Position numbers and translations under genes: made by a program
Virus record (IMG/VR): IMGVR_UViG_3300013121_000002
Coordinates: 43,976-107,975 of that record
Strand: one strand, 5' to 3'
DNA length: 64,000 bases
Source of the DNA: a virus
Taxonomy: Duplodnaviria; Heunggongvirae; Uroviricota; Caudoviricetes
The notes under the pieces: model-generated
Told to the model about the DNA's origin: nothing
Seen by the model: the letters and a program-made list of their open reading frames with translations, nothing else
The model's database searches: none
Part shown: in pieces, positions 1 through 64,000 of the stretch
How positions within the stretch are numbered: position 1 is the first letter of the stretch
How the letters are laid out: the number at the start of each line of letters is the position of its first letter

Positions 1-3000
1 ATCAGCGTGCCCCGAGGCGTTGAACACCTCGCCACCAAGCCGCACCTCATACGGATCGTAGGTGACGCGAATTGTGTTGGGAGGGAAGTTCAGGTTCTCG
101 GCAGTGTCGTAGGCCACTGCCCAGACGATTGCTGCCCACTCAGCATCCCGCTTGGACGGGAACGGTCCAGCGTAGTCGTTACGATAATGAAGAAAGACCG
201 ATTCAGTGCTGTACGCGTCGATAGTGCCGCCGTTCGCCCGGAAGAACTCCAAGGAGTGCCGGTTGTCGAACACCGGCTTGGTTTCGCCGCCCGCGGGGCC
301 GAACGTGAACCGGCCGTTGGACGGGTCGTGGTTCGGGTTGAACTTGAACGCGTTGGTACTGGTCGGATCGAACCCACCATCATTGCGATCCGCCGACTTA
401 ATGTTGCGCGGATCGAATACGACGTAGGTCGGATGCTGTCCTGACGAAAAATCGTTAGCGACCACGCCGTCATAGCCCGAGCGACGCGCAGCATCCATGA
501 GCCGATTCCAGCGATTGCGCTCGGGATGCCTGAAATCAACATCCAGATTGTAGAGCGCCCCCGCATCCAGAAACTCAAAAATCGTCATCGGCTCGCCCGA
601 CTGCGGGTCGATCCAATCATCGTAGTTGGAAGCGAAGTCGTTCAAGAACTCGCGGTTCTCCTGCGCGTAAGGATCAGTCAGGTCGAGGAGCTTTTCGCTC
701 TTGAGGTAGAATGCCCTCGGTTCGGTGCCTGCCGCCGCGTAATAGGCCGCGTCCTCGCGGCTCGGCGTAAACCAATTGGAGCCCTCAGCAAAATCAGTGA
801 AATCTCCACCCTGCGCTTCACCCCGGTAGACGACAAGCGGATTGCCATTTGCATCCACCACCTTGCTGTTGCCGAACCACGCCTTGAAAGCAGCGCTGCT
901 GGTCACACCACCATCGCCAGCGGCGCTGCGTCCGTCCGCTGTCGCGAAGCGCCCGCGCTCGTCGTGATAGGGGTTGAACTTCGTGACCTCCTCGCCGTCC
1001 ACGAACAAGATAATGAAAACGGTCTGGTAGTCGGCCTTGCGCGCCCCGGCAGCGATGAGGTTGGACATATCCGGGCGCTGGTCGAGCGGGAACACCTCGG
1101 TGATCCACTCCGGGCGGATCGTGCCCTTGAAGCGGAACGCGTGCTGGCCCCCGGAAAGCTCATCCGCGCGAGCGCTCACACGCCACGCGTCCAGCGGAAT
1201 GCGCGCCTCGACGATGACCGGCTCGCTGTTCGACATCTCAGCCACGGCGGTCGCAAAGCGCGCGGCGTTGTTCCACGAGGTCGAGAGGAACACCGACGCC
1301 CGGCGCTCCTCGATCAGCGCCTCGCCCTCCTCCTCGTTCCCGATAACCTGCTGCCTGATCCACTCCTCGGGATCGGGGAAGCCGTTCTTGATCGCCCACT
1401 CGTCAGCGCCGGGTCCGCCCTTCGGCTTGATGCCGTTCGCCTTGATGCTGGCGACCGCCTTGGCGGCAGTGCCGTGCCAGAGCGTGAATGCCTGCGCGGC
1501 GTCGCCCTCGTGGCGCTCACCGTCAGCAACACCCGACCGGCCGTCCGCCGTGGCGAAGCGTCCGCGCTCATCGTGGTACGGGTTGAATTTGGTTATGACC
1601 CAATCACCAGCGCTCTTGTCGAACGTCATTTCCATGCTGGCGGTCTGATCTCCCCTACGCGGGAAGGCGATGGTGTCCACCTCGTGCCCCGGCACAAAAT
1701 CAAAGCCGAACCGCTGGTACACCGGGTAGGAACCGCCAATCGCAAACAGCTTCACACGCTCGACCCCGCGCGCCCGCAATCTGCCGAGAGCCCTACGCAT
1801 CAGCGCCTGCCCGGCACCCGGCGACACAGACCCCAGATAATCAATTGATGCAGTGCGCCCATCAATCGATGCAGATAGGGCAGCAGTCACACTCGCCGGA
1901 TCATCACTGTCGTAGAACGCAAACAACTCCCCGTTGGAGTGAGACAGCGATCCACGATCTTGAGCGACGACGTTTTCCAGCATCGCCAAGCTGGCACGGT
2001 GGCGATCCAGCCGCTCCCACTCCGCGTTAACAATATCCTGCTTGCGGTCGGTCCCGACCCACTCAAACCGACGACGCTCCTTGAACGCCTCGAACTCCTT
2101 TTCCGCTTGACGGTATTCGTTACTGAAACGCTCGTAGAGATCGTCAAGCTGCTCCTCGGTGAAGGGCGATCTGAAAATGCCACCACCATCCGCAGCCGCA
2201 CTACGCCCGCCCGGAGCTTCGGAGAACCGTCCGCGCTCGTCATGGTAGGGATTGAACTTGGTGAGGTCGGGGTCATTCGGATCGAACGTGCCCCGGTTGC
2301 CGATAGCCGATTTGATTTGCGTCGGCTCCAGCGCGACCCACACCGTCTGGTTGGCAAGCTCACGCGACGAGTCACGCCCCTGCCGGAACACGATGCCGTC
2401 GTAGCCCTCCGAGGCCAGCCACGCCCGAAGCTCTCCGGTCGAGCCCCTGCCGATTGGGCGCAGCCAAGTACCGGCCGTACCCTCGGGATCACGGCCAGCC
2501 GTCGAGTGCATCATGCTAATAAATTCGTCGAAATCGGCAGGCTCCCACGGGTTCTGGATCGACAGGAAGGCCGGGTACATTGTCCCGGTGCTGGCGTACA
2601 TGCCCGCGCCTTCCTTATCCGGCCGGTCGCTGAACCACGAGCCCACCGTATCCATGCCCTCGGGCCGACCGACCTGCGTGACCGAAGCCATGCGGTCGAA
2701 CACGGTGAAGTCGCCGAGCGCGCGGTCGCCCTCCTGCCAAACGTGCGTGTTGTGGTAGACGACGAGCGGGTTGCCCTCGGCGTCCACGACCTTGCTGTCC
2801 TTGAACCACGCCTTGAACTCGGGCGTCTGCACCTGTTCCCCACCACCGGCCGGGCTCCAGCGCCCGCGCTCGTCACGCGGCTGGTTGGGATCGTATTTGG
2901 TTACGCTGTCGTCCCAACCCCACTCTTGGAAGCTGTCGCCGGACGTAAACAATTCACGGGCAGGCACCTTGCGCACCGCAATGGCAAAGTTGCCTCCGAG

Positions 3001-4083
3001 GGTAGCGTTGCCGTGCTCAATCGCGTACTGCCGGGTGATCGCAACCCAATCGCCCGAATTGATGTGCTTCGCACTCACGTCGTGGTAGCTGCGCTTCTCC
3101 CACGGGATCGCCCGGTACACCCACACGCCGCGATCCGGCTTGCCCTGCAAGCTCCTGATCTTGTCGTAGGCTTCCCAATCGGACGTATCGCCCGTGCCGT
3201 AGTAGCGCATTCCCTCCGGGCTGTAGAAATCGGCCGGGTAGGTGCCGTTGAGCGTCACATCGTAGATCGGCGAACCGCTCTCGTGATCCGGCGCGGTGTG
3301 TGCGCCACGATAATCATTCTCACCGTCCGCCGCAGCGCTGGCACCGTCTGCGGTAGCGAAACGACCGCGCTCGTCATGGTAGGGATTGAACTTCTCGACC
3401 GACCCGTCGCACAGGAGCACGACGTAGAACACGCCGTCCTCGGCCTTGCGCAGCGGCACCTCAGTGAAGTTGCGCACATCCTGCAACGTCGCGCCGTTCG
3501 GCAGTCGTTCCGGCGCAGGAAACACCAGACGGCTCTCGATCCACTCGGGTGGGATCGAACGATTGAGCGTGCGCAGCGCACCCCAGCCCAGCATCTCATC
3601 ACGAGTGAACGATTCACGTTCGGACAGCGGCACCCTGATCTTGAGGACTAGTGGCTCAACCGAATCGAAGTCGCCTTCCTCACGGAACCTGCGGCTCGTA
3701 GCCTCGCGCGCCGCCGTCTGTGCCCAATGAAGTGCGTCGGCGGGCTCTGATGCAACGAACACCGAGTTAACGCGCCCGTTGTCACGGAAGAAGCTGTCAT
3801 CCCAATTCCGCTGTGGCGGCGTAGTCAGCAGACCTTCCTTGGTGATCCGGTCGAGCACCGACGCCGCCGTCCCGTGGTACACGAGAAAGCTCTTTCCGGC
3901 GACGAGCACCGGCACATCGGAAATGAACTGTCGAGGAAGGAACTCGTTGTTGCTTGTCCAGCGCCCATTGAGGTCGCGTGGCTGGTTCGGATCGTACTTG
4001 GTGAGATCGACGTAAATGAAATGCCGCTGGCGACCATCCGCCAGCGGCGTCGAGCCGAGGAGCTTCGCGACCGGGCTATTCAT
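1..4083 (-). CDS. Giant modular polyvalent virion protein (MuF-position minor head/injected protein). C-terminus is truncated by the window start, so the protein is >1360 aa. Contains several ADP-ribosyltransferase-like modules (H-G-T motifs of PARP/diphtheria-toxin type) and a GNAT acetyltransferase module, separated by a repeated KFNPYHDERGRF linker.
   Basis: Minus-strand frame is open from an ATG at ~4083 to position 1. The ATG overlaps the portal stop (ATGAATAG). The ORF track lists no minus-strand ORF/stop in this frame. The long plus-strand ORFs 526..1848 and 1939..3651 are Arg/Leu-rich antisense artefacts. Hand translation of 1681-2265 gives a GNAT motif (SPGAGQALMRRALGRLRARGVERVKL...YQRFGF). 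1381-1530 gives FTLWHGTAAKAVASIKANGIKP, which is PARP-like (LLWHGS...GILSQGLRIAP). 3871-3960 gives FLVYHGTAASVLDRITKEGLL. Seven in-frame copies of (T/E)K(F/Y)(N/D)P(Y/N)(H/Q)(D/P)xxGR(F/W) sit at ~4000, 3390, 2900, 2255, 1590, 980 and 330. Confidence 0.7.
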   Translation of the reverse strand, partial: MNSPVAKLLGSTPLADGRQRHFIYVDLTKYDPNQPRDLNGRWTSNNEFLPRQFISDVPVLVAGKSFLVYHGTAASVLDRITKEGLLTTPPQRNWDDSFFRDNGRVNSVFVASEPADALHWAQTAAREATSRRFREEGDFDSVEPLVLKIRVPLSERESFTRDEMLGWGALRTLNRSIPPEWIESRLVFPAPERLPNGATLQDVRNFTEVPLRKAEDGVFYVVLLCDGSVEKFNPYHDERGRFATADGASAAADGENDYRGAHTAPDHESGSPIYDVTLNGTYPADFYSPEGMRYYGTGDTSDWEAYDKIRSLQGKPDRGVWVYRAIPWEKRSYHDVSAKHINSGDWVAITRQYAIEHGNATLGGNFAIAVRKVPARELFTSGDSFQEWGWDDSVTKYDPNQPRDERGRWSPAGGGEQVQTPEFKAWFKDSKVVDAEGNPLVVYHNTHVWQEGDRALGDFTVFDRMASVTQVGRPEGMDTVGSWFSDRPDKEGAGMYASTGTMYPAFLSIQNPWEPADFDEFISMMHSTAGRDPEGTAGTWLRPIGRGSTGELRAWLASEGYDGIVFRQGRDSSRELANQTVWVALEPTQIKSAIGNRGTFDPNDPDLTKFNPYHDERGRFSEAPGGRSAAADGGGIFRSPFTEEQLDDLYERFSNEYRQAEKEFEAFKERRRFEWVGTDRKQDIVNAEWERLDRHRASLAMLENVVAQDRGSLSHSNGELFAFYDSDDPASVTAALSASIDGRTASIDYLGSVSPGAGQALMRRALGRLRARGVERVKLFAIGGSYPVYQRFGFDFVPGHEVDTIAFPRRGDQTASMEMTFDKSAGDWVITKFNPYHDERGRFATADGRSGVADGERHEGDAAQAFTLWHGTAAKAVASIKANGIKPKGGPGADEWAIKNGFPDPEEWIRQQVIGNEEEGEALIEERRASVFLSTSWNNAARFATAVAEMSNSEPVIVEARIPLDAWRVSARADELSGGQHAFRFKGTIRPEWITEVFPLDQRPDMSNLIAAGARKADYQTVFIILFVDGEEVTKFNPYHDERGRFATADGRSAAGDGGVTSSAAFKAWFGNSKVVDANGNPLVVYRGEAQGGDFTDFAEGSNWFTPSREDAAYYAAAGTEPRAFYLKSEKLLDLTDPYAQENREFLNDFASNYDDWIDPQSGEPMTIFEFLDAGALYNLDVDFRHPERNRWNRLMDAARRSGYDGVVANDFSSGQHPTYVVFDPRNIKSADRNDGGFDPTSTNAFKFNPNHDPSNGRFTFGPAGGETKPVFDNRHSLEFFRANGGTIDAYSTESVFLHYRNDYAGPFPSKRDAEWAAIVWAVAYDTAENLNFPPNTIRVTYDPYEVRLGGEVFNASGHAD

Positions 4084-5704
4084 CAACGGCCACCACGAAC
4101 TGCGTGCGGCCACCTTCCTGCATCTGCTCCTGCGCCAGCCTGATCGCCTTGGCGAGGAGAGCCGCCTTCTCAGCAGCGGGCTCCTTCTCCGCCTTGCCGG
4201 GTGCCTTGTTGTCCCCGGTGCCGTTCATCATCGCCGTGATCTTCGCCTCGCGCTCGGCGACCGTAGCAGCATCGACCGAGCCGGGCGGCGGGATGCCCAT
4301 CGACTGGTTGCGCAGCAGAGCCAGTTCCTCCTCGCTGCGCTCGGGCTGGCGCGACACGCCGAGGAGATCGCGCACGTCGTCGATCACCGGATCGTCCGGG
4401 CTCAGCACCGCACCCGCCGTCGCCATGTCGCGTAGCGCCGCCGTCACCTCGGCCACGTCCTTGAACGTCACGTCCTCGGGAACGAACGTCGGCTTGAGCG
4501 CATCGTCGAAGCCATTGAGCTTCCACAGCGGGATGAGAATGTCCCGGTCGAACGCAGCGGCGATGTTGTCGAGCACGGCGTTCGCGATCAGGTACAGGTT
4601 CCGGCTCTTGTCCACCGCGAGCGCACGGTTGCCGCCCTGATCGCCCATCATCAACGATTCGGTGCCGAGGATGCGCGCCATTTCACGCTGAAGCCGGTCG
4701 ATGGCGACGTTCAGTTCGGCGAGGCCAGCGCCGTTGCCCTGCAACAGGTCGATGCCCCACTGCATCGCCCCGGCGATCTTGAGCCCGTCCGCCGCCTGCG
4801 ACTGGTAGGGCACGCTGTCGAGCACGAGCGACGTGTCGCTCTGCTTCATTTCGAGTTGGACAAAATTCTTGAGGTCGTCGATCAGGCCCTGCGCCTGATC
4901 CTTGGTCAGCTTGCCGTCCTTGACCATCTGCTGGAGCAGGCTGATCGGAGCCCGGCCAATCGGCGTGCCGCGCAGGTCGCGCTCGAACGCACGCGCCTCC
5001 AGTTCGAGGTAGGTCTTGAAACGCTCGTAGGGCTCGGCGAGGTGACGGAACATCCCCAGCCCCTCCGGGCTGTCAGTCAGCGTGTCCTCGACGAGGTAGA
5101 CGAGCTTGCCACGCGGCAGGCCGAGCACGACGCCGGTCATCGGGTGCCGCTGCCACACGCCGGTCACGACACCGTTCTCATCGACCTCCCAGCGATCCAC
5201 CGTGTGCTGCGGGCGACCCTCGATGTCGGCGAAACCAATCTGGCCGTCGTCCCGCTTCTTGGCGGTCCACTCCTGCAAACCAAATCCATGGAAACGATAC
5301 ATGCCCGCGCGGCGCACAATGCGCGGCCACGTCGTCGCCATGTCATGCATCACGTCCTCAACGAACTGCGCCGCCTTCTCCGCTTCAGGCGACACCTTGC
5401 CATCGACCTCGGCAGGCTTCACCGTCCACTGCGGGTGACCGAGCAGGTTGAGAAAATGATGAACCGAGGCGGCGACGATACTGACGTTCGTCGCGATCTC
5501 GGATGCCGTGCGGTACTTCTCGGTGCCGGTCCATTTGGACGACCGCTCGAATGTGCGAACCAGTCCGCCATAGATGGCGGTGCCGCCCGTACCCATTTCC
5601 TTGAACGGTGCGATCCGCGGCACCGTCTGGCCGGTAACGGCAGTCAGCACGCGCTTGAGCAAGCTCGGCGGACGAACGATGGAATCGCTCACCTTGGCGT
5701 CCAT
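4076..5704 (-). CDS. Portal protein (putative)
   Basis: 542-aa ORF sits between the terminase large subunit and the MuF-position polyvalent protein. Size and acidic C-terminus are typical of portals. The call rests on synteny and size only. Confidence 0.55.
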   Translation of the reverse strand: MDAKVSDSIVRPPSLLKRVLTAVTGQTVPRIAPFKEMGTGGTAIYGGLVRTFERSSKWTGTEKYRTASEIATNVSIVAASVHHFLNLLGHPQWTVKPAEVDGKVSPEAEKAAQFVEDVMHDMATTWPRIVRRAGMYRFHGFGLQEWTAKKRDDGQIGFADIEGRPQHTVDRWEVDENGVVTGVWQRHPMTGVVLGLPRGKLVYLVEDTLTDSPEGLGMFRHLAEPYERFKTYLELEARAFERDLRGTPIGRAPISLLQQMVKDGKLTKDQAQGLIDDLKNFVQLEMKQSDTSLVLDSVPYQSQAADGLKIAGAMQWGIDLLQGNGAGLAELNVAIDRLQREMARILGTESLMMGDQGGNRALAVDKSRNLYLIANAVLDNIAAAFDRDILIPLWKLNGFDDALKPTFVPEDVTFKDVAEVTAALRDMATAGAVLSPDDPVIDDVRDLLGVSRQPERSEEELALLRNQSMGIPPPGSVDAATVAEREAKITAMMNGTGDNKAPGKAEKEPAAEKAALLAKAIRLAQEQMQEGGRTQFVVAVDE

Positions 5705-5778
5705 AACGGCGTAGCTCCCAAAGACGATGGCGGTGCTGCGGTCTAGCCTGAAAGCACGCCAACACTCAAACCGGGGTG

Positions 5779-6243
5779 TCAGCCGTCGTCGAGGACTGCC
5801 CCCAGCAGATTGTCCTGCATCACGACGGCGATAATCTGCGCCGCCAGCCTGCCAATCGTCACGTCACGGTGGGCTGCCTCGTCGGCGAGGCTCGTCCAGA
5901 CGCTCTGCTGCACCTTCAGCACCACCTTGCGCTCGGTGTGCTTCGACACCTTGGCTCGCGGATCGCCGCGGTGCCGCGCCTCGAACACGATAGTCCGAAC
6001 GCCCGCACGCGTGATCCCTGAAACGAGGTTGGTGATCTCGCGACTGGTCAGTCCTTTCGCCCACAGATCGAGGATGCGTTCGTCACGCTCGCGCCGACTG
6101 AACGGTGCGCGTCGCCGAACCACCGCTCCATTGATTGCTTCCACCCCCGCCACTCCAATCATCGGTTCGGGCGCAGAACAATTGGGCCGTAAATGCCAAC
6201 CAGCGGTTCGTCGATGTCGTGCCACGGGAAGAACGACATGCAC
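5779..6243 (-). CDS. Small HTH-domain protein (start possibly internal, ~6160)
   Basis: Helix-turn-helix-like segment RILDLWAKGLTSREITNLVSGITRAGVRTIV. The ORF overlaps the 3' end of the terminase gene, so the true start is likely downstream. Confidence 0.3.
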   Translation of the reverse strand: MHVVLPVARHRRTAGWHLRPNCSAPEPMIGVAGVEAINGAVVRRRAPFSRRERDERILDLWAKGLTSREITNLVSGITRAGVRTIVFEARHRGDPRAKVSKHTERKVVLKVQQSVWTSLADEAAHRDVTIGRLAAQIIAVVMQDNLLGAVLDDG

Positions 6244-7940
6244 ACGGCATCGCCGAGGTTGGGCGACTTCGTTCCTTCAGGCGTCTTGTCCACCACCAGC
6301 TTCATCGTGCGCGTGTCACGCGTGATGATCGGCTGGCTGAGTTCAGTCTGGAGCTTGCGGATCAGCGGCAGAGTTGACGGTAACGAAATCAGATTGTCGG
6401 ACGGCGCGGTGAAACCGGGCTCGGTGATACAGCGATGCGTCAACTCGAAACGACGGCGCAACGACCACCACGCCTGCGCCTTGAGATTGTAATAAAAGTT
6501 CTTGTTGATCGGGCTCTGCGGATCACCGTCCACCACACGGTCGAACGGATCGAGCGGCTGGGCACTGGCGAACCACGGCGTCAGGATCAGTCCCTTCGGC
6601 AGCAGACCCTCATCGCGCAGCCGATTCGCTTCCGCCTTGACGCCAGCGCCGACACCAATGGCGTCGTACTGGAGGTTCAGCGGCAGCGTGTCCTCACACG
6701 CTGCTACAGCGCGACGCGTCGTCCGGCCGGTGTCCCGCTCACCCCACTCATCCACAAGCCGCAGGATCGAGCCCTGCCGCTTGGCAAGCGCATTCGTGTC
6801 CAGTCCCTGATCGGCCACGTCGAGGCCAGCGAACCATGCGCCAGTCTGGTCGAAGCCGGGAATGCGCAGGTGGGCATCGAGCGCCGACTGAACCCACGCT
6901 GCCGGGATGATGACACCCTCGGCAGCACCGGCATAGTCACGTTCCGTCTCGCGGGCGAACACATGCGCCATGCCAGCGTTCTCGAAAAACTCCTTGCGCT
7001 GCTGATGCCACGTCCCCGTCTTGAGCGGGTGATCGCTCCAGTCGAGAACAAACACGTTCGTCTTGAATTTGATTACTGGCTTGTCCGGCACCCAATCGAC
7101 GCCAGCCTGACGCTTGCGCCAGAACACCGTACCGAGGCCGGACACCGACGAAATGTCGATGCGCACACGCGTGTTCTCAGACAGCGCCGCTTCAACCGCC
7201 TCGGGCCGTTCGAGGTGAGCCGCCTCGTCAACGAAATAGACGAGCGTGCGACCGCCGCGGCCGATGTTGTCGCCAAGCTCGCCAGAGATCGTCGAGCCGT
7301 TCGGCAGGTTGAGGCAGCGCATGTAGAACAGGTGCTTCGACTCATCGAACCCATCGGGCTTGAGGAAGTCGGGCAGCCCGCGAATCAGCATCCGTATTTT
7401 CTCAAAGATGCTGTTGGGGTCGCCGAGCTTGTCCACCTGCTCCTGTTTGTTCGAGCCCCACCCGATAGCCGCGCCGGGCCAGAACAGCCACAGCCATACG
7501 GTAATCGCCGCGCAGACCCACGTCGCGCCCATGTCGCGCGACTTCTCGATCAGCCCACCCGCCTCGCCAAAGATGCACGCCAGCACGAAGCGAACCAGTT
7601 CCTCCTGACGAGGGAACAGGATCAGCGGAAAGCGCGCTGGCTTTCCTAACGAAATGTTGCGCGGGTCGTAGGTATCGCACCAGTGATTGATGAACCGGAT
7701 GCACCCATCGACACCGTTGGCGTAGTAGGCTCGGGCAGACGGGATCGACGCCGGATTGAGTTCGAGCCGGGCCAGCGTGCGCTCACGCCACGCGGCGACA
7801 CCGACATAGTCGGGCGGCCATTGATCCTTCGGGCAGGTAGCCGGGGCAGTGACGTTGACCTGACCGCGCTCCTCCAGCTTCTTGAGCCGTAGCTGCCCAA
7901 GCGCCGGGGTGAAATCGACCTGTGAGCGCGGGTCGTTCAT
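6159..7940 (-). CDS. terL: Terminase large subunit (TerL)
   Basis: 593 aa. P-loop-like GEAGGLIEKSRDMGATW. Walker B/coupling motif LVYFVDEAAH. The C-terminal half is acidic and nuclease-like. Position is upstream of the portal gene. Confidence 0.85.
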   Translation of the reverse strand: MNDPRSQVDFTPALGQLRLKKLEERGQVNVTAPATCPKDQWPPDYVGVAAWRERTLARLELNPASIPSARAYYANGVDGCIRFINHWCDTYDPRNISLGKPARFPLILFPRQEELVRFVLACIFGEAGGLIEKSRDMGATWVCAAITVWLWLFWPGAAIGWGSNKQEQVDKLGDPNSIFEKIRMLIRGLPDFLKPDGFDESKHLFYMRCLNLPNGSTISGELGDNIGRGGRTLVYFVDEAAHLERPEAVEAALSENTRVRIDISSVSGLGTVFWRKRQAGVDWVPDKPVIKFKTNVFVLDWSDHPLKTGTWHQQRKEFFENAGMAHVFARETERDYAGAAEGVIIPAAWVQSALDAHLRIPGFDQTGAWFAGLDVADQGLDTNALAKRQGSILRLVDEWGERDTGRTTRRAVAACEDTLPLNLQYDAIGVGAGVKAEANRLRDEGLLPKGLILTPWFASAQPLDPFDRVVDGDPQSPINKNFYYNLKAQAWWSLRRRFELTHRCITEPGFTAPSDNLISLPSTLPLIRKLQTELSQPIITRDTRTMKLVVDKTPEGTKSPNLGDAVCMSFFPWHDIDEPLVGIYGPIVLRPNR

Positions 7941-7941
7941 T

Positions 7942-8124
7942 TCACAGCAGGCCCTTCTCCTGCGCCAGCCATTTGGGCAGCGTCACGATAGTGCGCCGCC
8001 CCTCGTTGCTGATCTCGATCTGCGACTTCGGTAGCCAGACCTCACGCGTGCCGTCGCTCACCCGGACGGCGGCGTCCGTCTCGACCGTCACATGCACGTC
8101 AATGTCCGTGAGGTCACTGCGCAT
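7942..8124 (-). CDS. Hypothetical small protein
   Basis: 60-aa ORF immediately upstream of terL, packed with its neighbours. Confidence 0.3.
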   Translation of the reverse strand: MRSDLTDIDVHVTVETDAAVRVSDGTREVWLPKSQIEISNEGRRTIVTLPKWLAQEKGLL

Positions 8125-8389
8125 CCGGTAGCTCCGCTTCCATCATCGTCAGGGCAGCTTCAGGCAGCGCGGCGATCTCGGCGGCGTCCAGTGCTGCCAG
8201 TTCGTCGAGCGCGCGGCGCTGCGCTTCGGTACGCGTGCTCTGCTGCTCACGCTCAATCGCCCCGACGCGGAGCTTCATGTAGTCCGTGGCGAGACGAACA
8301 AGGTCGCCGTCAGGATCATGACCGGCGTAGCGACTGAGGATCAGGTGGCAGATTTGCGTTGCGATCCGCGTCTCGTCGTTGCTGCTCAT
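8114..8389 (-). CDS. Hypothetical protein
   Basis: 91-aa ORF with an acidic C-terminus, packed between small genes. Confidence 0.4.
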   Translation of the reverse strand: MSSNDETRIATQICHLILSRYAGHDPDGDLVRLATDYMKLRVGAIEREQQSTRTEAQRRALDELAALDAAEIAALPEAALTMMEAELPDAQ

Positions 8390-8401
8390 TTTGTTAGCCC
8401 C

Positions 8402-8560
8402 CTACATCAACAGGTCAACGAGCACGAGGCTGACGCCGACCGCAGAAACCAGCCCGGCGATGAACACGTCGGCAATCCCGTCATACGACCACGCGATGCG
8501 CCACCAGCCGATCAGGCTGAAAATTATCAAGACGATGCCAATACCACCGAGCACGCTCAT
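8402..8560 (-). CDS. Small hydrophobic membrane peptide (~52 aa, holin/spanin-like candidate)
   Basis: Hand translation: MSVLGGIGIVLIIFSLIGWWRIAWSYDGIADVFIAGLVSAVGVSLVLVDLLM. Shorter than the ORF-track cutoff. Coordinates are approximate. Confidence 0.35.
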   Translation of the reverse strand: MSVLGGIGIVLIIFSLIGWWRIAWSYDGIADVFIAGLVSAVGVSLVLVDLLM

Positions 8561-8934
8561 GCCTTCACCTCCTCCGGGCTCAGACGCTTGCGTTGCACCG
8601 GCCGCGCCTCAACCATCCTGCGGAACTTCACTGGAGCCGCGTCGAGGCCCCAGTATTTCACCGTCGCCCAGATCGCAAACTCCCTAGCGATCATCTGGCC
8701 GTAGCCGGTCGCCGCGTCGATCAGGCGCTCGATCCCGGTCGTGGGCGGTGCGAACTTCATCCCGGTGTCGGCGGTGAACTCGGCGAGCATGTTAGGCTCA
8801 CCTCCCGCCCAGCGCAGGAACGCCGCCCATGCCATCGACATCAGCGGATCGTCAGCATCTTCCAGATCGACCATAGGTCCATGTCTGCGTGTTGGTGTTG
8901 TAAACGTAACCGAGCGGCGGTCGGTCGAGGCCAA
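8557..8934 (-). CDS. Hypothetical protein
   Basis: 125-aa ORF. The N-terminus may start at the internal Met MVDLEDADDPLMSMAWAAF. Confidence 0.3.
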   Translation of the reverse strand: MASTDRRSVTFTTPTRRHGPMVDLEDADDPLMSMAWAAFLRWAGGEPNMLAEFTADTGMKFAPPTTGIERLIDAATGYGQMIAREFAIWATVKYWGLDAAPVKFRRMVEARPVQRKRLSPEEVKA

Positions 8935-9199
8935 TCAGCATCAGCAGCATGTTGGTGATCGGCAGATGCCCGCTGACCAGCCGCTCGTACTCGATCTGCG
9001 CGATTGCGCTGCTGTAGATGTTCATCCCCCAGACCCGAACGTCATCGACAGCAGCGAGCCGACCGTGATCCCGGCCAGCAGCATCGCAGCGCGCCGCGAG
9101 CGCGTGCCGGGCACCGTGACGAGCACCAGCAGGAACGCCATGAACAGGGCGACGATTGCGAGGCTGCCATTCGTGACCTGCATCAGTGGCTGACCCCAT
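8852..9199 (-). CDS. Hypothetical protein with a hydrophobic C-terminal segment
   Basis: Track ORF. The C-terminal half NIYSSAIAQIEYERLVSGHLPITNMLLMLIGL looks protein-like. The N-terminal Arg/Ala-rich part is doubtful. Confidence 0.25.
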   Translation of the reverse strand: MGSATDAGHEWQPRNRRPVHGVPAGARHGARHALAARCDAAGRDHGRLAAVDDVRVWGMNIYSSAIAQIEYERLVSGHLPITNMLLMLIGLDRPPLGYVYNTNTQTWTYGRSGRC

Positions 9200-9740
9200 T
9201 CCCGTTCATCGTCGGCGGCGTCACACCAATGATGCGCTCGAACTCGCTGGGATCGGCGTTGTACGTCATCGGCGACGGTGGCGCATTCCCCGACACGCCG
9301 CCCAGCAACCGCTCAAGCTGCTCGCGCTGCTCAGGCGTGAAGCGGGTCAGCATTTCGTCGGTGAACTGGAACACCTTCACGGGCGGTGGCTGAGCCTGCA
9401 CACGGACTTCCAGCGGCAGCAGCTTGCCCATCAGGCTAAGGAACTGCTTCGGATACCGCTTGCACATTTCCCGCAGCCATCCCTCCAGACCGTCCTTGCC
9501 CTTCCCATCGCTGCCGTTGAGTTCCGCCGCAGCCTTGATGAGTTCGGACAGTACCCGCACATCCTTGCCGCGGGCACCGACCGGGCGTCCGCTACCGAGC
9601 GGTCCCTTGCGTGGTAGCGGAGCCATTGCATTGGCAGCCCGATGCAGCGCCGAGGACAGTTTGGGTGATACGCGCTTGCCGCCTTTTCTTTTAGGGGCCG
9701 CATCGGTGGATTCGGGTGACAGACGCTTACGCTCGACCAT
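9183..9740 (-). CDS. Hypothetical basic protein (N-terminus MVERKRLSPE). Terminase small subunit is a candidate by position only.
   Basis: 185 aa. Lys/Arg-rich N-terminus. Shares the N-terminal heptapeptide MVERKRL with two other genes in the window. Confidence 0.35.
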   Translation of the reverse strand: MVERKRLSPESTDAAPKRKGGKRVSPKLSSALHRAANAMAPLPRKGPLGSGRPVGARGKDVRVLSELIKAAAELNGSDGKGKDGLEGWLREMCKRYPKQFLSLMGKLLPLEVRVQAQPPPVKVFQFTDEMLTRFTPEQREQLERLLGGVSGNAPPSPMTYNADPSEFERIIGVTPPTMNGNGVSH

Positions 9741-9761
9741 TTGCTTAGCATTCCGATTTCG

Positions 9762-10328
9762 TTAGTTCAGTTGCGTCGTCGCGGGCTCTGGCGGCGGCTC
9801 GATGTCGGCTCCGGGAATATCGTCATAATCCTCCAGCCAGACGACGCGATCAGCCTCGGCGATGAACGAGATCATGGTGTCAAGGGTCTGGCGGGCTGCA
9901 TGACCGCGAACCGGCTGGGTGGCCCTGTCCGCATCCTCGTCCTCCAGCCACTCGAACTGGGATTCGGGATCGACCGGCTTGATGTCCTCGGGCGCGCTGA
10001 CCTCCTCGTAGTCCGGGTCGCCATAGACCACGGCGAGGCTGACGAGCAGTTTGATGAGTTCGTCGGTGTTGTTGCGGACGTTCCACAGGCCGACCGCGGC
10101 TTCCTCGCTCAGCATGATCGGGCCGGTGACGCCACAGGCTTCACAGGCCACGGCGTAATTCTGGCTGACCAACTTCACCTTGGCGGCGCTGTGATCGCAA
10201 AACGGACAGGGACGCAGTTCGCTGTCAACCATCGTCATCCTCGCTCCGCACGCGCGTGAGGGTTCGGTTGCTGTGAATGAGGAGAAGCCCGCGGTCGTCC
10301 TCGACGACGTAGCGAGCCTGTCCGTCAC
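9762..10328 (-). CDS. Lar-family restriction alleviation-like protein (likely true start ~10238) fused to an acidic C-terminal tail
   Basis: MTMVDSELRPCPFCDHSAAKVKLVSQNYAVACEACGVTGPIMLSEEAAVGLWN matches the Lar zinc-ribbon pattern CPFCG...C..C..GP....EA...WN. Confidence 0.6.
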   Translation of the reverse strand: MTDRLATSSRTTAGFSSFTATEPSRACGARMTMVDSELRPCPFCDHSAAKVKLVSQNYAVACEACGVTGPIMLSEEAAVGLWNVRNNTDELIKLLVSLAVVYGDPDYEEVSAPEDIKPVDPESQFEWLEDEDADRATQPVRGHAARQTLDTMISFIAEADRVVWLEDYDDIPGADIEPPPEPATTQLN

Positions 10329-10653
10329 GCTTGTTGAAGGCGGCGACCACTACGCCCCGGAAGGTGTAGTCGCCCCCGGTCTTTTCAACAACGTCACCGG
10401 GAGAGAAAACCACCTCGGGGAGATCAGGCAGCTTCTTCTTCGGCCACGCCAGCATGTCGGCAGCGTGCTGGCGGGACAGGGCTACGATATTCGGATCGCC
10501 CCCGGCGCGCTCGACGAGGTCGGCATAGTTGAGCACCGCCGCAGCGGCGAACTGGTCCTGCCCGCGGAGCAGGAACACCGGCTCATCGTCCGGGATCAGG
10601 CGGGCATTATCCTCGATTCGGCCGTTGTAGTCAGCGCGGGCGTGACGCATCAC
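10225..10653 (-). CDS. Hypothetical protein
   Basis: 142-aa ORF with diverse composition. Confidence 0.4.
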   Translation of the reverse strand: MMRHARADYNGRIEDNARLIPDDEPVFLLRGQDQFAAAAVLNYADLVERAGGDPNIVALSRQHAADMLAWPKKKLPDLPEVVFSPGDVVEKTGGDYTFRGVVVAAFNKRDGQARYVVEDDRGLLLIHSNRTLTRVRSEDDDG

Positions 10654-10754
10654 CTTCCTCCGTAACCGTTGGATTTGCTCATTTTTCCACTGAGCCGATG
10701 GTTCGCTACCGGCAAAGAATTGGCCGCATTCGCCCTGAAAAACAAGGGCTTTGC

Positions 10755-11396
10755 TTAAACGAACAGGCCCTTGGGCGGTCGCCGGATCGGCGCGGACGGG
10801 ATGCGCCGGGTAATCGGATTGCCCTCGGCGTCGAACAGTTCCGCCTGATCGCCGAGGCTGATCCAGCCCGGAGCACCGCTGCGGGCGAACAGTTCGAGGT
10901 AGGGTCCGGGGACCAGTTCGACGATCCTGTCGCGCACCTCATCCGGCTTGCGGGAGTGCTCGCGCAGCGGCGAGACGATGAGGCGGCGGACGCTGGCGCT
11001 CTGACGCTCCGGGGAACCGCGCGTGGCGAGCAGGCAGAGTTCCGGGTTGGCTCTGGTCCAGTAGCCCATGCCGACGAAAAAGTCCGCGAGGTCGCGCGGC
11101 TTCTTGTTCAGCTTCACCCAATGGAACGCAATCGTCTTGTAAACGAAACCCCACGATGCGATCAGGTCGAACGCCTGCGGCAGGTGGGTATCCGGCACCC
11201 ACAGGAACAACACGCTGTCATCGAGCGCCATGTCGCCGACCGGGAGCGCCTTGATGTCGGCAAAGCTCATCGTGTCGTAGTGCGCCTGCGGGGCGCGGCC
11301 TTCACCGTCCTCGCTGTACGTCTCGAAATGCCACGGAGGATCGACCAACAGCGCCCCGGCTTTGACGCGGCGGCGTGCTAACGAAATGACGTTCAC
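10755..11396 (-). CDS. MT-A70-family N6-adenine DNA methyltransferase
   Basis: DPPW catalytic motif (LLVDPPWHF). LFLWV motif. REHSRKPDE motif, typical of phage Dam/MT-A70 methylases. Confidence 0.8.
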   Translation of the reverse strand: MNVISLARRRVKAGALLVDPPWHFETYSEDGEGRAPQAHYDTMSFADIKALPVGDMALDDSVLFLWVPDTHLPQAFDLIASWGFVYKTIAFHWVKLNKKPRDLADFFVGMGYWTRANPELCLLATRGSPERQSASVRRLIVSPLREHSRKPDEVRDRIVELVPGPYLELFARSGAPGWISLGDQAELFDAEGNPITRRIPSAPIRRPPKGLFV

Positions 11397-11608
11397 GGAA
11401 AGGCCGACACCAGCACCGGGACAACCCGATAGAACTGGGGATCGTCGCCGGTCGTGCCGACGAAGATGTCGATTGCGGCCTGCGCCATTTCGATGGTCGG
11501 GAACAGGCGGGGCACGCCTTCCATGCTCATCAGCAGACCGGGCTGAATACGCGGCTTGTCTGGTCGCGGGCGACTATCCCACACACCGAATAGCTTACCG
11601 CGACCCAT
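11393..11608 (-). CDS. Hypothetical small protein
   Basis: 71-aa ORF overlapping the start of the methylase gene by 4 nt. Confidence 0.3.
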   Translation of the reverse strand: MGRGKLFGVWDSRPRPDKPRIQPGLLMSMEGVPRLFPTIEMAQAAIDIFVGTTGDDPQFYRVVPVLVSAFP

Positions 11609-11670
11609 GCTGCTGTTACCTTATGTAAGTAAAACGCTGTACACACATGCAAAAGGTGACAAACCGGGTG

Positions 11671-11713
11671 CTAAATCAAATGAGGCCGGGGCATCTTCCC
11701 AAATGCCCCGGCC
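11671..11713 (-). terminator. Rho-independent terminator candidate (minus strand)
   Basis: Perfect 11-bp stem GGCCGGGGCAT/ATGCCCCGGCC with an 8-nt loop. On the minus strand it is followed by CUCAUUUGAUUUAG. Confidence 0.4.
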
Positions 11714-11788
11714 CCATTCTCCTCACCCTACCACCTAACTACCCCCCGCAGAAGAAAAGGGGCAGCACGCGAACCAAACCACAAACCC

Positions 11789-11816
11789 TTGACGAATGCA
11801 ACAGGCCGGGTAAGTT
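11789..11816 (+). promoter_or_regulatory. Sigma70-like promoter candidate
   Basis: TTGACG-N16-TAAGTT in an ORF-poor, lower-GC stretch. Confidence 0.25.
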
Positions 11817-11819
11817 GAC

Positions 11820-12031
11820 CTTCTTGTATCCACCCGACTGTCGAGCCGAGCGCGTTCGGTGACTGCACGCCCTTCGGGGCAGGCTTGAAGCGACAGCTAA
11901 GGATGACCGGACAACCTCGGGATAGGCCGGTTGCAGAGTTGATCCCTAAGACGCCGCCCATCAGCCCGTGGGACAGATCAGCAGGGCTAGGAAGGGGACC
12001 GCAGGACGCTGCGGTCCCCTTTCCGTTTTCA
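11820..12031 (+). ncRNA. Candidate small structured RNA (about 200 nt), promoter to terminator
   Basis: No credible ORF. Contains a GCCC-UUCG-GGGC tetraloop hairpin. Ends in the hairpin GGGGACCGCAGGACGCUGCGGUCCCC followed by UUUCCGUUUUC. Confidence 0.25.
11995..12031 (+). terminator. Rho-independent terminator (plus strand)
   Basis: 10-bp GC-rich stem, GACG loop, then TTTCCGTTTTC. Confidence 0.45.
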
Positions 12032-12232
12032 GGCCGCCGCCACGTTGTGGTGTTCGAGGCAGTCGATGGTGACACACCGCCCCTCGTGATCCACCTGAAT
12101 GAAACCACAGCCCTCGCAGATCACGGTCGCAAACAGCCCAGCCTTGGTGTCGGCCTCGGTGCTGATACCGGCCAGATCGTGGTAGTCCTCCCCGAAGGAA
12201 TCCACCGAGCACTGCTTGCAGAAGTCGGCCAC
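12029..12232 (-). CDS. Small Cys-rich zinc-ribbon protein
   Basis: 67 aa with CKQC...CEGCG...C..C. Confidence 0.45.
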   Translation of the reverse strand: MADFCKQCSVDSFGEDYHDLAGISTEADTKAGLFATVICEGCGFIQVDHEGRCVTIDCLEHHNVAAA

Positions 12233-12235
12233 GGC

Positions 12236-12514
12236 TCAGGCCCCCCGGTCGAACACATGCCAAACGAATGGCTGTGCAATCACCGAACCGACGTACACCC
12301 CATCCCCCGGCACTGGGTGTCCCGTACCCCTGATCGCGAAGCGATGAAGCACGCGGGGTGATTCGCTGTCCACCAACGCCCACAAAAGGATTTCAAGGTG
12401 GCCAGAAGGAGCCACAAAAAGCGGCGCAGCCCCTTCCGGCATTTCGATCTGCTGCTCATCAGTGACGATGAGCTTAAACTTCCAGATCGTTTTCATTTCG
12501 ACCCTCCTTCGCAA
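12236..12514 (-). CDS. Hypothetical protein
   Basis: 92-aa ORF. Plausible start at MKTIWKFKLIVTDEQQIEMPEG. Confidence 0.45.
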   Translation of the reverse strand: MRRRVEMKTIWKFKLIVTDEQQIEMPEGAAPLFVAPSGHLEILLWALVDSESPRVLHRFAIRGTGHPVPGDGVYVGSVIAQPFVWHVFDRGA

Positions 12515-12613
12515 ATGTAGTGGTTCCGGTGGAGTAGCGCCAATGTGTGAGTAGAACGATCAGTACGCGCTGCACAACGGGGTAGTGCTACCCCGTTGTG
12601 TCAGCCACGAGAC

Positions 12614-13333
12614 TCACTCCTGCGCGAGCCGGGCCTTGTCGTCGTCGCTGTATTCCATCGCCGACCCAACGAGCCCGTAGGCACCGCGCAGACCCGCCGT
12701 AACCTCCATCGTCGCCCTCATGTTGCGTACCGAGGAGCGCACCGTCTGCCTCGCGTCGTTGCCAAGCGAAGCTGCCTGCTCGGCGTTGTCGAAGCTCGCG
12801 CCGAGGAAGATCACCTGCCAGCCCTTGGCCCGGCACGCATCGAGCAGCGCCTTCGCACCATCGCGCGTGAGTTCGGTGCTGGCGTTCTCCTGACCGTCCG
12901 TGACGATGATGATCGCCACCTTGTCGTACTGGACGCCGCCGATGCCCTCATTGGCGAGGTTGACGATCCTGCCGACCGCATCGTTGAGCGGGGTCCAGCC
13001 GCGCGGGATCGCGTCCTCGTTCGACACCGGCCGCCACGTCGGCGGCGTGATCCGGTCGCGGATCACCTCGAACTTGAACTCGCCCGCTGGCTTGTCGAAC
13101 GTCGCGAGCGTCACCCCGGTGTCCACCTTGTCGGCCGCGAGCTTCGCGACGTAGGCGTTGATCGCCGCCAGCGATTCGGTCCACTTGCCCTGCTCGCTCA
13201 TCGACTGCGAGCGGTCGAGAAGAATGAAATCATGTTGCATCTGGTTTCTCCGTTGGTGCGGCCAGCCGAACCGGCCAGCCCAGCTTTTCCGATGTGGCAT
13301 TGAACTTGGCAGCCACCGCAGCGTCGAGATCAA
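12614..13333 (-). CDS. von Willebrand factor A (vWA) domain protein (likely start ~13240)
   Basis: MIDAS-like motif DRSQSMS, TPLNDAV, IIIVTDGQEN. Confidence 0.7.
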   Translation of the reverse strand: MISTLRWLPSSMPHRKSWAGRFGWPHQRRNQMQHDFILLDRSQSMSEQGKWTESLAAINAYVAKLAADKVDTGVTLATFDKPAGEFKFEVIRDRITPPTWRPVSNEDAIPRGWTPLNDAVGRIVNLANEGIGGVQYDKVAIIIVTDGQENASTELTRDGAKALLDACRAKGWQVIFLGASFDNAEQAASLGNDARQTVRSSVRNMRATMEVTAGLRGAYGLVGSAMEYSDDDKARLAQE

Positions 13334-13673
13334 TGCCCTCCGACAGTGCGATCAGGTCAGCGCATATCACCACGTCGGCCAGTTCCTCGGCAAGCTGCTC
13401 CTTGGTAGCGCGGGAGCCGCGCAGGCCAAGCCGTTCGCGGTCGAGCTTCTTGATGATGTTGCACGCCTCGCCGGTTTCGCCAGCGAGTTCGTTGCCACGA
13501 TAGGACAGCGAGATCACGTTGCCCGCGTCCCACAAGCGCTGCCGATGCTCATTCGCCGAACGCAGCGACGAATGATAGGTGACGCCGGGTTCCGGCCACA
13601 TATTCGCGGGCATCGTCCGCCCGCTGGGGTCTGACTTGTCCATCGTCACCCCCGCCTGCCGAGCAGGTTCCAC
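13230..13673 (-). CDS. MazG-like nucleoside triphosphate pyrophosphohydrolase
   Basis: LSYRGNELAGETGEACNIIKKLDR...LAEELADVVICADLIAL is characteristic of the MazG/NTP-PPase all-alpha fold. Confidence 0.65.
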   Translation of the reverse strand: MEPARQAGVTMDKSDPSGRTMPANMWPEPGVTYHSSLRSANEHRQRLWDAGNVISLSYRGNELAGETGEACNIIKKLDRERLGLRGSRATKEQLAEELADVVICADLIALSEGIDLDAAVAAKFNATSEKLGWPVRLAAPTEKPDAT

Positions 13674-14035
13674 TCCGCTGCCTGCGCGAGCCGGTTGAGG
13701 TCCACAAGCGCCTGTTCGAGGAGGCCGAAGATTGCATCGGCTGGGGGTATCGCATCCTTGTTGAACGCATCGCGAAGCGCATCAATATGCTTGGCGATTG
13801 TCACCTGCTCATCGGCGTGGCGCGCAGCCAGCACTTCTTCGGGGCTATTGCTCATTTCGTTTCCTTGGTTTCGAGATACACCGGCTGAATGCCAGCCGCC
13901 GCACAGGCTTCGGTATAGCCCTCTCGCGTATTCGGGTAGGTCTGCCCTGCCACAACGAAAACGGAACCAGTCCCATCGCACCGCGAGCAGGTGTCCATGC
14001 CGCGATAACCGGAACCGAAATCGCAATGCCAGCAC
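13646..14035 (-). CDS. Hypothetical protein (probable start ~13855, MSNSPEEVLAARH...)
   Basis: The N-terminal part of the track ORF is Arg/Trp-rich and looks spurious. The C-terminal 69 aa are protein-like, with a GAAACGAAATGA junction to the upstream gene. Confidence 0.4.
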   Translation of the reverse strand: MLALRFRFRLSRHGHLLAVRWDWFRFRCGRADLPEYARGLYRSLCGGWHSAGVSRNQGNEMSNSPEEVLAARHADEQVTIAKHIDALRDAFNKDAIPPADAIFGLLEQALVDLNRLAQAAEWNLLGRRG

Positions 14036-14067
14036 TTGACGGCAGTCAGGTCAGGCGCAGCACTCAT
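13852..14067 (-). CDS. Small zinc-finger protein (CxxCxGxG, DnaJ-type)
   Basis: CWHCDFGSGY...CSRCDGTGS. Ends KETK with a TGA/ATG overlap to the next gene. Confidence 0.5.
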   Translation of the reverse strand: MSAAPDLTAVKCWHCDFGSGYRGMDTCSRCDGTGSVFVVAGQTYPNTREGYTEACAAAGIQPVYLETKETK

Positions 14068-14230
14068 TTCGTTTCCTTCGGTGGGATCGGCTGCGACAGC
14101 AGGACTTTCAGATGATGCGGGACGTAAACGATAACACCCTCAGGCTTCTCCCACGCCACCCAATCATCCCAATCGAGGTCCGGGCGGCGCAGCCAGCCAA
14201 ATGACTCAGGCGAGCCGCTTCGGTACTCCA

Positions 14231-14470
14231 TCACATCTCGTAGATGGCGATCATCGTGTTGTGCGGATTGGCCTCCTTGAGCGCCTGCACCAGCATGAGA
14301 TGGAACTTCGCCATCGGGATCGACAGGTCCGCAAACGCATTCACCGGCAGCTTGCAGCCGGTGTGCCCGAGGAGTTGACCCGCGTATGGATATGCCAGCG
14401 CGAGCGGCACCCCAAAGTGCTTCGCAATCGACATCACCGGATAGCTCTTGCTCGGTACGAACCCATCCAT
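14231..14470 (-). CDS. Hypothetical protein
   Basis: 79-aa ORF with unbiased composition. The overlapping 168-aa ORF 14064..14570 in another frame is Arg/Gly-rich. Its C-terminal 55 aa (14064..~14228) may be a separate small gene. Confidence 0.35.
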   Translation of the reverse strand: MDGFVPSKSYPVMSIAKHFGVPLALAYPYAGQLLGHTGCKLPVNAFADLSIPMAKFHLMLVQALKEANPHNTMIAIYEM

Positions 14471-14475
14471 TTCGT

Positions 14476-14733
14476 TTACTTCCCCCTCGGTTCAGCAGAA
14501 ACCACCCACACCGGGATAAGCTCGAATGTGCCTGCCTCGTCAGGCTTACCCATGAAGCGTTCCCGATCACGAAGATAACGTGCCAGCGTTAGCTCGGCGA
14601 TGGTGCGATCAGAAAACAGCCGAGGGATCGCTTCCATCGTCTGGAGCAATCCCGGAACGGAAGCACCATTGGGACCAACCGGATGCTGGCGCGTATCGAG
14701 CACGCCGAGGAGCTTGATGGGTTTGATTATCAT
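14476..14733 (-). CDS. Hypothetical protein
   Basis: 85-aa ORF. Confidence 0.4.
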   Translation of the reverse strand: MIIKPIKLLGVLDTRQHPVGPNGASVPGLLQTMEAIPRLFSDRTIAELTLARYLRDRERFMGKPDEAGTFELIPVWVVSAEPRGK

Positions 14734-14969
14734 CCCTCGACTGGCGTCCCATCCGGGTTGAAGAACAGGCCCACTTCCTCGCCGGGCACCGGCTTCTCAA
14801 GCGGCAGCAGGCGCTCGGGCTCGTCGAGGTGTTTGCCTGCCTCGATCTCGTCGGCGATCTCGTGCGCCGTGGCGCTCTCGCGCGTGCGGCGGCGCATGTA
14901 GTTGGCCGCCTGCTTCCAGTCCGCCCGCAGGGACTTCGCGACCTCGCGGAACACCGGCTTGCTCATCAA
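14730..14969 (-). CDS. Hypothetical protein
   Basis: 79-aa ORF, acidic. Confidence 0.4.
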   Translation of the reverse strand: MMSKPVFREVAKSLRADWKQAANYMRRRTRESATAHEIADEIEAGKHLDEPERLLPLEKPVPGEEVGLFFNPDGTPVEG

Positions 14970-15535
14970 TCAGCATCCTCGATCAGCACGGGCAGCTTCG
15001 CCAGCAGCAGATCGTCGAACGTGACGAGGTTCATCCCCAACTGCGGCTGCGATAAGCATACCTTGGAGCGCAGATTGAGTAAGTTCGTGCCCGCTGCGTT
15101 CAGTACCACCAACGTCGGCAGCCGGTTCTGGCGCGCGATCAGCATGGGCAGCTTCTTGTAATCGTTAGCTTCGCTGCGCGCCACACCCCACACCCGCGCC
15201 AACATCCCGGTATCCCGAAACAACCCGGCGAGATCGAGCGTCTTGAGGTGCTTGCACTCGACATAGAAGCGATCCGTAAGGCGGTGGCCCTCGGGCGCGA
15301 CCGCCGAGATGTCACCCGCCTGCCGACTGAGGTTGACGCCCTTGCGCTTCGCCAGCGTAGCCCGGCCGCCGCTCATCGCCGACCGCCACAGACAATCCTC
15401 CTTCTCGCCTCCAGTGATCCACAGGGACAGGCGCTTGCACACCTCGCGCTCGAACGCGGAGCCCTTCTGCTTCCCACCACCGGACTTCACTAACCATCCT
15501 CGCGAATGAATGCTGCGAATATGATAATAGGCCAA
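14966..15535 (-). CDS. Holliday-junction resolvase, Hjc-like PD-(D/E)xK nuclease
   Basis: KGSAFEREVCKRLSLW resembles archaeal Hjc KGSAVERNIVSRL. A downstream ...ECKHLK segment is the counterpart of the Hjc E-x-K catalytic motif. Confidence 0.55.
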   Translation of the reverse strand: MAYYHIRSIHSRGWLVKSGGGKQKGSAFEREVCKRLSLWITGGEKEDCLWRSAMSGGRATLAKRKGVNLSRQAGDISAVAPEGHRLTDRFYVECKHLKTLDLAGLFRDTGMLARVWGVARSEANDYKKLPMLIARQNRLPTLVVLNAAGTNLLNLRSKVCLSQPQLGMNLVTFDDLLLAKLPVLIEDAD

Positions 15536-15762
15536 ATCAACGTCACGAGCACCAATCCAAACAGGAAGTCCCCAACTCCCAAAAATGGCGGACGCTTCAG
15601 ATCGCGCCTGCTAACAGGCAGGATGTTCTGCCCCCACGGGCGCAACATCGCGGCCCAAAAGCCTATGAAGGTGCCCAAGCCTGCCGCGACATACGCCTTG
15701 ATGAGGTCACCCACATCAGCCCCGTCTGTCGAACTTATGGTAGATGCGGTCGAGCGTCGCAA
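15490..15762 (-). CDS. Small membrane protein
   Basis: Two hydrophobic segments (FLFGLVLVTLIWPIIIFAAFI). Confidence 0.4.
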   Translation of the reverse strand: MRRSTASTISSTDGADVGDLIKAYVAAGLGTFIGFWAAMLRPWGQNILPVSRRDLKRPPFLGVGDFLFGLVLVTLIWPIIIFAAFIREDG

Positions 15763-15804
15763 GAAACGATTTGATCCAAGCGATTTCCTGCTTCTCTACG
15801 TCGG

Positions 15805-16395
15805 TCACGATGCCTTACTCCGCGCCATGAAGCTCTCCTGCATCTTGTTCAGCAATTGCTTCATAACACTACGCAACAGATTTTGAATATCCAAACTGCT
15901 CGGACCAACGGCGGCGAGCGCCTGATCGCTAATGAGGTAGGCCAACTCGGGCAGCTTATCCCGGCCGCCACCGGACGTGACCTCCCACATGCGAATCATC
16001 TTGGCGACATTGTCCGGGCGATCCTCGACTGCCGCCACCAACACGTTCAGTTCGACCGCAAGCGCATCGAAGCTGACCGTATGATCCACAACCGCGTCAG
16101 GCTCTGCCCAACGCAACGGGCGCTGGATCGGCCAGCGCAAGGGCTTGCCCCTCTGACCACTGATCGCCCTGACCGCCCGCTGTGCTGCCGTCACCGTCAG
16201 TGCCGTCTCGTTACCGAGCGCGCGGCGCAGTCGCTCCTCAAGCTCGAATAGCAGCCCCTCGGCCTCCTGAGCCCGCCGACTGGCATCATTCGCCAGCGCG
16301 GTCATCTCCGCCAACTGCCGCTCCTTCTCCGCCAACTGGCTCTCAGCCTGCCGCAGCTTGCGACGCGCGGTAAACAGCATCAGGCGGAGGTTCAT
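15805..16395 (-). CDS. Hypothetical coiled-coil protein
   Basis: 196 aa. The N-terminal QAESQLAEKERQLAEM segment is heptad-like. Confidence 0.45.
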   Translation of the reverse strand: MNLRLMLFTARRKLRQAESQLAEKERQLAEMTALANDASRRAQEAEGLLFELEERLRRALGNETALTVTAAQRAVRAISGQRGKPLRWPIQRPLRWAEPDAVVDHTVSFDALAVELNVLVAAVEDRPDNVAKMIRMWEVTSGGGRDKLPELAYLISDQALAAVGPSSLDIQNLLRSVMKQLLNKMQESFMARSKAS

Positions 16396-16401
16396 GGCTA
16401 G

Positions 16402-16911
16402 TTAGCTCCCGACCGGCCGCGCCCAATTCTGGCCTAGCTGTATTTTAGAGATCATAGCCTGCGTCACACCAAACCGCTCTGCCAACTCGCGCTGGAAAAC
16501 CTTACCACGCAGCAAACGAATTTGACAAACATCAGTCTCGGTTAGCTTAGCGTTACCGTTTAGCTCACCTCGCCCAAGAGTTCCATGCAGGCCCCGATCA
16601 GCATGGTTTTCTTTTGAGGTTGCCCAACGCAGATGCCACGGATTCACACAACCAGCAGCACCACGTCCACAGCTATGAGCCGCCTGATGCTTCGGCATCG
16701 GTGGTTCGCCATGAACCGAAATGCAAACGAGACGATGAACGTACTTCATCATCCCAGCGACCTTCAATACCCCGTAACCCTTCACACGCGCAAACGGCCA
16801 GATCAGGCAGTCATCCCCCTGATAAGGAAGCACCACCGTTTGGAAGTAATGATTACGCGCCGACTTCCTAGCCACCTTCAACCTATTCGTATTTAGGACG
16901 CGGTGGAGCAA
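16402..16911 (-). CDS. HNH homing-type endonuclease with a C-terminal HTH
   Basis: CLIW...GYG...HRLVC...AAHSCGRGAAGCVNPWHLRWATSKENHADR. HTH GNAKLTETDVCQIRLLRG...FGVTQAMISKI. Confidence 0.85.
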   Translation of the reverse strand: MLHRVLNTNRLKVARKSARNHYFQTVVLPYQGDDCLIWPFARVKGYGVLKVAGMMKYVHRLVCISVHGEPPMPKHQAAHSCGRGAAGCVNPWHLRWATSKENHADRGLHGTLGRGELNGNAKLTETDVCQIRLLRGKVFQRELAERFGVTQAMISKIQLGQNWARPVGS

Positions 16912-17944
16912 ACGCTAACGAAATGCTATCCCACACCGCTGTCGTCACAACGTGTACCCGCTCCAATTCCGCATTACGTTCAGGGCCGGATGGCATCTCG
17001 TCGAGCTTCTTGATGAACGCATCAACCTTGGCTTCGGTCAGCCCCAAATCCTTGAGCCTACCCACGTCAGTCAGCCAATCAAGGCTGGCAACGTAGTCGT
17101 CTATGCCGTAAGCAAAACGAATGTTGAAGTCGCATTCAAGGAACGGCGTGTTGACCTTGTTCTTCTTCGCCTTGGCCTTGACCTGAATGCCGGTGACCCG
17201 CTTCACCTTGTTGATCGTCCGCGTCAACTGCTTGAGATGAGCCAGCCAGACAATATGCGTGGCGTAGAAATCAAGCGCCTTGCCGCCCGTCCGGGTGTGC
17301 TTCTCGCCCATCGTGAAGCCGATCTTGTCACGGACCTGCGAGATCACCATGACGTGAATTTTGGTCGCACCCAACTCGCGTATCAGCTTGCGAAACAATT
17401 CGCCCATCATCTTCGGCTTCTCACCGCCGAAGGTCGCCTCGCCAACCTTGCGCGCCATTTCCGCATCCGACGAAATGGCATCCAGCGAATCAATGATGTA
17501 GAGGCCGGGCTGACCCGATTCCTTGGCCTGTTCAATACAAGCCATCATGTCGTTGAACACATCCTCGACGGTATCCCACCGCGAGCCCACGCCCTCCGGG
17601 CCGAAGTCCACTCGATCCACTGGCAGACCGAGCGTAACGGCGTAGCCCTCATCGAACGCCGCTTCAGCTTCGCGATACCAGATATGCCCATCAGGAAACT
17701 GCCGGGCGAAGTTTGCCGTCGCTTCGATGGCGAGGAGTGTCTTGCCGCTCGAACGGTCACCGACGATGTTCGAGACGCGACCAAGCGGCCAACCACCGCC
17801 GAGGACACAATCGAGCAGGGTGCATCCGGTGCGAATGAATTGCAGCGGCTCCTGCTTGAAATAGATCGGAACCAGCTTCTCCTCTGGCTCCTCGACCGCC
17901 ACCTTCTTGCGCGCCACCATCAATGTCCCCTGACTGCAAACCAA
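16883..17944 (-). CDS. RecA-superfamily recombination ATPase (Sak4/RadA/KaiC-like)
   Basis: Walker A VGDRSSGKTLLA. Walker B LYIIDSLDAI. RecA-fold L2-like region. Confidence 0.75.
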   Translation of the reverse strand: MVCSQGTLMVARKKVAVEEPEEKLVPIYFKQEPLQFIRTGCTLLDCVLGGGWPLGRVSNIVGDRSSGKTLLAIEATANFARQFPDGHIWYREAEAAFDEGYAVTLGLPVDRVDFGPEGVGSRWDTVEDVFNDMMACIEQAKESGQPGLYIIDSLDAISSDAEMARKVGEATFGGEKPKMMGELFRKLIRELGATKIHVMVISQVRDKIGFTMGEKHTRTGGKALDFYATHIVWLAHLKQLTRTINKVKRVTGIQVKAKAKKNKVNTPFLECDFNIRFAYGIDDYVASLDWLTDVGRLKDLGLTEAKVDAFIKKLDEMPSGPERNAELERVHVVTTAVWDSISLAFAPPRPKYE

Positions 17945-18306
17945 ACCAATTGCCCGCGCGCCGAAACACCGGGCCGCTTGATCGCCTCTACCTGCCGTAT
18001 GTCCGACTCCTCAATTCGGATCGGCACGCCGTGCTTATCGCGAAGTTCAATCAGCCGCTTATCCCATAGCGGCCGGAACCGCGGCGATACCGACGCCTTG
18101 GCGATCTTCGGATCGCGCTCATGCAAATCAGCAAATACATCATCCCACGTCCCGCCGCGCTGGCCCCGTGCCATCAGCACATCGAGCACCAGCTTTTCCA
18201 TGTGAGGCAACGCATCATCCACCGACTGAGCAGCGTTGTGACTGGTGCGCGGGTCGCTATTGCGTGCCAGCGCCCGAGAACGGGTCGGTCGGTCGAAGAG
18301 TCCCAT
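17920..18306 (-). CDS. Hypothetical protein
   Basis: 128-aa ORF. Confidence 0.4.
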   Translation of the reverse strand: MGLFDRPTRSRALARNSDPRTSHNAAQSVDDALPHMEKLVLDVLMARGQRGGTWDDVFADLHERDPKIAKASVSPRFRPLWDKRLIELRDKHGVPIRIEESDIRQVEAIKRPGVSARGQLVWFAVRGH

Positions 18307-18339
18307 CGCTCGTTCCCCTTCGACCGACCTCCCCGGTAG

Positions 18340-19692
18340 TCAGCCGCCGCGACGGCCCCTCAGACTATCAAGCTGATCCTTGGCCGACTGCGAAGCATCG
18401 CCGACAGCGTCATCAGCTACGCGACGCCGGGGCGGTGCATCATCATCGTCAGCAGCCCGACGACGAGGCGGGGCATCGTCAGCGTCATCAGCCGGACGGC
18501 GACGTGGGGCGTCGTCATCGTCAGCCGGACGCCGCCGCGGCGGGGCGTCATCGTCATCAGCCGGACGACGCCGCGGTGGAGCGTCATCATCGTCAACAGC
18601 CCGACGACGGGGCGGCGCGTCGTCATCGTCGTAGCCACGCGGGCGACGGCGGTCATCGTCGTCGTCAGCCGGACGACGCCGCGGCGGTGCGTCGTCATCA
18701 TCAGCCGGACGGCGGCGAGGCGGGGCATCATCCTCATCGGCCGGACGGCGGCGCGAAGAACGCTCATCGACCTCATCGTCAACCGGACGACGGCGAGGAG
18801 GTGCGTCATCCTCGTCAACCCGGCGACGCGAGCGTGCGGCGCGTTCGTCGATCTCATCGTCATCGCGGCGGCTACCGCGGCGGTCATCATCGTCGTCACG
18901 GCGGCGATTACCGCGGCGGTCATCATCGTCGTCATCCCGGCGCGAAGAAACGAGCGGACGACGGTCATCATAATCGTCATCGCCGCCACGGCGCTCGACC
19001 TTGCCGTACAGAACCGCCTCCAAATAGTCGGCGGGGTAGTAGTGCAGGATGCTCGGTAGCGGATGGGCCATGATGTATTCCATCCACTGATCGTACCGCT
19101 CAGGCTTCGTCGAGAGCGGCGACGGGTCACGGTCGAACTCGACTGCCGTGTATTTCGTTCGCAGCTTCGTGCCAGCGCGGTTCATGTTCAGGTCGTACCC
19201 CTTGTCAGGGTGATCGAACGGCAGCAATGCATTGCTGCGCTTATCGATGGCGCGGTCGTTGACCTCCTTGAACAGCGTGCGAGGCAGCGACCAGACCTGC
19301 GGACCATCGCGCTGCGCATCGCGGTCGATGATCCAAGCGAGCGCCCGATACTGGGGCTTCAGCTTCTTGCGCTCGTCGGCGTCGGTCGAGCGTAGGGAAG
19401 CATTGCAGATCGGGCACTCCTCGTTGCGCATCTGGAGACAGAGATACGTCGCCGCTTCCGGCCCGATGTCGTAGTGCAGGTTGACGCCGATCTCCCAGTT
19501 GTTGCCGTACTTTTCAACGTCATCCCACGTTCCCGGCAGCACACGCAGACGATTCTCACCTTCCTTCGGTTTCCAAATCAGGACGGCGGGATCGACGTAG
19601 CTGTCGAAATTCCCGCCGCGCGCTTCATTCACTCGACGACGAACGTCATCGACCGTGCGGTTTTCACCGCGATAGACAAAACCCTTCACCAT
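18340..19692 (-). CDS. Zn-binding N-domain protein (possible gp32-like ssDNA-binding protein) with a long C-terminal tail of DDDDAPPRRRPA tandem repeats
   Basis: The N-terminal ~250 aa are globular with CLQMRNEECPICNASL. The C-terminal ~200 aa are roughly 12 copies of a 12-aa acidic/basic repeat. Location within the replication module. Confidence 0.5.
   Translation of the reverse strand: MVKGFVYRGENRTVDDVRRRVNEARGGNFDSYVDPAVLIWKPKEGENRLRVLPGTWDDVEKYGNNWEIGVNLHYDIGPEAATYLCLQMRNEECPICNASLRSTDADERKKLKPQYRALAWIIDRDAQRDGPQVWSLPRTLFKEVNDRAIDKRSNALLPFDHPDKGYDLNMNRAGTKLRTKYTAVEFDRDPSPLSTKPERYDQWMEYIMAHPLPSILHYYPADYLEAVLYGKVERRGGDDDYDDRRPLVSSRRDDDDDDRRGNRRRDDDDDRRGSRRDDDEIDERAARSRRRVDEDDAPPRRRPVDDEVDERSSRRRPADEDDAPPRRRPADDDDAPPRRRPADDDDDRRRPRGYDDDDAPPRRRAVDDDDAPPRRRPADDDDAPPRRRPADDDDAPRRRPADDADDAPPRRRAADDDDAPPRRRVADDAVGDASQSAKDQLDSLRGRRGG
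18420..18900. repeat. Tandem 36-bp coding repeats (about 12 copies)
   Basis: Repeated gccggacgacgccgcggcggggcgtcatcgtcatca-like units. On the minus strand they encode ADDDDAPPRRRP. Confidence 0.7.
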
Positions 19693-19741
19693 AGGTTCCC
19701 AGTTCCCTGTTGGAATTATAACGAATACTATACGAACGGAT

Positions 19742-20257
19742 TTACGAGCGGGGTGCCGCTACACTTCCTGCATGGCGCGATCCCCGTTCGATGGTGAGGT
19801 TGCCGTATTCGGCCAACCGTATCGCCACCAACTCCCGCAGCATGAAGGAACGTTGATGATACGCCTCTTTCAGGGCTAACCACAAGTCCGCCGTGCGACG
19901 CCTATCTAACAGTTTTCGCTGTGCTTTTTGAATAGCAGGATCGTTCTGCATCAACTGCGCGATCCGCCCCTCGGTCGGGCGGCCACCCTCATCCTTGAGG
20001 CTGTCACGAATCTCCAGACTGACCGCCGCCTCCTTCTCGTCGAGGTACAGCTTGGCAGCATCCCGGTCGGCGAGCGCGGAGACGTGCGCCTCGGCGACTT
20101 TGCGGTAAAGCTCAGGCTGCTCGATCAGGGCTTGGTCCAGCCGGTTCTCATTGATCGCCAGCCGGTTCCGCAACCAGACCATGAGCGGGTCATCCTCCGG
20201 GTCCGCGGCAACTGGTGGCGTGACGGGCTCCTCAGTCAGGCGCTTGCGATCAACCAT
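19742..20257 (-). CDS. Hypothetical protein (N-terminus MVDRKRLTEEP)
   Basis: 171-aa ORF. Confidence 0.45.
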   Translation of the reverse strand: MVDRKRLTEEPVTPPVAADPEDDPLMVWLRNRLAINENRLDQALIEQPELYRKVAEAHVSALADRDAAKLYLDEKEAAVSLEIRDSLKDEGGRPTEGRIAQLMQNDPAIQKAQRKLLDRRRTADLWLALKEAYHQRSFMLRELVAIRLAEYGNLTIERGSRHAGSVAAPRS

Positions 20258-20260
20258 GAC

Positions 20261-21304
20261 CTACCTCCCCAACAGCAGCTTGCCGCACGCCAGCACCAGT
20301 GGCGACGCGCCGTCGAAATGATTGAACGGCTGCGAGAACGCATCGAGGATTTCGAGCGCCCGGCCGACCTGCGCTTCCGCCGTCGCGGTCAGCGCAATCT
20401 TGGTCATATACGCCCGCACGACGTGACGCACCGATTCCGGGTCCACCGCAGCCTCACTTAGCTCGGCGAGCATCCGCTGAACGTCCGACCAGCGCCCGCG
20501 GCTGTTGAGCAGGCGGGCAAGCTCGAATGCCTGCGGCGCGGTCGCTGCCGAATGCAGCAGTTCACCTGCCTCCTCCTTATTCGTTACGTCAGCGCAAAGC
20601 GTGAGGTTGGACAGCGCCTGCCGCGGCGAACCATGCGCCTCCCTGACACACAAGCCCACCACGTCGTCGGTCGCCGCCAGCTTCTCGGCGTCCACAATGC
20701 CGTACAACAGGTCCGCCAAATCCTGCTTGCCGACCGGCTTGAGATCGAGGCGCATACACCGCGTGCGGATCGTCTCGGGCACCTTGGTCGGCTCCGTGGT
20801 GCAGAGCATCCAGTAGACGTGCTCTGGGGGCTCCTCGGTAGCCTTCAGGATCGACTTCCATGCCTGCGCCGACAGAGCGTGGCATTCGTCAATCAACACC
20901 ACCTTGATGCGGCCCTCGCCGAGCGGGAGATAGCGCAGCCCATCCATCACATCGCGCATGTTCTCGATGCCGGTGTGCGTCGCCGCGTCGATCTCGATGA
21001 GACTGCCCGGCAGGCAACCCAACTCGGCTGCCGCGATCCGGGCCAACGTCGTCTTGCCGGTGCCGGACGGGCCGGTGAATAGAAGCGTCTTGGCTAACCC
21101 CTTCGCTATCGCGCGCTCCAGCGCCTTCACCACCGCATCCTGACCAACCACCTGCGAGAACTTCGTCGGCCGGTACTTCGTTATCAAACCATCAGACATT
21201 GCCGCGCTTCCATGTTGAGGTGAATGTTCCGGCTGCTTCCATCTTATCCCACGCCCGACCCCATGACGCCTCGACCGTAATGGGCACCACGCGCGCCCAC
21301 TCAA
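20261..21304 (-). CDS. AAA+ clamp-loader ATPase (DnaX/RFC-like)
   Basis: Walker A FTGPSGTGKTTLARIAA. Walker B VVLIDECHALS. Sensor and SRC-like regions. Confidence 0.8.
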   Translation of the reverse strand: MSGRAWCPLRSRRHGVGRGIRWKQPEHSPQHGSAAMSDGLITKYRPTKFSQVVGQDAVVKALERAIAKGLAKTLLFTGPSGTGKTTLARIAAAELGCLPGSLIEIDAATHTGIENMRDVMDGLRYLPLGEGRIKVVLIDECHALSAQAWKSILKATEEPPEHVYWMLCTTEPTKVPETIRTRCMRLDLKPVGKQDLADLLYGIVDAEKLAATDDVVGLCVREAHGSPRQALSNLTLCADVTNKEEAGELLHSAATAPQAFELARLLNSRGRWSDVQRMLAELSEAAVDPESVRHVVRAYMTKIALTATAEAQVGRALEILDAFSQPFNHFDGASPLVLACGKLLLGR

Positions 21305-23777
21305 ACGGAACGTCGAGCATGATGTCGATTACCTTCTCGGCGACGATGCCGACGCGATCCTCACGGACACGGAAGAATGTGAGGTCATCGTGAATCTGGA
21401 CCTCGGGCTGTAGCTCGGGGTCGCCGGTTTCGGAGAGCCGACACATTGCGTCCATGACGATCTCGGCCGCAAGAGACTGGACCGGAGAATTGCACACCTT
21501 GTTGACACTCATCGGCCCGCGGCGACGGCGACCAACCAGTGTCTCGACGTAACCATTAGCCCGGTAGAAGCGCATGAGACGATCCTGCCAATCCTTGACG
21601 CCGCTGAACTGTTCCCAAAACGCATCGAAGTGCGGAGCCAGCACCTTCTCGGGGATGCTAAGAAAACCAGCCGCCGATTTGAGCGACGCACCAAAAAACA
21701 GCGGGAACGTCCACTGGTTCTTGATGTCGGTGCGGAACGCCTTGAGCGCCGCCTTGTCGCCAAGGAACGCCTCGCCGCCGATCCGTTCAGGGTAAGCCTG
21801 CGCCAGTCGCTGCGCCCACTCACCATGCACATCGTAATTATTCCACAGCGCGTCGCAGAACCGCTTGTCATGCGTATACATCGCGATCACGCGCGCCTCG
21901 ATCTGCCCGTAGTCCACCGAGAAGATCAGGTGCTTCGGCGGCGACTTGAGCGGACGCCGGACCTCCTTGGCCTCGTCGTCACGCTTCGGGAAGTTCTGGA
22001 GGTTGGGCGACTCACACGATATGCGCCCAGTCTCGGCGAACGTGGTGTTGAAGATCGCGTGCAGGCAGCCATCGGGCCACAGGTCCGGGCTGCCCTCTGC
22101 CATGATGTCGATGTAGGTGGACTTGCGCTTGGTCGCCTTGCGCAGCGCCAGCAAATGATTAGCAAGTGGGTGCTTGTGCTTCTCCCAAATCTGCTTGAGC
22201 GCGCCTTCCTCGACGGTTAGCTTTTCCTCCTTGGTGAACTTGTCAATCGTGTTGACCTCGGCGTACCGCCGCATCTTCTGGAAGATGTAGATCACGTCGC
22301 CAGTCGAGAGGGGATTGAACCGGCGACCCTGCTCACGCTCGAACGTCTTAACGTCATCAAGCTCAGCAATCGCCGCGGCAGCCTCGTCGATCCGGGCTTG
22401 GTACTTCGCCTGCAAGGCACCGATCTCGGACTGATCCACCGGCACGCCAAGCAACTGCGCCAGCACCATCGTCGGCACGCGCCGCAGGGCGAGCTTGTAG
22501 GCGTAGCCCAGCCCCTCATCGTAAATGACCTGCCACTGCTCCTCGTAGAGCCCGGCGTGGTACTTGGCATCGAGGCCGTTGTAGCGAAGCACCACGTCAA
22601 GCGGTGTGAACTCCAGCCGCAGCCGGTCCACATTTGATATTTTCTTGAGGTTGAAGCCGAAGTAGTTCTGGACCAAGAACTCCAACGAGAACGCGCCGGG
22701 GCGCATCTTGCCGCGCCGCTCGTCAATGATCGCCGCCTGCGACTGGCTATCGCCCCATCGCCCGGCGCGGATCAAATCCTTACCGAAAAAGAACCCGGTC
22801 CACTCCAACTCGAACGCGAGGTTGTGGACCGCCTTGACCGCCGTAGCGGTGCGCAGGAAGTTGCGCCAGATGTCGGTCAGCCGGGCACGCTGCTCAGCCG
22901 TCCACATCGAGCCCGGATGGTCGAACGGAAACGCAATGGCGCTATTGCGATCACCTACCGACGCCGACAGCAGCTTCGCTTGGCTGTCATACGGACGAAG
23001 CCGGTTGGTTTCATAATCAATTCCGATCACATCCAAACCACCATAAGCCGCCAGCGAACGCTCGATCCGCTCCAAATCGGCTTCACCGTTCTCCCCGGTG
23101 ATGATGGTAATGTCCCTAAGCGCGCGGGCTCGGTTATGCGGCTCTGGCACTGGCAGCCCGCGATCCACAGCCTCGAACGCCCGCTTCATGTCGAAGCCGA
23201 GCATTCGTTCATCCTCGCTGCCGGTACGACGATAATCGGTGTCGTCGTCACGACGCCGCTGGATGAGGTAGTTCGCGTCGAACATTGGATAGAACCAGCA
23301 TTTGTGGCTGCCGATCTGGACCGGCATACGCCGACCGCGCCACAAATGAATGCCGCTGAAACCACTAACCCATTTCAGCGGCACCTCACCAAAGCCGAAG
23401 ATCGCCTCGGGCTTGGTCGCCTCGATGTCCCGGATGATCGACGGACGACATGCCTCCAACGCAGCCCAATCAGGCGACTTGCCGCGACCGGGCCATGAGC
23501 GCGCGACGTAGTTCCACCGCAGGTACTCGTCAGCCCACGACGGAATATGCTGACGAATTAACCAACTCGACGGCGAGGTGAAGTGCCCGTCTGCCTGCAC
23601 GTCCATCTTCTTGGGCGCTTCGCCCAGCATGTAGATGAGCGGCTTGCTGGTCCCGGTCGGCTCTAGTCGTCCGGGCTGCTGGTTCAGCGGGCATATCTTG
23701 CATTCGAGGCTGTGCAGCAGCGCAAGCTCGCCAGTCTCGTTGTCCGTGGGCTCACCCCGCGCAAACAATAAGCCCAT
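21192..23777 (-). CDS. polA: Family A DNA polymerase (PolI-like) with an N-terminal 3'-5' exonuclease region
   Basis: 861 aa. Motif A VDYGQIEARVIAMYTHD. Motif C QIHDDLTFF. O-helix-like region. Confidence 0.9.
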   Translation of the reverse strand: MGLLFARGEPTDNETGELALLHSLECKICPLNQQPGRLEPTGTSKPLIYMLGEAPKKMDVQADGHFTSPSSWLIRQHIPSWADEYLRWNYVARSWPGRGKSPDWAALEACRPSIIRDIEATKPEAIFGFGEVPLKWVSGFSGIHLWRGRRMPVQIGSHKCWFYPMFDANYLIQRRRDDDTDYRRTGSEDERMLGFDMKRAFEAVDRGLPVPEPHNRARALRDITIITGENGEADLERIERSLAAYGGLDVIGIDYETNRLRPYDSQAKLLSASVGDRNSAIAFPFDHPGSMWTAEQRARLTDIWRNFLRTATAVKAVHNLAFELEWTGFFFGKDLIRAGRWGDSQSQAAIIDERRGKMRPGAFSLEFLVQNYFGFNLKKISNVDRLRLEFTPLDVVLRYNGLDAKYHAGLYEEQWQVIYDEGLGYAYKLALRRVPTMVLAQLLGVPVDQSEIGALQAKYQARIDEAAAAIAELDDVKTFEREQGRRFNPLSTGDVIYIFQKMRRYAEVNTIDKFTKEEKLTVEEGALKQIWEKHKHPLANHLLALRKATKRKSTYIDIMAEGSPDLWPDGCLHAIFNTTFAETGRISCESPNLQNFPKRDDEAKEVRRPLKSPPKHLIFSVDYGQIEARVIAMYTHDKRFCDALWNNYDVHGEWAQRLAQAYPERIGGEAFLGDKAALKAFRTDIKNQWTFPLFFGASLKSAAGFLSIPEKVLAPHFDAFWEQFSGVKDWQDRLMRFYRANGYVETLVGRRRRGPMSVNKVCNSPVQSLAAEIVMDAMCRLSETGDPELQPEVQIHDDLTFFRVREDRVGIVAEKVIDIMLDVPFEWARVVPITVEASWGRAWDKMEAAGTFTSTWKRGNV

Positions 23778-23805
23778 GGCAGCGACCTCCTCGTAACCGA
23801 ACCCC

Positions 23806-24936
23806 CTACGACGACACCGCTACGAGGAACAACCAATCGTCACCGCCACGCATCACGGCGGCCGATGATCCAAACGCAAACGAATCAGCCTCGCTCAGTG
23901 CGCCCAGCACCTCGGCAGCATTCAGCTTGATCGTCAACGGCGGCCATTCACCAGCCAGCTTGAACTGCTCGGCAAGATCGCCGGTCGAGTAGTTACCGAC
24001 CATCCGCAAGAGTGTGGGATCATCCGCCGCCACCGCAAACGAAACAAAAGGATCAGCGCCGTTGGCAACGATCACCGCCCGCGACAGGGCTTCGTCCAGT
24101 CCATCAGGCAGCGCCAGAAACGACGATAATTTGTTTGCCTCGGCCACCTTGTTGCGGACCAGCTTGGGAAGCTCGTGCATGGTCGAGACATCAAGCCGAT
24201 TGTGGAAGAACTCAACGCCCGCCGTCGTCGCCACCAAGCACTTTGACGGAAAGTACAGCCGGTCGCCGGGCTCGCACTCCTCGGCGACGCTCTCAGCGAA
24301 CAGCCGTGACAGCACGGTTGGGGCAATCTCGGGCACCACATCCATCGCCACCCGGATTTCCATGAGCGTTTTGGAGTCCGTCGTATAGAGCGCGACGCCG
24401 CCCTTGATCGGGAACAGCGACACGCCACGGTGCTCGACCTGATCCGTCGTGCCACGCTGCCTGAGCTTGAGCACGCGCTTGAGCGCAGACAAGAACTCCT
24501 CGGTCAATTCGAGGCTGGTCGAGGTGTCGTACTGCTTGGGGAACTGCCAGTAGAAGCGCGATAGCGGTCGCGTCGCAAGCGAGGACCGTGAGCGGGCGAA
24601 GCGAACGATCAGATCATCATTCGCTTGGTTCAAACGAACGTCGCCAGCCTTGCTCGATTGCACCAACCCGGCGAACACCAAACCATCGACACCGCAGTTC
24701 AAGCCGGTGTCGAACACGACCCGGACGCCGAAATCGCCATTGTAGGCTGACAGGTGCGTCCCGGTAAACCAAAACTGACCCAATTCCCGAGCGAGTGGAC
24801 CTTTGGTGCCTAGTGCAGGCATAGCCAACTCGACGACGCGTGTGAGAATTTCACGAGGGAACTTACCGCCCGGCTCGACCGACGATTTCGTTTCCTCGAC
24901 GCGCCTGCGCACCGCAGCTTCGACCATCACAACCAC
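23806..24936 (-). CDS. DNA polymerase sliding clamp (beta-like), putative
   Basis: 376 aa, three-domain size class. Sits between the polA and clamp-loader neighbourhood. No strong motif, so this is a synteny/size call. Confidence 0.4.
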   Translation of the reverse strand: MVVMVEAAVRRRVEETKSSVEPGGKFPREILTRVVELAMPALGTKGPLARELGQFWFTGTHLSAYNGDFGVRVVFDTGLNCGVDGLVFAGLVQSSKAGDVRLNQANDDLIVRFARSRSSLATRPLSRFYWQFPKQYDTSTSLELTEEFLSALKRVLKLRQRGTTDQVEHRGVSLFPIKGGVALYTTDSKTLMEIRVAMDVVPEIAPTVLSRLFAESVAEECEPGDRLYFPSKCLVATTAGVEFFHNRLDVSTMHELPKLVRNKVAEANKLSSFLALPDGLDEALSRAVIVANGADPFVSFAVAADDPTLLRMVGNYSTGDLAEQFKLAGEWPPLTIKLNAAEVLGALSEADSFAFGSSAAVMRGGDDWLFLVAVSS

Positions 24937-25030
24937 TCCCCAATCAAAAACGAAAGGTCACCCTAGCAGACACAAAAACGGCGGGAAACAGTGTTCCCGC
25001 CGTTCTGTAACAGCCAGTTAGTTCAGTGAG

Positions 25031-26113
25031 TTAGCGACCGCTGGTAGCGACCTCGATGTGGCCGTTGTGACGGAACCACCAGAGAAACTGCCGCGAAACA
25101 CCACTCGCGAGCGCGTCGCTCACCTTCATGCCCTTGCGGAGCTTCGCGAACTCGTTGAAGCGATCCGAGCCGTCGCGATACGGATTTCCCTTCACGACGA
25201 TCTTGAGCTTCGCGTTGTCCGGGAAGTCGGTCGCCTTCCGTCCGCGCTTGCCGCCAGTCGGCAACGCCGTTGCAGCCTTGCGGGCCGGGGCCTTCGCAAC
25301 AGCAGCCGCCTTGCCGCGGGCCGGGGCCTTCGCAGCGGCCTTCGCAGGGGCCTTCGCCGCAGCCTTGCCGCGGGCCGGGGCCTTCGCAGCAGCAGCAGCC
25401 TTGCCGCGGGCCGGGGCCTTCGCGGCGGCCTTCGCAGGAACCTTCGCAGCAGCCTTCGCCGGGGCCTTCGCAGCGGCCTTCGCAGGAGCCTTCGCAGCGG
25501 CGGCCTTGCCACGGGCCGGGGCCTTCGCGGCGGCAGCAGCCTTGCCGCGGGCCGGGGCCTTCGCGGCGGCAGCAGCCTTGCCACGGGCCGGGGCCTTCGC
25601 AGCGGCCTTCGCGGCGGCCTTCGCAGGGGCCTTCGGTGCAGCAGGGGCCTTCGGTGCAGCAGCCTTCGCAGCCCGCGGAGCACGCTTCGGGGCCGTCGTC
25701 TCGACCTCCGTAGTCACAGTCGCATCCATAGTTCCAACTCCTTCTGCGGACGATCCAGCATCAGCATCGACCGCGGTTACATCATCAGCACCACCTCCCG
25801 TCTCCTCGACTTCAGCAGCACCAGTTTCCTGCCCGGCATCGCCGGGCTCGTCAGCAACGATCCGCCCGGAACCAACAGGCACCTCGTCGGGGAAAGCCGG
25901 AAGCGGCGTATTCCCGGACGACTTCTTGTTGTCCTCGACCACGTCTGTCGCCGCATTCAACCACTCCTGCGCCTCGCGGCTCAGTGTTTTCCATGCGTCG
26001 TCGTCGATGATCTGACCTGCGCTGAAAATGCGGAGCTTCAACGCCTGATCCGTCTCCCCGTCCTTGCGCTCAATCTTGAGCTTCGACAGGAACTCACCAA
26101 GCAAAGCACTCAT
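25031..26113 (-). CDS. Histone H1-like / AlgP-like Ala-Lys repeat DNA-binding protein with globular N- and C-terminal domains
   Basis: The central ~140 aa are made of KAAAKAPARGKAAAAA-type repeats. The C-terminal part KLKIVVKGNPYRDGSDRFNEFAKLRKGMKVSDALASG is globular. Confidence 0.6.
   Translation of the reverse strand: MSALLGEFLSKLKIERKDGETDQALKLRIFSAGQIIDDDAWKTLSREAQEWLNAATDVVEDNKKSSGNTPLPAFPDEVPVGSGRIVADEPGDAGQETGAAEVEETGGGADDVTAVDADAGSSAEGVGTMDATVTTEVETTAPKRAPRAAKAAAPKAPAAPKAPAKAAAKAAAKAPARGKAAAAAKAPARGKAAAAAKAPARGKAAAAKAPAKAAAKAPAKAAAKVPAKAAAKAPARGKAAAAAKAPARGKAAAKAPAKAAAKAPARGKAAAVAKAPARKAATALPTGGKRGRKATDFPDNAKLKIVVKGNPYRDGSDRFNEFAKLRKGMKVSDALASGVSRQFLWWFRHNGHIEVATSGR
25260..25690. repeat. 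Coding tandem repeats (Ala/Lys-rich, about 36-48-bp units)
   Basis: Repeated gccttcgcagcggccttcgcaggggccttcgc-like units. Confidence 0.65.
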
Positions 26114-26216
26114 TCTGATTCCCCTTACTCCCGGCGCGAGATTGAGACACGCGAACTGAACGCCGTTATATTTTCTTCCCGAGGCCCAACGTCAAGGCCC
26201 AACGCAAACAAATCGC

Positions 26217-27242
26217 CTACAAGCCGACCAAATTGCGAACGAACGCAGCACCGTCATCCGCCTGCAAATCACCGGGGTCTTTGACCCCATCAGGCAGCGT
26301 AACCAACCGAACACGCACCGGCAAAAAACGATCCGCCAGCCGCAACGCCCGCATCTGCGCATCGGCGTCGAGACACATGACCACCCGCGGAAAATGCTCA
26401 AGCCGCATCAGCGCCGCCGCCTGATCGTCCGACACGTTGAGGCCAAACAAACAGGTGCCGTACACACCGAGGTCGTGCCCCAGCGCCGACACCCGCAGCG
26501 CGTCGAACGGTCCTTCGCAAATCACCAACACCCGCGGCTTCTCGACAGCCGTCAGCACCTGCATCCCGAGCAGGGTCGAGCCCGGCGCAGCCAATGCCAC
26601 CGTCTCATCCTCGAACCGGGATTCCACCGGCAGCGTCTTGTAGCGCAACTCCTCATCGCGGAGGATCGTCCGCCCAGTCCATGACACCAGCCGACCCCAC
26701 GGATCGTACACCGGGATAATCACCCGGTAGCGATAGGGTCCGCGCAGGGCGTAACGCAGGTCATAGGCCCGCGCCATCCAGTTGATTTGCTTTACGGTAT
26801 AGCCACGCTGCCGCAGGTAATCCCAAAACGGATCGGCGAAACGCGAATCAGTATCGAGCGATTTGAACTCAGAGGGTAGCTCCAGCCGGGCCGGTCGCAG
26901 CCGCGACGCCGGGGCCGCGCCGAGCGCGACGCGCATCTGCATCGCGAAATCATCGTCGGTCGGCATACTGGCGGTGCCCTCGCCAGCCAACTCGGCCGCA
27001 CGCTCGAAAGAGCAGTGCAGCAAGGCTTGGATGAGCCGGGTCGCCTTGCGACCCCGGTGCGCCGCGTTGCGCCAGCAGTGCCACCCGGCACCACTCAGCG
27101 CGATGCTCATGTGCTCGGACTCGTCAGCGGGTCCGCAGAAGGGACAATGCACCGAGATATGCCCGCGGCCGGTGTTGGGGCCACGCGTAACGAATGGCAC
27201 ACCATGGCGCTCTAAGAACTTGGGCCAGTCGAGCGTAGCCAT
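26217..27242 (-). CDS. DnaG-like DNA primase (CHC2 zinc finger + Toprim)
   Basis: Zinc finger VHCPFCGPADESEHMSIALSGAGWHCWRNAAH. Toprim-like VLVICEGPFDALRV. Confidence 0.7.
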   Translation of the reverse strand: MATLDWPKFLERHGVPFVTRGPNTGRGHISVHCPFCGPADESEHMSIALSGAGWHCWRNAAHRGRKATRLIQALLHCSFERAAELAGEGTASMPTDDDFAMQMRVALGAAPASRLRPARLELPSEFKSLDTDSRFADPFWDYLRQRGYTVKQINWMARAYDLRYALRGPYRYRVIIPVYDPWGRLVSWTGRTILRDEELRYKTLPVESRFEDETVALAAPGSTLLGMQVLTAVEKPRVLVICEGPFDALRVSALGHDLGVYGTCLFGLNVSDDQAAALMRLEHFPRVVMCLDADAQMRALRLADRFLPVRVRLVTLPDGVKDPGDLQADDGAAFVRNLVGL

Positions 27243-27243
27243 T

Positions 27244-28818
27244 TCATTTCAGCATGGTCGAGGGGTCGTGCAGCAGCGCCTTAATGAGGTCGCGCCCCTC
27301 CTTGTGGTAATCGCGAATTTTCTGATCCACCGTGCCGAGGGTGATGAGATCGTACTGGAACACCCGACGCTCCTGACCCTGCCGCCACAGCCGACGTTCC
27401 GCCTGCTCGCGGTCGATGGCTGATACCGGGCTCTCATAGAACACCCCGTAGTTGGCGATCTGGAGCCCGTCGATGGAATAGGCACCAACCTTGTTGTTGA
27501 CCACGCACACCTGACACCGCGGATCGTCGGCGAACCGGGCCAACGATCCCCGCACATCCTTCGTGCCGGACCATAACCAAACCGAATCAAATCCCTCCTT
27601 GCGCAACCGCTCGACGATCAGACGACCACTGAACGTGAACTCATAAAAGATCACCATCTTGCGGTCGAACGGTAATTCGCTGACGAGATCGAGCAACAGT
27701 TCGAGCTTCGGATTATCCTTGAACGCGACCTCGACGCGCTCACCGGCCACCTCATCGGCATCGCGATCCGCCTCGGCAATACGAAAACTCAGGAAGCCCG
27801 ACGACAACTGCCGCATCCGCAGGAACGCGTTCTCCATCGCCTTCAGGTTCCCGCGCGCCGCCATGATCTCATCGACGACCTTGCGGTAGTAGCTCTGCGC
27901 TTCCTGCGGCAGACGCACCGTCTCGGCAATCTCCGACCGACGAGGCAGGTCGAGCAGTTCATCCATTTCGTAGGTGATCGAACGGTGCTGTAGAAGCCGG
28001 GCCAGTTTCTTTTTCTTGCGCTTGTCAAACGATTTGACCGCAAAGCCAAGGTCGTTTTTCGATTCGGTGAAGAACGCCTGCTGGAACAGCGACAACGAGC
28101 CGCCGAGCGATGCGCCCTCGTCGATCAGGTACTGCTGCGACCACAGCAGTGACGGGTCACGCCCGAACGGACGCCCAGCCAGCGCGTAACGAATGTCGAT
28201 GTCGTAGGTCAGCATCAACAGCATCTTGTTCGTTAGCGACTTAATGCCAACCCGCGTTGACTCATCAAACACCACCGCCCCGACGCCAGCACCAAGCTCC
28301 TCGACCAGCACCGGGTTGAGCCGCATCTTGACCTTACCCTTGCGCCGAACCCGCTCACTGACCATCGCCACCGCACCGGGATAGGTAACAAAAACGATGC
28401 CATCACCGAAGGCGCGCAGCTTGGCCCACTTCTGCTTCGACGAAGCACCATCGAGCGTGACGTAGGGAATGCCAATATTGTACTGGGCGTGCTGACGCTC
28501 CCACGTCGGGAACGCCTTGTCCGAGATAACGAATACAATGGCGCGCTTGATGCGCCCGATCTGGAACCAGTAGCGCAGCAACTCCAGCGACAGGAGGCTC
28601 TTGCCACCGCCCATGTCGATCCAGAACGAAAATTGGGGGTAGGCCACGCCGAGCAGAAAGCCCACCTTCTGGTGCAAGCGCAAGCCGGGCCACAGGTGCG
28701 GAGCCGGACGCATCCGGGCGAGCGCAGCGTCAATCTCGCGCCGCGGCAAATCCTTCATCCAGCGATGGTCGTCCCGCTCCTGCCGCAGGAACTGCTCAAT
28801 CGCAATAGCCGGGATCAC
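27244..28818 (-). CDS. SNF2/DEAD-like superfamily 2 helicase
   Basis: Motif I DMGGGKS. Motif II VVFDESTRV. C-terminal helicase domain with motif VI QAERRLWRQGQ. Confidence 0.75.
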   Translation of the reverse strand: MIPAIAIEQFLRQERDDHRWMKDLPRREIDAALARMRPAPHLWPGLRLHQKVGFLLGVAYPQFSFWIDMGGGKSLLSLELLRYWFQIGRIKRAIVFVISDKAFPTWERQHAQYNIGIPYVTLDGASSKQKWAKLRAFGDGIVFVTYPGAVAMVSERVRRKGKVKMRLNPVLVEELGAGVGAVVFDESTRVGIKSLTNKMLLMLTYDIDIRYALAGRPFGRDPSLLWSQQYLIDEGASLGGSLSLFQQAFFTESKNDLGFAVKSFDKRKKKKLARLLQHRSITYEMDELLDLPRRSEIAETVRLPQEAQSYYRKVVDEIMAARGNLKAMENAFLRMRQLSSGFLSFRIAEADRDADEVAGERVEVAFKDNPKLELLLDLVSELPFDRKMVIFYEFTFSGRLIVERLRKEGFDSVWLWSGTKDVRGSLARFADDPRCQVCVVNNKVGAYSIDGLQIANYGVFYESPVSAIDREQAERRLWRQGQERRVFQYDLITLGTVDQKIRDYHKEGRDLIKALLHDPSTMLK

Positions 28819-28825
28819 AGAGCTA

Positions 28826-30313
28826 TCATTCCTCGTCGGCAGCGCCGCCGCCCGGCTGTCCGGTGCGAGCCTGCATCAGCGACCAGTAGGTATCCGACAC
28901 CGGGGCCGACTGGACAACATACTGCCCTAGCCCATACGCCTGCGAAATCAAAATCGACTCATGGAACGGCGGCGCATTACGCGCGAACTCGACGTTGATG
29001 CGCGCCAGCCCCAGCATCTTCTCCTCGGCGGTCTGGCTGTAGGTGAGCACGTTGTCGGCGATATTCAGCTTGCGCACGTCCTCGGCCACCATGTCGCCAC
29101 GCGTCCGCTTGGCATTCAGGCTCGACCGATTTGATTGCGTCGGGAACACCCCGGCCATGTTGCGCTCGGCGCAAACGCCGCGCAGCCCTTCATAGATGGT
29201 GCCGAGGCTCATGCGATAGTTGGCGGCATCGACCTTCATCAGGTCGGGGTAATCGACGATCAGGATCGTCGGCACGAACCGCGCCGTGACCTCAAGGTGA
29301 TCGAGATAAGAGCGTAGCAGGTCGAGGGTGAGCGTGCCAGTCGGGAACTGCTTGATGAGGAGACGGCCAAGGTTGAACTCCTCGACGCGCTGGCGCAGCG
29401 CATCCTCGGCGGCCGGGTCGGCGAAATTGATTTCGGGATGACGTGTCTCGATCCGCCAATCGCGGAGCTTGAACTGCTCCTTGTCGTCAAAGAGGAGCAC
29501 CGTCTGGACCACATCCTCCTGCCAGCCGGATGCAAACAAACTCTGATAGTAGCGCCCGGCGATGCGCATTTCGTCGAACTCAAGGCTAATGTGCAGGATG
29601 CGCTCGCGCTGCATCAGGCCGCGGCGGCCGACGTGAACGCAGAACCACGACTTACCCGAGCCCTTCGGTGCGAGGTAGAGCAGCATTTCCTTCGGCGTCG
29701 GGCCGATGCCGAAGCGGTCGAGTTCCTTGATGCCGAGCGACAGCGACGCGTGCGCCGTGCTTTCGAGAAAGGTAAGCGTCCGCGCCGTATCGTTTAGCTG
29801 GACGCCTGTGCTGAACGTGTTGGTGCCCAGCCCCTCGAACCGCAACCCCTTGCTAACGATATTGATGATGTCGTCAGTGCGGTTTTCATCCCCTTGCGAC
29901 CAACGCTCCATCACGTCGGTCAGCATCGTCTTGACGTACTGGTCCTTGAGGAAATGCTGGGTCCGGTTGGCTATGTACTCGGCGTTCAGGCCGCGGGTCA
30001 GGCTGACGAGATCACCGAGAAACTTGCGCAGGCGCGGCCCCTGTTTGTCGTTTGGCGACAGCGACGAACCAAACAGGTCATCAACGTGAACGAGGCCCGG
30101 CGCACGCCGGTACATTTTTCGATAGTTGAGGAGCTTCGCCGCGACCTCGCGGTACAGGCCATCATCGAAGTCGCGTTCGCGAACCTGCCCGGCGATGATG
30201 CCTCCCCACTGCTCATCGACGAGCAGCGCCGCCAAGATCGACTCCTGTAGGGACGCCGCCAGATTGGTCGGCTCATCCGAATCGCCGCCAGAAAGCCGTC
30301 GCCGCTCGACCAC
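28826..30313 (-). CDS. DnaB-like replicative helicase (N-terminus MVERRRLSGG)
   Basis: Walker A LAPKGSGKSWF and a RecA-fold C-terminal domain. Size 495 aa. Lies next to the primase. Confidence 0.7.
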   Translation of the reverse strand: MVERRRLSGGDSDEPTNLAASLQESILAALLVDEQWGGIIAGQVRERDFDDGLYREVAAKLLNYRKMYRRAPGLVHVDDLFGSSLSPNDKQGPRLRKFLGDLVSLTRGLNAEYIANRTQHFLKDQYVKTMLTDVMERWSQGDENRTDDIINIVSKGLRFEGLGTNTFSTGVQLNDTARTLTFLESTAHASLSLGIKELDRFGIGPTPKEMLLYLAPKGSGKSWFCVHVGRRGLMQRERILHISLEFDEMRIAGRYYQSLFASGWQEDVVQTVLLFDDKEQFKLRDWRIETRHPEINFADPAAEDALRQRVEEFNLGRLLIKQFPTGTLTLDLLRSYLDHLEVTARFVPTILIVDYPDLMKVDAANYRMSLGTIYEGLRGVCAERNMAGVFPTQSNRSSLNAKRTRGDMVAEDVRKLNIADNVLTYSQTAEEKMLGLARINVEFARNAPPFHESILISQAYGLGQYVVQSAPVSDTYWSLMQARTGQPGGGAADEE

Positions 30314-30517
30314 CGCCTGCTCCCCTGATCCATGAAGGACGACAGTGGTAGCACAACGCCGAATGAAAAAAGAAGGCCCCCCGGATGCCCTCGCGGGGAG
30401 CCTTCACTTTTGCCCACCTATCACATACCCCAGCCGGTGGCCTCCGGGGCAGAGCGTGCCACACTAGTGAGTGGCACACCCTATGTGGTGATGACGCTAA
30501 CGAATGCAAGAGGGAGA

Positions 30518-30548
30518 CATAACGAAACGGGGAGGCTTTCGCCTCCCC
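30518..30548 (-). terminator. Terminator-like conserved hairpin module (type 1, copy 0)
   Basis: GGGGAGGC-GAAA-GCCUCCCC followed by GUUUCGUUAUGU on the minus strand. Lies in the leader of the DnaB gene. Confidence 0.45.
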
Positions 30549-30632
30549 GCTCGACCATGCCCCACCTTGGCTCACCGCACCGGACCCGGCCGCGCCACAC
30601 CTCGGCTTGCCTTGCCACACCTCGAAAATTGA

Positions 30633-31322
30633 TTAGGCTTTCGCGACCTTGAACGAGGTCACGCCGAACCGACCGTAAGTCGGACGGAAATCGGCGACGC
30701 CGACGAGACGACCGGCCTGTTCGATCACCTCGCGCAACGTAGAAGGCTCGATGTATTCCGGCAGAAGAACCATGATCTGGAACGTCGCCTTCCACCCGGA
30801 GCGCAGCGCCGGGCGAACACGAGTGACGCCGTTCCGCTGGATCATCACACGACGCCTGTCGAGGTAGTCCCAAGTCTTGAGCCCGGTCGGAGCGAGTTCA
30901 GTCAGCGAGACGACACCCGCCTTGAACAGGTCCATCGCCGACTTGCGCGGCGACCGCGGGTCTTGCCGGAACTTCGCGGCGGCGATAATCGCCTGCCGCA
31001 GATACTCGCCGGGAACGCTAATGAGCCCCCTGTCATTGCGGTACAGGTAGCTCTCCACATCGTCGGTTTTCTTCGCCTTGGAGTTCTTGGCGGCGACGCT
31101 CTTGGCCTCGACCGCCTCGTTGTTCCAGCGATGGAACAGGAGATCGCTGGTGCCGGTGATCTCGACCGTGGCGGTGTACGGAATCCCCGCCTCAATGGTA
31201 TTTGCCCCACCATTGGTGGGTTCGCTGACATGATCGACGCGCTTGCGCCGTGAACCACTTGCTTCCACGTTAAAACCTCCATTTGCCATCGCGATCACAC
31301 TCGGGATTGAGCACTGTCGCAT
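30633..31322 (-). CDS. Hypothetical protein
   Basis: 229-aa ORF. Possible start at MANGGFNVEASG. Confidence 0.45.
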   Translation of the reverse strand: MRQCSIPSVIAMANGGFNVEASGSRRKRVDHVSEPTNGGANTIEAGIPYTATVEITGTSDLLFHRWNNEAVEAKSVAAKNSKAKKTDDVESYLYRNDRGLISVPGEYLRQAIIAAAKFRQDPRSPRKSAMDLFKAGVVSLTELAPTGLKTWDYLDRRRVMIQRNGVTRVRPALRSGWKATFQIMVLLPEYIEPSTLREVIEQAGRLVGVADFRPTYGRFGVTSFKVAKA

Positions 31323-31332
31323 CTAGGCGAAT

Positions 31333-31364
31333 AATCAAATGGAGTGTTCGTTAGCGTTTGTCAA
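31333..31364 (-). promoter_or_regulatory. Promoter-like TTGACA-N17-CATTTG element directly downstream of the terminator
   Basis: Minus-strand reading: TTGACAaacgctaacgaacactcCATTTG. Confidence 0.3.
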
Positions 31365-31366
31365 CT

Positions 31367-31397
31367 ACAAACGAAACGGGGAGGCTTTCGCCTCCCC
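31367..31397 (-). terminator. Intrinsic terminator, type 1, copy 1
   Basis: GGGGAGGCGAAAGCCUCCCC + GUUUCGUUUGU on the minus strand. Confidence 0.5.
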
Positions 31398-31517
31398 GCT
31401 CGACCATACCCTGCCCGGCCGCGCCATACCTCACCGAACCGCGCCCCACCTTAGCCCTCCGCACCGTGCCCGACCGTGCCTTGCCATGCCAAACCTCACC
31501 CGACCTCACCATGCCTC

Positions 31518-31553
31518 TAATAAAAAGGGCGGCTGCCTTTCGACAACCGCCCA
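31518..31553 (-). terminator. Intrinsic terminator, type 2
   Basis: Minus strand: GGGCGGUUGUCGAAAGGCAGCCGCCC followed by UUUUUAUUA. Confidence 0.6.
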
Positions 31554-31646
31554 CCATGCCTTACCCGACCGAACCCTCACCTTCGCCCGGCCGTACCGGA
31601 CCCAACCTAGCCTCACCAGACGCAAATCGTCACAAGCCGGTGCCAA

Positions 31647-31678
31647 ACCAAATGGATGCTTCGTTAGCGTTTGTCAAC
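31647..31678 (-). promoter_or_regulatory. Promoter-like TTGACA-N17-CATTTG element
   Basis: Minus strand: TTGACAaacgctaacgaagcatcCATTTG. Confidence 0.3.
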
Positions 31679-31699
31679 CACAAACGAAACGACCTCACG

Positions 31700-31744
31700 T
31701 CCATTACAAAAAGAGCGAGGAGGCTTTCGCCAACTCGCTCTTTC
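31700..31744 (-). terminator. Intrinsic terminator, degenerate type 1 copy
   Basis: Minus strand: GAGCGAGUUGGCGAAAGCCUCCUCGCUC + UUUUU. Confidence 0.5.
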
Positions 31745-31784
31745 CGTTCAAAATGAGGTAACACTATGAGGTACCGCCTCACCG

Positions 31785-31817
31785 CTCAAATGGATGGTTC
31801 GTTAGCGGTTTGTCAAC
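31785..31817 (-). promoter_or_regulatory. Promoter-like TTGACA-N17-CATTTG element
   Basis: Minus strand: TTGACAaaccgctaacgaaccatcCATTTG. Confidence 0.3.
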
Positions 31818-31818
31818 C

Positions 31819-31849
31819 ACAAACGAAACGGGGAGGCTTTCGCCTCCCC
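31819..31849 (-). terminator. Intrinsic terminator, type 1, copy 3
   Basis: Same hairpin + GUUUCGUUUGU. Confidence 0.5.
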
Positions 31850-31995
31850 GCTCGACCATAGCTCACCGCGCCTGACCTAGCCTAGCCAGACCCCACCCGA
31901 CCACACCGTACCAAACCAAACCTGACCACACCCTACCGGACCCGACCGGACCATGCCGGACCTCACACTACCTAGCCCGACCTCACCCAGCCTAT

Positions 31996-32030
31996 AATAA
32001 AAAGGGCGGCTGCCTTTCGACAACCGCCCA
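31996..32030 (-). terminator. Intrinsic terminator, type 2, second copy
   Basis: GGGCGG...CCGCCC hairpin + UUUUUAUUAUAGG. Confidence 0.6.
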
Positions 32031-32103
32031 CCATGCCTTACCCGACCGAACCGGACCACACCACGCCTAAGCGTGCCGCTCCTGACCTTACCGGGGTGCA
32101 AAC

Positions 32104-32135
32104 CAAAATAAATACATCGTTAAGTGTTTGTCAAC
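32104..32135 (-). promoter_or_regulatory. Promoter-like TTGACA-N17-TTATTT element
   Basis: Minus strand: TTGACAaacacttaacgatgtatTTATTT. Confidence 0.3.
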
Positions 32136-32147
32136 AGCACAAACGAA

Positions 32148-32179
32148 ACGAGGAGGCTTTCGCCTCCCCGCTCGACCAT
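32148..32179 (-). terminator. Intrinsic terminator, type 1, copy 4 (variant)
   Basis: GGGGAGGCGAAAGCCUCCUC + GUUUCGUUUGUGCUG. Confidence 0.45.
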
Positions 32180-32273
32180 GCCCTGCCCGGCCGCGCCATA
32201 CCTCACCGAACCGCGCCCCACCTTGCCGTAGCCAACCTTACCGCAGCGTCCACTTAAACCAAAATCAAACTAC

Positions 32274-32831
32274 CTAGTCAACTCGGTCGCCAATCGTTTG
32301 GTCCCGAACTTGCGCTAACCAACCGAGAAGGAACGAACCAACATAGCCGGGAAAGGCACGATCCAGAGCCTCGGGAACAAAAGGCACGGCACGCAGCATT
32401 GATTTCAAACCAACCGGCTCATTTCTTATATCCTGCCAATTCGCCAGCGCCCCGGCGACCGCGCGACCAAGCAGGAGCCGCTGACCCTGATTGAGCGGAC
32501 GCCCGGCATGTTCAAGGAGGTGCTTCCTGACACTACGCGAGTGCTCCGGGTATTCCGGCGAGATCGACTTCACCGGAACGAACCGGCCGCTATCGGTGAG
32601 CAGGCCGCGCCGTTTCAGTTCATGGTAGATGCCCTCCAGCAGCCAGTCGATGGTGTTGCTGGTGCCGTCAGCCGCGTCGGTCGGCAGCGCCGTCCCGGCG
32701 TCGGCGATCACAGTGCCGCCAAGGCTCGCCCCGGAGATCAGCGCCCGGACCCGGTTCCTGACCTCGCGCAGTTGGGTCTGGCTCATGGTCGGCAGCGCCA
32801 CAAGCAGGGTCTGAAACTCGGCGTCTTTCAC
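32274..32831 (-). CDS. Hypothetical protein
   Basis: 185-aa ORF divergent from the 32983 gene. Confidence 0.45.
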   Translation of the reverse strand: MKDAEFQTLLVALPTMSQTQLREVRNRVRALISGASLGGTVIADAGTALPTDAADGTSNTIDWLLEGIYHELKRRGLLTDSGRFVPVKSISPEYPEHSRSVRKHLLEHAGRPLNQGQRLLLGRAVAGALANWQDIRNEPVGLKSMLRAVPFVPEALDRAFPGYVGSFLLGWLAQVRDQTIGDRVD

Positions 32832-32877
32832 CTATTGATTTCCCTATACAGGTTACGCCATATGACGAACTGCTAAC

Positions 32878-32962
32878 CAAACGCCATAGGCATAGTGCCG
32901 TAGGTAGGTTAGCAACTTGCTAACCAAACGCCATAGGCATGGTGCCGTAGGCAGGTTAGCAA
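32878..32962. promoter_or_regulatory. Two tandem ~44-bp palindromic operator-like repeats in a divergent promoter region
   Basis: ttgctaaccaaacgccataggcat(a/g)gtgccgtagg(t/c)aggttagcaa twice. Each has a 9-bp inverted repeat TTGCTAACC/GGTTAGCAA. Confidence 0.55.
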
Positions 32963-32982
32963 AACAAGAAAGGAGCCACTAG

Positions 32983-33453
32983 GTGGCTACTGCAAGAAAG
33001 CCGAAGGCTGCGCCTCAAAACGCAACGCCGGAACCGAAGCCCACCGCCAAGCCGCATCGGCAGCAGGTGGACAAATCGCGGATCATTCCGCTCCCGACCA
33101 TCCTCGAACGCAAGATCAAGTTCGGGCCAACGCTCAACGATCATGTCGAGCGTGTTCACGTCGCTCTGTACGCCAAGAGCGACGAATACCGCAAGTTCCT
33201 GTCGGCCGTCTATGACGACGACGCGGTGGAAGGCTCCCTGCGCGCCGACAACCTCGAACTCGCCCGGCTCATCCGCGACTACGCTGCGGAGAACGGCATG
33301 ACCGAAGTCGTCAAAAAGCCGGACGGCGGACAGCGCACCAAGGAATCCATCGTGAAGGCGCTCAACGTGGTGCTTCGGCGCTACGGCATCGCGCGGGAAA
33401 TCCGGCGCAACACCCTCGGCGGCGAGTACGTCGGCACCGGCAACGGCGACTAA
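32983..33453 (+). CDS. Hypothetical basic protein
   Basis: 156-aa ORF with a Lys/Pro-rich N-terminus. A GGAG RBS sits at 32970. Confidence 0.5.
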   Translation: MATARKPKAAPQNATPEPKPTAKPHRQQVDKSRIIPLPTILERKIKFGPTLNDHVERVHVALYAKSDEYRKFLSAVYDDDAVEGSLRADNLELARLIRDYAAENGMTEVVKKPDGGQRTKESIVKALNVVLRRYGIAREIRRNTLGGEYVGTGNGD

Positions 33454-33462
33454 CGGAAACTG

Positions 33463-34740
33463 GTGAGGGGTGCTAGGCTCCCCTCACCTTTCCCCCAAGC
33501 GGATTTGAACGAAATGACGCAGCAAGTCGCGCGAATCGAGAACCTTCCGAAGCTCATCGAACAGGCCGCCAACACGCTGGCGCAAGCCACGAACTACGCG
33601 CAGGTACTCGATGCCCACAAGAAGGCGACTGTGGCCTACGACGCCGCCAAGCTGGCTGCCCGGCTGGCCGACAAGAAAGACGCTTACGACAAGATCATCG
33701 CTGCCTGCCGCAAGGTGCAGGCTGATGCGCTGGTGATCGCGGCGCAGGCTGAAATCCGCCTCGCTGACGAATACGACGCCGCCAAGGCGCGAGGTGAAGT
33801 TGCCGGTCATGGTGGTGGTCGAAATTTCAAGAGGGATAACGCCCCGCTTGAAAAAACAAAGCTCGCAGACATTGGCCTGACCCCGAAGCAGATGAGCGAT
33901 GCCCGCGCCGTCCGTGACGCCGAGAAGGCCGATCCGGGTGTTGTCGAGCGCACCGTGCGCAAGCGCATATCCGAAGGACATGAGCCCACCAAGGCTGCCG
34001 TCAAGCAGGCGGTGAAGGCCACCAACACCCACAAGCCGGTGGAACGCAAGCGCGCCTCCGTAGAGCGCAAGCGCAGCACCCCCGAGCCCGACAAAAAGCA
34101 GGAGCCAAACGTGGCGACCACCTCCGTCAACAACAGAATGAATATCGACCTCACGGTGTGGGCGCGCTTCGTTGAACTTGCAAAGAAACTGAACACGAAC
34201 GCAGCCGATCTGAGCGGTAGGATCGTTACAGAGTTCACCGACAAGGGTGAGCCCGAGATCGACGCGACCACGTTGTCCATGTCGGCACAACAGAAGCTCG
34301 AAACTGCCATCCGCCAGCACAAGCGCAAGCTCGACGAGAGCTTCGCCGAGGCTGTCCGGCTTGCCCTCGTGGCCGAGCGCGACCAATTCCTCGGCGACAC
34401 CATCAAGCGTTTGCAGGAGCGCGAGCGCCACGCCAACGCCGTCCTCCACAACAACGCCGGGATCATGCCGCGTTCCGAGTTCCGGCTGATCCTCGCTGCG
34501 CTGAGCCCGGATTCGCGCCGCAATTTCTCTGACGAAAGGATCGCTGCGGCGTTCAACGCGTTCAAGCAGTACGAACCAATTCTGGTAGCCCGAGCCAAGG
34601 ACGATCCGCTGCCGACAATCACGCCTGCTGATCTGACAGCCATGCGCGCTGCCGCCGAAGCTGCCCGCAAGGCCAAGCGGAAGTCGTCGGCGGAAGCGAA
34701 GGCCAACAAAGCTAACGGCAGCAGCGTTAGTGTGTCCTGA
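33463..34740 (+). CDS. Hypothetical Ala/Lys-rich coiled-coil protein (start possibly at Met 33514)
   Basis: 425-aa ORF. The antisense ORFs in this region are Arg-rich artefacts. Confidence 0.5.
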   Translation: MRGARLPSPFPQADLNEMTQQVARIENLPKLIEQAANTLAQATNYAQVLDAHKKATVAYDAAKLAARLADKKDAYDKIIAACRKVQADALVIAAQAEIRLADEYDAAKARGEVAGHGGGRNFKRDNAPLEKTKLADIGLTPKQMSDARAVRDAEKADPGVVERTVRKRISEGHEPTKAAVKQAVKATNTHKPVERKRASVERKRSTPEPDKKQEPNVATTSVNNRMNIDLTVWARFVELAKKLNTNAADLSGRIVTEFTDKGEPEIDATTLSMSAQQKLETAIRQHKRKLDESFAEAVRLALVAERDQFLGDTIKRLQERERHANAVLHNNAGIMPRSEFRLILAALSPDSRRNFSDERIAAAFNAFKQYEPILVARAKDDPLPTITPADLTAMRAAAEAARKAKRKSSAEAKANKANGSSVSVS

Positions 34741-35051
34741 TGATCTCTATGCGAAACAAAATCCTGACAGTCAAGGTTCGTTACTATTTCTATGAGCTAC
34801 TCAGTGACGCAGCCTTCCTGCGCTTGATGGCCTCAAATTACAACGAAGATTCCGTCACCGGCAATCGCATGTTCGACCGGGCTCGCGCCGTCGATATGAT
34901 AAAAGCACGAGCCAGTGTTGTGGACGACCATTTCACGATGGACACCCGCGAGTGGGACATCTATCGCTGTTTGATTAGGATCGCGCGGTATGAAGGTTTC
35001 ATTACAAAAGTCAAGCACACCGCAGGCCCCAATCCCGGAGTATTTGTTTGA
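34740..35051 (+). CDS. Hypothetical protein in a lower-GC moron-like segment
   Basis: 103 aa. Local GC is clearly lower than its surroundings and it has unusual Tyr/Phe-rich composition. Confidence 0.45.
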   Translation: MISMRNKILTVKVRYYFYELLSDAAFLRLMASNYNEDSVTGNRMFDRARAVDMIKARASVVDDHFTMDTREWDIYRCLIRIARYEGFITKVKHTAGPNPGVFV

Positions 35052-35084
35052 ACCCGAAGTCGGAGTTATCCCGGATAACTCCAT

Positions 35085-35275
35085 CTAGCCACACATCCCG
35101 TTCGAGCCGCGCTGGCCCCATGCGATGTCGGTGAGGTCGCCGACCGGCACCAACGGCACGAGGTCGGCGCACTCGACGGCAATCATTTCCGGCACGCCTA
35201 GCTCAAGATCGGGCTCCGGGGCAAAGTACCAATCGTCGTCAGCACCCCAATGGTTCCAGTGATCCAGATCGGTCA
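35085..35275 (-). CDS. Small acidic Trp-rich protein (start MTDLDHWNHW)
   Basis: RBS GGAGCTAACGAAATG. The track ORF 35085..35387 extends upstream, but the N-terminal part is unlikely. Confidence 0.4.
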
Positions 35276-35280
35276 TTTCG

Positions 35281-35520
35281 TTAGCTCCTTGAGTGCTGCC
35301 TGATCCATTCCTTGGCGGCCACCGGGTCAGCAACCACCGCGACAACTCGTTGGGGCGGAATCTTGGCACGGATGGCGATCCTACCATCAGGCTGCTTCTC
35401 CGTCAGGAACCAGCGGTGCTCCTTCGCCATCCGCTGCATTTCGTTATCTTCCCGCTGCCGGTGTTTCTGTTCCAGCGGCTGCATCTTCCGTGCTCGACGC
35501 TTGCTAATGATCTGCGACAA
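35281..35520 (-). CDS. Hypothetical basic protein
   Basis: 79-aa ORF, Arg/Gln-rich. Confidence 0.4.
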   Translation of the reverse strand: MSQIISKRRARKMQPLEQKHRQREDNEMQRMAKEHRWFLTEKQPDGRIAIRAKIPPQRVVAVVADPVAAKEWIRQHSRS

Positions 35521-36267
35521 CTCCCCACCTCAACTGCTGGTAGCAACCCTAGCGTGTGATAGCTAGGAACCTTTGGTTTTGCACGCCCTCGCGCCCCTCC
35601 GGGTCGCTCGTTCTCTGGCAGCATCACTCACTCGACGCCCTGCGGGCGCTCGTTCGCTGGATCAAGGGGTAGGATGAAGTAGAGCACACTGACGGCCCGT
35701 TAGGGGCCGTCAGGTGTTGCGTAGGGTATAGGAAGTTAGCGTCCCACGATTGGATTGTCGGACTGTTCCCGGTGCGAAATGAATGCTCTGTGGGAACACG
35801 AGGGCGGTTAGGCTGAATACCCCCTACCGATGCTGATCTTCTAGCGCCACCCCAAGCCTGCGAATCCAACCACAGGATCAGGGCTCTCGGGCTCATTTAA
35901 GCCGAGGTCATTTGGTGTGCTGCCATGCTCTTGGCGGTATTCCGGGAGTTCCCCACCCGCCTTGAAGCGGTGACGACCGGAGCGCAACAGGGCGCGAGCT
36001 ATGTTGCCGCGCCGGACTTGCAAGGTGGGGGTGCTTTGCCCTATTTTCAGGGCTCTACACCGCGCTCCTCGGCAAAGGACTTCGCGGTCTTTCGGCCCAC
36101 GGTTTCGCGACCGTGGGCCGAGTCATTTCTGGCACAGCCCGATCCCGGTTGGCAAGAAGGCTCCGCGCAGGCCGCCAGAAGGCCCGTAGGACGCCAGAGC
36201 GCGGATTGAGCCCTACAGCCCAGTGCTGCTACTCTCCCGGCCCTGTAGGAGGCCGTAGGGACCAACG
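35521..36267. promoter_or_regulatory. About 740-bp ORF-free, hairpin-rich divergent intergenic region (leader of the NusG-like operon, possible ncRNA)
   Basis: No credible ORF on either strand. Hairpins include GACGGCCC-GUUA-GGGCCGUC and CACGGU-UUCGCG-ACCGUG. Confidence 0.35.
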
Positions 36268-36795
36268 ATGATCGAGCGGCGGCGACCCAGCCGATGGATC
36301 GTGTGCAGCACGCAGCCGCAGCGTGAGCGTTGGGCTGCCGACAACGCCCAGCGCCAAGGCTACGACACCTACCTGCCCATGATCCGCACCGAGGTCGTCG
36401 AGCGCGGCGTCGCCTCGCTCCGGGTCCGGCCGCTGTTCCCGCGCTACCTGTTCGTCCACATCACCAATGAGCAATGGCGCTCGCTGACCGGCACGTTCGG
36501 CGTGGCGTCGATCATCATGGGCGACAACGGTCGCCCTGCCACGCTGCCCGAGATCGCCATCGACCAGCTAAGGGCGCGCGAGCGCGACGGATACGTCGTG
36601 CTGCCCCGCGCCGAGGAGATCGCCCTGACGCCCGGACAGGCCGTCCGGGTGCTCGCCGGGCCGTTCGAGGGTACGGTCGGCGTGTACGTCGGCATGGGGC
36701 CTGCGGAGCGCGAGCGCGTGCTGCTGGACCTGCTCGGCCGCAAAACGACCGTGCTCGTCAGCCCGGACAACATCGCAGGGGAGAATGACACATGA
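36268..36795 (+). CDS. NusG/RfaH-family transcription antiterminator-like protein (NGN + KOW)
   Basis: NGN-like N-domain: WIVCSTQPQRERWAADNAQRQGYDTYLPMI...PLFPRYLFV. KOW-like C-domain: LTPGQAVRVLAGPFEGTVGVYVGM. Confidence 0.55.
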   Translation: MIERRRPSRWIVCSTQPQRERWAADNAQRQGYDTYLPMIRTEVVERGVASLRVRPLFPRYLFVHITNEQWRSLTGTFGVASIIMGDNGRPATLPEIAIDQLRARERDGYVVLPRAEEIALTPGQAVRVLAGPFEGTVGVYVGMGPAERERVLLDLLGRKTTVLVSPDNIAGENDT

Positions 36796-37160
36796 CGCTG
36801 TTCGTCGCCGGGGATTTCAAATCCCACTCGGGATTGATCCTGCACGAGAAGATCGAATGCGACGCGCTGACCCCGGCCGACCTCGATTGCCTTGCGCAAA
36901 TCATTCACCGCCATGCGTGGCCGTGGTCCCGTGCAATCGGCATTCCGTTTGGTGGGGTGCCGCTGGCGACGGTCCTGAACCTACGCTACAAGCGGTCGGA
37001 CGATGCTCCGGTGCTCGTCGTCGATGACGTACTGACCACCGGGAAATCGCTGATCGAGGCCATGGGGCAATATGCAAATGCCACCGGGTTTGTTATCTTC
37101 GACCGCTCGGGCAAACCATTGCCGCCCGGCGTGAAGGCGATCTTCACCATGATCGCCTAA
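36792..37160 (+). CDS. Small type-I phosphoribosyltransferase (PRTase) domain protein
   Basis: PRPP-binding motif VLVVDDVLTTGKSL. Confidence 0.6.
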   Translation: MTLFVAGDFKSHSGLILHEKIECDALTPADLDCLAQIIHRHAWPWSRAIGIPFGGVPLATVLNLRYKRSDDAPVLVVDDVLTTGKSLIEAMGQYANATGFVIFDRSGKPLPPGVKAIFTMIA

Positions 37161-37181
37161 ACCAAATGAGATCGTTTCGCC

Positions 37182-38000
37182 TTGAAGTTCGACAACTCCC
37201 TGTTCCTGACCCGCGAGGTCGAACGTGACCTCCTCGTGCGCGCCAAGGCAGGAGATCGGGCGGCGCGCGACCGGCTGGTTCTCGCCCATCGGCCGCAGGT
37301 GATTGGCGCGGCGCGCAAGTTTGCCCGCGTCTACCCCACCATCGACATCGACGATCTCATATCCGAGGGGAACATCGGGTTGATGGCGGCGATCCGGTCA
37401 TTCGACATGGAACAGACCGTGCGCTTCGCGACCTACGCCGTGTACCACATCGGCAACCGGGTCCGGGATTTCATCCTCCGCAACGCAGCGCACGGCGTCA
37501 GCTTCGCGGGCACCACGGCGACGCGGGCGCTGTTTTTCAAATCGCGGATGCTGCTGATGAATGAGTCGGCATCGGGTCGGCCGCTCGCTGAGCAATATCA
37601 GCGGGTCGCTAACAAGCTCGGCGTCACGGTGCGACAGCTAACCGACTTCCTGAACTTCGGCACGTCGTCGCTCGACGCCCCACCACCGGGTGGCACCGGG
37701 GAAGCTGCTCTTTCCTCGGTCGGTGAACTGCTCGTCGATGCAACGGCACCCGACCCGGAGGAGCACACTGACGAGAGCCAGCGGGCGAAGCTGTTGCACG
37801 ACGCTCTGAACCGGCTGGAGCCGCGCGACCGGCTGGTGCTGATCTCGCGCTTCATGAACAACGAGACGCTGGAAGGTGCCGCCGCCACCCTGAAGGTGAC
37901 GCGCGAACGCGTGCGCCAGATCGAGAGTCGGGCACTGCGGCGACTGAAGGATTTGCTGATTGATTTGCAGCCGGAACCGGAACGCACCGCGGCCGAATAA
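37182..38000 (+). CDS. Sigma-70 family RNA polymerase sigma factor
   Basis: Region 2: DDLISEGNIGLMAAIRSFD. Region 4 HTH: TLEGAAATLKVTRERVRQIESRALRRLK. Confidence 0.8.
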   Translation: MKFDNSLFLTREVERDLLVRAKAGDRAARDRLVLAHRPQVIGAARKFARVYPTIDIDDLISEGNIGLMAAIRSFDMEQTVRFATYAVYHIGNRVRDFILRNAAHGVSFAGTTATRALFFKSRMLLMNESASGRPLAEQYQRVANKLGVTVRQLTDFLNFGTSSLDAPPPGGTGEAALSSVGELLVDATAPDPEEHTDESQRAKLLHDALNRLEPRDRLVLISRFMNNETLEGAAATLKVTRERVRQIESRALRRLKDLLIDLQPEPERTAAE

Positions 38001-38239
38001 AGGTTGTGCCGGGTTACTCGGGACGGGACACCGGCGCTCCGTGTAGGAGAAGTTCCCATAGCTAACAAAGGGAAGCCGGTCTGGCTGTAGCAGAAGCGCA
38101 CCGGCCCCGTATGCGCCGGAAATTGCTTCTCCAATTCAAAAAGTCAATAGGTTAGGTGTTGACGATCAGCAACACCCGGTACTAGATGTGGCTGTCGGAT
38201 CATACGCAGGGTCCGACTGGGCACGGCGACCACAGGGGA

Positions 38240-38272
38240 GGGGCGGGAACCAGTTTCCCGCCCCTTTCGTTT
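38240..38272 (+). terminator. Rho-independent terminator
   Basis: GGGGCGGGAA-CCAG-UUUCCCGCCCC followed by UUUCGUUU. Confidence 0.55.
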
Positions 38273-40208
38273 AGAGGTCGATGATCGACCCGGACGGCGT
38301 CTTGCGGATGGTCGTGACCGACTTGAACCGTTGCGTTTCCGGCGTCTGGTGGTCGATGAGGAAAACCTGCCGAGCCAGCCGCTCGGCTCGATCCGCCAGC
38401 AGTTCAATAAGATCGGCAATCCCCTCCTCGGACAGCCCGCGCGTCGGCTCGTCGAAGATTTCGAGGTTGACCGTCACCCCGGCGTAATTGAGCAGCACTT
38501 CGCTCAACGCCATCGCGCCGACGAGACGCAGCCGCTGACCCTCGCCGCCGCTGAATGCGTCAAGGGGCACAGAGCGTCGGCCCTGTGCCCCTACCACACC
38601 ACGCCGTGCCATGCCGTACCCCGCCGTACCTTGGCGTGTCTCGCCCGGCCTCACCACGTCGATCTCATATGGGGTAATGCTTACGTTAATACCACGTTGG
38701 ATCGAACCAGAGGCCGTCTCGCGCTCGACCGCATACTCGATCTGCCAACCAAGCAGGCCGACACTCTCCAGCACCGAGTTCGTCGTCATCGTCAACTGAG
38801 CCAACACATCCTCCATGATGAACAGGCGCACGTCCTTGAAGCCTTTGACCCAAAACCGGGTCCGGGCGATCCGCTGCTCCAGTTTCGCCAGTTCGTCGTT
38901 CGCCGCATCGATCTTGTCGTCGAGCCCGGCGAGCTTCTGCTTGAGCGTGACGATCTGCGTCTGGTGAGGATTGGTTTCCTTCTCGGCCGCTTCGATCTGC
39001 CGGGTCAAAGCCGCGACTTCGCCTTGCAGATTGACATGGTGCGGCCGGGCGACGTTGAGTTGCGTCAGCGCCGCCGCCTCGGCGTCGAGGTACTGGCGAT
39101 TGGCCTCCTCGATCCGGTCGAGCACCTTATGCGCCGCACGGTGGTCGGCGTCGAGCGAATCGAGCGACGCCGTCAGCTTAACGATCTCCTCCTCCACCTC
39201 CGCGCGCTGCCGATGCAGTTCGTCCCGGTGCTTGGACAAGTCCGCCTTCTTGGTCGGCTGGCCGCAGGTTGGACACGTCCCGCCCGCCTTGAGCCCGGCG
39301 ATCTCGCGGTCGAGGCGTTTCATGTCGGACTTCATTCCGGCGAGCTTCACGTCGGCGCGGTCGTGCTCCGAACGCGCATCGCTGAGCAAGCCGCGGTATT
39401 TGGTGATGTCATCCCGCGTCGTCTTGAGTTGCAGCCCGGCGCTTTCCAGCGCGAGTTCGGCGTCGGCGACGCGGCGGTCGAGCTTGGCCAGTTCCTCCCG
39501 TGCCGCCACGAGCCGCGTGTTGAAGCCGTCGAGCCGGGCGGCGTGTTTCTCCTGCCACGCGGTGCTGTCCTCGCGCGCCGTGTCCAGCAGCGATTGTAGC
39601 TGACGCTGCGTGCCCTTCAGTCCGGTAAGCTCACCCTCAACCGTTGCCCGGTCATGGTCGAGGTTGGTGGCGACCCGGCTGGCCGTTGCCGACAGCGCAT
39701 CCCAGCGGTCGAGTTGCAGCACCTCGCTGAACAGTTCCATCTTCTCGCGCGGCTGGAGATCGAAGAACAGCGGGCGACCCTGACCAAACAGGATTGCGTG
39801 CGAGAACAGGTCGAAGCTCAGGCCGATGGTGGCTGCCGCATCGACCGCCGAATCCTTACCGTTGATAGTGAATGAATTGGGGTTCGAGCACCGTTCGAAC
39901 GTGACGTGCTCGCCGTCGATCTCGACCAGCACCATGACACGCGAGGATTTGCCCTGCGCGCTGTCCCGCGGCTTCACGTCAGGGTTCTTGAGCCCGGAGA
40001 TCGTCTTGCCGTACAGGCACCACGTCAGCGCGTTCCAGATGGTTGATTTGCCGGAACCGTTCGCGCCGAGTCGCGGCTCGACCTCGTTGATGCCGCGGAT
40101 GAAGTGAAGGCCGCCGCGCTCGTCGTCCGGCTCGATCTGAAAGGTATGCGGCCCGACACCAAACGATCCGAAGCTGGCAAGCTCGATCTTAATGAAATGA
40201 ATCTCCAC
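38271..40208 (-). CDS. SbcC/Rad50-like ATPase
   Basis: Walker A GANGSGKST. Long coiled coils with a CPTCGQP zinc hook. ABC signature/D-loop FSGGEGQRLRLVGAMAL...IFDEP. Confidence 0.75.
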   Translation of the reverse strand: MEIHFIKIELASFGSFGVGPHTFQIEPDDERGGLHFIRGINEVEPRLGANGSGKSTIWNALTWCLYGKTISGLKNPDVKPRDSAQGKSSRVMVLVEIDGEHVTFERCSNPNSFTINGKDSAVDAAATIGLSFDLFSHAILFGQGRPLFFDLQPREKMELFSEVLQLDRWDALSATASRVATNLDHDRATVEGELTGLKGTQRQLQSLLDTAREDSTAWQEKHAARLDGFNTRLVAAREELAKLDRRVADAELALESAGLQLKTTRDDITKYRGLLSDARSEHDRADVKLAGMKSDMKRLDREIAGLKAGGTCPTCGQPTKKADLSKHRDELHRQRAEVEEEIVKLTASLDSLDADHRAAHKVLDRIEEANRQYLDAEAAALTQLNVARPHHVNLQGEVAALTRQIEAAEKETNPHQTQIVTLKQKLAGLDDKIDAANDELAKLEQRIARTRFWVKGFKDVRLFIMEDVLAQLTMTTNSVLESVGLLGWQIEYAVERETASGSIQRGINVSITPYEIDVVRPGETRQGTAGYGMARRGVVGAQGRRSVPLDAFSGGEGQRLRLVGAMALSEVLLNYAGVTVNLEIFDEPTRGLSEEGIADLIELLADRAERLARQVFLIDHQTPETQRFKSVTTIRKTPSGSIIDL

Positions 40209-40209
40209 C

Positions 40210-41208
40210 TTACCGCTCCTCAGACATCAGCCAGCGACCAGTCTTGACCGTGCGCTCATCAACGCCGCGCGCCGTCGCGTAAGCCGCCATGAGTTCGTCG
40301 TCGGTCTGGCGTTCTTTCAGCTTGGGAGCGATGGCAGCCGCGGGCTGCTGGATGACCGGCTTGACGATGTTGAGGTTGACCCCGACCCCGACGCCCCACT
40401 CGCGCACGGCGGTCGAGAGCTTGACCCAGTCGTCGTACTGGTGAGCTTCAAGCTCGACCTCGACCTTGACGATGTCGCCCTTGGCAACCTCGACACGCGA
40501 CAGGTCTTTGAGGCTGGTGATCCTGACGAGGCGCTTCTGCGGCCCGGCGACCCGGATCGAGTGCGCCTGATTGCCGACGAGCTTGAGCACGCGCGGTCGA
40601 TAACGATCTCCAAAATCGACGAGGTAGGGTGCGCCGACATAGGTGACGTGCCCGATGGTGTGCGGGACGTGAATGTCGCCGCTGATGATCTCGACACTCG
40701 GCGGAAACCATTCCTCCGGGTCGATGCCGCCGAGCCGGATGCCGGGCGCGGCCTGCGCCGCCTTGAACGTGTTGTGGGTCAGCACCCAATCGAACGGTTT
40801 GAAGTTGATGCCCTGCCAGTCCCGCTCCGGGTCAGTGGTGTTGGGCAGGAGCATGGTCGGGCCGATGACCGAGCGCAGGGTAGTCGCGTCGGTCGGCTCA
40901 TTGATCCATGACACATAGGGCATGTAGCGCAGGAAGCGAAAGAAAGGCTCGTCCGGGTCGGTGTAGTCGTGATTGCCGCGAATAATGATTACGGGGCACA
41001 GTTTGGTCAGCGTGTGGATGTGCTCGGCAATCTGATTGACCAGCCGAGCTTCGTGGTTGTTCTTGACTTCGGTCAGGTCACCGAGGATGACAACCGCATC
41101 GGCACGCTCATTGCGAACGATCTCGCGGAACTGATTCTGGAAATCATGGCGGTACTGGTCGCGCGAATTGTCCGAGAAATGCCAGTCAGCCGAAATGATA
41201 ACACTCAC
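40210..41208 (-). CDS. SbcD/Mre11-like calcineurin-type phosphoesterase nuclease
   Basis: Motifs ADWHF, ILGDLTE and GNHDY. Confidence 0.8.
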   Translation of the reverse strand: MSVIISADWHFSDNSRDQYRHDFQNQFREIVRNERADAVVILGDLTEVKNNHEARLVNQIAEHIHTLTKLCPVIIIRGNHDYTDPDEPFFRFLRYMPYVSWINEPTDATTLRSVIGPTMLLPNTTDPERDWQGINFKPFDWVLTHNTFKAAQAAPGIRLGGIDPEEWFPPSVEIISGDIHVPHTIGHVTYVGAPYLVDFGDRYRPRVLKLVGNQAHSIRVAGPQKRLVRITSLKDLSRVEVAKGDIVKVEVELEAHQYDDWVKLSTAVREWGVGVGVNLNIVKPVIQQPAAAIAPKLKERQTDDELMAAYATARGVDERTVKTGRWLMSEER

Positions 41209-41498
41209 CTCGATCTCCTCCTCTTGGTGGTTGGCTCCGGGACGAGCCGCTTGCGCACGATTGGTTTAGCCAAGTCCTTGATGCGCTGCCAGTCAGCATC
41301 ACGCATCCGCCGCCCGCGCTGTTCCCACGCCTTTTTCAGCGCCTCCTCTGGGCTCGCCCCCTCGCCGTAGGTCGTTGAGAAATCATCGAAAGGCCGCAGC
41401 GCAGCGTGCCAGCGCGTCGTAGTGGATTGAAACAATGAGGAAACCAGCCACTTCCCAGCGTTGATTTCGCGAATGAGTTCAATCATGGTGCTCGCCAC
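41205..41498 (-). CDS. Hypothetical protein
   Basis: 97-aa ORF overlapping the start of the SbcD-like gene. Confidence 0.4.
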
Positions 41499-41525
41499 CG
41501 CTCAAAACCGTCCAAGAGGGATCGA

Positions 41526-42131
41526 ATGCTCGCCGACCACCAGATCGCCGCCCGCTGCCAGCCGGACCACCCGAATGGGCCAATGATCCAGCCTTTCAAC
41601 CCTGAACAGGTTCGCGAGGTTAGGGATCACAACGCGATCCTAGCCAGTCCGCCGAGTAAGGTCATCAGCTATGGCCTCAGTTCCTACGGCTACGACATCC
41701 GGGTCGGCCACAAGTTCCGAATCTTCACCGACCTGTTCTCTGCCATCGTCGATCCGAAGGCTTTCGACACGAAAGCCTACATCGAAACCGAGGTGGATAA
41801 AGCAATCCTGATCCCGCCAAATTCGTTTGCTCTGGCAGAGAGCATCGAAACATTCAACATCCACCGTGACTTGATAACGATTTGCCTCGGCAAATCCACC
41901 TACGCCCGTTGCGGGGTGATCGTCAACGTCACGCCATTTGAACCCGAATGGCGCGGCACTGCCACCATCGAGATCAGCAACATGACCCCGGTGCCAGTGA
42001 TGATCTATGCGGGCGAAGGGATAGCGCAGGTGCTGTTCGACCGGGGCGACGCGGTTTGCGCCACGTCTTACGCCGACCGGAACGGGCGCTATCAGGATCA
42101 GCGCGGCATCACCAACCCAACCGTGGGATAA
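41526..42131 (+). CDS. dcd: dCTP deaminase / dUTPase-superfamily protein
   Basis: SYGYDIRVG motif, and [42 protein letters not shown]. Confidence 0.7.
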
Positions 42132-42138
42132 CACCATC

Positions 42139-42645
42139 ATGTGGTTCATTATTGGCTTCGTCCTGAGCTTCGCCGTCAGCTACTACGTTCTGACCGTTAT
42201 GGCGAAACGTCGTAAGCAGGCATGGCCGACCGCGCCGAGGCCGCGGACCCGACCCACACCTGTCCCGGACAACACGGCGCGAATGCCCCGCCCCAATCGG
42301 CCGCGCGCCGAATCAGTGCGGCGGCGCGACGACGACGATACGACCGCCGTAACCATCGCTGACGAATTTGATGCTGGTCCAGTTTCCGCCCGTCGCTCAC
42401 CCGATCCGTTCCATACGGGAAGGATGCGTGACGACAGTGAAAACCCGGCTCGGGGTTTTGCCACAGGCGGTCGGATGACCGACGACGAACCACGCGGTTT
42501 CGTTACAGGCGGTCGAATGCGCGACGCCGATCCCACACCCTCGCATCATCATAGTCACCACCACAGCCATGACAGCGGCGGTGACAGCGGTGGCAGTAGC
42601 GGTAGCGACAGTGGTAGTGGTGGCGGCGGGGGTGGTGGCGATTGA
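42139..42645 (+). CDS. Membrane-anchored low-complexity protein with His-rich and Gly/Ser-rich tail
   Basis: N-terminal TM segment MWFIIGFVLSFAVSYYVLTV. Repeats GFATGGRMTDDEPRGFVTGGRMRD. HHHSHHHSH. Confidence 0.45.
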   Translation: MWFIIGFVLSFAVSYYVLTVMAKRRKQAWPTAPRPRTRPTPVPDNTARMPRPNRPRAESVRRRDDDDTTAVTIADEFDAGPVSARRSPDPFHTGRMRDDSENPARGFATGGRMTDDEPRGFVTGGRMRDADPTPSHHHSHHHSHDSGGDSGGSSGSDSGSGGGGGGGD

Positions 42646-42851
42646 CGTATGACGTTGAACACCGCGTATGGGCGCTCAACGAGATCGCTCTTGGTCAGGT
42701 GCAACTGCTCGCGTCGGCGCTGATCGCTGAACTGCTCACCGAGGGGTTGATTATTCGGCGACCCGGTATCAACTACAACGTCGCCTCGGCATTCACCCTC
42801 ACACCACACGGAACTGAGTGGCTTGCCAAGCACCAGACCAATCCGATATAG
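42642..42851 (+). CDS. Hypothetical protein
   Basis: 69-aa ORF. Confidence 0.35.
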   Translation: MTYDVEHRVWALNEIALGQVQLLASALIAELLTEGLIIRRPGINYNVASAFTLTPHGTEWLAKHQTNPI

Positions 42852-42888
42852 GGTCTGAAACTTAAATCAAAGCCGCAGGGGAGCTACC

Positions 42889-43626
42889 GTGGCGAAACTG
42901 AACCAAATCATTGCCATCGAGAAGGGGATCAAATCCCGGACGTATGGCGAGTTGACCGAAGTCAACAAGGCGATCCAGAAGCCTGACCTGTTCAACGGCT
43001 TCTACAAATCATACCAGTCGCGTGACGACGAAGGCGACGTACTGCCTGCCGAGCGCAAACGCGTCCAGTACAACACCCGCGAGGTGTTACAGCACGTCGA
43101 GCGCCTGTCCACTGAACTCATCGACGTGACGGCGCGCAAGGATTTCACCAACTGCATCGCCAAGGCCGACGTGGTCGTCGATGGGGTTACCATCGTCACC
43201 GGAGCGCCGGTCAGCTTCCTCCTGTTTCTGGAGAAGCAGTTGACCGATCTGCATACGCTCGTCGGCAACCTGCCCGTCCTCGACGAGGCCGAGGCTTGGG
43301 CGCTCGATCCCAATTCCGGGCTCTACAAGACCGAGGGTACGCAGACCCATCGGACCAAGAAGGTCCAGAAGCCCATCGTTCTCTATCCGGCGACGCCGGA
43401 ACACCCGGCGCAGACGCAGATGGTCACGGAGGACGTGATCGCCGGTTTCTGGTCGCAGGTGAAGCACTCCGGGGCGCTGCCGAAACCGAACAAGCTGGAG
43501 CTACTGGAGCGGGTCGAGGAGCTACTGCGCGCCGTCAAGCAGGCGCGCGAGGAGGCCAACATTCAGGAGGAGGTGCCGACGCCTTCGGTCGGCGGTGCCG
43601 TTTTCCAGTACCTGCTCGGGAGCTAA
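42889..43626 (+). CDS. Hypothetical protein
   Basis: 245-aa ORF with an RBS AGGGGAGCTACCGTG upstream and unbiased composition. Confidence 0.5.
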   Translation: MAKLNQIIAIEKGIKSRTYGELTEVNKAIQKPDLFNGFYKSYQSRDDEGDVLPAERKRVQYNTREVLQHVERLSTELIDVTARKDFTNCIAKADVVVDGVTIVTGAPVSFLLFLEKQLTDLHTLVGNLPVLDEAEAWALDPNSGLYKTEGTQTHRTKKVQKPIVLYPATPEHPAQTQMVTEDVIAGFWSQVKHSGALPKPNKLELLERVEELLRAVKQAREEANIQEEVPTPSVGGAVFQYLLGS

Positions 43627-43739
43627 ACGATTACGGTGGTCCTCGATTAGGCAGAGGGGCAACGTCCACTTCACGTCCAGCGGGTAGCTCCAGCGATGGG
43701 GCGGACCCGGTAGCCAATGCGAAAGGACGCCACTAACGA

Positions 43740-44330
43740 AATAAGCTCAGCCTTGTCGTGAATTTGAGTTGCGAACGTGGGGGTTCAAATCCTCCCTCCC
43801 CGACCATGACGGGGAGTGCCGGAACGGTAGACGGGAGTCCCTTCGGGACTTGTTCGCTTCAAACTAAATCTATTCACGCAAGTTGAGCATTGCCGCGCCG
43901 ATCCTATCGAGGTGCGTCGGGTTCCAATTGAGAGGCGCTGGTTCAAATCCAGCCGCGCCCGCCATGTGGGGCGCGTGGTCCAGCGGAAGGGCGCTCAACA
44001 TGAAACTGATCCGACGTATTAAACGCCGAGGGTTGGGAGAAGTCGCGGTACAAGCCCCGGCAGTCTAGGCTAGTGCTGCCGGGGCACCTATCCCAGAGGT
44101 TCCAGCTTGGGGAACGGATCAGCGGCCAAGAGGTTCAAAGGCCACGGACCTGCGGGTAGCTCGACGGAGCAAAACCTGCCAACGCTGATCCAGCAATTCG
44201 TGCTCGGAGAATAGATCACCGGGGACCGAGAGGGGGTCCGCCACCTCCTGTAGAACAGCCCGGTGCAGCTTACGCCTGTCTGCACCGAGCCAAAGCCTAC
44301 CTCCCGGTGATCCCTATCAAGGGATAATCA
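43740..44330 (+). ncRNA. ORF-free region with tRNA-like fragments: two T-arm + 3' acceptor + CCA elements, each immediately followed by its complementary 5' acceptor strand (permuted tRNA-like/Y-RNA-like modules), plus a strong 10-bp hairpin
   Basis: GGGGGUUCAAAUCCUCC-CUCCCCG-A-CCA-uga-CGGGGAG at ~43768-43806. GCUGGUUCAAAUCCAGC-CGCGCCC-G-CCA-ugu-GGGCGCG at ~43925-43967. D-loop-like AACGGUAGA/AGCGG follows each. Hairpin GCCCCGGCAG/CUGCCGGGGC at ~44043-44073. Confidence 0.35.
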
Positions 44331-44331
44331 A

Positions 44332-44556
44332 ATGGACGAGATCATTGCGGCCTTGAAGCCGCTGGCCGCCATCGCTGACGCCTACGATGACGACGGGCTC
44401 GACGAGGAGCGGCCAGACTGGATCAGGCGTGGCGTGTCCAAGCCGCTAGAAGGGCGCGAGGTCGAGCTTCTATCCGGGCGCGGCGGTCGCCGCCTGCTGA
44501 CCCTGAACGACGCGTTCGAGGCGCGGCGCGTCCTGCGCAAGCTCCAGCAGGGCTAA
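44332..44556 (+). CDS. Hypothetical protein
   Basis: 74-aa ORF. Confidence 0.4.
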   Translation: MDEIIAALKPLAAIADAYDDDGLDEERPDWIRRGVSKPLEGREVELLSGRGGRRLLTLNDAFEARRVLRKLQQG

Positions 44557-44834
44557 CCGTTCGGCTCGGGATCGAACGTCTCGATGGTGAAGGCGGTGAG
44601 CGGCCGGTTCGGTTTCCCATCAGGGCGGCGCGGCCGAACGGTACTGGTCTGCTGCCAGCACGCCATCGCCGACGCCACATCCGGGAAGCGCATCGCCTCG
44701 GACAGATTGTCGGTGGCGTGAACGTCGCCGAGCCCGCCGTGGCCGTCCGGGTCGTAGCTCTTGAGGTAGAGCCCGTCGAACTCCGGCATCCGGTGGCCGC
44801 TGGCAAGCTCGATCAGTTTGATTACGCGGGTCAT
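44553..44834 (-). CDS. Hypothetical protein (start MTRVIKLIELASGH)
   Basis: RBS GGAAACGAAAACAAAATG. ATGA overlap with the upstream gene. The track ORF 44553..44942 has a doubtful Arg-rich N-terminal extension. Confidence 0.4.
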   Translation of the reverse strand: MTRVIKLIELASGHRMPEFDGLYLKSYDPDGHGGLGDVHATDNLSEAMRFPDVASAMACWQQTSTVRPRRPDGKPNRPLTAFTIETFDPEPNG

Positions 44835-45202
44835 TTTGTTTTCGTTTCCTTTCCCATGAGGATCGCCTGCGCCCGCTCGATGTCGGCGGCCGTCAGGCCG
44901 GGCGGCGGGGTGCCGGTGAGGTGGAACCGCAGGTCGCGCCACATCTTGGCGACGGCGGTTTCCTCGGCAAGGGCTTCACGCGAGAGGTAGTAGCGGATTG
45001 GCGGCGTGAAGTCGTTCACCGGCCGGGGCCGTAAAGTTTCGATGTCCACACCGCCGTAGACGCGCCTATTCTCGACCAGCGCAACCTCTGCCCAACGCCG
45101 ACCGATCTTGGTGACGACCACATCCACAGGAAGCCGGGCAGCGCCGTAATGATTGTTGATGGCGACGAGGGTCTGCCCGATGTGTGTGATTACCTTGGTC
45201 AT
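44831..45202 (-). CDS. Hypothetical protein
   Basis: 123-aa ORF. RBS GGAGTAAACGAAAATG. Confidence 0.45.
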   Translation of the reverse strand: MTKVITHIGQTLVAINNHYGAARLPVDVVVTKIGRRWAEVALVENRRVYGGVDIETLRPRPVNDFTPPIRYYLSREALAEETAVAKMWRDLRFHLTGTPPPGLTAADIERAQAILMGKETKTK

Positions 45203-45208
45203 TTTCGT

Positions 45209-45475
45209 TTACTCCAGACAGAAGATGTCGTCGCCTTCGGCGAAGGTGCCACAGGCGAGCCAGAGAACCTTCTGCGCCAGTTCGTCGTCCGACAGCGCAT
45301 TCAGTTCGTCAAGTTCCCACGCACCGTAGCCGTAGAGGCACTTGATCGCTTCGGCGCGCGGCACCTTGAAGTCGAGGTAGCTCTGCCAGTAGTCCACCTC
45401 GGCATCGACCCGGCCGGGCGCGCTGCACTCAGCGATGCAGTCAGGCGGGAAGTCCTCGATTCCGTAGATCGTCAT
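45209..45475 (-). CDS. Hypothetical acidic protein (start MTIYGIEDF)
   Basis: The in-frame upstream part of the track ORF 45209..45736 is Arg/His-rich and looks spurious. Confidence 0.35.
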   Translation of the reverse strand: MTIYGIEDFPPDCIAECSAPGRVDAEVDYWQSYLDFKVPRAEAIKCLYGYGAWELDELNALSDDELAQKVLWLACGTFAEGDDIFCLE

Positions 45476-45477
45476 AG

Positions 45478-45699
45478 CTAGACCCTCTTGATGAGCGGTA
45501 CGTCGCTCGGCTCGACCGTGAAGCCCTGATTGTCGGTGAGGTCGGCGATGATGTCGTCGGCGTAGCGGTGCTCGACGACGTAGGCCGTTCCGAAGGTCAT
45601 GGCGTTGGCGAACGCCTCGGTGGCGAACTCCTGCGCCGCCTCGGACACCGGGGTGAACAGGACGATGGAGCCCTGATCGTTGATGCGGAAATCGGTCAT
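45478..45699 (-). CDS. Hypothetical protein
   Basis: 73-aa ORF with protein-like composition. RBS GGAGGGAAACCAAATG. Confidence 0.4.
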   Translation of the reverse strand: MTDFRINDQGSIVLFTPVSEAAQEFATEAFANAMTFGTAYVVEHRYADDIIADLTDNQGFTVEPSDVPLIKRV

Positions 45700-45784
45700 T
45701 TGGTTTCCCTCCTACAGGAACCGCGTTGCGATGCAAATGAAATGGGGAGCCCGGCTCCCCATTTCAAGTCCTAATCGTTACGTT

Positions 45785-46291
45785 TTAGGCTCCGGCTCGG
45801 TGTGTGCCGACCGTCATCCCAAACACCTTGATTGGCGCATTGACGGCGACCTTGCCGGTCAAAGCTACGTCGAGAGGGATCATGGTTTGTGTCCCCTCGC
45901 TGGCACTGACAACAAACCAACCCACCCGATTAGGAACGGCTCCCTCGGGTAGGAATATGTAAACGAACTCCACCCACGACTCTGGTGCTGGGAGAGCCGC
46001 AGCCAGCGTATCGAACACTTTAGCCTCGGCCTTCGTTTCGCCTCGGTCGCGACCGTAGGCCACAGTGTAGCCCTTCTTCGGTGTACTGAAGCTGTGTCCC
46101 TTCGGCTTGGTTATTTTTGGCGCGAGGGATGATAGGTCACCGAGCGCAACCAGCTTCTCGACCTTGGCAGGATTCTGGAAGTGTTCGCGCAGAATCCTGC
46201 CAACGCCTTGGAGGTAGCCGTCAAAGTGGACGTAAATGCGCGCAAATTTGCCATCCTTGCGTTGGACGATACTGTTGGAACGAGTGCTCAT
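45785..46291 (-). CDS. Hypothetical protein (start MSTRSNSIVQRKDGKF)
   Basis: RBS GGAGATCACGATG. The track ORF extends further upstream, but that part is unlikely. Confidence 0.45.
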   Translation of the reverse strand: MSTRSNSIVQRKDGKFARIYVHFDGYLQGVGRILREHFQNPAKVEKLVALGDLSSLAPKITKPKGHSFSTPKKGYTVAYGRDRGETKAEAKVFDTLAAALPAPESWVEFVYIFLPEGAVPNRVGWFVVSASEGTQTMIPLDVALTGKVAVNAPIKVFGMTVGTHRAGA

Positions 46292-46325
46292 CGTGATCTC
46301 CTTATTAGGCGGTGGTTTAGGATCG

Positions 46326-46601
46326 TTATATTTCGTTACGCGTTTTGTCGAGGTCGTACAGCGCCTGCCGGATAACCAAATCCTTGGCGTCAAAACCGTA
46401 GTGCTTTTCCAACAGCAGCGCCATCGTCGGCGATACGGCCGAGTGCTTGTTGAGAACCCGTGACAGTGCCGGGCGCGTGACGCCCAGCTTGTCGGCGACT
46501 GCTGCAATCGACGCTGTGCGGTTGCGGTTCGGGCCGACGACGAAAATTATACCGCTTGCCACGAGGATACCGCGCACATAGTTGCCGGGGTGCTGCGTCA
46601 T
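46326..46601 (-). CDS. higA: HigA-like antitoxin (XRE-family HTH)
   Basis: MTQHPGNYVRGILV...IAAVADKLGVTRPALSRVLNKHSAVSPTMALLLEKHYGFDAKDLVIRQALYDL matches the HigA pattern HPGE.L....L...GLS...LA..LGV....IS.I.NG.R. Confidence 0.55.
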   Translation of the reverse strand: MTQHPGNYVRGILVASGIIFVVGPNRNRTASIAAVADKLGVTRPALSRVLNKHSAVSPTMALLLEKHYGFDAKDLVIRQALYDLDKTRNEI

Positions 46602-46840
46602 GACTGCTCCTGTAGGTTCGCCAGCGACTTCCCATCGCGGCGGACGTGAAAGCATTCGGCGTACCCTGAGCCGACCCGGTGGATGATGCCGCGCTCGTCC
46701 TGATAGCGCCGGGGCGACAACTTGGTGCAGCGCAGGAAGAACGAATTGTGCCCCGGCTTGTCGTCGTCGATCCAATCGAACGTGTCGCCCGGCTGGAGGT
46801 TGCGGAACGCGGTGCGGAAGTCCGTCTTGTCGCTGACCAT
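46598..46840 (-). CDS. higB: HigB/RelE-superfamily toxin-like protein
   Basis: 80 aa, located immediately upstream of and overlapping the HigA-like gene (toxin-first HigBA order). Similarity is only pattern-level. Confidence 0.4.
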   Translation of the reverse strand: MVSDKTDFRTAFRNLQPGDTFDWIDDDKPGHNSFFLRCTKLSPRRYQDERGIIHRVGSGYAECFHVRRDGKSLANLQEQS

Positions 46841-47017
46841 TTAAGTCCCCTGCCCTTCGATGCCGCAGAGCGAGCATCCGTAACGGTTGGCGATGTGCTG
46901 CCCGTAGGGCTCGCCGCACTGACCACAGGTCTGCCCATCCGCGTCGGACTGCTCCTGCAAGGTCAGCGGGCGCGGTGGCTGCGGCGCGGGCACCGGCTTG
47001 ATCGTTGAGTTGGTCAT
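46841..47017 (-). CDS. Small zinc-ribbon protein (58 aa)
   Basis: Hand translation: ...CGQCGEPYGQHIANRYGCSLCG. Shorter than the ORF-track cutoff. Confidence 0.35.
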   Translation of the reverse strand: MTNSTIKPVPAPQPPRPLTLQEQSDADGQTCGQCGEPYGQHIANRYGCSLCGIEGQGT

Positions 47018-47028
47018 AGTCGTCCTCC

Positions 47029-47253
47029 CTAGCTGGCGTCGCGCCGCTCGACCGCAATCGGCTGGCCGGGAAAGCGGGCGACGAGTTGGTCGTAGGTCTG
47101 CCTGACCTTCGGGTGCGTCAGCAGGACGGCATCGGACTCCTGTAGCTCGATGCCGAACTCGCTGGTGTACTGGATGAAGCCAAGGCGGTGGAACACCTTG
47201 ATGACAACGCGGGTGTGCGGTTCCATTTCGTTAGTCCCCCCTGTAGTCGTCAA
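47029..47253 (-). CDS. Hypothetical protein
   Basis: 74-aa ORF. Confidence 0.35.
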   Translation of the reverse strand: MTTTGGTNEMEPHTRVVIKVFHRLGFIQYTSEFGIELQESDAVLLTHPKVRQTYDQLVARFPGQPIAVERRDAS

Positions 47254-47635
47254 CGATCTCGACGCTCAGCGCGTGCGCGTAGGTGTCGGCGAGGTAGTCC
47301 TTGATGTCGTTCCGGTTCCGGCCAGTGATCCGAAGGTCGAAGCCGTTCGCGAGCGATGGTGTGGCGATCACCGCGTGGTCGGTCCAGCCATCATAGCCGC
47401 CGTGCTGATCCATGTGGTGGAACGACAGGTCGAACCGTAGCCGGTCGGCATCGAGCCGGTCGTCATTGAACTTGGTGCCGGTGTCGATCCCGGACCCGCT
47501 CGGCAGGTACTCCCTGACGTAGTGCTCGACCGCTGCGAGGTGGCGATCCTCCCACGCCTTGTTGCCGTTGGTCTGGCAGTTGATGGCTGCCTGCACCCGG
47601 CTGGCGATGATCTGGTAAAGCGGCTTGCGCTGCAT
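47231..47635 (-). CDS. Hypothetical protein
   Basis: 134-aa ORF with diverse composition. Confidence 0.45.
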   Translation of the reverse strand: MQRKPLYQIIASRVQAAINCQTNGNKAWEDRHLAAVEHYVREYLPSGSGIDTGTKFNDDRLDADRLRFDLSFHHMDQHGGYDGWTDHAVIATPSLANGFDLRITGRNRNDIKDYLADTYAHALSVEIVDDYRGD

Positions 47636-47644
47636 GTTAGCCTC

Positions 47645-47833
47645 CTAGACCCTAACCCATGTGAAATCGGTACGGTTGCGGAAGCGCCGCTTAGCCGCCC
47701 CTTTGGCTATTCCTTCGGTGCGGTACGGTCCCCACCAACCGCCCGCTTGCGCGGCGGGCCGGGCAGGGTCTGACCCGACCCGATGCATCCACTGACCATC
47801 CTCGCGCTGCTTCAATTCGATCTTCAACGGCAT
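47645..47833 (-). CDS. Hypothetical small protein
   Basis: 62 aa. Confidence 0.3.
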   Translation of the reverse strand: MPLKIELKQREDGQWMHRVGSDPARPAAQAGGWWGPYRTEGIAKGAAKRRFRNRTDFTWVRV

Positions 47834-47836
47834 GGG

Positions 47837-48181
47837 TTAATCTCCATAACGATTAGCAAGCAGGGCGCTCTGGGCCATGCTGCGATCCTGTCCGGTGACA
47901 CCCTCGTCACGCATGACCGACAGGTAATTCTGTGCGTCGTCGAGCGCCGCCTTGGCAGCCTCGACCGCCTCCTCGGCGAGCGCGATGACCTGCTCGTCGG
48001 TTAGCGATATGCCGTGGTGCTGGTAGCAGTAGGGATCGCCCTGCGTTCCGCAGACCGGGCACTCCGGGCAGATGCAGGATGCGGCATCCCGACCGCAGAT
48101 TTCACAGGCGCGCTCCTCCTCCTCCTCGGGGATCGAGGTGACGCCGGGAGGGAGCGACCATCCGAAGATGTTGCGGGTCAT
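47837..48181 (-). CDS. Cys-rich acidic protein (multiple CxxC)
   Basis: CEICGRDAASCICPECPVCGTQGDPYCYQHH. Confidence 0.45.
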   Translation of the reverse strand: MTRNIFGWSLPPGVTSIPEEEEERACEICGRDAASCICPECPVCGTQGDPYCYQHHGISLTDEQVIALAEEAVEAAKAALDDAQNYLSVMRDEGVTGQDRSMAQSALLANRYGD

Positions 48182-48184
48182 TGG

Positions 48185-48370
48185 TTAGCCTCCCACCTTG
48201 CGATGAAGCGCCGTCACGGTCCCGCACGCAGCGAGGAACCGCTTGGCGTCGAACCGGACATTGGCCTGCTCGAACTCGCGGACGAAGGCCCATGCCGTCA
48301 GGGCGCGCTGTTCGGTGTCAGCGATCTGGCTCACGACGCGAGCCACCATTTCAAAATGCTGCTTGGTCAT
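48185..48370 (-). CDS. Hypothetical small protein
   Basis: 61 aa. RBS GGAGGGAAACGAAATG. Confidence 0.4.
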   Translation of the reverse strand: MTKQHFEMVARVVSQIADTEQRALTAWAFVREFEQANVRFDAKRFLAACGTVTALHRKVGG

Positions 48371-48643
48371 TTCGTTTCCCTCCTACAGGAACCGTATTGT
48401 GATGCGTTACAGATAACGACCCTTCAGCAGCGGTGCAAGGGGTGCCAAACGAAAATATTCAAGAAGGGTGGCCGGTCGCCAAAAATCGACACCTGTTCCA
48501 GCGTCCCGTTCTACCGCGATTTCGTTAGCTGCACAAGCCGAAACGTAACGATTACGAAAAAATTGGTGCAGCCCCTTGCGCGCGAGCGTTAGCGGGACCA
48601 TCTTTCAATTGTTAGCAACACACCCTGTAGGAGGGGTACGCAG

Positions 48644-49027
48644 ATGAGACTTTTCGGCAACCTGATGAACCGGATCGACGAGAGCGCCCGGCAGCCCGCC
48701 CCCGAGGTTGGGCAGGGCGCGACGATCCTCCACTACTCCGACCGCTCGGCTGGCACCGTCATCAAGGTCGAGCACAAGGCTCGCCAGACCATCGTCACGG
48801 TGCAGGAGGACAAGGCAACCCGCACCGACAAGAACGGGATGAGCGAGACGCAGGACTACAGCTACGAGCCCAACCCGAACGGGCCGATCTCTACCTTCCG
48901 CCTTAACGACCGGGGCACCTACGATCAGGTGCGGTTCAACACCAAGACGAGCCGGTTCAACAAGGTCGAGGAAGGGCACGGCCTCCTCCTCGGCGCTCGT
49001 GACGCCTACTACGACTACAGCTTCTAG
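48644..49027 (+). CDS. Hypothetical protein
   Basis: 127 aa. Conserved initiation motif CCTGTAGGAGGGGTACGCAGATG. Confidence 0.5.
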   Translation: MRLFGNLMNRIDESARQPAPEVGQGATILHYSDRSAGTVIKVEHKARQTIVTVQEDKATRTDKNGMSETQDYSYEPNPNGPISTFRLNDRGTYDQVRFNTKTSRFNKVEEGHGLLLGARDAYYDYSF

Positions 49028-49169
49028 GAGCCTCCGGGGCGGTCCTCACGGGCCGCCCCAAATTCGTTAGCAACACCACTTGCGCTCGCTAACGAATTGC
49101 GCTACCTAGACGGACAATGGAACAGGCGTGAATTTTTTAGCGATTTGTCCCTGTAGGAGGGGAACGACC

Positions 49170-49607
49170 ATGAAGCTCGACGTGTCCGAAGCTGGTCCGC
49201 TCAGGGACAAGCTCAAGGCGGCTTTCCAACCGCTCGTCTCGATGCTCCGCATCCCGCGCAACGACAAGCTGGTCAAGGTCAGCTACCGCAAGGGGCGCTT
49301 CCCGCTCGATCACCCAGCCATCGGCGGCACGACCTGCGCGCCGAACCCCCGGCTGGTCAAGGTCGAACTGATCGACTGGAACCGCGAGGAGACGAACCCG
49401 ATCCTCAAGGTGTTCTGCCACGAGTTCGTTCATGTCGCTCAGGTCTGCCGCGGCGCGCTCGGGCATGGGCCGAACGGCACCTCGATCTGGTATGGCTCGA
49501 CCGTGCAAATGGTCGAGGGCGGCAGCCGGGGTTACCGCGAACTGCCGTGGGAGCAGGAGGCGTTCGCGCTTCAGGACATGCTCTACGACACCATCAAGCA
49601 CCTGTAG
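49170..49607 (+). CDS. Putative zinc metallopeptidase-like protein (HExxH)
   Basis: VFCHEFVHVAQ motif. Initiation motif GTAGGAGGGGAACGACCATG. The track ORF 49128..49607 starts earlier. Confidence 0.45.
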   Translation: MKLDVSEAGPLRDKLKAAFQPLVSMLRIPRNDKLVKVSYRKGRFPLDHPAIGGTTCAPNPRLVKVELIDWNREETNPILKVFCHEFVHVAQVCRGALGHGPNGTSIWYGSTVQMVEGGSRGYRELPWEQEAFALQDMLYDTIKHL

Positions 49608-49616
49608 GAGGACGCA

Positions 49617-49835
49617 ATGAGCCGACCGATCACTAACAAACTCGACATCCGCACCTACGTTCACTGCGCGAAGTGTATCGCAGAGAAACCGAACACCATT
49701 TCGCCCCGCGACTTCGCGCAGCTAGAAGTTGGCTTCACCGCAATTGGTTTGCAGGTCTGGTGCAAGCGCCACGAGGTCAATGTCTGTCACATCGACTTTG
49801 AAGGCCAGCAGCACCCGGCCAACATGAGAGCGTAG
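49617..49835 (+). CDS. Small zinc-finger protein
   Basis: C..C....C..H..C.H pattern. Confidence 0.45.
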   Translation: MSRPITNKLDIRTYVHCAKCIAEKPNTISPRDFAQLEVGFTAIGLQVWCKRHEVNVCHIDFEGQQHPANMRA

Positions 49836-49846
49836 GAGATAACGAA

Positions 49847-50230
49847 ATGCGTATCATCAACGATCAGCAGTACGCCATCAGGCGTCTGCGCTCGATCCTC
49901 AAGCCCGGCGACAAGCTGTTCACCATCCTGCGGCACGTTTCGGCCAGCGGCATGTTGCGACGAATCAGCGTCGTCAAGGCGACGACCGATCACCTCGGCC
50001 AGCCGACCATCATCACGCTCGACCACCTTGTTGGCGACGCCGCTGGCTACAAGCAGCATAGGAACAAGCCCGGCCTCATCGCCCACGGTGCCGGAATGGA
50101 TATGGGCTACGACATCGTCTACAACCTCGGCAAGGCGCTGTGGCCGGACGGCACACCGGAGCCGCACGGCACCCGCAACGGTTCGCCGGACAGCGACGGC
50201 GGCTACGCGCTCAAGCACGAATGGCTCTAG
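49847..50230 (+). CDS. Hypothetical protein
   Basis: 127 aa. Initiation motif GTAGGAGATAACGAAATG. Confidence 0.5.
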   Translation: MRIINDQQYAIRRLRSILKPGDKLFTILRHVSASGMLRRISVVKATTDHLGQPTIITLDHLVGDAAGYKQHRNKPGLIAHGAGMDMGYDIVYNLGKALWPDGTPEPHGTRNGSPDSDGGYALKHEWL

Positions 50231-50315
50231 CGACGCTGAAAATCGAAATCAAACCACTTGAAACGGATCGTGGCTGACCCCATTTCATTATCGTTCCTGT
50301 AGGAGGGAAACGAAA

Positions 50316-50525
50316 ATGGCAGTTAGCAAGGCACAGGTCATCCCCGGCTCGATCTTCGCCAAGGGTGGCAACTTCGCGGTCACGTCGCGCTGCGGCAGCA
50401 TCCTCGACACTACGGTGTTCGACACGCGCGACGAGGCTTGGGCTGAGTTCCAGCGGCGCGGTAGCGACCCAGCGCACAACGGGGTTAGCTTCACGGTCCA
50501 CCCCGGTTTGGTCGAGGAGGAGTAG
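50316..50525 (+). CDS. Hypothetical protein
   Basis: 69 aa. Initiation motif CCTGTAGGAGGGAAACGAAAATG. Confidence 0.45.
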   Translation: MAVSKAQVIPGSIFAKGGNFAVTSRCGSILDTTVFDTRDEAWAEFQRRGSDPAHNGVSFTVHPGLVEEE

Positions 50526-50528
50526 ACC

Positions 50529-51077
50529 ATGCGCGTTGAGAAGAAGGTTGCTCGCAAGGCGTTCCCGAACTTCGGGATTGCGCCCGGCGACACCTACTAC
50601 GAATGGACCTTCTTCCGGGGTCCGACCATGAAGTCGAAAACGATGCCTACGCGGGCACAGCTAACGCAGGTCGGCTGGAAGCAGTCACTGTTCACGGCGC
50701 TCGACGGAGCACTCGCTAACGCAAGCACGCGCGAAGAACTCGATAACGCCAAGTCGGACATCGAGAACGCACGCGACGAGGCGCAGGAAGCGTTCGATGC
50801 CATCCCGGAGAATTTCCAGCAGAGCGAACGGGCGCAGGCCATCGAGAACGTAATCAGCGAGATCGAGTCTCTGATTGACGCCATCGACAGCGCCCTGAGC
50901 GATCTCCCGGAGACGGCTAACGAGATCGACGATGATGACATCAATGTTGATGACGCTATCCCGCTCGACGGCGAAACGGCCGAGGAGTTTGTGCTTCGCC
51001 TCAAGACCGAGCTTTATGAGGAGCGCGTGCAGGCGGCGATCACCGCGGCGCAGGAAAACGAACCAAGCATCGACTAG
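50529..51077 (+). CDS. Hypothetical acidic protein
   Basis: 182 aa. Confidence 0.5.
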   Translation: MRVEKKVARKAFPNFGIAPGDTYYEWTFFRGPTMKSKTMPTRAQLTQVGWKQSLFTALDGALANASTREELDNAKSDIENARDEAQEAFDAIPENFQQSERAQAIENVISEIESLIDAIDSALSDLPETANEIDDDDINVDDAIPLDGETAEEFVLRLKTELYEERVQAAITAAQENEPSID

Positions 51078-51088
51078 GAGGAAACGAA

Positions 51089-51421
51089 ATGACCGAGATC
51101 ACACTGGAGCAGGCGGTCGCATACGTCCTGCGCTTCACAAGCACGAAGGAAATTGAAACCGAACCACTGGTCAGGTTCGAGAAGGGCGCGATCTTGCGCT
51201 ACCGCCTCATCTTCCCGACCAATGAACTCGTCCGCGCTCACCGTCAGTCGCGCATAGCATACCTCACGGACGCGCTGGAGTGCCGGTTCGACATGATCGT
51301 CGGCAACGAATGGCTGGGAGAGGCAGTCGAAGCGGCCGAACCCGCCCCGGCCAAGCCGCGCGGACCATCGGCAGTCGAGCGGGCGCAGAAGCGGATCGAC
51401 AGCCTCAAGACGAATGGCTAA
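51089..51421 (+). CDS. Hypothetical protein
   Basis: 110 aa. Initiation motif CTAGGAGGAAACGAAATG. Confidence 0.5.
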   Translation: MTEITLEQAVAYVLRFTSTKEIETEPLVRFEKGAILRYRLIFPTNELVRAHRQSRIAYLTDALECRFDMIVGNEWLGEAVEAAEPAPAKPRGPSAVERAQKRIDSLKTNG

Positions 51422-51486
51422 ACGCACCCCTTGACGAACGATAACGAAATACCCATTTATTAGTCGTCCGGTAGGAGGGACACAAA

Positions 51487-51660
51487 ATGGACCAGCTAGA
51501 CCAGATCATCGCATACGAGCAGGGCGACCTCGACGAGGAGGACACCATCGCCCTCTTTCAGGAACTCCTCAACAGCGGCCTCGTGTGGCAGCTACAGGGT
51601 CACTACGGTCGCACCGCACAGGCCCTGCTGAACGCCGGGCTGATCGAGCAGCAGGAGTAA
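51487..51660 (+). CDS. Small acidic protein (57 aa)
   Basis: MDQLDQIIAYEQGDLDEEDTIALFQELLNSGLVWQLQGHYGRTAQALLNAGLIEQQE. Initiation motif GGTAGGAGGGACACAAAATG. Confidence 0.4.
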   Translation: MDQLDQIIAYEQGDLDEEDTIALFQELLNSGLVWQLQGHYGRTAQALLNAGLIEQQE

Positions 51661-51666
51661 CGAAAC

Positions 51667-52014
51667 ATGACCTACTCCAAGCCACGCTACTACGACAACT
51701 ACACCATCGTGTTCCTGCCGTACCGGCTCGACGCCAACCACGTCGGCCAGCCGGACGCCAGCCGGGACGCCATCGTGTGGCGGGCCAACACCCCCAAGGG
51801 TGCCCTGCGCCGCCTCGGCAACGTCTTGGCGAATGTACGGACTGTCGGTCCCGGCTGGTTCGGGGTGATCCGCCCGGACGGCCTGTTCGTTAGCTACACT
51901 CAGCTACGGGACCAGATCGTCCATGACGCGGAGATCGCCCGGCGCATGGAGGCACGGGTCGTCGCCGAGTACGACGAGGACAACGACGACGCTCACCGGG
52001 GAGTTTCACTGTGA
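51667..52014 (+). CDS. Hypothetical protein
   Basis: 115 aa. Confidence 0.5.
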   Translation: MTYSKPRYYDNYTIVFLPYRLDANHVGQPDASRDAIVWRANTPKGALRRLGNVLANVRTVGPGWFGVIRPDGLFVSYTQLRDQIVHDAEIARRMEARVVAEYDEDNDDAHRGVSL

Positions 52015-52292
52015 CCACCACCGCCGACATCCAACTGCCGCTCATCAATCTGAACGGCACCAGCGCCGAGGAGCTAAAGCGCCTCAACGCCAATGCCTAC
52101 TACGCCCTCAAAACTGCCATTGAAGCGGTACACGCGGCGGCTCCGCATGGACGCGATTACCAGACGGTGCCCGGTGCCTATCAGGCGGCGCGAGCCGAGC
52201 ACATTGCGCGCGTCAACCGTCTGAGCGATATTCAAGACGAGTACATTGCGATCCTCACCGAGATCGGCAAGTCAATCCGGTCTGATCCTTAG
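52011..52292 (+). CDS. Hypothetical protein
   Basis: 93 aa. Confidence 0.45.
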   Translation: MTTTADIQLPLINLNGTSAEELKRLNANAYYALKTAIEAVHAAAPHGRDYQTVPGAYQAARAEHIARVNRLSDIQDEYIAILTEIGKSIRSDP

Positions 52293-52452
52293 CCCCCCTC
52301 CTACACTAGGGGTCAGATCGGTAAGCGCCGGGGTAGTAGGGGCAACCCTCCCCCGGCGCACTCATTTTCGTTAGCGTTCCACCTTGCAAACGAAATCAAA
52401 CGACATTATCTCATGGTCATCGAAACACGGTTCCTGTAGGAGGGAAACGACC

Positions 52453-52653
52453 ATGGGAAAGAACGGACCTAACAAGACGGTCGCGGAGTTCCGGCGCAAG
52501 GCTGGCCCGTCGCCACAGGCGGTCGAGGCGCGCAACCGCCGCCTCGGGGTCGGCCCGGCAGCCGAGGTGATGGAGCGCGTCTCCAAGGGCGAACTGACGC
52601 CCGCCGAGGGTGCCATGCTGGTCGCCGCGCTGGTTGCGAACAGGGAGGTCTAA
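52453..52653 (+). CDS. Hypothetical protein
   Basis: Initiation motif CCTGTAGGAGGGAAACGACCATG. The track ORF starts earlier, at 52384. Confidence 0.45.
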   Translation: MGKNGPNKTVAEFRRKAGPSPQAVEARNRRLGVGPAAEVMERVSKGELTPAEGAMLVAALVANREV

Positions 52654-52657
52654 GCCA

Positions 52658-53164
52658 ATGACGACCGCCCACGATCCGCACCAGTTCCAGAGCGCCACGG
52701 ACGCGCTCGACTTCATTCTCGCCGGGAATGCGTATTTCACGCTGCGGTCGCTCAAGACCGGCAAGCGGTACACCTACCGTGTCGCGGTCGCCAAGGACTC
52801 GCGCGATACCCCAACCCCGCTCCATTTCGTTAGCGTCCTGACCGGCCCTGACAACAGCAGCGACTACACCTACATCGGCACCATCCGGGACAGGACGTTC
52901 CGGTGGGGCAAGCGGGGTGGCCTCGATGCCAAGGCTCCCTCGGTGCAGGCCATCGAGTGGGCGCTGGCGCAGCTTGTCGCCGGGCGGCTGCCGACCTCCC
53001 TTGAAGTCTGGCATCAGGGCCGCTGCGGGCGCTGCGGGCGGCTCCTGACGGTGCCAGAGAGCATCGACCGGGGCCTCGGGCCGGAGTGCGCCGGAAAGAG
53101 CACCTTCGCCGCTACAGCGGTGTTTGCCCCGGCCAGCAGCGACGCCGAGGCTGGCACACCATGA
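52658..53164 (+). CDS. DUF6011-like zinc-binding protein
   Basis: C-terminal HQGRCGRCGRLLTVPESIDRGLGPECAGK matches the CxxCGRxLTxPxSxxxGxGPxC motif. Confidence 0.5.
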   Translation: MTTAHDPHQFQSATDALDFILAGNAYFTLRSLKTGKRYTYRVAVAKDSRDTPTPLHFVSVLTGPDNSSDYTYIGTIRDRTFRWGKRGGLDAKAPSVQAIEWALAQLVAGRLPTSLEVWHQGRCGRCGRLLTVPESIDRGLGPECAGKSTFAATAVFAPASSDAEAGTP

Positions 53165-53409
53165 CCGTGTTCGCGCCAGTCCTGCGCTACCTCGTCGAGA
53201 TCGAGCCGAAGTCAGGCATGTACGTCTCGCCAAAGCGCATCGGTATCACGTCCGGGCACGAGGCTTGGGCGGACGACGACTTGCAATTCCAGAACCTCCA
53301 TGACGCTCGCGAGTTCATTCGTATGGTCAAGACGAAGTACCCGCGCGCATCGGCTGTGAAGCTGCGGCTCCGGGCGACCCGTGAGTCAATCATCCAGAGC
53401 ATCAAATGA
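53161..53409 (+). CDS. Hypothetical protein
   Basis: 82 aa starting MTVFAPVLRYLVEIE. Confidence 0.45.
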   Translation: MTVFAPVLRYLVEIEPKSGMYVSPKRIGITSGHEAWADDDLQFQNLHDAREFIRMVKTKYPRASAVKLRLRATRESIIQSIK

Positions 53410-53606
53410 CCGCCGCCCGCACCGACCGCAAGGCAGTCCTCGTGGCGCTGCGGATCGCCATCGACGCCGAGGAGAGCCTGATCGACGCCTATCGCAACCA
53501 CTTCACTGGCGCAGTAGACGAGACGGAGCCGGGCGTGAAAATCGCCCGGCGCAACATCGCCGACTTCAAGCGCGTCCTGCGCAATCGTTACAAACTGGAG
53601 GAATGA
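53406..53606 (+). CDS. Hypothetical protein
   Basis: 66 aa. Confidence 0.4.
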   Translation: MTAARTDRKAVLVALRIAIDAEESLIDAYRNHFTGAVDETEPGVKIARRNIADFKRVLRNRYKLEE

Positions 53607-53607
53607 A

Positions 53608-53886
53608 ATGGGTGTCGTCGCTAACGTAAGTGCCACACAGTATCCGAAGCAGAGCGACCGGATCGGCACAACAGCCTCGATCTGCTTCAACTACGACACG
53701 TCGGTGCAGTTCGACGGCATCATCATCCGCGACGACATGGAGTCGCCGGGCGAGCTTCTGTTCCTGCTCAGCGACGGGCGCGTCATCCGGTCGGTCGAGT
53801 GCATGTATCAGTTACCGGCCACCAACGCCGTGACCAACCCGGTCACATTCGTTCCGTTTGGGCTTGACGCCAAGCCAAATCATTAG
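53608..53886 (+). CDS. Hypothetical protein
   Basis: 92 aa. RBS GGAGGAATGAAATG. Confidence 0.45.
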   Translation: MGVVANVSATQYPKQSDRIGTTASICFNYDTSVQFDGIIIRDDMESPGELLFLLSDGRVIRSVECMYQLPATNAVTNPVTFVPFGLDAKPNH

Positions 53887-53930
53887 CATATTCCGGTCAT
53901 CGGCAATTCATTAGCGTAGGAGCTAAAGCC

Positions 53931-54185
53931 ATGCACGACCTTAGGCACATCATCTACCTCAACGACCGCCGCGCCGACACCATGCGGCCCCGGCCGGACA
54001 TCCGGGCGCAGCGCGCCGCCGCCCGCCCCCTCGACGAAATCCTCGGGCCGACCGAGATCGTCGGCGGCTTGGTCAACCAGTCCCGACTCGCCCGCCCCCT
54101 CAACGAAATCCTCGGGCCGACCGAGGTGGTGGGCTCGATCCCACCCGAGGGTGTCCCCGGCAAGGGCTACCGCCAGCTTCGCTAA
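53931..54185 (+). CDS. Hypothetical protein with an internal duplication
   Basis: PLDEILGPTEIVGGLVNQSRLARPLNEILGPTEVVG. Confidence 0.4.
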   Translation: MHDLRHIIYLNDRRADTMRPRPDIRAQRAAARPLDEILGPTEIVGGLVNQSRLARPLNEILGPTEVVGSIPPEGVPGKGYRQLR

Positions 54186-54240
54186 CCAAATGGTGGCCGT
54201 CCCTTCGGGGACGGCCCCGGCCTTGTAGGAGGGGCCGACC

Positions 54241-54966
54241 ATGGAAACCAATCGCATCATCGACAAGATCAGAAAGCTCCTCGCACTGGCGACCTCGCCG
54301 AACGAGGAGGAGGCCGCGGCAGCCGCCATGAAGGCGCAGGAACTGCTCGCCCGGCACAACATCCTGCGCGAGCAGGTCGAGACTGTTGTCACAGCGACCG
54401 AACCCCTTATCGAGGTGGTGGTCAGTACGCCCCGCGACGCGTGGCGACAGGCCCTCGGTCAGGCGACCGGACGCCTGTACTTCTCGGTCCACTACGTTGA
54501 CATGCTCGGGGAGGTCACCATCGACGACCACACGTTCGTCGGCGAGGTTCACAACGCTTCGGTCGCCGCGCTCATGTTTGGTTATCTCAGCGATACGGTC
54601 GAGCGTTTAGCGCAGGTGGCGGCTGAAACCAATCCTGATCCGAAGTACGCCGCCGCGTTCCGCAACGGCTGTGCAGCCCGCCTGTTCGTCCGTCTCAACG
54701 AACGGTTCATCGCCTCCACCAAGGGCAAGCTCGACGCCACCGGCACCACCCTACCGGCGCTCACGAACCTCTACCAGCGGGCGCTCACGAAGATCATGCC
54801 CATGCTGGCGAACAAGGGGCTGGTCAGCGACAGCGTCGCTCTGCGTGGCGAACACAAGCAAGGCTGGGATGATGGCAGGGCCGCCGCCGACAGGGTCGGC
54901 CTCGACACACAGATCGCCGAGGAAGGGGTCGAGCGGATTGGCGCTCCGCTCCAGCAGATAACGTAA
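54241..54966 (+). CDS. DUF2786-like protein
   Basis: N-terminus IDKIRKLLALATSPNEEEAAAAAMKAQELLARHNI matches the DUF2786 pattern. Confidence 0.55.
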   Translation: METNRIIDKIRKLLALATSPNEEEAAAAAMKAQELLARHNILREQVETVVTATEPLIEVVVSTPRDAWRQALGQATGRLYFSVHYVDMLGEVTIDDHTFVGEVHNASVAALMFGYLSDTVERLAQVAAETNPDPKYAAAFRNGCAARLFVRLNERFIASTKGKLDATGTTLPALTNLYQRALTKIMPMLANKGLVSDSVALRGEHKQGWDDGRAAADRVGLDTQIAEEGVERIGAPLQQIT

Positions 54967-55018
54967 TGTCAGACGCCGGGTTGACACCATCAGCCCGGCA
55001 TCATAGCGTCCGTAACGA

Positions 55019-55094
55019 TCCCCGGTAGCTCAACTGGTAGAGCACCCGCCTGTTAAGCGGACGGTTGCTGGTTCGAGCCCGGCTCGGGGAGCCA
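55019..55094 (+). tRNA. tRNA-Asn (GTT) with encoded CCA
   Basis: D-arm GCTCAACTGGTAGAGC. Anticodon loop CTGTTAA. T-arm GCTGG-TTCGAGC-CCGGC. 3' end TCGGGGA-G-CCA. There is one acceptor mismatch, so tRNAscan confirmation is needed. Confidence 0.55.
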
Positions 55095-55110
55095 ACGATT
55101 TGAGGCCGTC

Positions 55111-55542
55111 ATGCCTGTGATCTTCCAGCAGCGAATCTATCGCGCTGACCTTCAAGCCAACCGCAAGACACTCTACCTGTTCGGCGACAACACAGCCCGC
55201 TCGGGCTACGGCGGTCAGGCCGAAGCCTGCCGCGGTGAGCCTAACGCAGTCGGCATCGTAACCAAACACAACCCATCGACCCGCCCCGGTGCGTTCTTCG
55301 ACGACCGGGATTTCGAGCGCAACACCGCGCAAATCGACCGCGATCTCACGCGCGCTTTCGATCACCTTCACGCTAATCCTCTAAACATCGTGGTGATCCC
55401 GCTCGACGGTATCGGCACCGGCCTGTCCGATCTGGCGCAGCGCGCTCCGCGGACATTTGCCCACCTCCAGTTCCGGCTCCAACAACTGGTCGCCCTCGGC
55501 GATCCCACCGCGCCTCTGCCGCGCAAGAGAGTGAAACCATGA
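55111..55542 (+). CDS. Hypothetical protein
   Basis: 143 aa. Conserved-looking LYLFGDNTARSGYGGQAEACRGEPNAVGIVTK segment. Confidence 0.5.
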   Translation: MPVIFQQRIYRADLQANRKTLYLFGDNTARSGYGGQAEACRGEPNAVGIVTKHNPSTRPGAFFDDRDFERNTAQIDRDLTRAFDHLHANPLNIVVIPLDGIGTGLSDLAQRAPRTFAHLQFRLQQLVALGDPTAPLPRKRVKP

Positions 55543-56003
55543 CGTATCCAGCCAGTGTCCTGCTCATCGCCAAGGCAATCTGCAAGAGCGGAAAATTCGA
55601 GACTGGTGAGGGAACCTGCTCGATGCTCTGCATGGATCAACTCGGCGATGCCCGGAGCAACTGCGCCCATGTGATCGCCGTTCACGGCGACTTGGCGACA
55701 CAAATCAATAGCGCCATCGACCCGATGACGATGCTGCGCTCCTCCTACTTCGGGCCGACCGGGCCGACTGGTTCGTTAAGTAGGCGCTATCCGCCCGACT
55801 ACGAGGATGCGGCAACCGGGTCCACCTATGAACCGCCAGAACTCGTCGGCATGGATGAGTACGCCCGGCGCGCAGAGGTCGAAGCCAGCATTCGCTACGA
55901 CCTAGATTCTCGGCCAATCATTCCTTTTTGGGCAATAGCACTTCTGGTATTTATTGCCCTGACTGCTATCTACATCATCGGCCGCACAATAACGGGAGGC
56001 TAA
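55539..56003 (+). CDS. Hypothetical protein with a C-terminal TM anchor
   Basis: IPFWAIALLVFIALTAIYIIG. Confidence 0.45.
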   Translation: MTYPASVLLIAKAICKSGKFETGEGTCSMLCMDQLGDARSNCAHVIAVHGDLATQINSAIDPMTMLRSSYFGPTGPTGSLSRRYPPDYEDAATGSTYEPPELVGMDEYARRAEVEASIRYDLDSRPIIPFWAIALLVFIALTAIYIIGRTITGG

Positions 56004-56007
56004 TAAA

Positions 56008-56466
56008 TTGGCGCAAGACGCAATCATTTGCGACATCGACGGCGTGCTCGCTGACGTGCGGCACCGGCTGCCACTGATTCACACTCAGCCTGCCCAGTGG
56101 AACAGTTTCTTCGACCTGATCCCGCGCGATCCGCTGATCGAGCCTATGCAGCGGCTCCTCATCGCCCTGAGCACGTCACTGACCATCATCCTCGTCACCG
56201 GGCGACCGAAGAAAACCGAACAGGCCACGCTCGACTGGCTGCGCGATAAGCGCGTACCGTTCGACCTCCTCTACATGCGCAACGATGGCGATAGCCGCCA
56301 TGAGCGGATCATCAAGGAGGAGGCGGTCGCTGCCATCCGCTCGCGCAACATCACCCCAATCATTGCGTTCGAGGATTCGCCTGCCGTGGTCAAGGCGTAT
56401 CAGGAACTGGGCATCCTCTCATTCGAGACGTGGCGCACCAAGCCGCCACGGCGCGTCCCGGTGTAG
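56008..56466 (+). CDS. HAD-superfamily phosphatase (nucleotidase/PNK-phosphatase-like)
   Basis: DxDGV motif CDIDGVLAD. TGRP motif. Confidence 0.6.
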   Translation: MAQDAIICDIDGVLADVRHRLPLIHTQPAQWNSFFDLIPRDPLIEPMQRLLIALSTSLTIILVTGRPKKTEQATLDWLRDKRVPFDLLYMRNDGDSRHERIIKEEAVAAIRSRNITPIIAFEDSPAVVKAYQELGILSFETWRTKPPRRVPV

Positions 56467-56472
56467 GTCAGA

Positions 56473-56669
56473 TGTGGCAGCCTATCGAAACCGCCCCGTT
56501 CGACGTGCGCATCCTCGTCGGCGCTTGGATCAACGGTCACTGGTACTGTCAAATCACCATCGGCCGCCTTGGGCGACCCGGCCCACTCTGGCCGTACCTC
56601 GGCAAGAAACTGCCCCACATCAGCAAACCAACCCACTGGCATAATCTCCCGGAGCCGCCCAATGGTTGA
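56473..56669 (+). CDS. DUF551-like protein
   Basis: MWQPIETAPFDVRILVGAWINGHWY pattern. Confidence 0.45.
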
Positions 56670-56898
56670 TATGACCATCACTGGCTACGCCGTCGTTGAC
56701 GGTGAAGGTTCGATCCTCATCAACACGATTGCGCAGACCCGCAAAACGGCAATGATTAGCTGGCTGCGGGTCTATGGTCGGATGCGCGTCATGGACGACG
56801 ATCCCGAGGAGACGGTCGAGCACTGGTTCGATCATCGCCGCCACGGCTGCACCGTTCAACACGTCCGGGTCGAAATCACACATCCTAAAGCGAATTAA
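56662..56898 (+). CDS. Hypothetical protein
   Basis: Start MVDMTITGYAVVDGEG. The track ORF starts earlier, at 56569. Confidence 0.4.
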   Translation: MVDMTITGYAVVDGEGSILINTIAQTRKTAMISWLRVYGRMRVMDDDPEETVEHWFDHRRHGCTVQHVRVEITHPKAN

Positions 56899-57189
56899 AT
56901 GGCTAGAGAGTTCACCATCCCAGCGAGCCTGCTCAAGCAGGTTTTCGCCGACAAGAGTTCAACCGATCTCCACAACGAGCAGGTTGAAAAAATCCTACAC
57001 GCCCTGTTTGAGCCGATGATTGCTGGCGGCACATTCGGCGACGTGCTGGTCACGCTCGAAAGCCTCGTCGTCGGCACAATGCTCGTCGGCGAGGCTCGCG
57101 GTTTCGTTACACCGACCCTACGAAAGGGGTTGCTCGACCTGTTACGGGAACGGGTCGATGAGCGGCTTGCCACGCTATCCGAAGGGTGA
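56899..57189 (+). CDS. Hypothetical protein
   Basis: 96 aa. Confidence 0.45.
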   Translation: MAREFTIPASLLKQVFADKSSTDLHNEQVEKILHALFEPMIAGGTFGDVLVTLESLVVGTMLVGEARGFVTPTLRKGLLDLLRERVDERLATLSEG

Positions 57190-57192
57190 TCC

Positions 57193-57525
57193 ATGGGAAA
57201 CGCTAACAATATTGTCGCCAAGCTCAACAAGGCGACCGGCCCGAACGACGAGCTAGACCTTGAGGTGTTCGAGACGCTGTTCCCGAACGTCGATCCCTAC
57301 AGCTACAACAGCGATCCGCGTTATCCCAATTACACCGGCAACATGCGCGCCACACTTGACCTGATCCAGCGCCATGACGCAGCCGCTACCGTGTCGCTCA
57401 GCATCCGCCTCAACGCCACCACCGCTGTCGTGACCGTCAATCAGCGTCCCGGCTCGACGGTTCACCCCTACCCTGAAATTGCCCTGCTGATCGCTGCCGT
57501 GATCGCCCTGTCGGCGCGGGTATGA
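57193..57525 (+). CDS. Hypothetical protein
   Basis: 110 aa. Confidence 0.45.
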   Translation: MGNANNIVAKLNKATGPNDELDLEVFETLFPNVDPYSYNSDPRYPNYTGNMRATLDLIQRHDAAATVSLSIRLNATTAVVTVNQRPGSTVHPYPEIALLIAAVIALSARV

Positions 57526-57630
57526 ATTTTTCCGTTATCGTTGTCAGATTTCGTTTGCAAACGATAATGAACCGACCTATGTAGGTGTTACCGGGATGAC
57601 CCGGCAACGATTTGTAGGAGAATCAATCCC

Positions 57631-58611
57631 ATGGCTCACAAGATCGACACGATGGCTTGGACCGGCGAAAAGCCGTGGCACAAGCTCGGCGTGGAAGTTC
57701 CCGCCAACCTCACCCCCGCCGAGATTGGCGTGGCTGCTGGCTTAAACTGGACGGTCAGCAAGACCCCGATTTATTACGACCAGAACGGCGTGATGGTTCC
57801 GGTCCCGGATCGCGTTGCTCTGATCCGCGACGACCGCAAGACGGTCCTCTCCGTCACCTCGCCCCGCTACAACGAGGTGCAGAACGAAATCGCCCTCGGC
57901 TTCTTTGACCAGTTCGTCAAGGCCGGGCAGATCACCATGGAGACGGCAGGATCGCTCGCTGGCGGTCGCTACATCTGGGCGCTCGCTCGCCTCAACAAGG
58001 ATTTCAAGCTGGCCGGTCACGATCAGGTCAACGGCTACGTCCTGCTGATGCAGCCCCATGCGGTCGGCCGGTCGATGATCGGGCAGTTTACGCCGGTTCG
58101 GGTCGTCTGCTGGAACACCTTGACCTACGCTATCGGCAACAACCTCAAGGGCTCGGCGTCGGCCTTCCGTATGCCGCACTCGCAGAAGTTCGACGAGAAG
58201 ATGAAGGAACGGGCGGCACTCACCATCGGCCTCGCGACGGCGCAGATGACCACATTCGAGGAAGCGGCCAGCTTCCTCGCCAGCAAGACCGTCCCGGCCG
58301 CCGAGGTCGAGGAGTTCTTCACCACGATCCTTAAGTTCGATCCGACCAAGGCCGAGAAGAATGCGGATGGTTTGATCCGCGAGCCTCGCGCCCTCCCGAA
58401 GCTCCGGGCGGCACTGATCTCCTCCCCCGGCGCTAACCTCGCTTCGGCCGAGGGGACGATCTGGGGAGCCTTCAACGCGGTGTCCGCTTACACCGACCAC
58501 ATCGCCGGTCGGTCGGACGACACCCGGCTCCAGTCGGCGTGGCTGGGCCAGTCGGCAGCCCTCAAGCGCCGGGCTTTCGACCTCGCGGTTGATTGGGCCA
58601 AGCGGTCGTAA
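57631..58611 (+). CDS. DUF932 / phage-plasmid-like protein (TIGR03299-like)
   Basis: N-terminus MAHKIDTMAWTGEKPWHKLGVEV...LNWTV matches the family pattern. 326 aa. Confidence 0.6.
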   Translation: MAHKIDTMAWTGEKPWHKLGVEVPANLTPAEIGVAAGLNWTVSKTPIYYDQNGVMVPVPDRVALIRDDRKTVLSVTSPRYNEVQNEIALGFFDQFVKAGQITMETAGSLAGGRYIWALARLNKDFKLAGHDQVNGYVLLMQPHAVGRSMIGQFTPVRVVCWNTLTYAIGNNLKGSASAFRMPHSQKFDEKMKERAALTIGLATAQMTTFEEAASFLASKTVPAAEVEEFFTTILKFDPTKAEKNADGLIREPRALPKLRAALISSPGANLASAEGTIWGAFNAVSAYTDHIAGRSDDTRLQSAWLGQSAALKRRAFDLAVDWAKRS

Positions 58612-58665
58612 CACAATCGAGGAGCCGGGGCAGTCCCGGCTCCTCACCACCCCGGAGTAACGACC

Positions 58666-58890
58666 ATGGCCGCCACCCTCTGCACCTACTGCAACCACCT
58701 CTACCTCTACCCGTGCAACGGCGGCGACCGGACGTGCCCGAATTTCGTTTACCTGAACCGGCATAACCCCGGCGCACCGGCTGTTGTGCAGCCGAAGCCG
58801 GTGCCTGCTCCAGCCCCGGCTCCGGTCGCGCGCAAACGATTGACTGAAGCTCCTGAACCCCCGCCCGTTGTACGGCGGCGCATAACGTGA
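58666..58890 (+). CDS. Small Cys/Pro-rich protein
   Basis: 74 aa with CTYCNHLYLYPCNGGDRTCPNF. Confidence 0.4.
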   Translation: MAATLCTYCNHLYLYPCNGGDRTCPNFVYLNRHNPGAPAVVQPKPVPAPAPAPVARKRLTEAPEPPPVVRRRIT

Positions 58891-58914
58891 TCCCCATAAA
58901 AGGAACCAAATCGA

Positions 58915-59235
58915 ATGTCGGCCTCCATCACCAAATTGACCACCGTGCCCTCGGCGACGGAAACCTACGTCCCCCTCGACCGGCCACAGCGTCCAGTGAT
59001 CGTCGATCTCGCCCGGCTCGACGGTATCGAGGGAGTGCGGATCGTCAGCGACCAGATCGGGCACTGGATCAAGAAAGACCCGAAGCACAATCGTCTCGGC
59101 ACGCTCGCGCGCCGCGCCAACCTCGGCAATTCGACCGTGTCGAAAATCTACAGCCGCGAGACGTTCTCGCCGCGGATGACGACCCTCATGTATATCCTCC
59201 GGGCGCTCGGCTTCTCGGCCGTCCGGTTCGAGTAG
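58915..59235 (+). CDS. XRE-like HTH protein
   Basis: LGTLARRANLGNSTVSKIYSRE...TLMYILRALG. Confidence 0.5.
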   Translation: MSASITKLTTVPSATETYVPLDRPQRPVIVDLARLDGIEGVRIVSDQIGHWIKKDPKHNRLGTLARRANLGNSTVSKIYSRETFSPRMTTLMYILRALGFSAVRFE

Positions 59236-59236
59236 G

Positions 59237-59581
59237 ATGGTGAGCAGCAAGAGCCCGCACGGCTGGGGCCGCCGCGCATTTCGCAGGGGCGAACCTCGGG
59301 AATCCGGGGATCGCCTCTCCGACTATAATCGTGACGAGTTTCGTCGCGGTTGGGATAACGAAGCTGAGCACGCGGCGGCTAATCCAAAGCCGATGGTCAC
59401 GTTCGTTGACGAGGCTAATCAGATCGACCAGTCGGTCGTGCAGAACATTGCTGATCTACGCGAAGCACTGGAATGGGCGCTTCCTCAACTCCTGTTCATG
59501 GGCGTGGCTGTACCAGCGAAGTATGCTCGCCTCATCGACATGCCCGCACTCGACGACGCGGACGAGGATGAAAAGGACTAA
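59237..59581 (+). CDS. Hypothetical protein
   Basis: 114 aa. Confidence 0.45.
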   Translation: MVSSKSPHGWGRRAFRRGEPRESGDRLSDYNRDEFRRGWDNEAEHAAANPKPMVTFVDEANQIDQSVVQNIADLREALEWALPQLLFMGVAVPAKYARLIDMPALDDADEDEKD

Positions 59582-59584
59582 CGA

Positions 59585-59869
59585 TTGCGTAGGCCAGTCC
59601 CGCCGTTCCGCATCGAGACACGCTCGCTGTCGCCTGCCGTCTGGTACGTCATCCTCGACGCCGAAGGCTACCCGTTGGCGCGACTGGCAGACCTCGACCA
59701 TCTCAAGCGCGAACTTGTCGAGTGCGAGCGCCGATGGGGACAGGGCGAGGCACCGTCTCCAGTGCCCCGCAGGCGGCTTGTAGTCGAGGAACCACCATCA
59801 CCACCTATCGAGCGGCGGCGCACGCCGCCTGACCCCGCCCCTGCGCGCAAGAGGAGCTTGTTTGACTAA
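59585..59869 (+). CDS. Hypothetical protein
   Basis: 94 aa. Confidence 0.4.
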   Translation: MRRPVPPFRIETRSLSPAVWYVILDAEGYPLARLADLDHLKRELVECERRWGQGEAPSPVPRRRLVVEEPPSPPIERRRTPPDPAPARKRSLFD

Positions 59870-60108
59870 TGCAAATGTATCGCTTCAAGAAAGGCGCGCG
59901 GCGGCCCGGTAAGGAACAGCGGATCGAGATCGACCCGAACCTCGACGCCAACCCGCTGCCGCGCATCTACCTCAAGGACGCCACCGGGTGGACCGTGCTG
60001 GTGTTCGAGAAGGAAGCCGACCTCAAATCATTGATGAGCGAGGTCCACCGCCTGTATAATCGCATCGAACGCTGGCCCGAGGAGGAAACGAATGCGTCTG
60101 GTAATTGA
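59869..60108 (+). CDS. Hypothetical protein
   Basis: 79 aa. Confidence 0.4.
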   Translation: MQMYRFKKGARRPGKEQRIEIDPNLDANPLPRIYLKDATGWTVLVFEKEADLKSLMSEVHRLYNRIERWPEEETNASGN

Positions 60109-60226
60109 AATCGTTGGCAGCTTAGTTGTCATCGGCCTACTTGTTCTCGGCGTTGATTATCTTCGCCGGATCATCCAGCGGCTCCTCGATAAGCGAGAGC
60201 CGCCCAACACAGGGGAAAACACATGA
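60092..60226 (+). CDS. Small membrane peptide (44 aa) preceding the SPFH gene
   Basis: MRLVIEIVGSLVVIGLLVLGVDYLRRIIQRLLDKREPPNTGENT. RBS GGAGGAAACGAATG. Overlaps the next start (ATGA). Confidence 0.35.
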   Translation: MRLVIEIVGSLVVIGLLVLGVDYLRRIIQRLLDKREPPNTGENT

Positions 60227-61206
60227 GCCGTCGAGAGTTCAACAGCCGCGAAGAAATGCTCGCAGCACAACAGGCAGCCGCCGACAAGCTCAGGCGACAA
60301 ATCATTCGCTGGGGCATCATGGCTGCCACTGCCGTGGTTGGCCTCGTCCTGTTCACATCGGCGACCTACGTCGTCAACGCTGGCTACCGCGGCGTGGTTC
60401 TGACGCAGGGTGCTATCACTGGCGTCAGCGAGCGAGGATTCCACTGGCAGGTGCCATGGTTCCAGAACGTCGTATTCATCGATGTGCGCGAGCAGACGAC
60501 CCTGTTCGAAAATATCGAGGTCTATTCGCGCGACCAGCAGACCGCCACCGTTCGATTATCGGTGTCGTGGCGCGTGAATGAAGCTACGGTGGACCGGCTC
60601 TATGAGAGCTACACGACCGTCGCCAATGCGCGCTACCAACTGATCGACCGCGTGATCGAGGACGCCTTCAAGCCGGTGTTCAGTCAGTACACGGCGCAGA
60701 CCTCGATCCAAGAGCGCGCTCGCCTCAACTCCGAAGTCAGCGCCGCCATCATCAGCCGCATCCGAGCGACGGACCTGCTGATCCCGGTCAGCGTACAGGT
60801 CGAGGATGTCGCGTTCGATGACGTGTACGAAGCTGCGATCAACCGGCAGGTTCAGGCCGAGGTCGCCGTGCGCGAGACGGAGCAGACCACGGCCCGCCAG
60901 ATCGTGCAGGCCGAGGCTGATGCCCGCATCCGGGTTATCGACGCCCAAGCAACGGCCGACGCACAGGTGGCCGCTGCTACCGCCAACGCCGAGGCTACCC
61001 GGCTCAATGCCGTCGCCAACGCCGAAGCGATCCGCCTGCGGGGTGAAGCCGAGGCTACGGCGATCACCGCCAAGGGCGAAGCTCTGGCTGCCACGCCGGG
61101 CCTAACCGCCTACATCATCGCCGAGCAATGGAACGGCGTGCTTCCGACCACCATGATCCCCGGCGCGGCGGTGCCAATGCTCCAGTTGCCGGTGACGACG
61201 CCGTGA
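60223..61206 (+). CDS. SPFH/band-7 (prohibitin/HflK-like) domain protein
   Basis: N-terminal TM, then an SPFH core: VVNAGYRGVVLTQGAITGV...VQVEDVAFDDVYEAAINRQV. Ala-rich coiled-coil C-terminus. Confidence 0.8.
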   Translation: MSRREFNSREEMLAAQQAAADKLRRQIIRWGIMAATAVVGLVLFTSATYVVNAGYRGVVLTQGAITGVSERGFHWQVPWFQNVVFIDVREQTTLFENIEVYSRDQQTATVRLSVSWRVNEATVDRLYESYTTVANARYQLIDRVIEDAFKPVFSQYTAQTSIQERARLNSEVSAAIISRIRATDLLIPVSVQVEDVAFDDVYEAAINRQVQAEVAVRETEQTTARQIVQAEADARIRVIDAQATADAQVAAATANAEATRLNAVANAEAIRLRGEAEATAITAKGEALAATPGLTAYIIAEQWNGVLPTTMIPGAAVPMLQLPVTTP

Positions 61207-61409
61207 TCGCCGAGTACCCCACCGACGAGATCGCCAAGACGGTGTGCAAAATGGGGCAGGGCCACAAGTGCTGCCGCTACCTGACCATCGGTGGCGACGG
61301 CTGGAGTTGCGAGAAATGGGGTGACCTACGAGCCACCCTCGATGCTCGGGCCGCGGCCGGGACAATGGTGGCGCGCGGGGACAACTGCGAAGGTCGCATG
61401 TCGCGATAA
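61203..61409 (+). CDS. Small Cys-rich protein (start uncertain)
   Basis: ...CKMGQGHKCCRYLTIGGDGWSCEKWGDL. Confidence 0.3.
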   Translation: MIAEYPTDEIAKTVCKMGQGHKCCRYLTIGGDGWSCEKWGDLRATLDARAAAGTMVARGDNCEGRMSR

Positions 61410-61504
61410 CAAAAAGGGGAGGGTTTCGACCCTCCCCACTTGCTAATGAATTGACCCCGCCTATATGGTGGTGATGACAACCCGGTAGGAGGGGTTTCAT
61501 TACC

Positions 61505-62545
61505 ATGACTGTCCGTACCAAGTGGCACCGCCTGCGCGAACTGCTCGCCTCGGGTGAGGTTTACACCCCGGCCCCGATTGGCGGAAAGGCTGAGCATTTC
61601 AGCGAAAACGAAATCGCTGTCGATCAGGTGCGCGCGTTCTATGAGAACTGTTCGTCTCTGCCGAAGTTCGTCATTGACAACGACGCGCTCGACCTTGTCC
61701 TGAGCAGCGAGGGTCAACTGTCCATCCTCGACATGCAGCGCGCTGGCGTGCTGCGGCTGCCCTTTCCAGCCATGATCGTCGAGATACCAGTACCGCAGGC
61801 CAAGCAACATTTGATTTGCGTGCTTCGCGACGTGCGCGCCACCTCGGCCGACATTCCTTGGATTGAGGAAGGCGATCCGCCCGAGTTCGAGTTCTATGGC
61901 ATCCCGGCGCTCATCCACAACGATGACGATGGTGACTACGTCGTCATATCGCCATCAGTGCTGTACGCGTCGATCAGCAAGGTGACGGTTGAGGAGGCAA
62001 TAAATGAAATGCGAAAGCCCGACGCCAACATCGCTGGTGTGCGCTACCTGAACGACAGCGAACGCGCTGAAGCTCTGCACGAGATCACTGGTCCGCAGGC
62101 GTGGCTACGCTTTCTCGCGTCACCGCTAGTCTGGCTACCGCATAACGCGGCTGGTGATCGCCTGATCGGACAGACCTACGAGAAGTCGGCGCATAGCGTC
62201 GGCAGGGCACTGTTCGCCGCGCTGCTGCTGATGATGACCCGCGGCATGGAACGCGAGGTGATCGAGGTCGAGCGCCTGAACAAGCAACGGATCAAGCACA
62301 ACAAAATGCCGATCCCGAGCCACACCTACATTCGGATCGGGCACGTCTACCAGTCGGACGGATCGTCCCGGCAGTACGACGAGCGCAAGAGCCCTCGGCC
62401 GCACTGGCGGCGCGGTCACATCCGCAACTACCGCACCAAGGGCGGCGGCACGCGCCCGCGCTACATCCCGCCGATGCTGGTCGCCTACCATGGCGACGAC
62501 ATCGCTAACGAATTGATCGTCCCGGACTACGTTGTCAAAAAGTAG
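61505..62545 (+). CDS. Hypothetical protein
   Basis: 346 aa. Initiation motif CCGGTAGGAGGGGTTTCATTACCATG. Confidence 0.5.
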   Translation: MTVRTKWHRLRELLASGEVYTPAPIGGKAEHFSENEIAVDQVRAFYENCSSLPKFVIDNDALDLVLSSEGQLSILDMQRAGVLRLPFPAMIVEIPVPQAKQHLICVLRDVRATSADIPWIEEGDPPEFEFYGIPALIHNDDDGDYVVISPSVLYASISKVTVEEAINEMRKPDANIAGVRYLNDSERAEALHEITGPQAWLRFLASPLVWLPHNAAGDRLIGQTYEKSAHSVGRALFAALLLMMTRGMEREVIEVERLNKQRIKHNKMPIPSHTYIRIGHVYQSDGSSRQYDERKSPRPHWRRGHIRNYRTKGGGTRPRYIPPMLVAYHGDDIANELIVPDYVVKK

Positions 62546-62554
62546 GAGGCTACC

Positions 62555-63049
62555 ATGACGGATAACAGGCTGGTTTCACTGGAGGATTGGACTGAAGCGG
62601 AATGCCGGATCGCTCAGAAGATGTTCGAGAAGTTTGGTTACGTCCATCCGACATTCTTCACGGAGAACGCAGATGGTCGCCGCGCTGGCGTGGTTCTTCC
62701 CAACTGGGGAGGAAACAAGGAACTGGCTATCGCAGTGCTCCGCGCGAAGTTCAAGGCTGAAGGCATCCTGCGCTACGTCTCGTTCAGCGAGGCTTGGATG
62801 GTCACGCGCAAGCCGGACGAGCCGCTACCATCTGACCTCAGTAACCAACCAGATCGGATGGAAATCATTATGGTACACAGCGAGGAGCTTGGAGCGCCGC
62901 CACTACTCGGCTACGCCGAGGTCAAGCGCCCCACTGACGGCAAGCCGACCTTCGACCTGCCGACGTTTAGGCGCGATCCCCATTCGACAGGGCGCATGAC
63001 GCGGCTACTGGGCGAGGAAGCGCCAATTCCACAAGCGCAGCAAAACTGA
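62555..63049 (+). CDS. Hypothetical protein
   Basis: 164 aa. Initiation motif GTAGGAGGCTACCATG. Confidence 0.5.
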   Translation: MTDNRLVSLEDWTEAECRIAQKMFEKFGYVHPTFFTENADGRRAGVVLPNWGGNKELAIAVLRAKFKAEGILRYVSFSEAWMVTRKPDEPLPSDLSNQPDRMEIIMVHSEELGAPPLLGYAEVKRPTDGKPTFDLPTFRRDPHSTGRMTRLLGEEAPIPQAQQN

Positions 63050-63074
63050 TACCTGACCCTCTTGACCGCACTAA

Positions 63075-63680
63075 CGAACGCGTCTATCTAGCCGCCAGCC
63101 TCTGGTGTAGAGCACGGTTACTTCACACTTCCAATGTGACCAACGACCGGGTTCGTTATTTCCGAGGCGACCATCATTCCCGCAGGTCGCGGGGAGCGTC
63201 TGGTGTTCGAGCACGGCTACTTCGATTGATAATCGAGAGGTTGTTGGTTCGATCCCAATCAGGCCCCGCAAGGGACTTGTAGCTCAACTGGTAGAGCACT
63301 AAGCCGGGTTCAGCTTTCTTCCGGCGCTCCACCCCGACCTGCGGGAGTGTGTGGTGTGAGGGAGTTGGTGTTAGGTTACGGTTACTTCGGATGAAAGCTA
63401 CGGGCTCTTAACCCGTTCGCTCCATGGTGGTTCAAATCCACCAAACCGGAACCGCCTTTTCCACTCCCTCGCTCCACACACGCAGATCAATTCGAGTGGC
63501 GCGTACCCTCTGGTGCAGATCACGGGTACTTCGCCTCTGGAGCGGGAGGTCGTTGGTTCGAATCCAACCGGGTCCACCATTCTACGGGCCTGTAGCTCAG
63601 CGGTTAGAGCGCCTAACGTAACCGGGATCGTCCTTTCCGAGGATACGCCCCACTCGAATTGATTTGCATTGGCCGCCCCT
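63075..63680 (+). ncRNA. Cluster of tRNA-like / Y-RNA-like (YrlA-type) structured RNAs upstream of a Ro60-like gene
   Basis: Canonical D-arms: GTAGCTCAACTGGTAGAGC at ~63280, GTAGCTCAGCGGTTAGAGC at ~63598. T-arms with encoded CCA: GTTGGTTCGAATCCAACCGGGTCCACCA at ~63560; GGTGGTTCAAATCCACC at ~63427; GTTGGTTCGATCCCAAT at ~63244. None assembles into a colinear canonical tRNA. A tCTGGTGyAGAgCACGGyTACTTCG module repeats four times. Confidence 0.45.
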
Positions 63681-63683
63681 GCT

Positions 63684-63709
63684 CCTACATCCAGAGGTGT
63701 AGGTTTTTT
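63684..63709 (+). terminator. Rho-independent terminator
   Basis: CCUACA-UCCAGAGG-UGUAGG followed by UUUUUU. Confidence 0.55.
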
Positions 63710-63726
63710 CTAACAGGGGAATGACC

Positions 63727-64000
63727 ATGCGTACCAACCGCTCAAGCACTGCTCCTGCGCCGCGCACCCACGAGGGTGCGGTCGCTTCGCGAATCAACGC
63801 CGAGGCTCAGCTTCGACGCTCCGTGATGTCGTGCCTCCTGTGGGAGGACGAGTTCTATGAGTCTGGCGAGGAGATCGCCAAGCGCATTGCCCGCCTCGTC
63901 GGCGAGGTGAAGCCCGAGATCGTTAGCGCCATCGCTATCGAGGCGCGGTCGGACGGCAACCTCCGTCACGTCCCGCTCCTGCTCGCGCGCACGCTGGCGC
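63727..64000 (+). CDS. rsr: Ro60/TROVE-domain (Rsr-like) protein, N-terminal part; continues beyond the window
   Basis: MRTNRSSTAPAPRTHEGAVASRINAEAQLRRSVMSCLLWEDEFYESGEEIAKRIARLVGEVKPEIVSAIAIEARSDGNLRHVPLLLARTLA matches the TROVE N-terminal pattern (LRRFL.LGSEGGTYY...E..A...ALFALA). Confidence 0.55.
   Translation, partial: MRTNRSSTAPAPRTHEGAVASRINAEAQLRRSVMSCLLWEDEFYESGEEIAKRIARLVGEVKPEIVSAIAIEARSDGNLRHVPLLLARTLA

What the first reader, a model, noticed from the sequence alone, without database searches (positions are those of the whole stretch)
31400..32110. Strand-asymmetric spacers with 3-nt periodicity (CA/ACC-rich plus strand, GG-every-5-nt minus strand) between the conserved hairpins
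The spacers read (plus strand) as ...cac ccg acc aca ccg tac caa acc aaa cct gac cac acc cta ccg gac ccg acc gga cca... with near-perfect period-3 CC dinucleotides. On the minus-strand (transcribed) sense they form GG-N2-3-GG runs (GGUCCGGUCGGGUCCGGUAGGGUGUGGUCAGGUUUGGUUUGGUACGGUGUGG). This composition is unlike the rest of the window. It would suit G-quadruplex formation or a multi-site sponge for an RNA-binding protein recognising GGU/GG motifs. The periodicity could instead be a relic of Pro/Thr-rich coding sequence.
Basis: seen in the sequence. Interest (0 to 1): 0.55.

Follow-up and report, generated by a model that had tools for sequence, protein, structure and literature searches.

The report
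Phage VIPR guide-RNA repeat arrays
The odd C-rich "spacers" are arrays of five-base GGYNN repeats that encode the guide RNAs of a phage VIPR system, a CRISPR-like RNA-guided DNA-silencing system first described in 2026, so this is a new and divergent example of a known kind.

Summary
The composition anomaly is real, but its period is 5 nt, not 3 (z = 19.2 against -0.7 for shuffles). On the minus strand the 31323-32273 gap holds five arrays of GGYNN units. A sixth lies in the 3' UTR of the next gene. Each array ends in one of two conserved hairpin terminators.

That next gene (30633-31289, minus strand) is a homologue of the SUSP1 Vipr protein. The evidence is a PDB 36pp profile match (E = 5e-12), conserved GGY-reading residues, and a predicted Cas7/Csm3-like RAMP fold. 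In 80 related viral contigs, GGYNN arrays flank the homologue on its own strand (219 arrays against 2). Position 3 is a pyrimidine in 91% of units, and positions 4-5 are random. No other neighbouring gene is conserved.

This matches the VIPR systems described in two 2026 preprints. Vipr polymerises on the GGY motifs, and the NN pairs read double-stranded DNA with one base skipped per pair.

Applying that rule gave no self-targets and two candidate foreign targets. Both are in frame, with the skipped base at the wobble position. One is a serine-recombinase motif and the other is a phage replication gene in small integrated elements.

Verdict: a new member of a known kind. A seventh array is inserted in frame in the sbcC-like gene; this is unexplained.

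The parts
30633..31289 (-). vipr gene. It encodes a 218-aa Vipr (ancestral RAMP) protein. The longest ORF would start at 31322; the JGI gene call P0001 starts at MANGGFN, 31289.
   Evidence: Profile of 40 homologues against PDB: 36pp_D 'SUSP1 Vipr protein', E = 4.9e-12. tblastn hits phiSUSP1 gene agp039. SUSP1 residues H17, K33, E71, K82, R138, D177 and R179 are invariant, and W178 becomes F. AF2 model pLDDT 80.5. Top Foldseek PDB hits are all Csm3/Cas7 RAMPs, E about 1e-6. PHROG 4652, no Pfam match.
30552..30621 (-). vrRNA F. 14 GGYNN units in the 3' UTR of vipr, running into a T1-type tail.
   Evidence: Register parse. The array starts 12 nt after the vipr stop codon.
30525..30552 (-). T1 tail/terminator of vrRNA F (GAGCGGGGAGGC-GAAA-GCCTCCCCGTTT, then a U-rich run).
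   Evidence: Terminator scan. Exact copy of the T1 hairpin.
31334..31364 (-). Conserved promoter-like element TTGACAAACGCTAACGAAnnnTCCATTTG upstream of vipr. Near-copies lie at 31647-31677, 31786-31816 and 32105-32134.
   Evidence: Repeat families D5/D6. Pattern search gave 3 matches against 0.01 expected. The 32134 copy scores 10/12 as a sigma-70-type promoter. Promoter function is inferred.
31401..31515 (-). vrRNA array E, 23 units in one register. E1 is units 1-12 (31456-31515), followed by one degenerate unit GCTAA (31451-31455). E2 is units 14-23, and its sequence is duplicated in array A.
   Evidence: The E1 NN string ATxGAxCGxGAxTTxATxAAxACxCGxACxGCxGG matches serine-recombinase genes.
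31374..31401 (-). T1 tail/terminator of array E.
   Evidence: Hairpin fold z = -4.1.
31551..31617 (-). vrRNA D. 13 units, with two 1-nt register slips.
31527..31552 (-). T2 tail/terminator of D (GGGCGGTTGTC-GAAA-GGCAGCCGCCC, then UUUUUAUUA). It also contains a weak promoter-like TTGTCG-N18-TATTAG that would start array E.
   Evidence: Fold z = -4.6. The embedded promoter is inferred from the twin copy at 31994-32023, which the scan reported.
31705..31785 (-). Short transcription unit with no repeat array, lying between a promoter-like element and a hairpin terminator (arms 31710-31743).
   Evidence: Inverted repeat I4, terminator scan, fold z = -3.65. Its role is unknown.
31853..31992 (-). vrRNA array C. 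28 units in one register, with degenerate units 6 and 27. Units 17-26 (31863-31912) are the segment with a candidate target.
   Evidence: Target hits in L116 and L117.
31826..31853 (-). T1 tail/terminator of array C.
32028..32092 (-). vrRNA B. 13 units, downstream of the best sigma-70-like promoter (32105-32134). The predicted RNA is about 100 nt.
32004..32029 (-). T2 tail/terminator of B.
32173..32242 (-). vrRNA A. 14 units in the 3' UTR of the upstream 185-aa ORF. Its last 10 units are 98% identical to the end of array E.
   Evidence: (family D2).
32146..32173 (-). T1 tail/terminator of A, with one mismatch in the stem.
38564..38655 (-). Array G. 13 GGYNN-type units (38591-38655, two of them degenerate) plus a GC-rich hairpin (38564-38591). 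It is inserted in frame and in sense orientation in the SbcC-like ATPase gene (38271-40208).
   Evidence: Sequence and translation. The 27-aa insertion is absent from 9 aligned homologues. No array was found in 16 homologous loci. Fold z = -4.05. Whether it is a working vrRNA is unknown.

Best explanation
The C-rich 'spacers' are the DNA for the guide RNAs (vrRNAs) of a VIPR (Viral Interference Programmable Repeat) system carried by this phage.

Transcribed from the minus strand, each array gives an RNA made of GGYNN pentamers that ends in a conserved hairpin tail, which also acts as an intrinsic terminator. The adjacent gene (30633-31289) encodes Vipr, a small RAMP-fold protein.

By homology to the solved SUSP1 system, one Vipr protomer binds each repeat and buries the GGY bases, so the protein forms a helical filament along the RNA. 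The two variable bases of each repeat are left exposed. Read in series, they pair with double-stranded DNA that carries the same dinucleotides separated by one skipped base (NNxNNx...). The complex then sits on that DNA and blocks transcription.

The likely biological role is to silence genes of competing mobile elements in the same host. Because the skipped base falls on the codon wobble position, synonymous mutations in the target do not let it escape.

Shown here: the repeat anatomy, the Vipr homology and fold, the tight gene-array linkage across 80 loci, the absence of self-targets, and in-frame candidate targets.

Inferred from the two preprints, not tested here: RNA expression and processing, filament formation, DNA binding and silencing.
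For: (1) Anatomy. There are seven arrays of GGYNN in strict 5-nt register, all on the minus strand. Six end in one of two conserved GAAA-tetraloop hairpins followed by U-runs. Period-5 z = 19.2.

(2) Protein. The adjacent ORF matches SUSP1 Vipr (PDB 36pp) at E = 4.9e-12 and hits the SUSP1 phage gene directly. The residues that the structure paper names as reading G1 (H17, D177), G2 (R138, W178) and Y3 (E71, R179), and as holding the DNA (K33, K82), are invariant or conservatively replaced (W to F). The AF2 model matches Csm3/Cas7 RAMPs.

(3) Linkage. In 80 IMG/VR loci holding a homologue (38-70% GC), 219 arrays lie on the gene's strand and 2 on the other. Position 3 is C or T in 91% of units, and positions 4 and 5 are near-uniform. 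No other neighbouring gene is shared.

(4) Positive control. The same detector recovers the published 1 upstream + 3 downstream vrRNAs in the SUSP1 locus.

(5) The code works in this clade. A vrRNA of related locus L041 matches the vipr G-loop codons of more than 40 other loci under the 1-skip rule, with up to 10 consecutive perfect units and the wobble base skipped. Skip-0 and skip-2 controls show nothing comparable.

(6) Window guides. None matches the window itself above the shuffled null. E1 matches the (I/V/F)ER(D/E)LIKTRTAE motif of small serine recombinases (best 23/24). These account for 6 of 10 exact database hits, representing 4 distinct sequences with different wobble bases. C units 17-26 match TVRGLYYQAE in a phrog_6247 gene of two integrated elements, which are 71% identical to each other and have different wobble bases.

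(7) Literature. bioRxiv 10.64898/2026.04.26.720920 and 10.64898/2026.04.26.720927 define exactly this architecture and mechanism.
Against: There are no expression data, so promoters, RNA ends and processing are all inferred.

Arrays C (28 units) and E (23 units) are longer than the 9-16 repeats reported for characterised vrRNAs. How or whether they are cut into separate guides is unknown.

The tails are plain hairpin terminators. The pseudoknot described for the SUSP1 clade was not found or tested.

No accessory (vap) gene could be identified. The upstream 185-aa ORF has no detectable homologue or domain.

The Vipr is only about 28-30% identical to the characterised SUSP1 protein. SUSP1 R39 and M72 are not conserved.

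Target predictions rest on exact-match scans without shuffled-guide controls on the large databases. Each candidate target is effectively one independent event, and background hits do occur. Scans with segments of guides B, F and A/E2 and with the first ten units of E gave nothing convincing, and D and G were not scanned.
Confidence: 0.9

Rival explanations
1. The arrays are bound by Vipr but do not act as DNA-targeting guides in this phage. They would instead titrate or autoregulate Vipr, or stabilise or terminate neighbouring transcripts. That makes them a protein 'sponge' or 3'-UTR element, closer to the first reader's idea.
For: Two arrays sit in 3' UTRs: A after the 185-aa ORF and F after vipr. 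One lies inside a coding gene. Most guide segments scanned gave no database target.
Against: NN positions are hypervariable while GGY is fixed across 227 arrays, which is the signature of information-carrying guides and not of a sponge. Two guide segments have in-frame, wobble-skipping matches in mobile-element genes. A related locus has a guide against rival vipr genes. The characterised homologues are guides.
Confidence: 0.06
2. The G-rich minus-strand RNA (or DNA) folds into two-tetrad G-quadruplexes that regulate transcription, RNA stability or replication.
For: GG every 5 nt can in principle form two-quartet G4s. Local 25-nt G4Hunter peaks reach 1.24-1.44 in arrays A, C, D and E.
Against: Array means are only 0.70-0.99, and comparable peaks are scattered across the whole GC-rich window. 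A G4 does not explain the conserved pyrimidine at position 3, the exact register over 140 nt, or the obligatory linkage to a RAMP gene on the same strand. In the solved homologue each GGY is sequestered by protein.
Confidence: 0.02
3. The region is decayed or cryptic protein-coding sequence (Pro/Thr-rich on the plus strand), or a plain slippage-generated microsatellite with no function.
For: Plus-strand ORFs of 132-140 aa run across the arrays. The plus strand is rich in CC and ACC.
Against: There is no 3-nt periodicity (z = -0.7). A 5-nt unit cannot keep a reading frame. The units are not identical copies, as slippage would give, because NN is near-random. The architecture is conserved across phages of 38-70% GC that share no other neighbouring gene.
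Confidence: 0.01
4. The C-rich plus strand and G-rich minus strand mark a Rho-loading (rut) site or an R-loop-primed replication origin in the replication module.
For: There is strong C over G skew on the plus strand. The region lies next to the DnaB-like helicase, SNF2 helicase and PolA genes. Promoters feed G-rich transcripts.
Against: In 80 related loci the arrays travel with vipr, not with any replication gene. The register and the position-3 pyrimidine are unexplained. No plus-strand transcription is expected to enter the region, since the flanking genes are on the minus strand.
Confidence: 0.01

Closest known systems
Type II VIPR system of Escherichia phage SUSP1 (Vipr, PDB 36pp, plus vrRNA1-4). 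bioRxiv 10.64898/2026.04.26.720920 and 10.64898/2026.04.26.720927.
   Same: A small (about 20 kDa) RAMP-fold Vipr with the same GGY-reading residues. Guide RNAs built of GGY/NN pentamers lie on the gene's strand both upstream and downstream, and each is capped by a conserved 3' tail. The locus is phage-borne and lies in the early/replication region. There is no self-targeting, and candidate targets are in frame with the wobble base skipped.
   Different: Only about 28-30% protein identity. W178 becomes F, R39 becomes A and M72 becomes Y. The tails are GAAA-tetraloop hairpin terminators of two types, not the SUSP1 pseudoknot. Two arrays have 23 and 28 units in one register, against 9-16. There is no recognisable vap1 neighbour. 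There are five arrays upstream and one downstream, against one upstream and three downstream. An extra array lies inside a coding gene.
Other VIPR types with 'staggered' or composite arrays (preprint fig. S18, legend text only).
   Same: Long uninterrupted in-register arrays that would hold more than one guide. Array E looks like a 12-unit guide, one degenerate unit and then a second guide.
   Different: The type of this clade could not be assigned because the figures and data tables are not available. Processing sites are unknown, and no hammerhead ribozymes or other Rfam families are present.
Class 1 CRISPR-Cas backbone (Cas7/Csm3/Cmr4 filament on crRNA).
   Same: The same protein fold: the top 50 structural matches are all CRISPR RAMP subunits (Csm/Cmr, type VII, Cas7-11). 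One protomer binds per fixed RNA step, and a thumb breaks the guide-target duplex periodically.
   Different: There is no CRISPR repeat-spacer array and no cas genes. The step is 5 nt, with 3 bases buried and 2 read, against 6 nt with 5 read. The guide information is non-contiguous. The target is double-stranded DNA read with a 1-nt skip. The system is encoded by a virus.
Phage DSL-LC04 (GenBank OR003939), gene WJZ48083.
   Same: It is the only close relative among 50,697 deposited phage genomes (65% identity). It has three GGYNN arrays directly upstream on the same strand.
   Different: The gene is annotated there as 'helix-turn-helix transcriptional regulator', and the arrays are not annotated. 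The genome context is entirely different.

Membership tests
VIPR system | A Vipr protein (a stand-alone RAMP homologue of about 20 kDa) is encoded in the locus. | tested here: met
   Profile against PDB 36pp_D 'SUSP1 Vipr protein': E = 4.9e-12 over residues 6-188 of 202. tblastn of P0001 hits the phiSUSP1/SUSP2 gene.
VIPR system | RAMP fold (RRM core, glycine-rich loop, thumb). | tested here: met
   AF2 model pLDDT 80.5, pTM 0.71. Foldseek against PDB gave 123 hits at E <= 0.001, and the top 50 are all CRISPR RAMP subunits (Csm/Cmr, type VII, Cas7-11), probability 1.00. The G-loop motif GVGDFRPTYGRF aligns to SUSP1 GVGDWRPRFGRF. The thumb was not inspected separately.
VIPR system | Residues that read G1, G2 and Y3 and clamp the DNA (SUSP1 H17, D177, R138, W178, E71, R179, K33, K82). 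| tested here: met
   H17, K33, E71, K82, R138, D177 and R179 are invariant in alignment A4, and W178 is replaced by F. R39 and M72 are not conserved.
VIPR system | vrRNA genes: tandem YNNGG/GGYNN repeats (at least 4 units) with fixed GGY and hypervariable NN, flanking vipr on its strand. | tested here: met
   Six arrays flank vipr on the minus strand. Across 227 arrays in the window plus 80 loci, position 3 is Y in 91% of units, and every base is at 20-30% at positions 4 and 5. In the 80 loci 219 arrays lie on the gene's strand against 2 on the other.
VIPR system | 9-16 repeats per vrRNA. | tested here: inconclusive
   A, B, D, F and G have 13-14 units. C has 28 and E has 23 in one register. 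E splits naturally into 12 + 1 degenerate + 10. RNA ends cannot be determined from sequence.
VIPR system | A conserved, structured 3' tail caps the repeat tract. | tested here: met
   There are two tail types, T1 (4 copies) and T2 (2 copies), each a stable hairpin with a GAAA loop and a U-run (z = -4.1 and -4.6). The pseudoknot of the SUSP1 clade was not found or tested. Tails differ widely among related loci.
VIPR system | An accessory vap gene next to vipr (typical, not universal). | tested here: not met
   No neighbour of the window vipr has a homologue in any of 80 related loci. No neighbour cluster is present in more than 13 of 81 loci, and the largest clusters appear to be spurious ORFs across the arrays themselves, judging from their strand, length and distance to vipr. 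The 185-aa upstream ORF has no family or PDB match. The preprint also reports stand-alone vipr genes.
VIPR system | NN dinucleotides specify foreign DNA with a 1-nt skip, with no self-targets. | tested here: inconclusive
   No self-match rises above the shuffled null. E1 matches serine recombinases at 22-23/24 and C units 17-26 match a phrog_6247 gene at 20/20, both in frame with the wobble base skipped. Clade-level support comes from the L041 guide. No shuffled-guide control was possible on the large collections, and segments of four other guides gave no hit.
VIPR system | vrRNAs are expressed, co-purify with Vipr, and the complex silences transcription. | not testable with these tools
   This needs sRNA-seq, pull-down and reporter assays.
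CRISPR-Cas (class 1) | A repeat-spacer array of about 25-40-nt direct repeats, plus cas1/cas2 or an effector gene set. | tested here: not met
   Repeat analysis finds only the pentamer arrays and the tail/promoter modules. PADLOC and NCBIfam give no Cas hit for the Vipr or its upstream neighbour. Rfam finds no CRISPR direct repeat.
CsrA/RsmA-titrating sRNAs (RsmY/Z type) | Multiple GGA motifs presented in hairpin loops. | tested here: not met
   Position 3 is A in only 7% of units, and in 1 of 55 units in the window. There is no Rfam match.
G-quadruplex-forming element | G4Hunter score of about 1.2 or more over the element, or four or more G-runs of at least 3. | tested here: not met
   Array means are 0.70-0.99, with only local peaks up to 1.44. 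Windows scoring 1.2 or more occur in about 60 separate 100-nt bins of the window.

The most novel reading that the evidence does not exclude
vrRNA modules are themselves mobile and can be embedded in protein-coding genes. Array G (13 GGYNN units plus a hairpin) is a lineage-specific, in-frame, sense-strand insertion in the phage's own sbcC-like gene, 7 kb from vipr. It could be a guide released from an mRNA, or a handle by which Vipr binds and regulates the sbcC transcript. Neither of the two VIPR preprints, as far as their text was read here, describes such a layout. In the same direction, the vipr + array unit behaves as a self-contained cassette that hops between unrelated phage genomes. 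Rival VIPRs target each other's G-loop codons, and the attacker escapes self-targeting through an Arg CGN-to-AGA codon switch.
Probability: 0.2. Interest if true: 0.6.

Novelty: new member of a known kind. Interest (0 to 1): 0.5.

Why it matters
VIPR was described only in 2026, as a viral, possibly pre-CRISPR form of RNA-guided DNA recognition that uses a non-contiguous code.

This window adds a divergent, uncultured example, about 30% identical to the characterised protein. Its protein search returned 7,108 homologues at E <= 0.001, none with a Pfam domain among the 120 listed.

It shows the code's signature in an independent clade: fixed GGY, free NN, and wobble-skipping in-frame targets. 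It also offers concrete, testable guide-target pairs, namely a serine-recombinase motif and a replication gene of small integrase-bearing elements. And it shows layouts not characterised so far: hairpin-terminator tails, 23-28-unit arrays, no accessory gene, and an array inside a coding gene.

On the practical side, such arrays are easy to mistake for junk repeats, and the protein is misannotated in GenBank as an HTH regulator. A simple period-5 GG scan next to a PHROG 4652 gene would flag them.

Tried and rejected
- Rfam at a permissive threshold over 30400-33300 gave no family.
- blastn of the locus against 50,697 phage genomes gave only one weak hit, which turned out to lie in the vipr gene itself.
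- Pfam, NCBIfam and PADLOC gave nothing for Vipr or the 185-aa neighbour. PDB gave nothing for the neighbour.
- The look-up of encoding contigs on P0001 found no record, so the sample of origin and the host remain unknown.
- Target scans with no hit: B units 1-9 (viral), B units 1-10 (metagenome), E units 1-10 (viral), E units 2-10 (viral), the A/E2 shared segment (viral), C units 7-16 (genomes).
- F units 1-9 gave one hit (L081). It does not extend (2 of the next 10 bases) and is out of frame, so it was judged to be chance.
- Four of the ten E-pattern hits (L084, L089, L090, L091) also look like background.
- A test for convergent targeting found no other guide from the 80 loci hitting the recombinase genes. 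No other window guide hits L116 or L117 above the null.
- A search for a conserved accessory gene found none.
- A shared tail motif across the clade was sought, but tails are heterogeneous.
- Ideas considered early and dropped once the Vipr link appeared: TRAP-like (G/U)AG binding, CsrA sponge, Rho rut site, R-loop origin, a MITE-like mobile repeat.
Full report
**1. What is in the sequence**

Window 31323-32273 is a non-coding gap between two minus-strand ORFs, 30633-31322 and 32274-32831. The plus strand of the gap is 38.5% C and 19.6% G, and individual stretches reach 42-52% C.

CC-dinucleotide autocorrelation is 3-4.5 times expectation at lags 5, 10, 15, 20 and 25, and is depleted at lag 3. 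Against 500 dinucleotide-preserving shuffles, period-5 power has z = 19.2 and period-3 power has z = -0.7.

Read on the minus strand, the region resolves into arrays of pentamers GGYNN held in one register:
- A: 32242-32173, 14 units.
- B: 32092-32028, 13 units.
- C: 31992-31853, 28 units.
- D: 31617-31551, 13 units with two 1-nt slips.
- E: 31515-31401, 23 units.

Each array runs straight into one of two conserved hairpins, both with GAAA loops and U-rich tails.
- T1 is GAGCGGGGAGGC-GAAA-GCCTCCCCGTTTCGTT. It has four copies, including one at 30525-30552.
- T2 is GGGCGGTTGTC-GAAA-GGCAGCCGCCCTTTTTATTA. It has two copies.

Both score as minus-strand intrinsic terminators and fold far better than shuffles, with z = -4.1 and -4.6.

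A conserved element, TTGACAAACGCTAACGAAnnnTCCATTTG, follows each of the three T1 copies inside the gap (A, C, E), and a fourth copy at 31647-31677 precedes array D. It precedes vrRNA B, a short array-less unit, vrRNA D and the downstream gene. The copy before B is a 10/12 sigma-70 match.

A sixth array, F (30621-30552), fills the 3' UTR of the downstream gene. In the whole 64-kb window, runs of this kind occur nowhere else except at 38569-38668, always on the same strand.

**2. The neighbouring gene is the key**

The window is a phage replication region. It encodes a PolA with a UDG domain, a DnaB-like helicase, an SNF2 helicase and SbcCD.

The ORF just downstream of the arrays is 218 aa from MANGGFN. 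It has no Pfam domain and belongs to PHROG 4652, of unknown function.

A scan of IMG/VR returned 153 relatives, of which 80 were kept. At least 73 of those 80 have period-5 GG arrays immediately upstream and/or downstream of the gene and on its strand: 175 GG segments against 2 CC segments.

A finer parse gave 227 arrays in the window plus the 80 loci. Within the 80 loci, 219 lie on the gene's strand and 2 on the other. Position 3 is a pyrimidine in 91% of units. At positions 4 and 5 every base is at 20-30%.

These loci span 38-70% GC. None of the window's neighbouring genes has a homologue in any of them, and no neighbour family is shared by more than 13 of 81 loci. So the gene and the arrays travel together as a unit. 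That argues for a direct functional link.

**3. Identification**

A profile of 40 homologues hits one PDB sequence, 36pp 'SUSP1 Vipr protein', at E = 4.9e-12 over nearly its full length. tblastn of the window protein finds the same gene in phage SUSP1 and its relatives.

Two 2026 preprints (10.64898/2026.04.26.720920, also held as PMC13142463, and 10.64898/2026.04.26.720927) describe VIPR systems:
- Vipr is an about 20-kDa ancestral RAMP.
- vrRNAs have 9-16 YNNGG repeats with conserved GGY and hypervariable NN, capped by a conserved 3' tail.
- Vipr forms a filament with one protomer per repeat and sequesters each GGY.
- The NN pairs base-pair with double-stranded DNA that carries the same dinucleotides separated by a single skipped base.
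- The bound complex represses transcription.
- Natural targets are competing phages, satellites and prophages, usually in coding sequence with the skipped base at the wobble position.

The window matches this description point by point.

**4. Membership checks made here**

The residues the structure paper assigns to reading G1 (H17, D177), G2 (R138, W178) and Y3 (E71, R179), and to holding the target and non-target strands (K33, K82), are invariant across SUSP1 Vipr and seven members of the window's clade. The one exception is W178, which becomes F. R39 and M72 are not conserved.

An AlphaFold model (pLDDT 80.5) finds only CRISPR RAMP subunits at the top of a PDB fold search: Csm3 and other Csm/Cmr subunits, type VII Cas7 and Cas7-11, at E about 1e-6 and probability 1.0.

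My array detector, run on the SUSP1 locus, recovers exactly the published layout of one array upstream and three downstream. The only close relative among deposited phages is DSL-LC04 (65% identity, annotated as an HTH regulator). It has three arrays upstream of its gene.

Features that differ from the characterised type II systems:
- Hairpin-terminator tails instead of a pseudoknot.
- Two arrays of 23 and 28 units.
- No recognisable accessory gene.
- About 28-30% identity to SUSP1 Vipr.

The type of this clade within the seven published types could not be assigned, because the figures and tables are not available.

**5. Does the 1-nt-skip code apply in this clade?**

I extracted all 227 arrays and searched their NN strings against the window and the 80 loci with 0, 1 or 2 skipped bases.

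Only the 1-skip search gave a large high-scoring cluster. A 15-unit vrRNA just downstream of vipr in locus L041 matches the coding strand of the conserved G-loop segment (GDFRPTYGRF) of vipr genes in more than 40 other loci. The match reaches 10 consecutive perfect units, with the skipped base at the wobble position. The window's own vipr scores 21/30.

L041's own vipr scores lower (19/30). One reason is that its Arg codon in DFRP is AGA rather than CGN. [quoted passage not shown] It is independent support for the code in this clade.

**6. Targets of the window's own guides**

No guide matches the window itself above a shuffled-order null, as reported for other VIPRs.

Exact-pattern scans of the public collections were the only tool available, and they are capped.

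*Guide E1.* This is the first 12 clean units of array E. The pattern for units 2-11 gave 1 hit in 185,579 reference genomes and 9 in the metagenome collection. Six of these ten lie in small serine-recombinase (resolvase, PF00239) genes, at the motif (I/V/F)ER(D/E)LIKTRTAE. All six are in frame with the skipped base at the wobble position. They represent four distinct sequences that differ at the wobble bases. The best matches 23 of 24 guide bases and stops at the degenerate 13th unit of the array. The closest annotated relatives are plasmid-borne recombinases of Alphaproteobacteria, which match at 17-21 of 24, against a null maximum of 17. The other four hits do not extend and are probably background.

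*Guide C.* The pattern for units 18-26 gave two viral-contig hits. Both are in frame in homologous 291- and 294-aa genes (PHROG 6247, labelled 'DNA topoisomerase', 71% identical to each other). The motif is TVRGLYYQAE, the wobble bases differ, and unit 17, which was not in the search pattern, also matches. These genes sit in 12-15-kb, 65-66% GC proviral contigs. The contigs carry a large serine integrase, a ParB-methyltransferase and the PHROG 6247 gene; L117 also has a Prim-Pol primase and a sigma factor. No capsid genes were seen among the ORFs tested. The window has no homologue of either target.

These are candidate targets, not proven ones. Each is effectively a single independent event multiplied by family conservation. 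I could not run shuffled-guide controls on the large collections. Scans with segments of B, F and A/E2 and with the first ten units of E found nothing convincing. A different C segment, units 7-16, also found nothing. D and G were not scanned.

**7. Rivals**

- G-quadruplex: array G4Hunter means are 0.70-0.99, and similar local peaks occur throughout the window. A G4 does not explain the position-3 pyrimidine or the gene linkage.
- Coding relic or plain microsatellite: excluded by the lack of period 3, by near-random NN, and by conservation across unrelated genomes.
- Rho-loading site or R-loop origin: the arrays follow vipr, not the replication genes.
- Non-guide role: a role in titrating or regulating Vipr cannot be fully excluded for individual arrays, especially those in 3' UTRs.

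**8. Unexplained extra**

Array G (38591-38655) and its hairpin (38564-38591) form an in-frame, sense-strand insertion of 27 codons in the SbcC-like gene, just upstream of the ABC signature motif. It is absent from nine aligned homologues, and no array was found in 16 homologous loci. Whether it yields a guide, lets Vipr act on the sbcC mRNA, or is an evolutionary accident is open.

**9. Verdict**

The RNA is a platform for a GG(Y)-binding protein. It is not a sponge, a G4 or a coding relic.

The feature is the vrRNA array set of a VIPR system, a new and divergent member of a recently described kind. Confidence in the identification is 0.9. The mechanism and biological role are inferred by homology and supported by in-silico targets.

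Noticed in passing
window 38564-38675 (minus strand), inside the SbcC-like ORF 38271-40208: A vrRNA-like module (13 GGYNN units plus a GC-rich hairpin) sits in frame and in sense orientation inside the sbcC-like gene. It adds 27 residues just before the ABC signature motif. Nine aligned homologues lack the insertion, and 16 homologous loci have no array.
   Followed up: partly
L041:6597-6671 against the vipr genes of L020 (6522-6566), the window (30664-30708) and more than 40 other loci: [quoted passage not shown] The match reaches 10 perfect consecutive units with the wobble base skipped. Its own vipr scores lower, partly because it uses AGA instead of CGN for the Arg codon. This looks like VIPR-against-VIPR conflict with codon-level self-avoidance.
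   Followed up: partly
window 31705-31816 (minus strand): One promoter-like element (31786-31816) drives a unit of about 80 nt that has a strong hairpin terminator (31710-31743) but no GGYNN array. It could be a decayed vrRNA or a different small RNA.
   Followed up: no
window 31994-32023 and 31518-31546 (minus strand): The T2 terminator hairpins contain a sigma-70-like promoter match (TTGTCG-N18-TATTAT; the second copy ends TATTAG). It would start transcription exactly at the first unit of the next array (C or E). Terminator and promoter may overlap.
   Followed up: no
window 32870-32961: Two tandem copies of about 45 bp (CTGCTAACCAAACGCCATAGGCATAGTGCCGTAGGTAGGTTAGCA), each with CTAACC...GGTTAG inverted ends. 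They lie in the divergent region between the 185-aa minus-strand ORF and the plus-strand genes, and look like operators.
   Followed up: no
80 related loci (L001-L080) and window 24000-38000: vipr plus its arrays is the only conserved content. None of the window's neighbours has a homologue in any related locus, even though Vipr is 58-71% identical in these loci. This suggests a mobile cassette. Some loci carry uninterrupted in-register arrays of 40-98 units.
   Followed up: partly
L114 (GenBank OR003939, Phage DSL-LC04) 2477-3094: The only close deposited homologue of this Vipr is annotated as 'helix-turn-helix transcriptional regulator'. Its three upstream GGYNN arrays are unannotated. This is probably a misannotation.
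   Followed up: partly
L116 and L117 (IMG/VR proviral contigs of 14.8 and 12.4 kb): The elements holding the candidate target of guide C carry a large serine integrase and a ParB-methyltransferase. L117 also has Prim-Pol and a sigma factor, and L116 an OmpR-type regulator. No capsid genes were seen among the ORFs tested. They may be satellites or small integrative elements.
   Followed up: partly
window 21192-23777 (minus strand): The family A DNA polymerase carries an N-terminal uracil-DNA-glycosylase-superfamily domain (PF03167) ahead of the 3'-5' exonuclease and polymerase domains.
   Followed up: no

Follow-up and report, generated by a model that had tools for sequence, protein, structure and literature searches.

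The roughly 750 bases at 35521–36267 most likely form a control region of an ordinary kind that serves both directions, with a predicted promoter and a terminator-like hairpin at its right end. They were analysed as part of the window, a 64-kb stretch of a 107,975-bp metagenome contig whose phage content includes a Mu-type portal, a family-A DNA polymerase, a DnaB-like helicase, a primase, an SNF2 protein and SbcCD, together with two tRNAs. The region lies between a leftward ORF and a rightward operon and is therefore a divergent intergenic region (Table 1). The leftward gene was called by JGI in a 67-aa form beginning at ATG 35484, and database searches with its 79-aa product returned only the protein itself. 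On the other side, the nusG-like gene is the first of its operon: the genes at 36792 and 37182 overlap or abut, and the gene upstream is divergent. We tentatively favour a reading in which the right third of this divergent control region is the promoter and attenuator-type leader of the nusG/PRTase-like/sigma operon, a serious possibility if not a probable one.

Table 1. Features in and around the divergent intergenic region (window coordinates)
Feature	Position	Strand	Details
63-aa gene after the leftward 79-aa gene	35085–35276	−	junction between the two genes GCTAACGAAATG
Leftward orphan gene, 79 aa	35281–35520	−	TTG start at 35520; SD GAGGTGGGGAG before the TTG
ORF-free divergent intergenic region	35521–36267		783 bp if the leftward gene begins at ATG 35484
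Two 17-nt direct repeats, GGTCGCTCGTTCTCTGG and GGGCGCTCGTTCGCTGG	35602–35660	+	42 nt apart
Hairpin/palindrome H1	35683–35718		core CTGACGGCCC-GTTAG-GGGCCGTCAG; −28.8 kcal/mol; z −6.5
Promoter-like site TTGCAA-N16-CCTATTT	36018–36047	+	−10 hexamer TATTTT at 36042–36047
Predicted 5′ stem-loop of leader	36059–36088	+	from folding
Intrinsic-terminator-like hairpin H2	36091–36132	+	14 pairs, 9 of them G-C; loop TTCG; tail TCATTTCTGG
Distal part of predicted leader	36133–36267	+	structure same as shuffles, z about 0
RfaH/UpxY-like NusG paralog, 175 aa	36268–36795	+	ATG 36268; in-frame stop at 36256
PRTase-like gene	36792–37160	+	overlaps the stop of the nusG-like gene
RpoH-like sigma-70-family factor gene	37182–38000	+	last gene of the nusG/PRTase-like/sigma operon

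The initial annotation had found no credible ORF on either strand of the region, and this was borne out by codon scores, frame-specific GC, start-site searches and homology tests. Codon-usage log-likelihoods lay between −1 and −32 for every ORF inside the region and between +7 and +62 for the flanking genes, frame-specific GC was flat over 35720–36260, and none of the ORFs of at least 15 aa in the region paired a positive score with both a Shine-Dalgarno sequence (SD) and a start codon. Neither Pfam nor PHROGs gave a match to any of the ten longest stop-to-stop frames, and the longest open frame (102 aa) matched only two repetitive proteins of more than 2000 aa among 1.84 billion representatives searched with phmmer. 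A concatenated six-frame protein query of the region against a 5.8-billion database also returned nothing, which is a weak negative because the contig's own 67-aa protein, found by a later search, was missed. A hidden protein-coding gene that departs from canonical starts or from the usual codon choice is consequently extremely improbable: open frames do reach 102 codons, but all of them score negatively, no SD–start combination accompanies them, frame-specific GC is flat, and neither Pfam, PHROGs nor the 1.84 billion representatives hold a real homolog. The conserved ORF with a non-canonical start that had been named as the observation to look for was thus not found. The accompanying statement that genes are otherwise tightly packed is only partly true, since a crude gene map contains about 25 gaps of more than 200 bp; on that map the gap at 35521–36267 is second in size to the one at 31299–32273.

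Both of the stem-loops quoted in the initial annotation exist, and their stability greatly exceeds that of shuffled sequences. The core of H1 (35689–35713) is a 25-bp palindrome made of a perfect 10+10 inverted repeat without G-U pairs, and no U-tract lies beside it on either strand. H2 forms 13 perfect pairs over 36092–36121 (−28.9 kcal/mol, z −4.8). To the left of H1, each of the 17-nt direct repeats has a small GC hairpin before it; the repeats are unique to this site in the window and are possible protein-binding sites. Across the region as a whole, the mean dinucleotide-shuffle z-score in 120-nt windows was −1.28 on the + strand and −1.40 on the − strand, compared with −0.20 and −0.34 in controls (n = 147 windows; Mann-Whitney p 0.008 and 0.039, respectively). 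This excess of structure is restricted to 35601–35720 and 35961–36130, the remainder behaving like random sequence, and a fold of the whole region has a z of about −3.3 on either strand. An apparent + strand bias in structure, obtained by GC-regressed folding, proved to be an artefact of G content and was gone when dinucleotide-shuffle z-scores were used. GCMAGAAGGC repeats at 36152 and 36174 were not above chance, the 5-nt periodicity present in the 31–32 kb gap is absent from the region, and GC skew gave nothing informative for a replication origin (DnaA and CtrA boxes were looked for by eye only). The left ~500 nt would act for the leftward pair of genes, or be bound by regulators at H1 and the direct repeats, or both; no convincing leftward promoter was found in the region, the best candidates having matrix ranks of 89 and 344.

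The promoter-like site facing the nusG-like gene is one instance of a motif that recurs between genes in this phage, in which TTGACA or TTGCAA is followed after about 15 nt by yCyATnT. A −35/−10 matrix was built from nine recurrent sites between genes, the 36018 site itself being left out. When every position of the 64-kb window was scored on either strand, 36018(+) came eighth, and each of the 12 best positions was intergenic. The pattern TTGMNA-N15/16-YCYATNT has seven matches against 0.12 expected, all of them intergenic and 36018–36046 included, in a test which is partly circular because the pattern was defined after the sites had been seen. One of the seven (45740–45767) is itself a palindromic hairpin. 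At the 36018 site the −35 hexamer sits inside the palindrome CTTGCAAG, TTGCAA reading alike on both strands, and a weak terminator-like hairpin (36020–36039) overlaps the spacer and the −10. Transcription from this site is predicted to start at about 36054. The −10 consensus for E. coli sigma-32 is CCCCATNT, and the −35 is conserved (PMC6687850); in its sequence, the recurrent promoter class of the phage resembles promoters of the sigma-32 type. The product of the last gene of the nusG operon is RpoH-like (138 bits to rpoH models) and may be the factor that reads the recurrent-class promoters.

H2 follows shortly after the predicted start. It consists of a GC-rich stem-loop and then a U-rich tract on the + strand, as expected of an intrinsic terminator, and it is the best hairpin of this kind on either strand over the 19 kb from 30 to 49 kb. 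The U-tract in its downstream tail (also written UCAUUUCU or UCAUUUCUGG) is interrupted, and the tail on the − strand is not T-rich. Other intergenic terminators of the phage resemble H2, for example that at 52325–52359 with the tail ACTCATTTTCGT. Together with the predicted 5′ stem-loop, H2 makes up an 80-nt stretch (36054–36133) that folds with −41 kcal/mol (z −4.7); no alternative antiterminator fold stands out, and 36054–36110 by itself has a z of −0.7. About 145 nt, containing the ribosome binding site (RBS), separate H2 from ATG 36268, and an extended SD (GTAGGAGG, 36245–36252) lies 15 nt ahead of this ATG, compared with 5–12 nt in other genes. The distance from promoter to SD is ~198 nt at the nusG-like gene versus 13–45 nt for other promoters of the class. 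The predicted leader of the nusG-like gene, at ~213 nt, is therefore exceptional and has the terminator inside it. No motif common to this leader and the other promoter–terminator leaders of the phage was found.

From these features we infer that the promoter fires and that H2 terminates transcription, as we do the sigma factor for this promoter and any part played by the NusG paralog. In the attenuator-type scheme, RNA polymerase would start at ~36054 from the recurrent-class promoter, transcribe the 5′ stem-loop and meet the H2 terminator ~40–80 nt from the start. Only polymerases that read through would reach the RBS and the nusG-like gene beyond it, and H2 would act as an attenuator that sets or gates the expression of an antiterminator-like protein and a phage sigma factor. 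The NusG paralog itself may help read-through in a positive feedback of the UpxY-like kind. An extended form of this scheme, in which the paralog responds to a non-ops signal and lets polymerase pass the promoter-proximal terminator, raising both itself and the RpoH-like sigma that reads the phage promoters in a self-reinforcing switch, is unlikely. Several observations count against the attenuator-type leader. The function of promoter and terminator is unsupported by related sequence, ~500 nt including H1 are left over, a convincing leftward promoter was not found, the spacer and −10 of the promoter site overlap a weak terminator-like hairpin, the U-tract of H2 is interrupted, and there is no antiterminator fold, excess of ops-like sequences or common leader motif. 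Moreover, a terminator-like hairpin was found in the 350 nt upstream of the nusG paralog in none of 70 distinct other phage loci.

The same promoter and hairpin could instead delimit a stand-alone gene for a trans-acting small RNA of ~75–80 nt, with a separate promoter for the nusG operon within 36133–36267, which we consider somewhat unlikely. A promoter followed after ~40 nt by a terminator is typical of small RNA genes, and the two-hairpin fold is as stable as described above (z −4.7). Several units of promoter, 70–115 nt and terminator are present at 31.3–32.2 kb, and the phage also has a Y-RNA-like match and a ProQ-like RNA-binding protein, so that it seems to use small RNAs. However, the second promoter which this explanation needs is hard to find: the recurrent class is absent from 36133–36267, and TTGAGC-N18-TACTCT at 36205, the strongest candidate on visual inspection, is a poor one, unranked in the matrix scan. 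Nor is there an Rfam match. It is about equally improbable that the region is mostly spacer without function, lying where mosaic segments join, with no more than the minimal signals of the flanking units (a promoter and a leftover terminator) and with hairpins and repeats that have no regulatory role. The region is without a homolog in any collection searched, some two-thirds of it is as unstructured as random sequence, and phage relatives at 45–50% identity manage with just 50–66 nt upstream of the paralog. In addition, homology to the only close relative breaks off shortly within nusG, which points to recombination in the vicinity. Yet phage genomes seldom keep 750 bp of inert DNA, and two GC-rich perfect hairpins, a high-ranking promoter-class match facing nusG and a terminator between them are unlikely to have come together by chance.

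If H1 and the direct repeats were DNA sites at which a regulator controls divergent promoters, including a switch of the lysis/lysogeny type, this would agree with the perfect inverted repeat of H1, its freedom from G-U pairs and the want of a U-tract on both strands, with the spacing of the unique repeats (42 nt, or about four helical turns) and with a −35 hexamer that is placed in a palindrome and reads TTGCAA on both strands. We nevertheless regard such an operator region as quite unlikely, as genes for a repressor, an integrase or an HTH protein were not found among the neighbouring genes tested, the phage's own sigma factor and its PolA-type replication module suggest a lytic lifestyle, and GC-rich 10-bp arms are commoner in RNA hairpins than in operators. 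It is very unlikely that the whole ~740 nt make up a single large RNA, either a structured non-coding one or a leader of the riboswitch type. The whole-region fold is more stable than its shuffles and in a sister clade the nusG paralog is preceded by a covarying RNA of ~250 nt (see below), but Rfam is empty here, the excess structure is strand-symmetric and falls in two short zones, no promoter is present at the left end, and the region gives no hit to a covariance model made from the RNA of that clade.

Overall, the interpretation offered in the initial annotation is partly supported. One of its readings was a long structured leader, and the right-hand ~250 nt, with the promoter site and H2, do look leader-like, whereas the rest of the 740 nt do not. 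A riboswitch or a large non-coding RNA had also been suggested; a riboswitch or a known non-coding RNA is unsupported because Rfam scans of the region gave no family at gathering score, and a permissive scan gave at best E ≥1.5 (mir-1597, ilvB-OMG and WT1-AS). The proposed switch of the lysis/lysogeny type is without support since repressor and integrase are absent from the neighbouring genes tested. As for a recruitment element of the E. coli ops type, none was found above chance: the ops sequence GGCGGTAGnnTG with up to 2 mismatches has 83 matches in the window compared with 71 expected, the region contains only those at 35665 and 35933 (GGCGGTATTCCG), which have 2 mismatches each and lie upstream of the predicted start, and no match with ≤2 mismatches occurs in 36054–36267.

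The identification of the downstream gene as NusG/RfaH-like was correct. Its product is a specialised NusG paralog by family models and by Pfam NusG (2e-15), with its highest score against the RfaH model (TIGR01955; 90.6 bits, below the equivalog cut-off of 144.5), followed by those for UpxY (NF033644; 71.5 bits, cut-off 100), housekeeping NusG (34.8 bits, cut-off 135.7) and LoaP (NF033641; 17.8 bits, cut-off 125), all of which it likewise fails to reach. The best match among solved structures is E. coli RfaH (E 7e-10). An AlphaFold2 model built from 61 sequences has a pLDDT of 90 and a C-terminal KOW domain in the form of a beta-barrel, with predicted strands at 125–128, 137–143, 149–155 and 158–164; structure predictions are unreliable for fold-switching domains, and this beta-barrel is a weak test of autoinhibition of the RfaH type. 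The closest cellular homologs come from Bradyrhizobium and Xanthobacteraceae, for which reason the host is presumably alphaproteobacterial.

Relatives of the paralog number 182 in IMG/VR, and a search of 50,697 phage records on deposit gave none. Only L001 is close (80% amino acid identity); its sequence starts at or inside the nusG-like gene, with homology only from window position 36361. All other relatives are at most 50% identical and show no DNA similarity to the region, and no other close relative came up when the NusG protein was searched against viral, metagenome and genome collections. The region itself had no blastn match among phages and plasmids, and blastn, nhmmer and tblastx comparisons with 87+ loci gave noise only. 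Among 80 IMG/VR loci of 33–50% relatives there was no DNA likeness to the region, and none had PRTase-like or sigma neighbours. The bacterial relatives are found in polysaccharide loci with an HTH gene ahead.

A sister clade of IMG/VR phages (L091, L094, L100 and L106), whose NusG proteins are 36–43% identical to the paralog of the window, shares the arrangement of a divergent small gene, 600–700 nt of non-coding sequence and a rightward nusG paralog. There, the spacer is conserved and non-coding, having indels that are not multiples of three and mismatches spread evenly over the codon phases; the nusG control in the same clade shows a strong third-position bias. A core of ~250 nt has 95.5% of its cells paired on the nusG-sense strand, with compensatory change in 20 of 80 pairs versus 7.2 in shuffled and ≤4 in slid registers, and some of its G-U pairs are invariant. 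It matches no Rfam family, and terminator-like hairpins are absent from it. The covariance model built from the four loci (R1) found nothing in 35521–36267, and its only match in the window is at 18602–18719 (E 0.77). The sister-clade element is a structured RNA that shares no sequence similarity with the window, and the region in the window is not its homolog. Thus a long non-coding stretch ahead of a phage nusG paralog is found more than once, and the covarying RNA of the sister clade suggests that partnership with leader RNAs is more widespread among these proteins.

The attenuator-type leader proposed here has counterparts in several known systems. The UpxY operons of Bacteroides fragilis open with a NusG paralog, which lies behind a long 5′ leader and keeps transcription from ending prematurely within it. 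The paralog of these operons antiterminates in its own leader (PMC7819879). The paralog in the window is similarly first in its operon, behind a predicted untranslated leader of >200 nt with a putative termination signal. The differences are that it belongs to a phage as opposed to a capsule locus, that the operon continues to PRTase-like and sigma genes, and that the protein scores below the UpxY cut-off; its action on the leader would be by analogy with UpxY. RfaH supplies both the top family model and the best solved structure for the phage paralog. It targets the leaders of long operons, rfaH itself being a stand-alone gene. By contrast, the phage leader is without ops above chance, and the C-terminus of the paralog is modelled as a beta-barrel, not an alpha-hairpin. 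A terminator placed shortly after the promoter, with downstream transcription needing a termination-resistant polymerase, is also found at lambda PR′ (6S RNA and tR′ with Q) and in BaGTA of Bartonella, which has the Q-like BrrG and in which the promoter is followed by a long leader that attenuates transcription (10.1101/2024.11.20.624540). Unlike lambda Q and BrrG, the putative antiterminator here is a NusG paralog encoded beyond the terminator, no Q-like gene having been identified. LoaP of Firmicutes antibiotic clusters is another NusG paralog linked to a structured 5′ leader with terminators, although its gene context is different and the phage paralog falls far below the cut-off for that family.

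We are not aware of experimental work on NusG paralogs encoded by phages, and the NusG paralogs of this phage group appear only in metagenomic viral contigs. As a regulatory leader the region is plausible but ordinary, of a general type already known, and it lies in orphan phage sequence. If the attenuator-type reading is right, it would represent a phage version of an arrangement known from Bacteroides capsule loci, in which a NusG paralog lies behind its own terminator-bearing leader. It would also offer a defined set of promoter, terminator and protein with which non-ops recruitment could be tested in vitro, and the coupling of such a leader to a phage sigma factor would provide a compact timing switch.

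A promoter class of the form TTGaCA-N15-yCyATnT recurs in the intergenic regions of the window, often with AACGCTAACGAA as its spacer, and is similar to sigma-32-type promoters. Since the phage itself encodes an RpoH-like sigma factor, these sites may constitute the regulon of that protein. The window also carries an extended ribosome-binding motif, (C)CTGTAGGAGGG, which often lies within a near-identical 5' UTR (cggttcctGTAGGAGGgaaacgaaATG), with 12 of the 13 copies of its CTCCTACA core being intergenic.

Positions of the recurrent motifs, RNA-like elements and genes, in window coordinates unless a related locus is named
Feature	Strand	Position
Promoter class	-	31364, 31677, 31816, 32134, 45767
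Promoter class	+	36018, 50258, 51431, 52384, 57555, 61440, 63062
Extended ribosome-binding motif		36245, 48627, 49153, 49604, 50299, 51471, 52436, 54225, 61485, 62542
Extended ribosome-binding motif	-	45715, 48386
Largest gap without ORFs (975 bp)		31299-32273
(GGTNN)n arrays	-	within 31299-32273; also 30500-30560
Tandem 47-bp units	+	32871-32962
PRTase-like gene	+	36792-37160
RpoH-like sigma gene		37182-38000
YrlA match	+	43914-44020
ProQ-like gene	-	44831-45202
Perfect inverted repeat		45738-45766
Ro60/TROVE gene, related phage contig (also L005)		L004:1896-3479
Structured element, sister clade	nusG sense	L091:621-872, L094:697-945, L100:644-894, L106:709-950

In the largest ORF-free gap of the window, a repeat with a 5-nt period, (GGTNN)n, forms arrays whose period-5 power rises to 6.9; across the window, the median is 0.16 and the 99.5th percentile is 2.26. 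The arrays are housed in repeated cassettes, in which a terminator (GAGCGGGGAGGCGAAAGCCTCCCCGTTT) is followed by a promoter (TTGACAAACGCTAACGAA..TCCATTTG), 70-115 nt of intervening sequence and a further terminator (GGGCGGTTGTCGAAAGGCAGCCGCCC+TTTTTATTA). These cassettes resemble small-RNA genes that are arranged in tandem and contain GGU-pentamer repeats, which perhaps serve as a protein sponge, as the ligand of a ring-shaped RNA-binding protein or as G2N3 quadruplex arrays. Elsewhere, a 47-bp unit is present in two tandem copies (95% identity between units), each copy forming a hairpin (TGCTAACC...GGTTAGCA), directly upstream of a rightward gene at 32983. The inverted repeat TGAAATGGGGAGCC-G-GGCTCCCCATTTCA (14 nt, perfect) has arms that can be read as a -35 (TTGAAA) and a -10 (CCCCATTT) as well; it could combine a terminator and a promoter in a single element.

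Within a 705-bp gap, we found a match to the Rfam family YrlA (Y RNA-like) that, at 30.9 bits (E = 1.3e-4), falls short of the gathering score (69), and in which the T-arm and acceptor end are tRNA-like (GCTGGTTCAAATCCAGCCGCGCCCGCCA). It was not picked up by ARAGORN or by the Rfam scan at gathering level, and none of the tested window proteins was recognised as Ro60/TROVE. A Ro60/TROVE protein is encoded on a related phage contig, approximately 1.2 kb upstream of a nusG paralog with 50% identity to that of the window; the 1.9 kb preceding the Ro60/TROVE gene are devoid of called genes and may contain Y-RNA-like genes. The window phage, which has several sRNA-like units, also encodes a possible RNA chaperone, a protein of 123 aa in which a 'Phage ProQ C-terminal-like' domain is recognised (E = 3.5e-12).

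Between the NusG paralog and sigma factor genes lies that of a small (122 aa) PRTase-like protein, which matches the PRPP-loop only (Pfam E = 2e-4; pyrE models about 1e-5). This gene order is kept in L001 (70% aa), the locus of the only close relative (80% aa). There, unrelated sequence takes the place of the ~30 codons at the start of the nusG paralog (L001:1-100 versus window 36268-36360) and the conserved W-x-V N-terminal strand is missing; recombination at this point, truncation of the gene or chimeric assembly could each account for the divergent start.

A sister clade of phages from IMG/VR carries a conserved structured element of ~250 nt, which precedes the nusG paralog by ~330-580 nt. 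Compensatory change is seen in 20 of its 80 pairs, a level reached by none of 500 shuffles, and the element has no Rfam entry. It is a candidate for a new leader or cis-regulatory RNA tied to phage NusG paralogs.

Follow-up and report, generated by a model that had tools for sequence, protein, structure and literature searches.

What are two apparent transcription factors and a small PRTase doing side by side in a single operon of a phage? The DNA analysed here, a stretch of 64,000 nucleotides that we term the window, is that of a phage, encoding a portal, TerL, DNA polymerase, helicases, primase and SbcCD. The host is probably a Bradyrhizobium/Xanthobacteraceae-like alphaproteobacterium. It contains three consecutive plus-strand open reading frames that a first-pass annotation had described as encoding a NusG/RfaH-like protein, a small PRTase and a sigma-70-family factor. 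We have confirmed the three reading frames at the positions and on the strand that it gave, together with the peptides PLFPRYLFV, GQAVRVLAGPFEGTVGVYVGM and VLVVDDVLTTGKSL, and the three annotations are borne out by profile matches and, for the first two, by AF2 folds. We lean towards an account in which the products of the outer genes would reprogramme the host RNA polymerase, the middle gene encoding a co-expressed protein of nucleotide metabolism.

Organization of the operon

The predicted features of the operon are the following.

36017–36046, + strand: promoter-like site CTTGCA-N16-CCCTATTT, 222 nt upstream of the start codon of the NusG paralogue; 12/14 match
36091–36122, + strand: GC-rich leader hairpin of 12–14 bp followed by TCATTTCT, which in the 5′ leader could act as an attenuator or a weak intrinsic terminator
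36242–36252, + strand: CCTGTAGGAGG element, a Shine-Dalgarno sequence within a conserved motif that recurs at 11 further gene starts of the window
36268–36795, + strand: specialised NusG paralogue, RfaH/UpxY-like (175 aa), with NGN at residues 9–103 and a KOW barrel at 125–171
36792–37160, + strand: mini-PRTase (122 aa), a predicted type-I PRTase core, OPRTase-like, with neither the terminal helices nor a flexible catalytic loop
37182–38000, + strand: RpoH-family (sigma-32-like) sigma factor (272 aa), with a TTG start that is conserved in the relative
38239–38270, + strand: predicted operon-closing intrinsic terminator, an 11-bp GC stem followed by TTCGTTT, directly adjoining the stop codon of sbcC

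The genes have the arrangement of an operon, as had been proposed. They are co-oriented, those of the NusG paralogue and the mini-PRTase overlap by 4 nt (ATGA), and a gap of 21 nt separates the mini-PRTase gene from that of the sigma factor. Judged from the sequence, the three form a single transcription unit, with the promoter-like site at 36017–36046 and the leader hairpin at 36091–36122 ahead of the genes and the intrinsic terminator at 38239–38270 behind them. The stem of the latter is a perfect inverted repeat (38239–38249 and 38255–38265). All three genes have a GC3 of 0.77–0.89. Comparison with a relative of 73% identity gives dN/dS values of 0.36 for the NusG paralogue, 0.19 for the mini-PRTase and 0.23 for the sigma factor, and purifying selection acts on all three. 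Rfam searches of the whole window at the gathering threshold, and of 35450–38300 at an E-value threshold, returned only a tRNA.

How general is this arrangement? The same relative keeps the trio, and no further recurrence was found. A sigma-like ORF is present in one, and a mini-PRTase in one, of the 80 viral loci that carry a related NusG paralogue. A nucleotide search of 35000–40500 against deposited phages gave no match. Thus the trio is lineage-specific and is no conserved module, and since it is absent beyond one close relative, its gene order is not by itself evidence that the genes are functionally coupled.

The NusG-like protein

An NGN domain is present at residues 9–102 of the first protein (PF02357, E = 2e-15, 57.4 bits against a gathering score of 22.2). 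By sequence the KOW domain is weak (PF00467, E = 0.01, 16.1 bits against a gathering score of 22.3). The AF2 model (pLDDT 92) has the NGN alpha/beta fold (pLDDT >90) and a five-stranded barrel at 125–171, and this C-terminal KOW barrel is also covered by full-length alignments to RfaH and NusG profiles. The assignment of the first ORF to the NusG family thus holds on both the Pfam NGN match and the AF2 fold.

Within that family the RfaH models of NCBIfam match at E = 1e-25, below their cut-offs (TIGR01955, 90.6 against 144.5 bits; NF006534, 60.6 against 124 bits). UpxY (NF033644) matches at 8e-20, with 71.5 bits where the cut-off is 100, and LoaP (NF033641) reaches 17.8 bits where the cut-off is 125; phrog_6386, ‘transcription antiterminator’, matches with E = 1e-16. 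Among solved structures the best match is E. coli RfaH (7e-10, compared with 2e-5 for NusG), and the nearest cellular homologues are found at the heads of Bradyrhizobium polysaccharide operons. Profiles and model together identify the protein as a specialised NusG paralogue, closest to RfaH/UpxY and to the paralogues of the Bradyrhizobium polysaccharide operons.

The protein shares the two-domain NGN and KOW architecture of RfaH, UpxY, LoaP and TaA (NusG-SP), and the equivalents of R23 and Q24 of RfaH are conserved as R29 and Q30. It differs from this group in that its gene is phage-borne and, as predicted, shares a transcript with that of a sigma factor. For the C-terminal domain AF2 gives a β-barrel, in contrast to the autoinhibitory helical hairpin of RfaH, although this is a single prediction, which cannot exclude fold switching. 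A scan of viral contigs for close relatives, using the NusG protein as sole query, found none. No ops-like recruitment site was identified; the E. coli consensus ops element GGCGGTAGnnTG is not enriched, with 4 one-mismatch matches against 4.8 expected and none in leaders.

The sigma factor and its candidate promoters

The third protein matches Sigma70_r2 (PF04542, E = 8e-13, 48.5 bits against a gathering score of 24) and Sigma70_r4 (PF04545, E = 4e-15, 55.6 against 24.1 bits), as well as TIGR02937 (105 against 42.9 bits) and phrog_351 (2e-39). RpoH is the best-scoring subfamily, despite the scores of its models (TIGR02392, NF005143 and NF005693; 1e-40, ∼138 bits) lying below the equivalog cut-offs of 241–323, and among solved structures E. 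coli RpoH (8hkc, 4e-21) matches best. Regions 2–4 align with RpoH over their full length and include a partly conserved motif like the RpoH box, in which TRALFFKSR of the phage protein pairs with QRKLFFNLR in E. coli RpoH (box pattern Q[RK][RK]LFFNLR). The alignments place the phage protein in the RpoH family as a divergent member. It is no more than 37% identical to any cellular RpoH, a distance at which drift in specificity is possible. No true relatives came from metagenome scans that used the sigma protein or a degenerate TFGVASIIM pattern as query. Known phage-encoded sigma factors include T4 gp55, SPO1 gp28 and phiEco32 gp36, and ‘rpoH-like’ genes have been annotated in some jumbo phages.

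The likeness to RpoH extends to the DNA. Taking CTTGAA-N13-17-CCCCATnT as the criterion for a cognate RpoH promoter, the phage carries sites of this type, at least eight being predicted in the window. All are intergenic and correctly oriented, and one is the site ahead of the trio operon listed above. The others are:

45740–45768, − strand: CTTGAA-N15-CCCCATTT, 41 nt before gene 45699–45478; 14/14 match
48411–48439, − strand: CTTGCA-N15-CGTTATCT, 41 nt before gene 48370–48185; intergenic and in the correct orientation, from the degenerate pattern
48575–48603, + strand: CTTGCG-N16-ACCATCT, 41 nt before gene 48644
50257–50285, + strand: CTTGAA-N15-CCCCATTT, 31 nt before gene 50316; 14/14 match
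51430–51458, + strand: CTTGAC-N15-ACCCATTT, 29 nt before gene 51487; 12/14 match
52383–52411, + strand: CTTGCA-N15-CATTATCT, followed downstream by the CCTGTAGGAGG element at 52433
61439–61466, + strand: CTTGCT-N14-GCCTATAT, 39 nt before gene 61505

The consensus CTTGAA-N15/16-CCCCATTT is found at 12/14 or better at four distinct sites, where 0.6 are expected. The pattern CTTG-N17-19-CC[CT]ATTT has four matches (0.05 expected), CTTGA-N-CCCAT has three (0.4 expected), and TTGA-N16-18-CCATTT has five, every one of them intergenic (0.12 expected). A degenerate promoter pattern gives 12 matches against 1.9 expected; 6–7 of these are intergenic, all oriented and lying 29–41 nt before start codons. 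By exact dyad enumeration alone the signal is barely above that of shuffled sequences, and it is convincing only once the RpoH-shaped dyad is followed up. The first-pass annotation had suggested looking for a matching promoter consensus upstream of late genes. Sites of the matching sigma-32 shape are there, but behind them lie accessory genes and the operon of the sigma factor itself, with no recognizable late or structural gene. We have rejected the assignment of these promoter-like sites to late genes, because the genes downstream are uncharacterised accessory genes.

The host sigma-32 could read these sites instead of the phage sigma. Host RpoH, stress-induced on infection, would then be the factor that recognizes them, leaving the phage protein to serve other promoters (those of structural genes, for example) or to act as a decoy or competitor for the regulators of sigma-32. 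The shape of the sites equals the canonical cellular sigma-32 consensus, the possible drift in specificity noted above is in keeping with such a division, and no sigma-32-shaped promoter was found in the replication/structural block at 4–30 kb. Yet the phage sigma has kept the full-length RpoH architecture with a region like the RpoH box, one of the sites stands before its own operon, and neither dyad nor k-mer searches gave a second promoter class. We regard reading by host RpoH as somewhat unlikely.

The leader and a terminator array

The leader hairpin is the strongest plus-strand terminator-like site across 20–40 kb. It is formed by a perfect 12-nt inverted repeat and dominates the fold of the leader, for which the z-score is −3.1; its T-tract is poor. 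The only sequence that the leader was found to share with other intergenic regions is the translation-initiation motif CCTGTAGGAGG, of which there are 12 copies with no more than one mismatch (0.53 expected), each just upstream of a start codon.

Terminator-like sites number 37 in 20–40 kb, where 18.7 ± 5.1 are expected. One group is set in an array:

30525–32173, − strand: six strong predicted intrinsic terminators with 11–12-bp stems (terminator-like sites at 32173, 32029, 31853, 31552, 31401 and 30552), with promoter-like cassettes between them, heading the leftward replication/packaging block

Repeat families D5/D9/D14 occur in the same region. The array is a plausible candidate for the antitermination target of the NusG paralogue. 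The putative logic, that of a polymerase reading through terminators ahead of later genes, is like that of lambda Q and N, although the protein families are unrelated and no qut- or nut-like element was identified in the phage.

The mini-PRTase

In the middle protein only the PRPP-loop motif matches PF00156 (21.0 bits, gathering score 26.3), and the PyrE model TIGR00336 scores 24.4 bits where its cut-off is 106.8. The AF2 model made from the family alignment (pLDDT 94) has the type-I PRTase fold with a five-stranded Rossmann-like core. The top Foldseek matches to this model are OPRTases (probability 1.0, TM ∼0.7), with OPRTases and XGPRTs together at TM 0.6–0.75 (query). The fold shows that the PRPP-loop motif, on which the original assignment as a PRTase turned, is genuine and not spurious. 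Over 45 members the residues V77 D78 D79 V80 x T82 T83 G84 of the PRPP loop are invariant or nearly so, and R105 is invariant.

The core fold and the PRPP loop VVDDVxTTG are thus those of an OPRTase (PyrE). Further likenesses are the N-terminal hairpin (F-x-S-H/K-S-G ... K-I-E-C-D in the family, K-S-G ... Y-I-D in OPRTases), the conserved Arg after the last core strand and the recurrent pairing with OMP decarboxylase. The protein is much reduced, however, with 122 aa compared with 170–230. Missing from it are the N-terminal helix, the C-terminal helices and the flexible catalytic loop. Against OPRTases the family profile gives an alignment of two blocks (6–63 and 70–109), and the loop segment between them is missing; that segment has ∼6 residues in the family and ∼27 in OPRTase (A. 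pernix 78–104), and none of the 150 top representatives has an insertion at this position. The flexible loop of orotate PRTases carries catalytic residues, and in a protein without it catalysis is therefore uncertain.

The mini-PRTases are a large family, comprising at least 949 clusters at 50% identity and 454 IMG/VR loci, yet tblastn with three members (that of the window, P0014 and P0030) against 50,697 deposited phage genomes gave no match. Of 80 viral loci anchored on the PRTase, 12 encode PyrF at a distance of up to 6 kb, compared with none of 80 controls (p = 3e-4); the remaining 68 have no PyrF within that distance. Conversely, 22 of 53 PyrF-anchored loci have a mini-PRTase within 6 kb, the two genes often abutting or overlapping by 4 nt. 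The pairs occur in both gene orders and in lineages sharing only 45–67% identity. There is no PyrF in the window itself; across phages, the family associates with PyrF and with nucleotide-metabolism neighbourhoods. This repeated linkage points to pyrimidine metabolism and not to signalling, and the mini-PRTase is most likely a passenger from nucleotide metabolism rather than a regulator. Among longer homologues the fusion partners are inconsistent, and none is a fusion to PyrF. SbcC adjoins the gene at ∼10% of mini-PRTase loci and DUF7873 occurs in 3 of 90; we judge both too weak to interpret.

The reduced structure raises the question of whether the protein is an enzyme at all. Orotate PRTases are dimers in which the loop of each subunit completes the active site of its neighbour (title of PDB 1oro). 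An inactive mini-PRTase might sequester PRPP, OMP or orotate, or might poison the host PyrE by forming a heterodimer with it. Shortening of the loop segment throughout the representatives and the loss of the terminal helices would be expected of such a protein, and its ligand-binding motifs have nevertheless remained invariant. The dN/dS of 0.19 is compatible with both an active and an inactive protein. Tight and repeated linkage to PyrF, with 4-nt overlaps in both orders, fits a pathway from orotate through OMP to UMP and not an inhibitor, and we consider an inactive protein unlikely.

The first-pass annotation had offered two roles for the PRTase, one in sensing or modifying a nucleotide signal and one in modification of the bases of DNA or RNA, and neither idea gains support from a family that tracks PyrF and has no match to defence or signalling models. 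It might still regulate the operon, as a PyrR- or PurR-like sensor of nucleotides or PRPP, or an RNA-binding attenuator, that adjusts the antiterminator or the sigma to the supply of nucleotides, or as a modifier of a signalling nucleotide, given that here and in the relative the gene is translationally coupled between those of two transcription factors. The PRTase fold is used for nucleotide and PRPP sensing in PyrR and PurR, and the family profile matches PyrR weakly (∼1e-3). That match is confined to the generic motif of the PRPP loop, with no similarity outside it, and the mini-PRTase has no DNA- or RNA-binding extension; orotate PRTases rank first by fold. In at least 90 other loci the family does not adjoin transcription factors, its genomic associations being with PyrF and not with regulators, and no defence or signalling PRTase model of PADLOC matched at E ≤ 0.01. 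A regulatory role is thus very improbable. Least probable of all is a part in hypermodification of DNA or RNA bases, in which a modified base would be turned into an unusual nucleotide: one T4-like relative (L001) has a cluster of Tet/JBP, amidotransferase and acetyltransferase genes 3–6 kb away, and genes for a dCTP deaminase and a DUF7873 protein lie near it in the window, but the linkage is inconsistent (the Tet/JBP cluster is seen once, and DUF7873 at the frequency given above), PyrF is the recurrent partner, and no hypermodification pathway is known to use a type-I PRTase.

A model for the operon

The account that we lean towards would run as follows. The operon would first be transcribed from its own sigma-32-type promoter, at a basal level or with the aid of host sigma-32. 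The phage sigma, recognizing the same class of promoter, would then amplify its own operon and switch on the blocks of accessory genes at 44–62 kb. The NusG paralogue would bind the elongating RNA polymerase through its NGN domain, in the manner of RfaH, UpxY and LoaP, and the polymerase so bound would resist pausing and termination, reading past the hairpin of the leader and past the array of six terminators at 30.5–32.2 kb that may guard the leftward replication/packaging block of ∼26 kb. The mini-PRTase would bind PRPP and an orotate-like base, making or handling OMP and thereby contributing to UMP synthesis during replication; it would sit in the operon for timing and not for regulation. 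That the phage carries a complete transcription-takeover kit, as was first suggested, is plausible.

A stronger form of the account can be put together, which we think distinctly unlikely. In this the operon would be a closed, self-amplifying circuit of two host-derived parts that dock at one and the same site of RNA polymerase: a mimic of sigma-32 and a NusG paralogue private to the phage. Both would be co-transcribed from a sigma-32-type promoter, behind an attenuator hairpin. The host heat-shock sigma would boot the circuit, the phage sigma would take over the promoter class and the NusG paralogue would open the six-terminator barrier in front of the replication and packaging genes. The loop-less PRTase, as founding member of a very large and uncharacterised family of phage proteins, would be either a minimal viral OMP-forming enzyme or a binder of PRPP/orotate, tying the circuit in the latter case to the supply of pyrimidine.

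Significance and wider occurrence

Phage sigma factors are already known, as are rfaH-like genes of phages and prophages. The parts are thus of known kinds; it is their combination, and the family of loop-less PRTases, that is unusual. If our reading is correct, an RpoH-type sigma, a NusG paralogue, matching promoters and a terminator barrier offer a model, compact and open to test, for phage control of the host RNA polymerase at both initiation and elongation. The mini-PRTase lacks a loop considered essential to orotate PRTases, yet its family pairs with PyrF. Were it active it would redefine the minimal PRTase and extend the auxiliary metabolic genes by a viral UMP-synthesis module.

NusG paralogues are themselves not rare among phages, being found at no fewer than 134 IMG/VR loci. 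In 31 of the 80 loci of related viral NusG paralogues TerL (phrog_38, 8e-67) is encoded ∼2 kb downstream on the same strand. These relatives head the terminase operon, a layout ‘encoded next to the target’ like that of UpxY and LoaP, and hold a position upstream of the terminase genes that is like that of lambda Q. The presence of NusG paralogues directly upstream of terminase genes suggests that Q-like antitermination of late genes may be a widespread strategy.

The operon and its relatives

Three plus-strand genes are present where the first-pass annotation had placed an antiterminator, a small phosphoribosyltransferase (PRTase) and a sigma factor. The operon comprises the following elements.

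36017-36046, plus strand: sigma-32-type promoter-like site, CTTGCA-N16-CCCTATTT, 222 nt before gene 1
36091-36122, plus strand: leader hairpin downstream of the 36017 site, 12-14-bp stem, then TCATTTCT
36268-36795, plus strand: gene 1, NusG paralogue, 175 aa
36792-37160, plus strand: gene 2, mini-PRTase, 122 aa
37182-38000, plus strand: gene 3, sigma factor, 272 aa, TTG start
38239-38265, plus strand: clean intrinsic terminator, then TTCGTTT, adjoining the convergent sbcC

Genes 1 and 2 share an ATGA overlap, a gap of 21 nt separates genes 2 and 3, and all three have the codon-position GC pattern typical for genuine genes of this phage. The gene content of the window (portal, large terminase, DNA polymerase, two helicases, primase and SbcCD) is that of a phage; its GC content is ~62%, and a nucleotide search of 50 697 deposited phage genomes gave no match to it. 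In the closest metagenomic relative (L091/L092), whose DNA is ~73% identical, the trio is present in unchanged order, with both the NusG-PRTase overlap and the TTG start of the sigma gene kept. The dN/dS values against this relative are 0.36 (NusG), 0.19 (PRTase) and 0.23 (sigma). Thus purifying selection acts on all three genes and is strongest on the PRTase.

The leader hairpin is the strongest on the plus strand of the region, and the whole leader has a more stable predicted fold than its shuffled versions (z = -3.1). There is no Rfam match in the leader or in the stretch 3′ of the sigma gene. A sigma-70-like TTGACG-N17-TACTAG (38140-38200) follows the sigma stop codon, ahead of the operon terminator, and is directed into the 3′ end of sbcC; it could be an antisense promoter or have arisen by chance.

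How general is the trio? Related NusG paralogues are found at no fewer than 134 confirmed IMG/VR loci, and 80 viral loci (L145-L224) were examined. A sigma-like ORF lies within 6 kb in one of the 80, as does a mini-PRTase in one, and with the proteins of the window as queries no NusG or sigma homologue was found in 90 mini-PRTase loci. The trio is not a module but an arrangement peculiar to this lineage of phage. The first-pass observation of the trio is confirmed, its interpretation only in part. What is new is the coupling of a NusG paralogue and an RpoH-type sigma in one attenuator-fronted operon, with putative matching promoters and a predicted terminator barrier in the same genome. Beyond domain identity, the mechanisms discussed here are what we infer.

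The NusG paralogue and its possible targets

The NGN domain of gene 1 is a clear Pfam match (2e-15). The best full-length profiles are RfaH (1e-25) and UpxY (8e-20), both scoring under the curated cut-off; among PHROGs there is a match to phrog_6386, 'transcription antiterminator' (1e-16). The top solved structure is E. coli RfaH (7e-10), with housekeeping NusG at ~2e-5. The AlphaFold model (alignment of 35 homologues, pLDDT 92) combines an NGN domain with a KOW barrel of five strands; a helical-hairpin C-terminal domain is absent from the prediction. The proposed NusG/RfaH-like identity is upheld, and gene 1 is a phage-borne specialised NusG paralogue of known kind. Its closest cellular relatives (41-43% identity) come from Bradyrhizobium and Xanthobacteraceae, where they are 171-aa 'RfaH' proteins; this hints at an alphaproteobacterial host. 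Their genes, with an HTH gene in front, head polysaccharide-synthesis operons, the classical setting of specialised NusG paralogues.

In L091 and L092 (positions 1-100 of each) the first ~31 residues of the NusG paralogue, corresponding to NGN strand 1 and helix 1, are swapped for unrelated in-frame sequence (...EFRGLVRAEENGQTIVALEYEA-YLPMI...). The identical junction occurs in contigs of independent samples, which suggests true recombination or N-terminal replacement and not an assembly error.

The E. coli ops consensus is no commoner in the window than expected by chance. In 31 of the 80 NusG-paralogue viral loci the same strand carries the large terminase (phrog_38, 8e-67) ~2 kb downstream; in 28 loci a small ORF separates the two. 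Thus related phage NusG paralogues typically lead the packaging operon, in a Q-like position; our literature search found no description of phage NusG paralogues so placed before the terminase. In the present phage, six very strong minus-strand terminators with promoter-like cassettes between them occupy 30.5-32.2 kb, at the head of a ~26-kb leftward block running from replication genes through to terminase and portal. We infer that the NusG paralogue would most naturally serve to carry transcription past this barrier and past the hairpin in the leader of its own operon.

30511-32224, minus strand: repeated cassettes, 42-86 nt each
31.3-31.8 kb, minus strand: three promoter-like cassettes related to the sigma-32-type sites, GTTGAC-N15-CTCCATTT

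The cassettes of 30511-32224 run, on the minus strand, as a conserved ~45 nt, a strong hairpin GGGGAGGC-GAAA-GCCTCCCC, GTTTCGTTTGT and the promoter-like GTTGAC element. The region also has sigma-70-like sites, at 32134 and 32023, and ~950 nt of it are free of any convincing ORF. The spacing fits several ~60-160-nt transcripts, perhaps leader RNAs or small RNAs; alternatively, the repeats could be iterons. The motif GCTAACGAA is located in the spacer of all three cassettes at 31.3-31.8 kb. Copies recur at 49064-49095, 31348, 31661, 31799, 48522, 52368 and 35278, those at 49.06-49.10 kb being an inverted pair, TTCGTTAGC-N-GCTAACGAA. Some phage regulator may use the motif as its operator.

The sigma factor and its candidate promoters

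Regions 2 and 4 of gene 3 exceed Pfam thresholds, in agreement with the sigma-70-family assignment. The top NCBIfam matches are three RpoH models (~1e-40, full-length, under equivalog cut-offs), and the top solved match is E. coli RpoH (8hkc, 4e-21), in an alignment that takes in the RpoH-box-like TRALFFKSR. The closest relatives are alphaproteobacterial sigma-32 proteins, and identity is at most 37% to any protein in a 5.8-billion-sequence collection, its own exact sequence excepted. Gene 3 is a phage sigma of RpoH type, again of known kind.

When upstream regions were searched de novo for dyads, CTTGA-N17-CCCATTT emerged, the canonical sigma-32 shape. Counts for related patterns, and further sites, are as follows.

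CTTGA-N15-19-CCCAT: 3 matches versus 0.4 expected, all intergenic and oriented
CTTGAA-N-CCCCATTT, at least 12/14 matched: 4 distinct sites versus 0.6 expected, 36017-36046 among them
TTGA-N16-18-CCATTT: 5 matches versus 0.12 expected, 5/5 intergenic
CTTGNN-N14-16-[CAG]YYATNT: 12 matches versus 1.9 expected, 6-7 intergenic
45768, 48439, minus strand: sigma-32-type promoter-like sites
48575, 50257, 51430, 52383, 61439, plus strand: sigma-32-type promoter-like sites

The intergenic matches to the last pattern all face a start codon 29-41 nt off. A promoter consensus had been expected upstream of late genes. Sigma-32-shaped sites are indeed found, but, contrary to this expectation, none before recognisable late or structural genes; those served are uncharacterised and non-structural (DUF932, DUF7831 and a PNKP-type phosphatase among them). 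The correspondence between an RpoH-type sigma and the sigma-32 promoter shape is good circumstantial evidence of a link between the two; the sites may be used by the phage sigma or by that of the host.

The sole element common to the operon leader and other intergenic regions is the 11-nt CCTGTAGGAGG, which includes the Shine-Dalgarno sequence. There are 12 copies (at most one mismatch) versus 0.5 expected in the window, at 36242, 45708, 48379, 48624, 49150, 49601, 50296, 51468, 52433, 54222, 61482 and 63837. Each is 5-15 nt before a start codon except that at 63837, where no start is mapped, and the element is often within a small hairpin (GTTCCCTGTAGGAGGGAAC) followed by AACGA..ATG. At several sites it is immediately 3′ of the sigma-32-like promoter, and there it would therefore be the mRNA 5′ end. 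Its role could be that of a translation operator common to these genes, of a 5′ hairpin that stabilises the mRNA or of a site where a factor is recruited.

The mini-PRTase family

By sequence, the PRPP loop alone of gene 2 gives a match, under the Pfam gathering score. The predicted structure (pLDDT 94) is a type-I PRTase core closest to orotate PRTases (TM 0.6-0.75 on query) and then XGPRTs, which supports the PRTase identity. The family profile aligns with orotate PRTases as two blocks, the N-terminal hairpin with the PPi-loop helix, and the PRPP loop through the conserved Arg. The ~27-residue flexible-catalytic-loop segment of orotate PRTases is reduced to ~6 residues, and their N- and C-terminal helices are missing. 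The invariant positions are I21, C23, D78, D79, V80, T82, T83, G84, V101 and R105.

A word-indexed collection holds 64 homologues of 117-193 aa. An exhaustive profile search gave at least 949 clusters (50% identity) at E ≤ 1e-30 and 1728 at E ≤ 1e-10, the domain being one unbroken ~120-residue stretch in all; 454 loci are confirmed in IMG/VR. Three different members gave no tblastn match in deposited phage genomes, models of defence-system PRTases did not match, and fusion partners were uninformative. Gene 2 is newly assigned to a phage family of loop-less PRTases, very large, associated with PyrF and previously uncharacterised.

The genomic contexts are phage-like every time, yet diverse. Neighbour clustering reveals one recurrent enzymatic partner, OMP decarboxylase (PyrF; Pfam 5e-33). 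Of 80 viral loci anchored on the PRTase, 12 have it at a distance of no more than 6 kb; of 80 viral control loci, none does (Fisher p = 3e-4). Reciprocally, a mini-PRTase is within 6 kb in 22 of 53 PyrF-anchored viral loci. The two genes are frequently adjoining or overlap by 4 nt, in either order, and these features point to a two-step pathway from orotate through OMP to UMP. PyrF-linked mini-PRTases of different lineages are only 45-67% identical. The regulatory role suggested from gene order is outweighed by this family-wide association. A serious rival is that the mini-PRTase is not an enzyme, but a ligand-binding protein or a poison of PyrE (orotate PRTase). The missing flexible loop makes catalysis uncertain, most mini-PRTase loci have no PyrF nearby and none was found in the window, all of which would suit such a role; against it, the PyrF linkage is the signature of the orotate-to-UMP pathway.

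Several neighbourhoods have further features. The mini-PRTase and PyrF are distant on one contig in L107/L062 and L123/L058. In phages with an adjoining mini-PRTase-PyrF pair, a second, conventional PRTase of 153 aa (PF00156, 2e-14) sits 2-3 kb upstream (L099:3652-4113, L083:1606-2067, L084:1958-2416). In the T4-like phage L001 the mini-PRTase lies between gp47-like and gp46-like genes; 11669-15111 of that locus clusters a Tet/JBP dioxygenase with an amidotransferase and an acetyltransferase, as is typical where DNA bases are hypermodified. A homologue of AmoC (ammonia monooxygenase subunit C; Pfam 1e-109) is ~3 kb from the mini-PRTase in nine loci (L038:2346-3107 and eight similar), and thus some hosts are probably ammonia oxidisers. 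A DUF7873 gene (Pfam 7e-96) lies at 42889-43626 of the window, ~6 kb from the mini-PRTase, and others near mini-PRTases in three loci of two other lineages (L004:154-888, L007:12430-13161, L008:6068-6799); in one case a Ro60/TROVE gene adjoins it.

Other features of the window

The minus-strand ORFs 18340-19692 and 25031-26113 contain long runs of imperfect 36-nt (12-aa) tandem repeats; the former, with Asp-, Arg- and Pro-rich repeats, matches an SSB-like PHROG. At 900-3400 a repeat of ~40-113 nt occurs in four copies (repeat families D6, D7, D15 and D18). No gene there passes the GC3 filter and the long plus-strand ORFs have no PHROG match; the region may be a minus-strand repeat-domain gene running off the window. 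There are two phage tRNA genes, tRNA-Asn (GTT) at 55019-55094 and tRNA-Gln (CTG) at 63503-63579.
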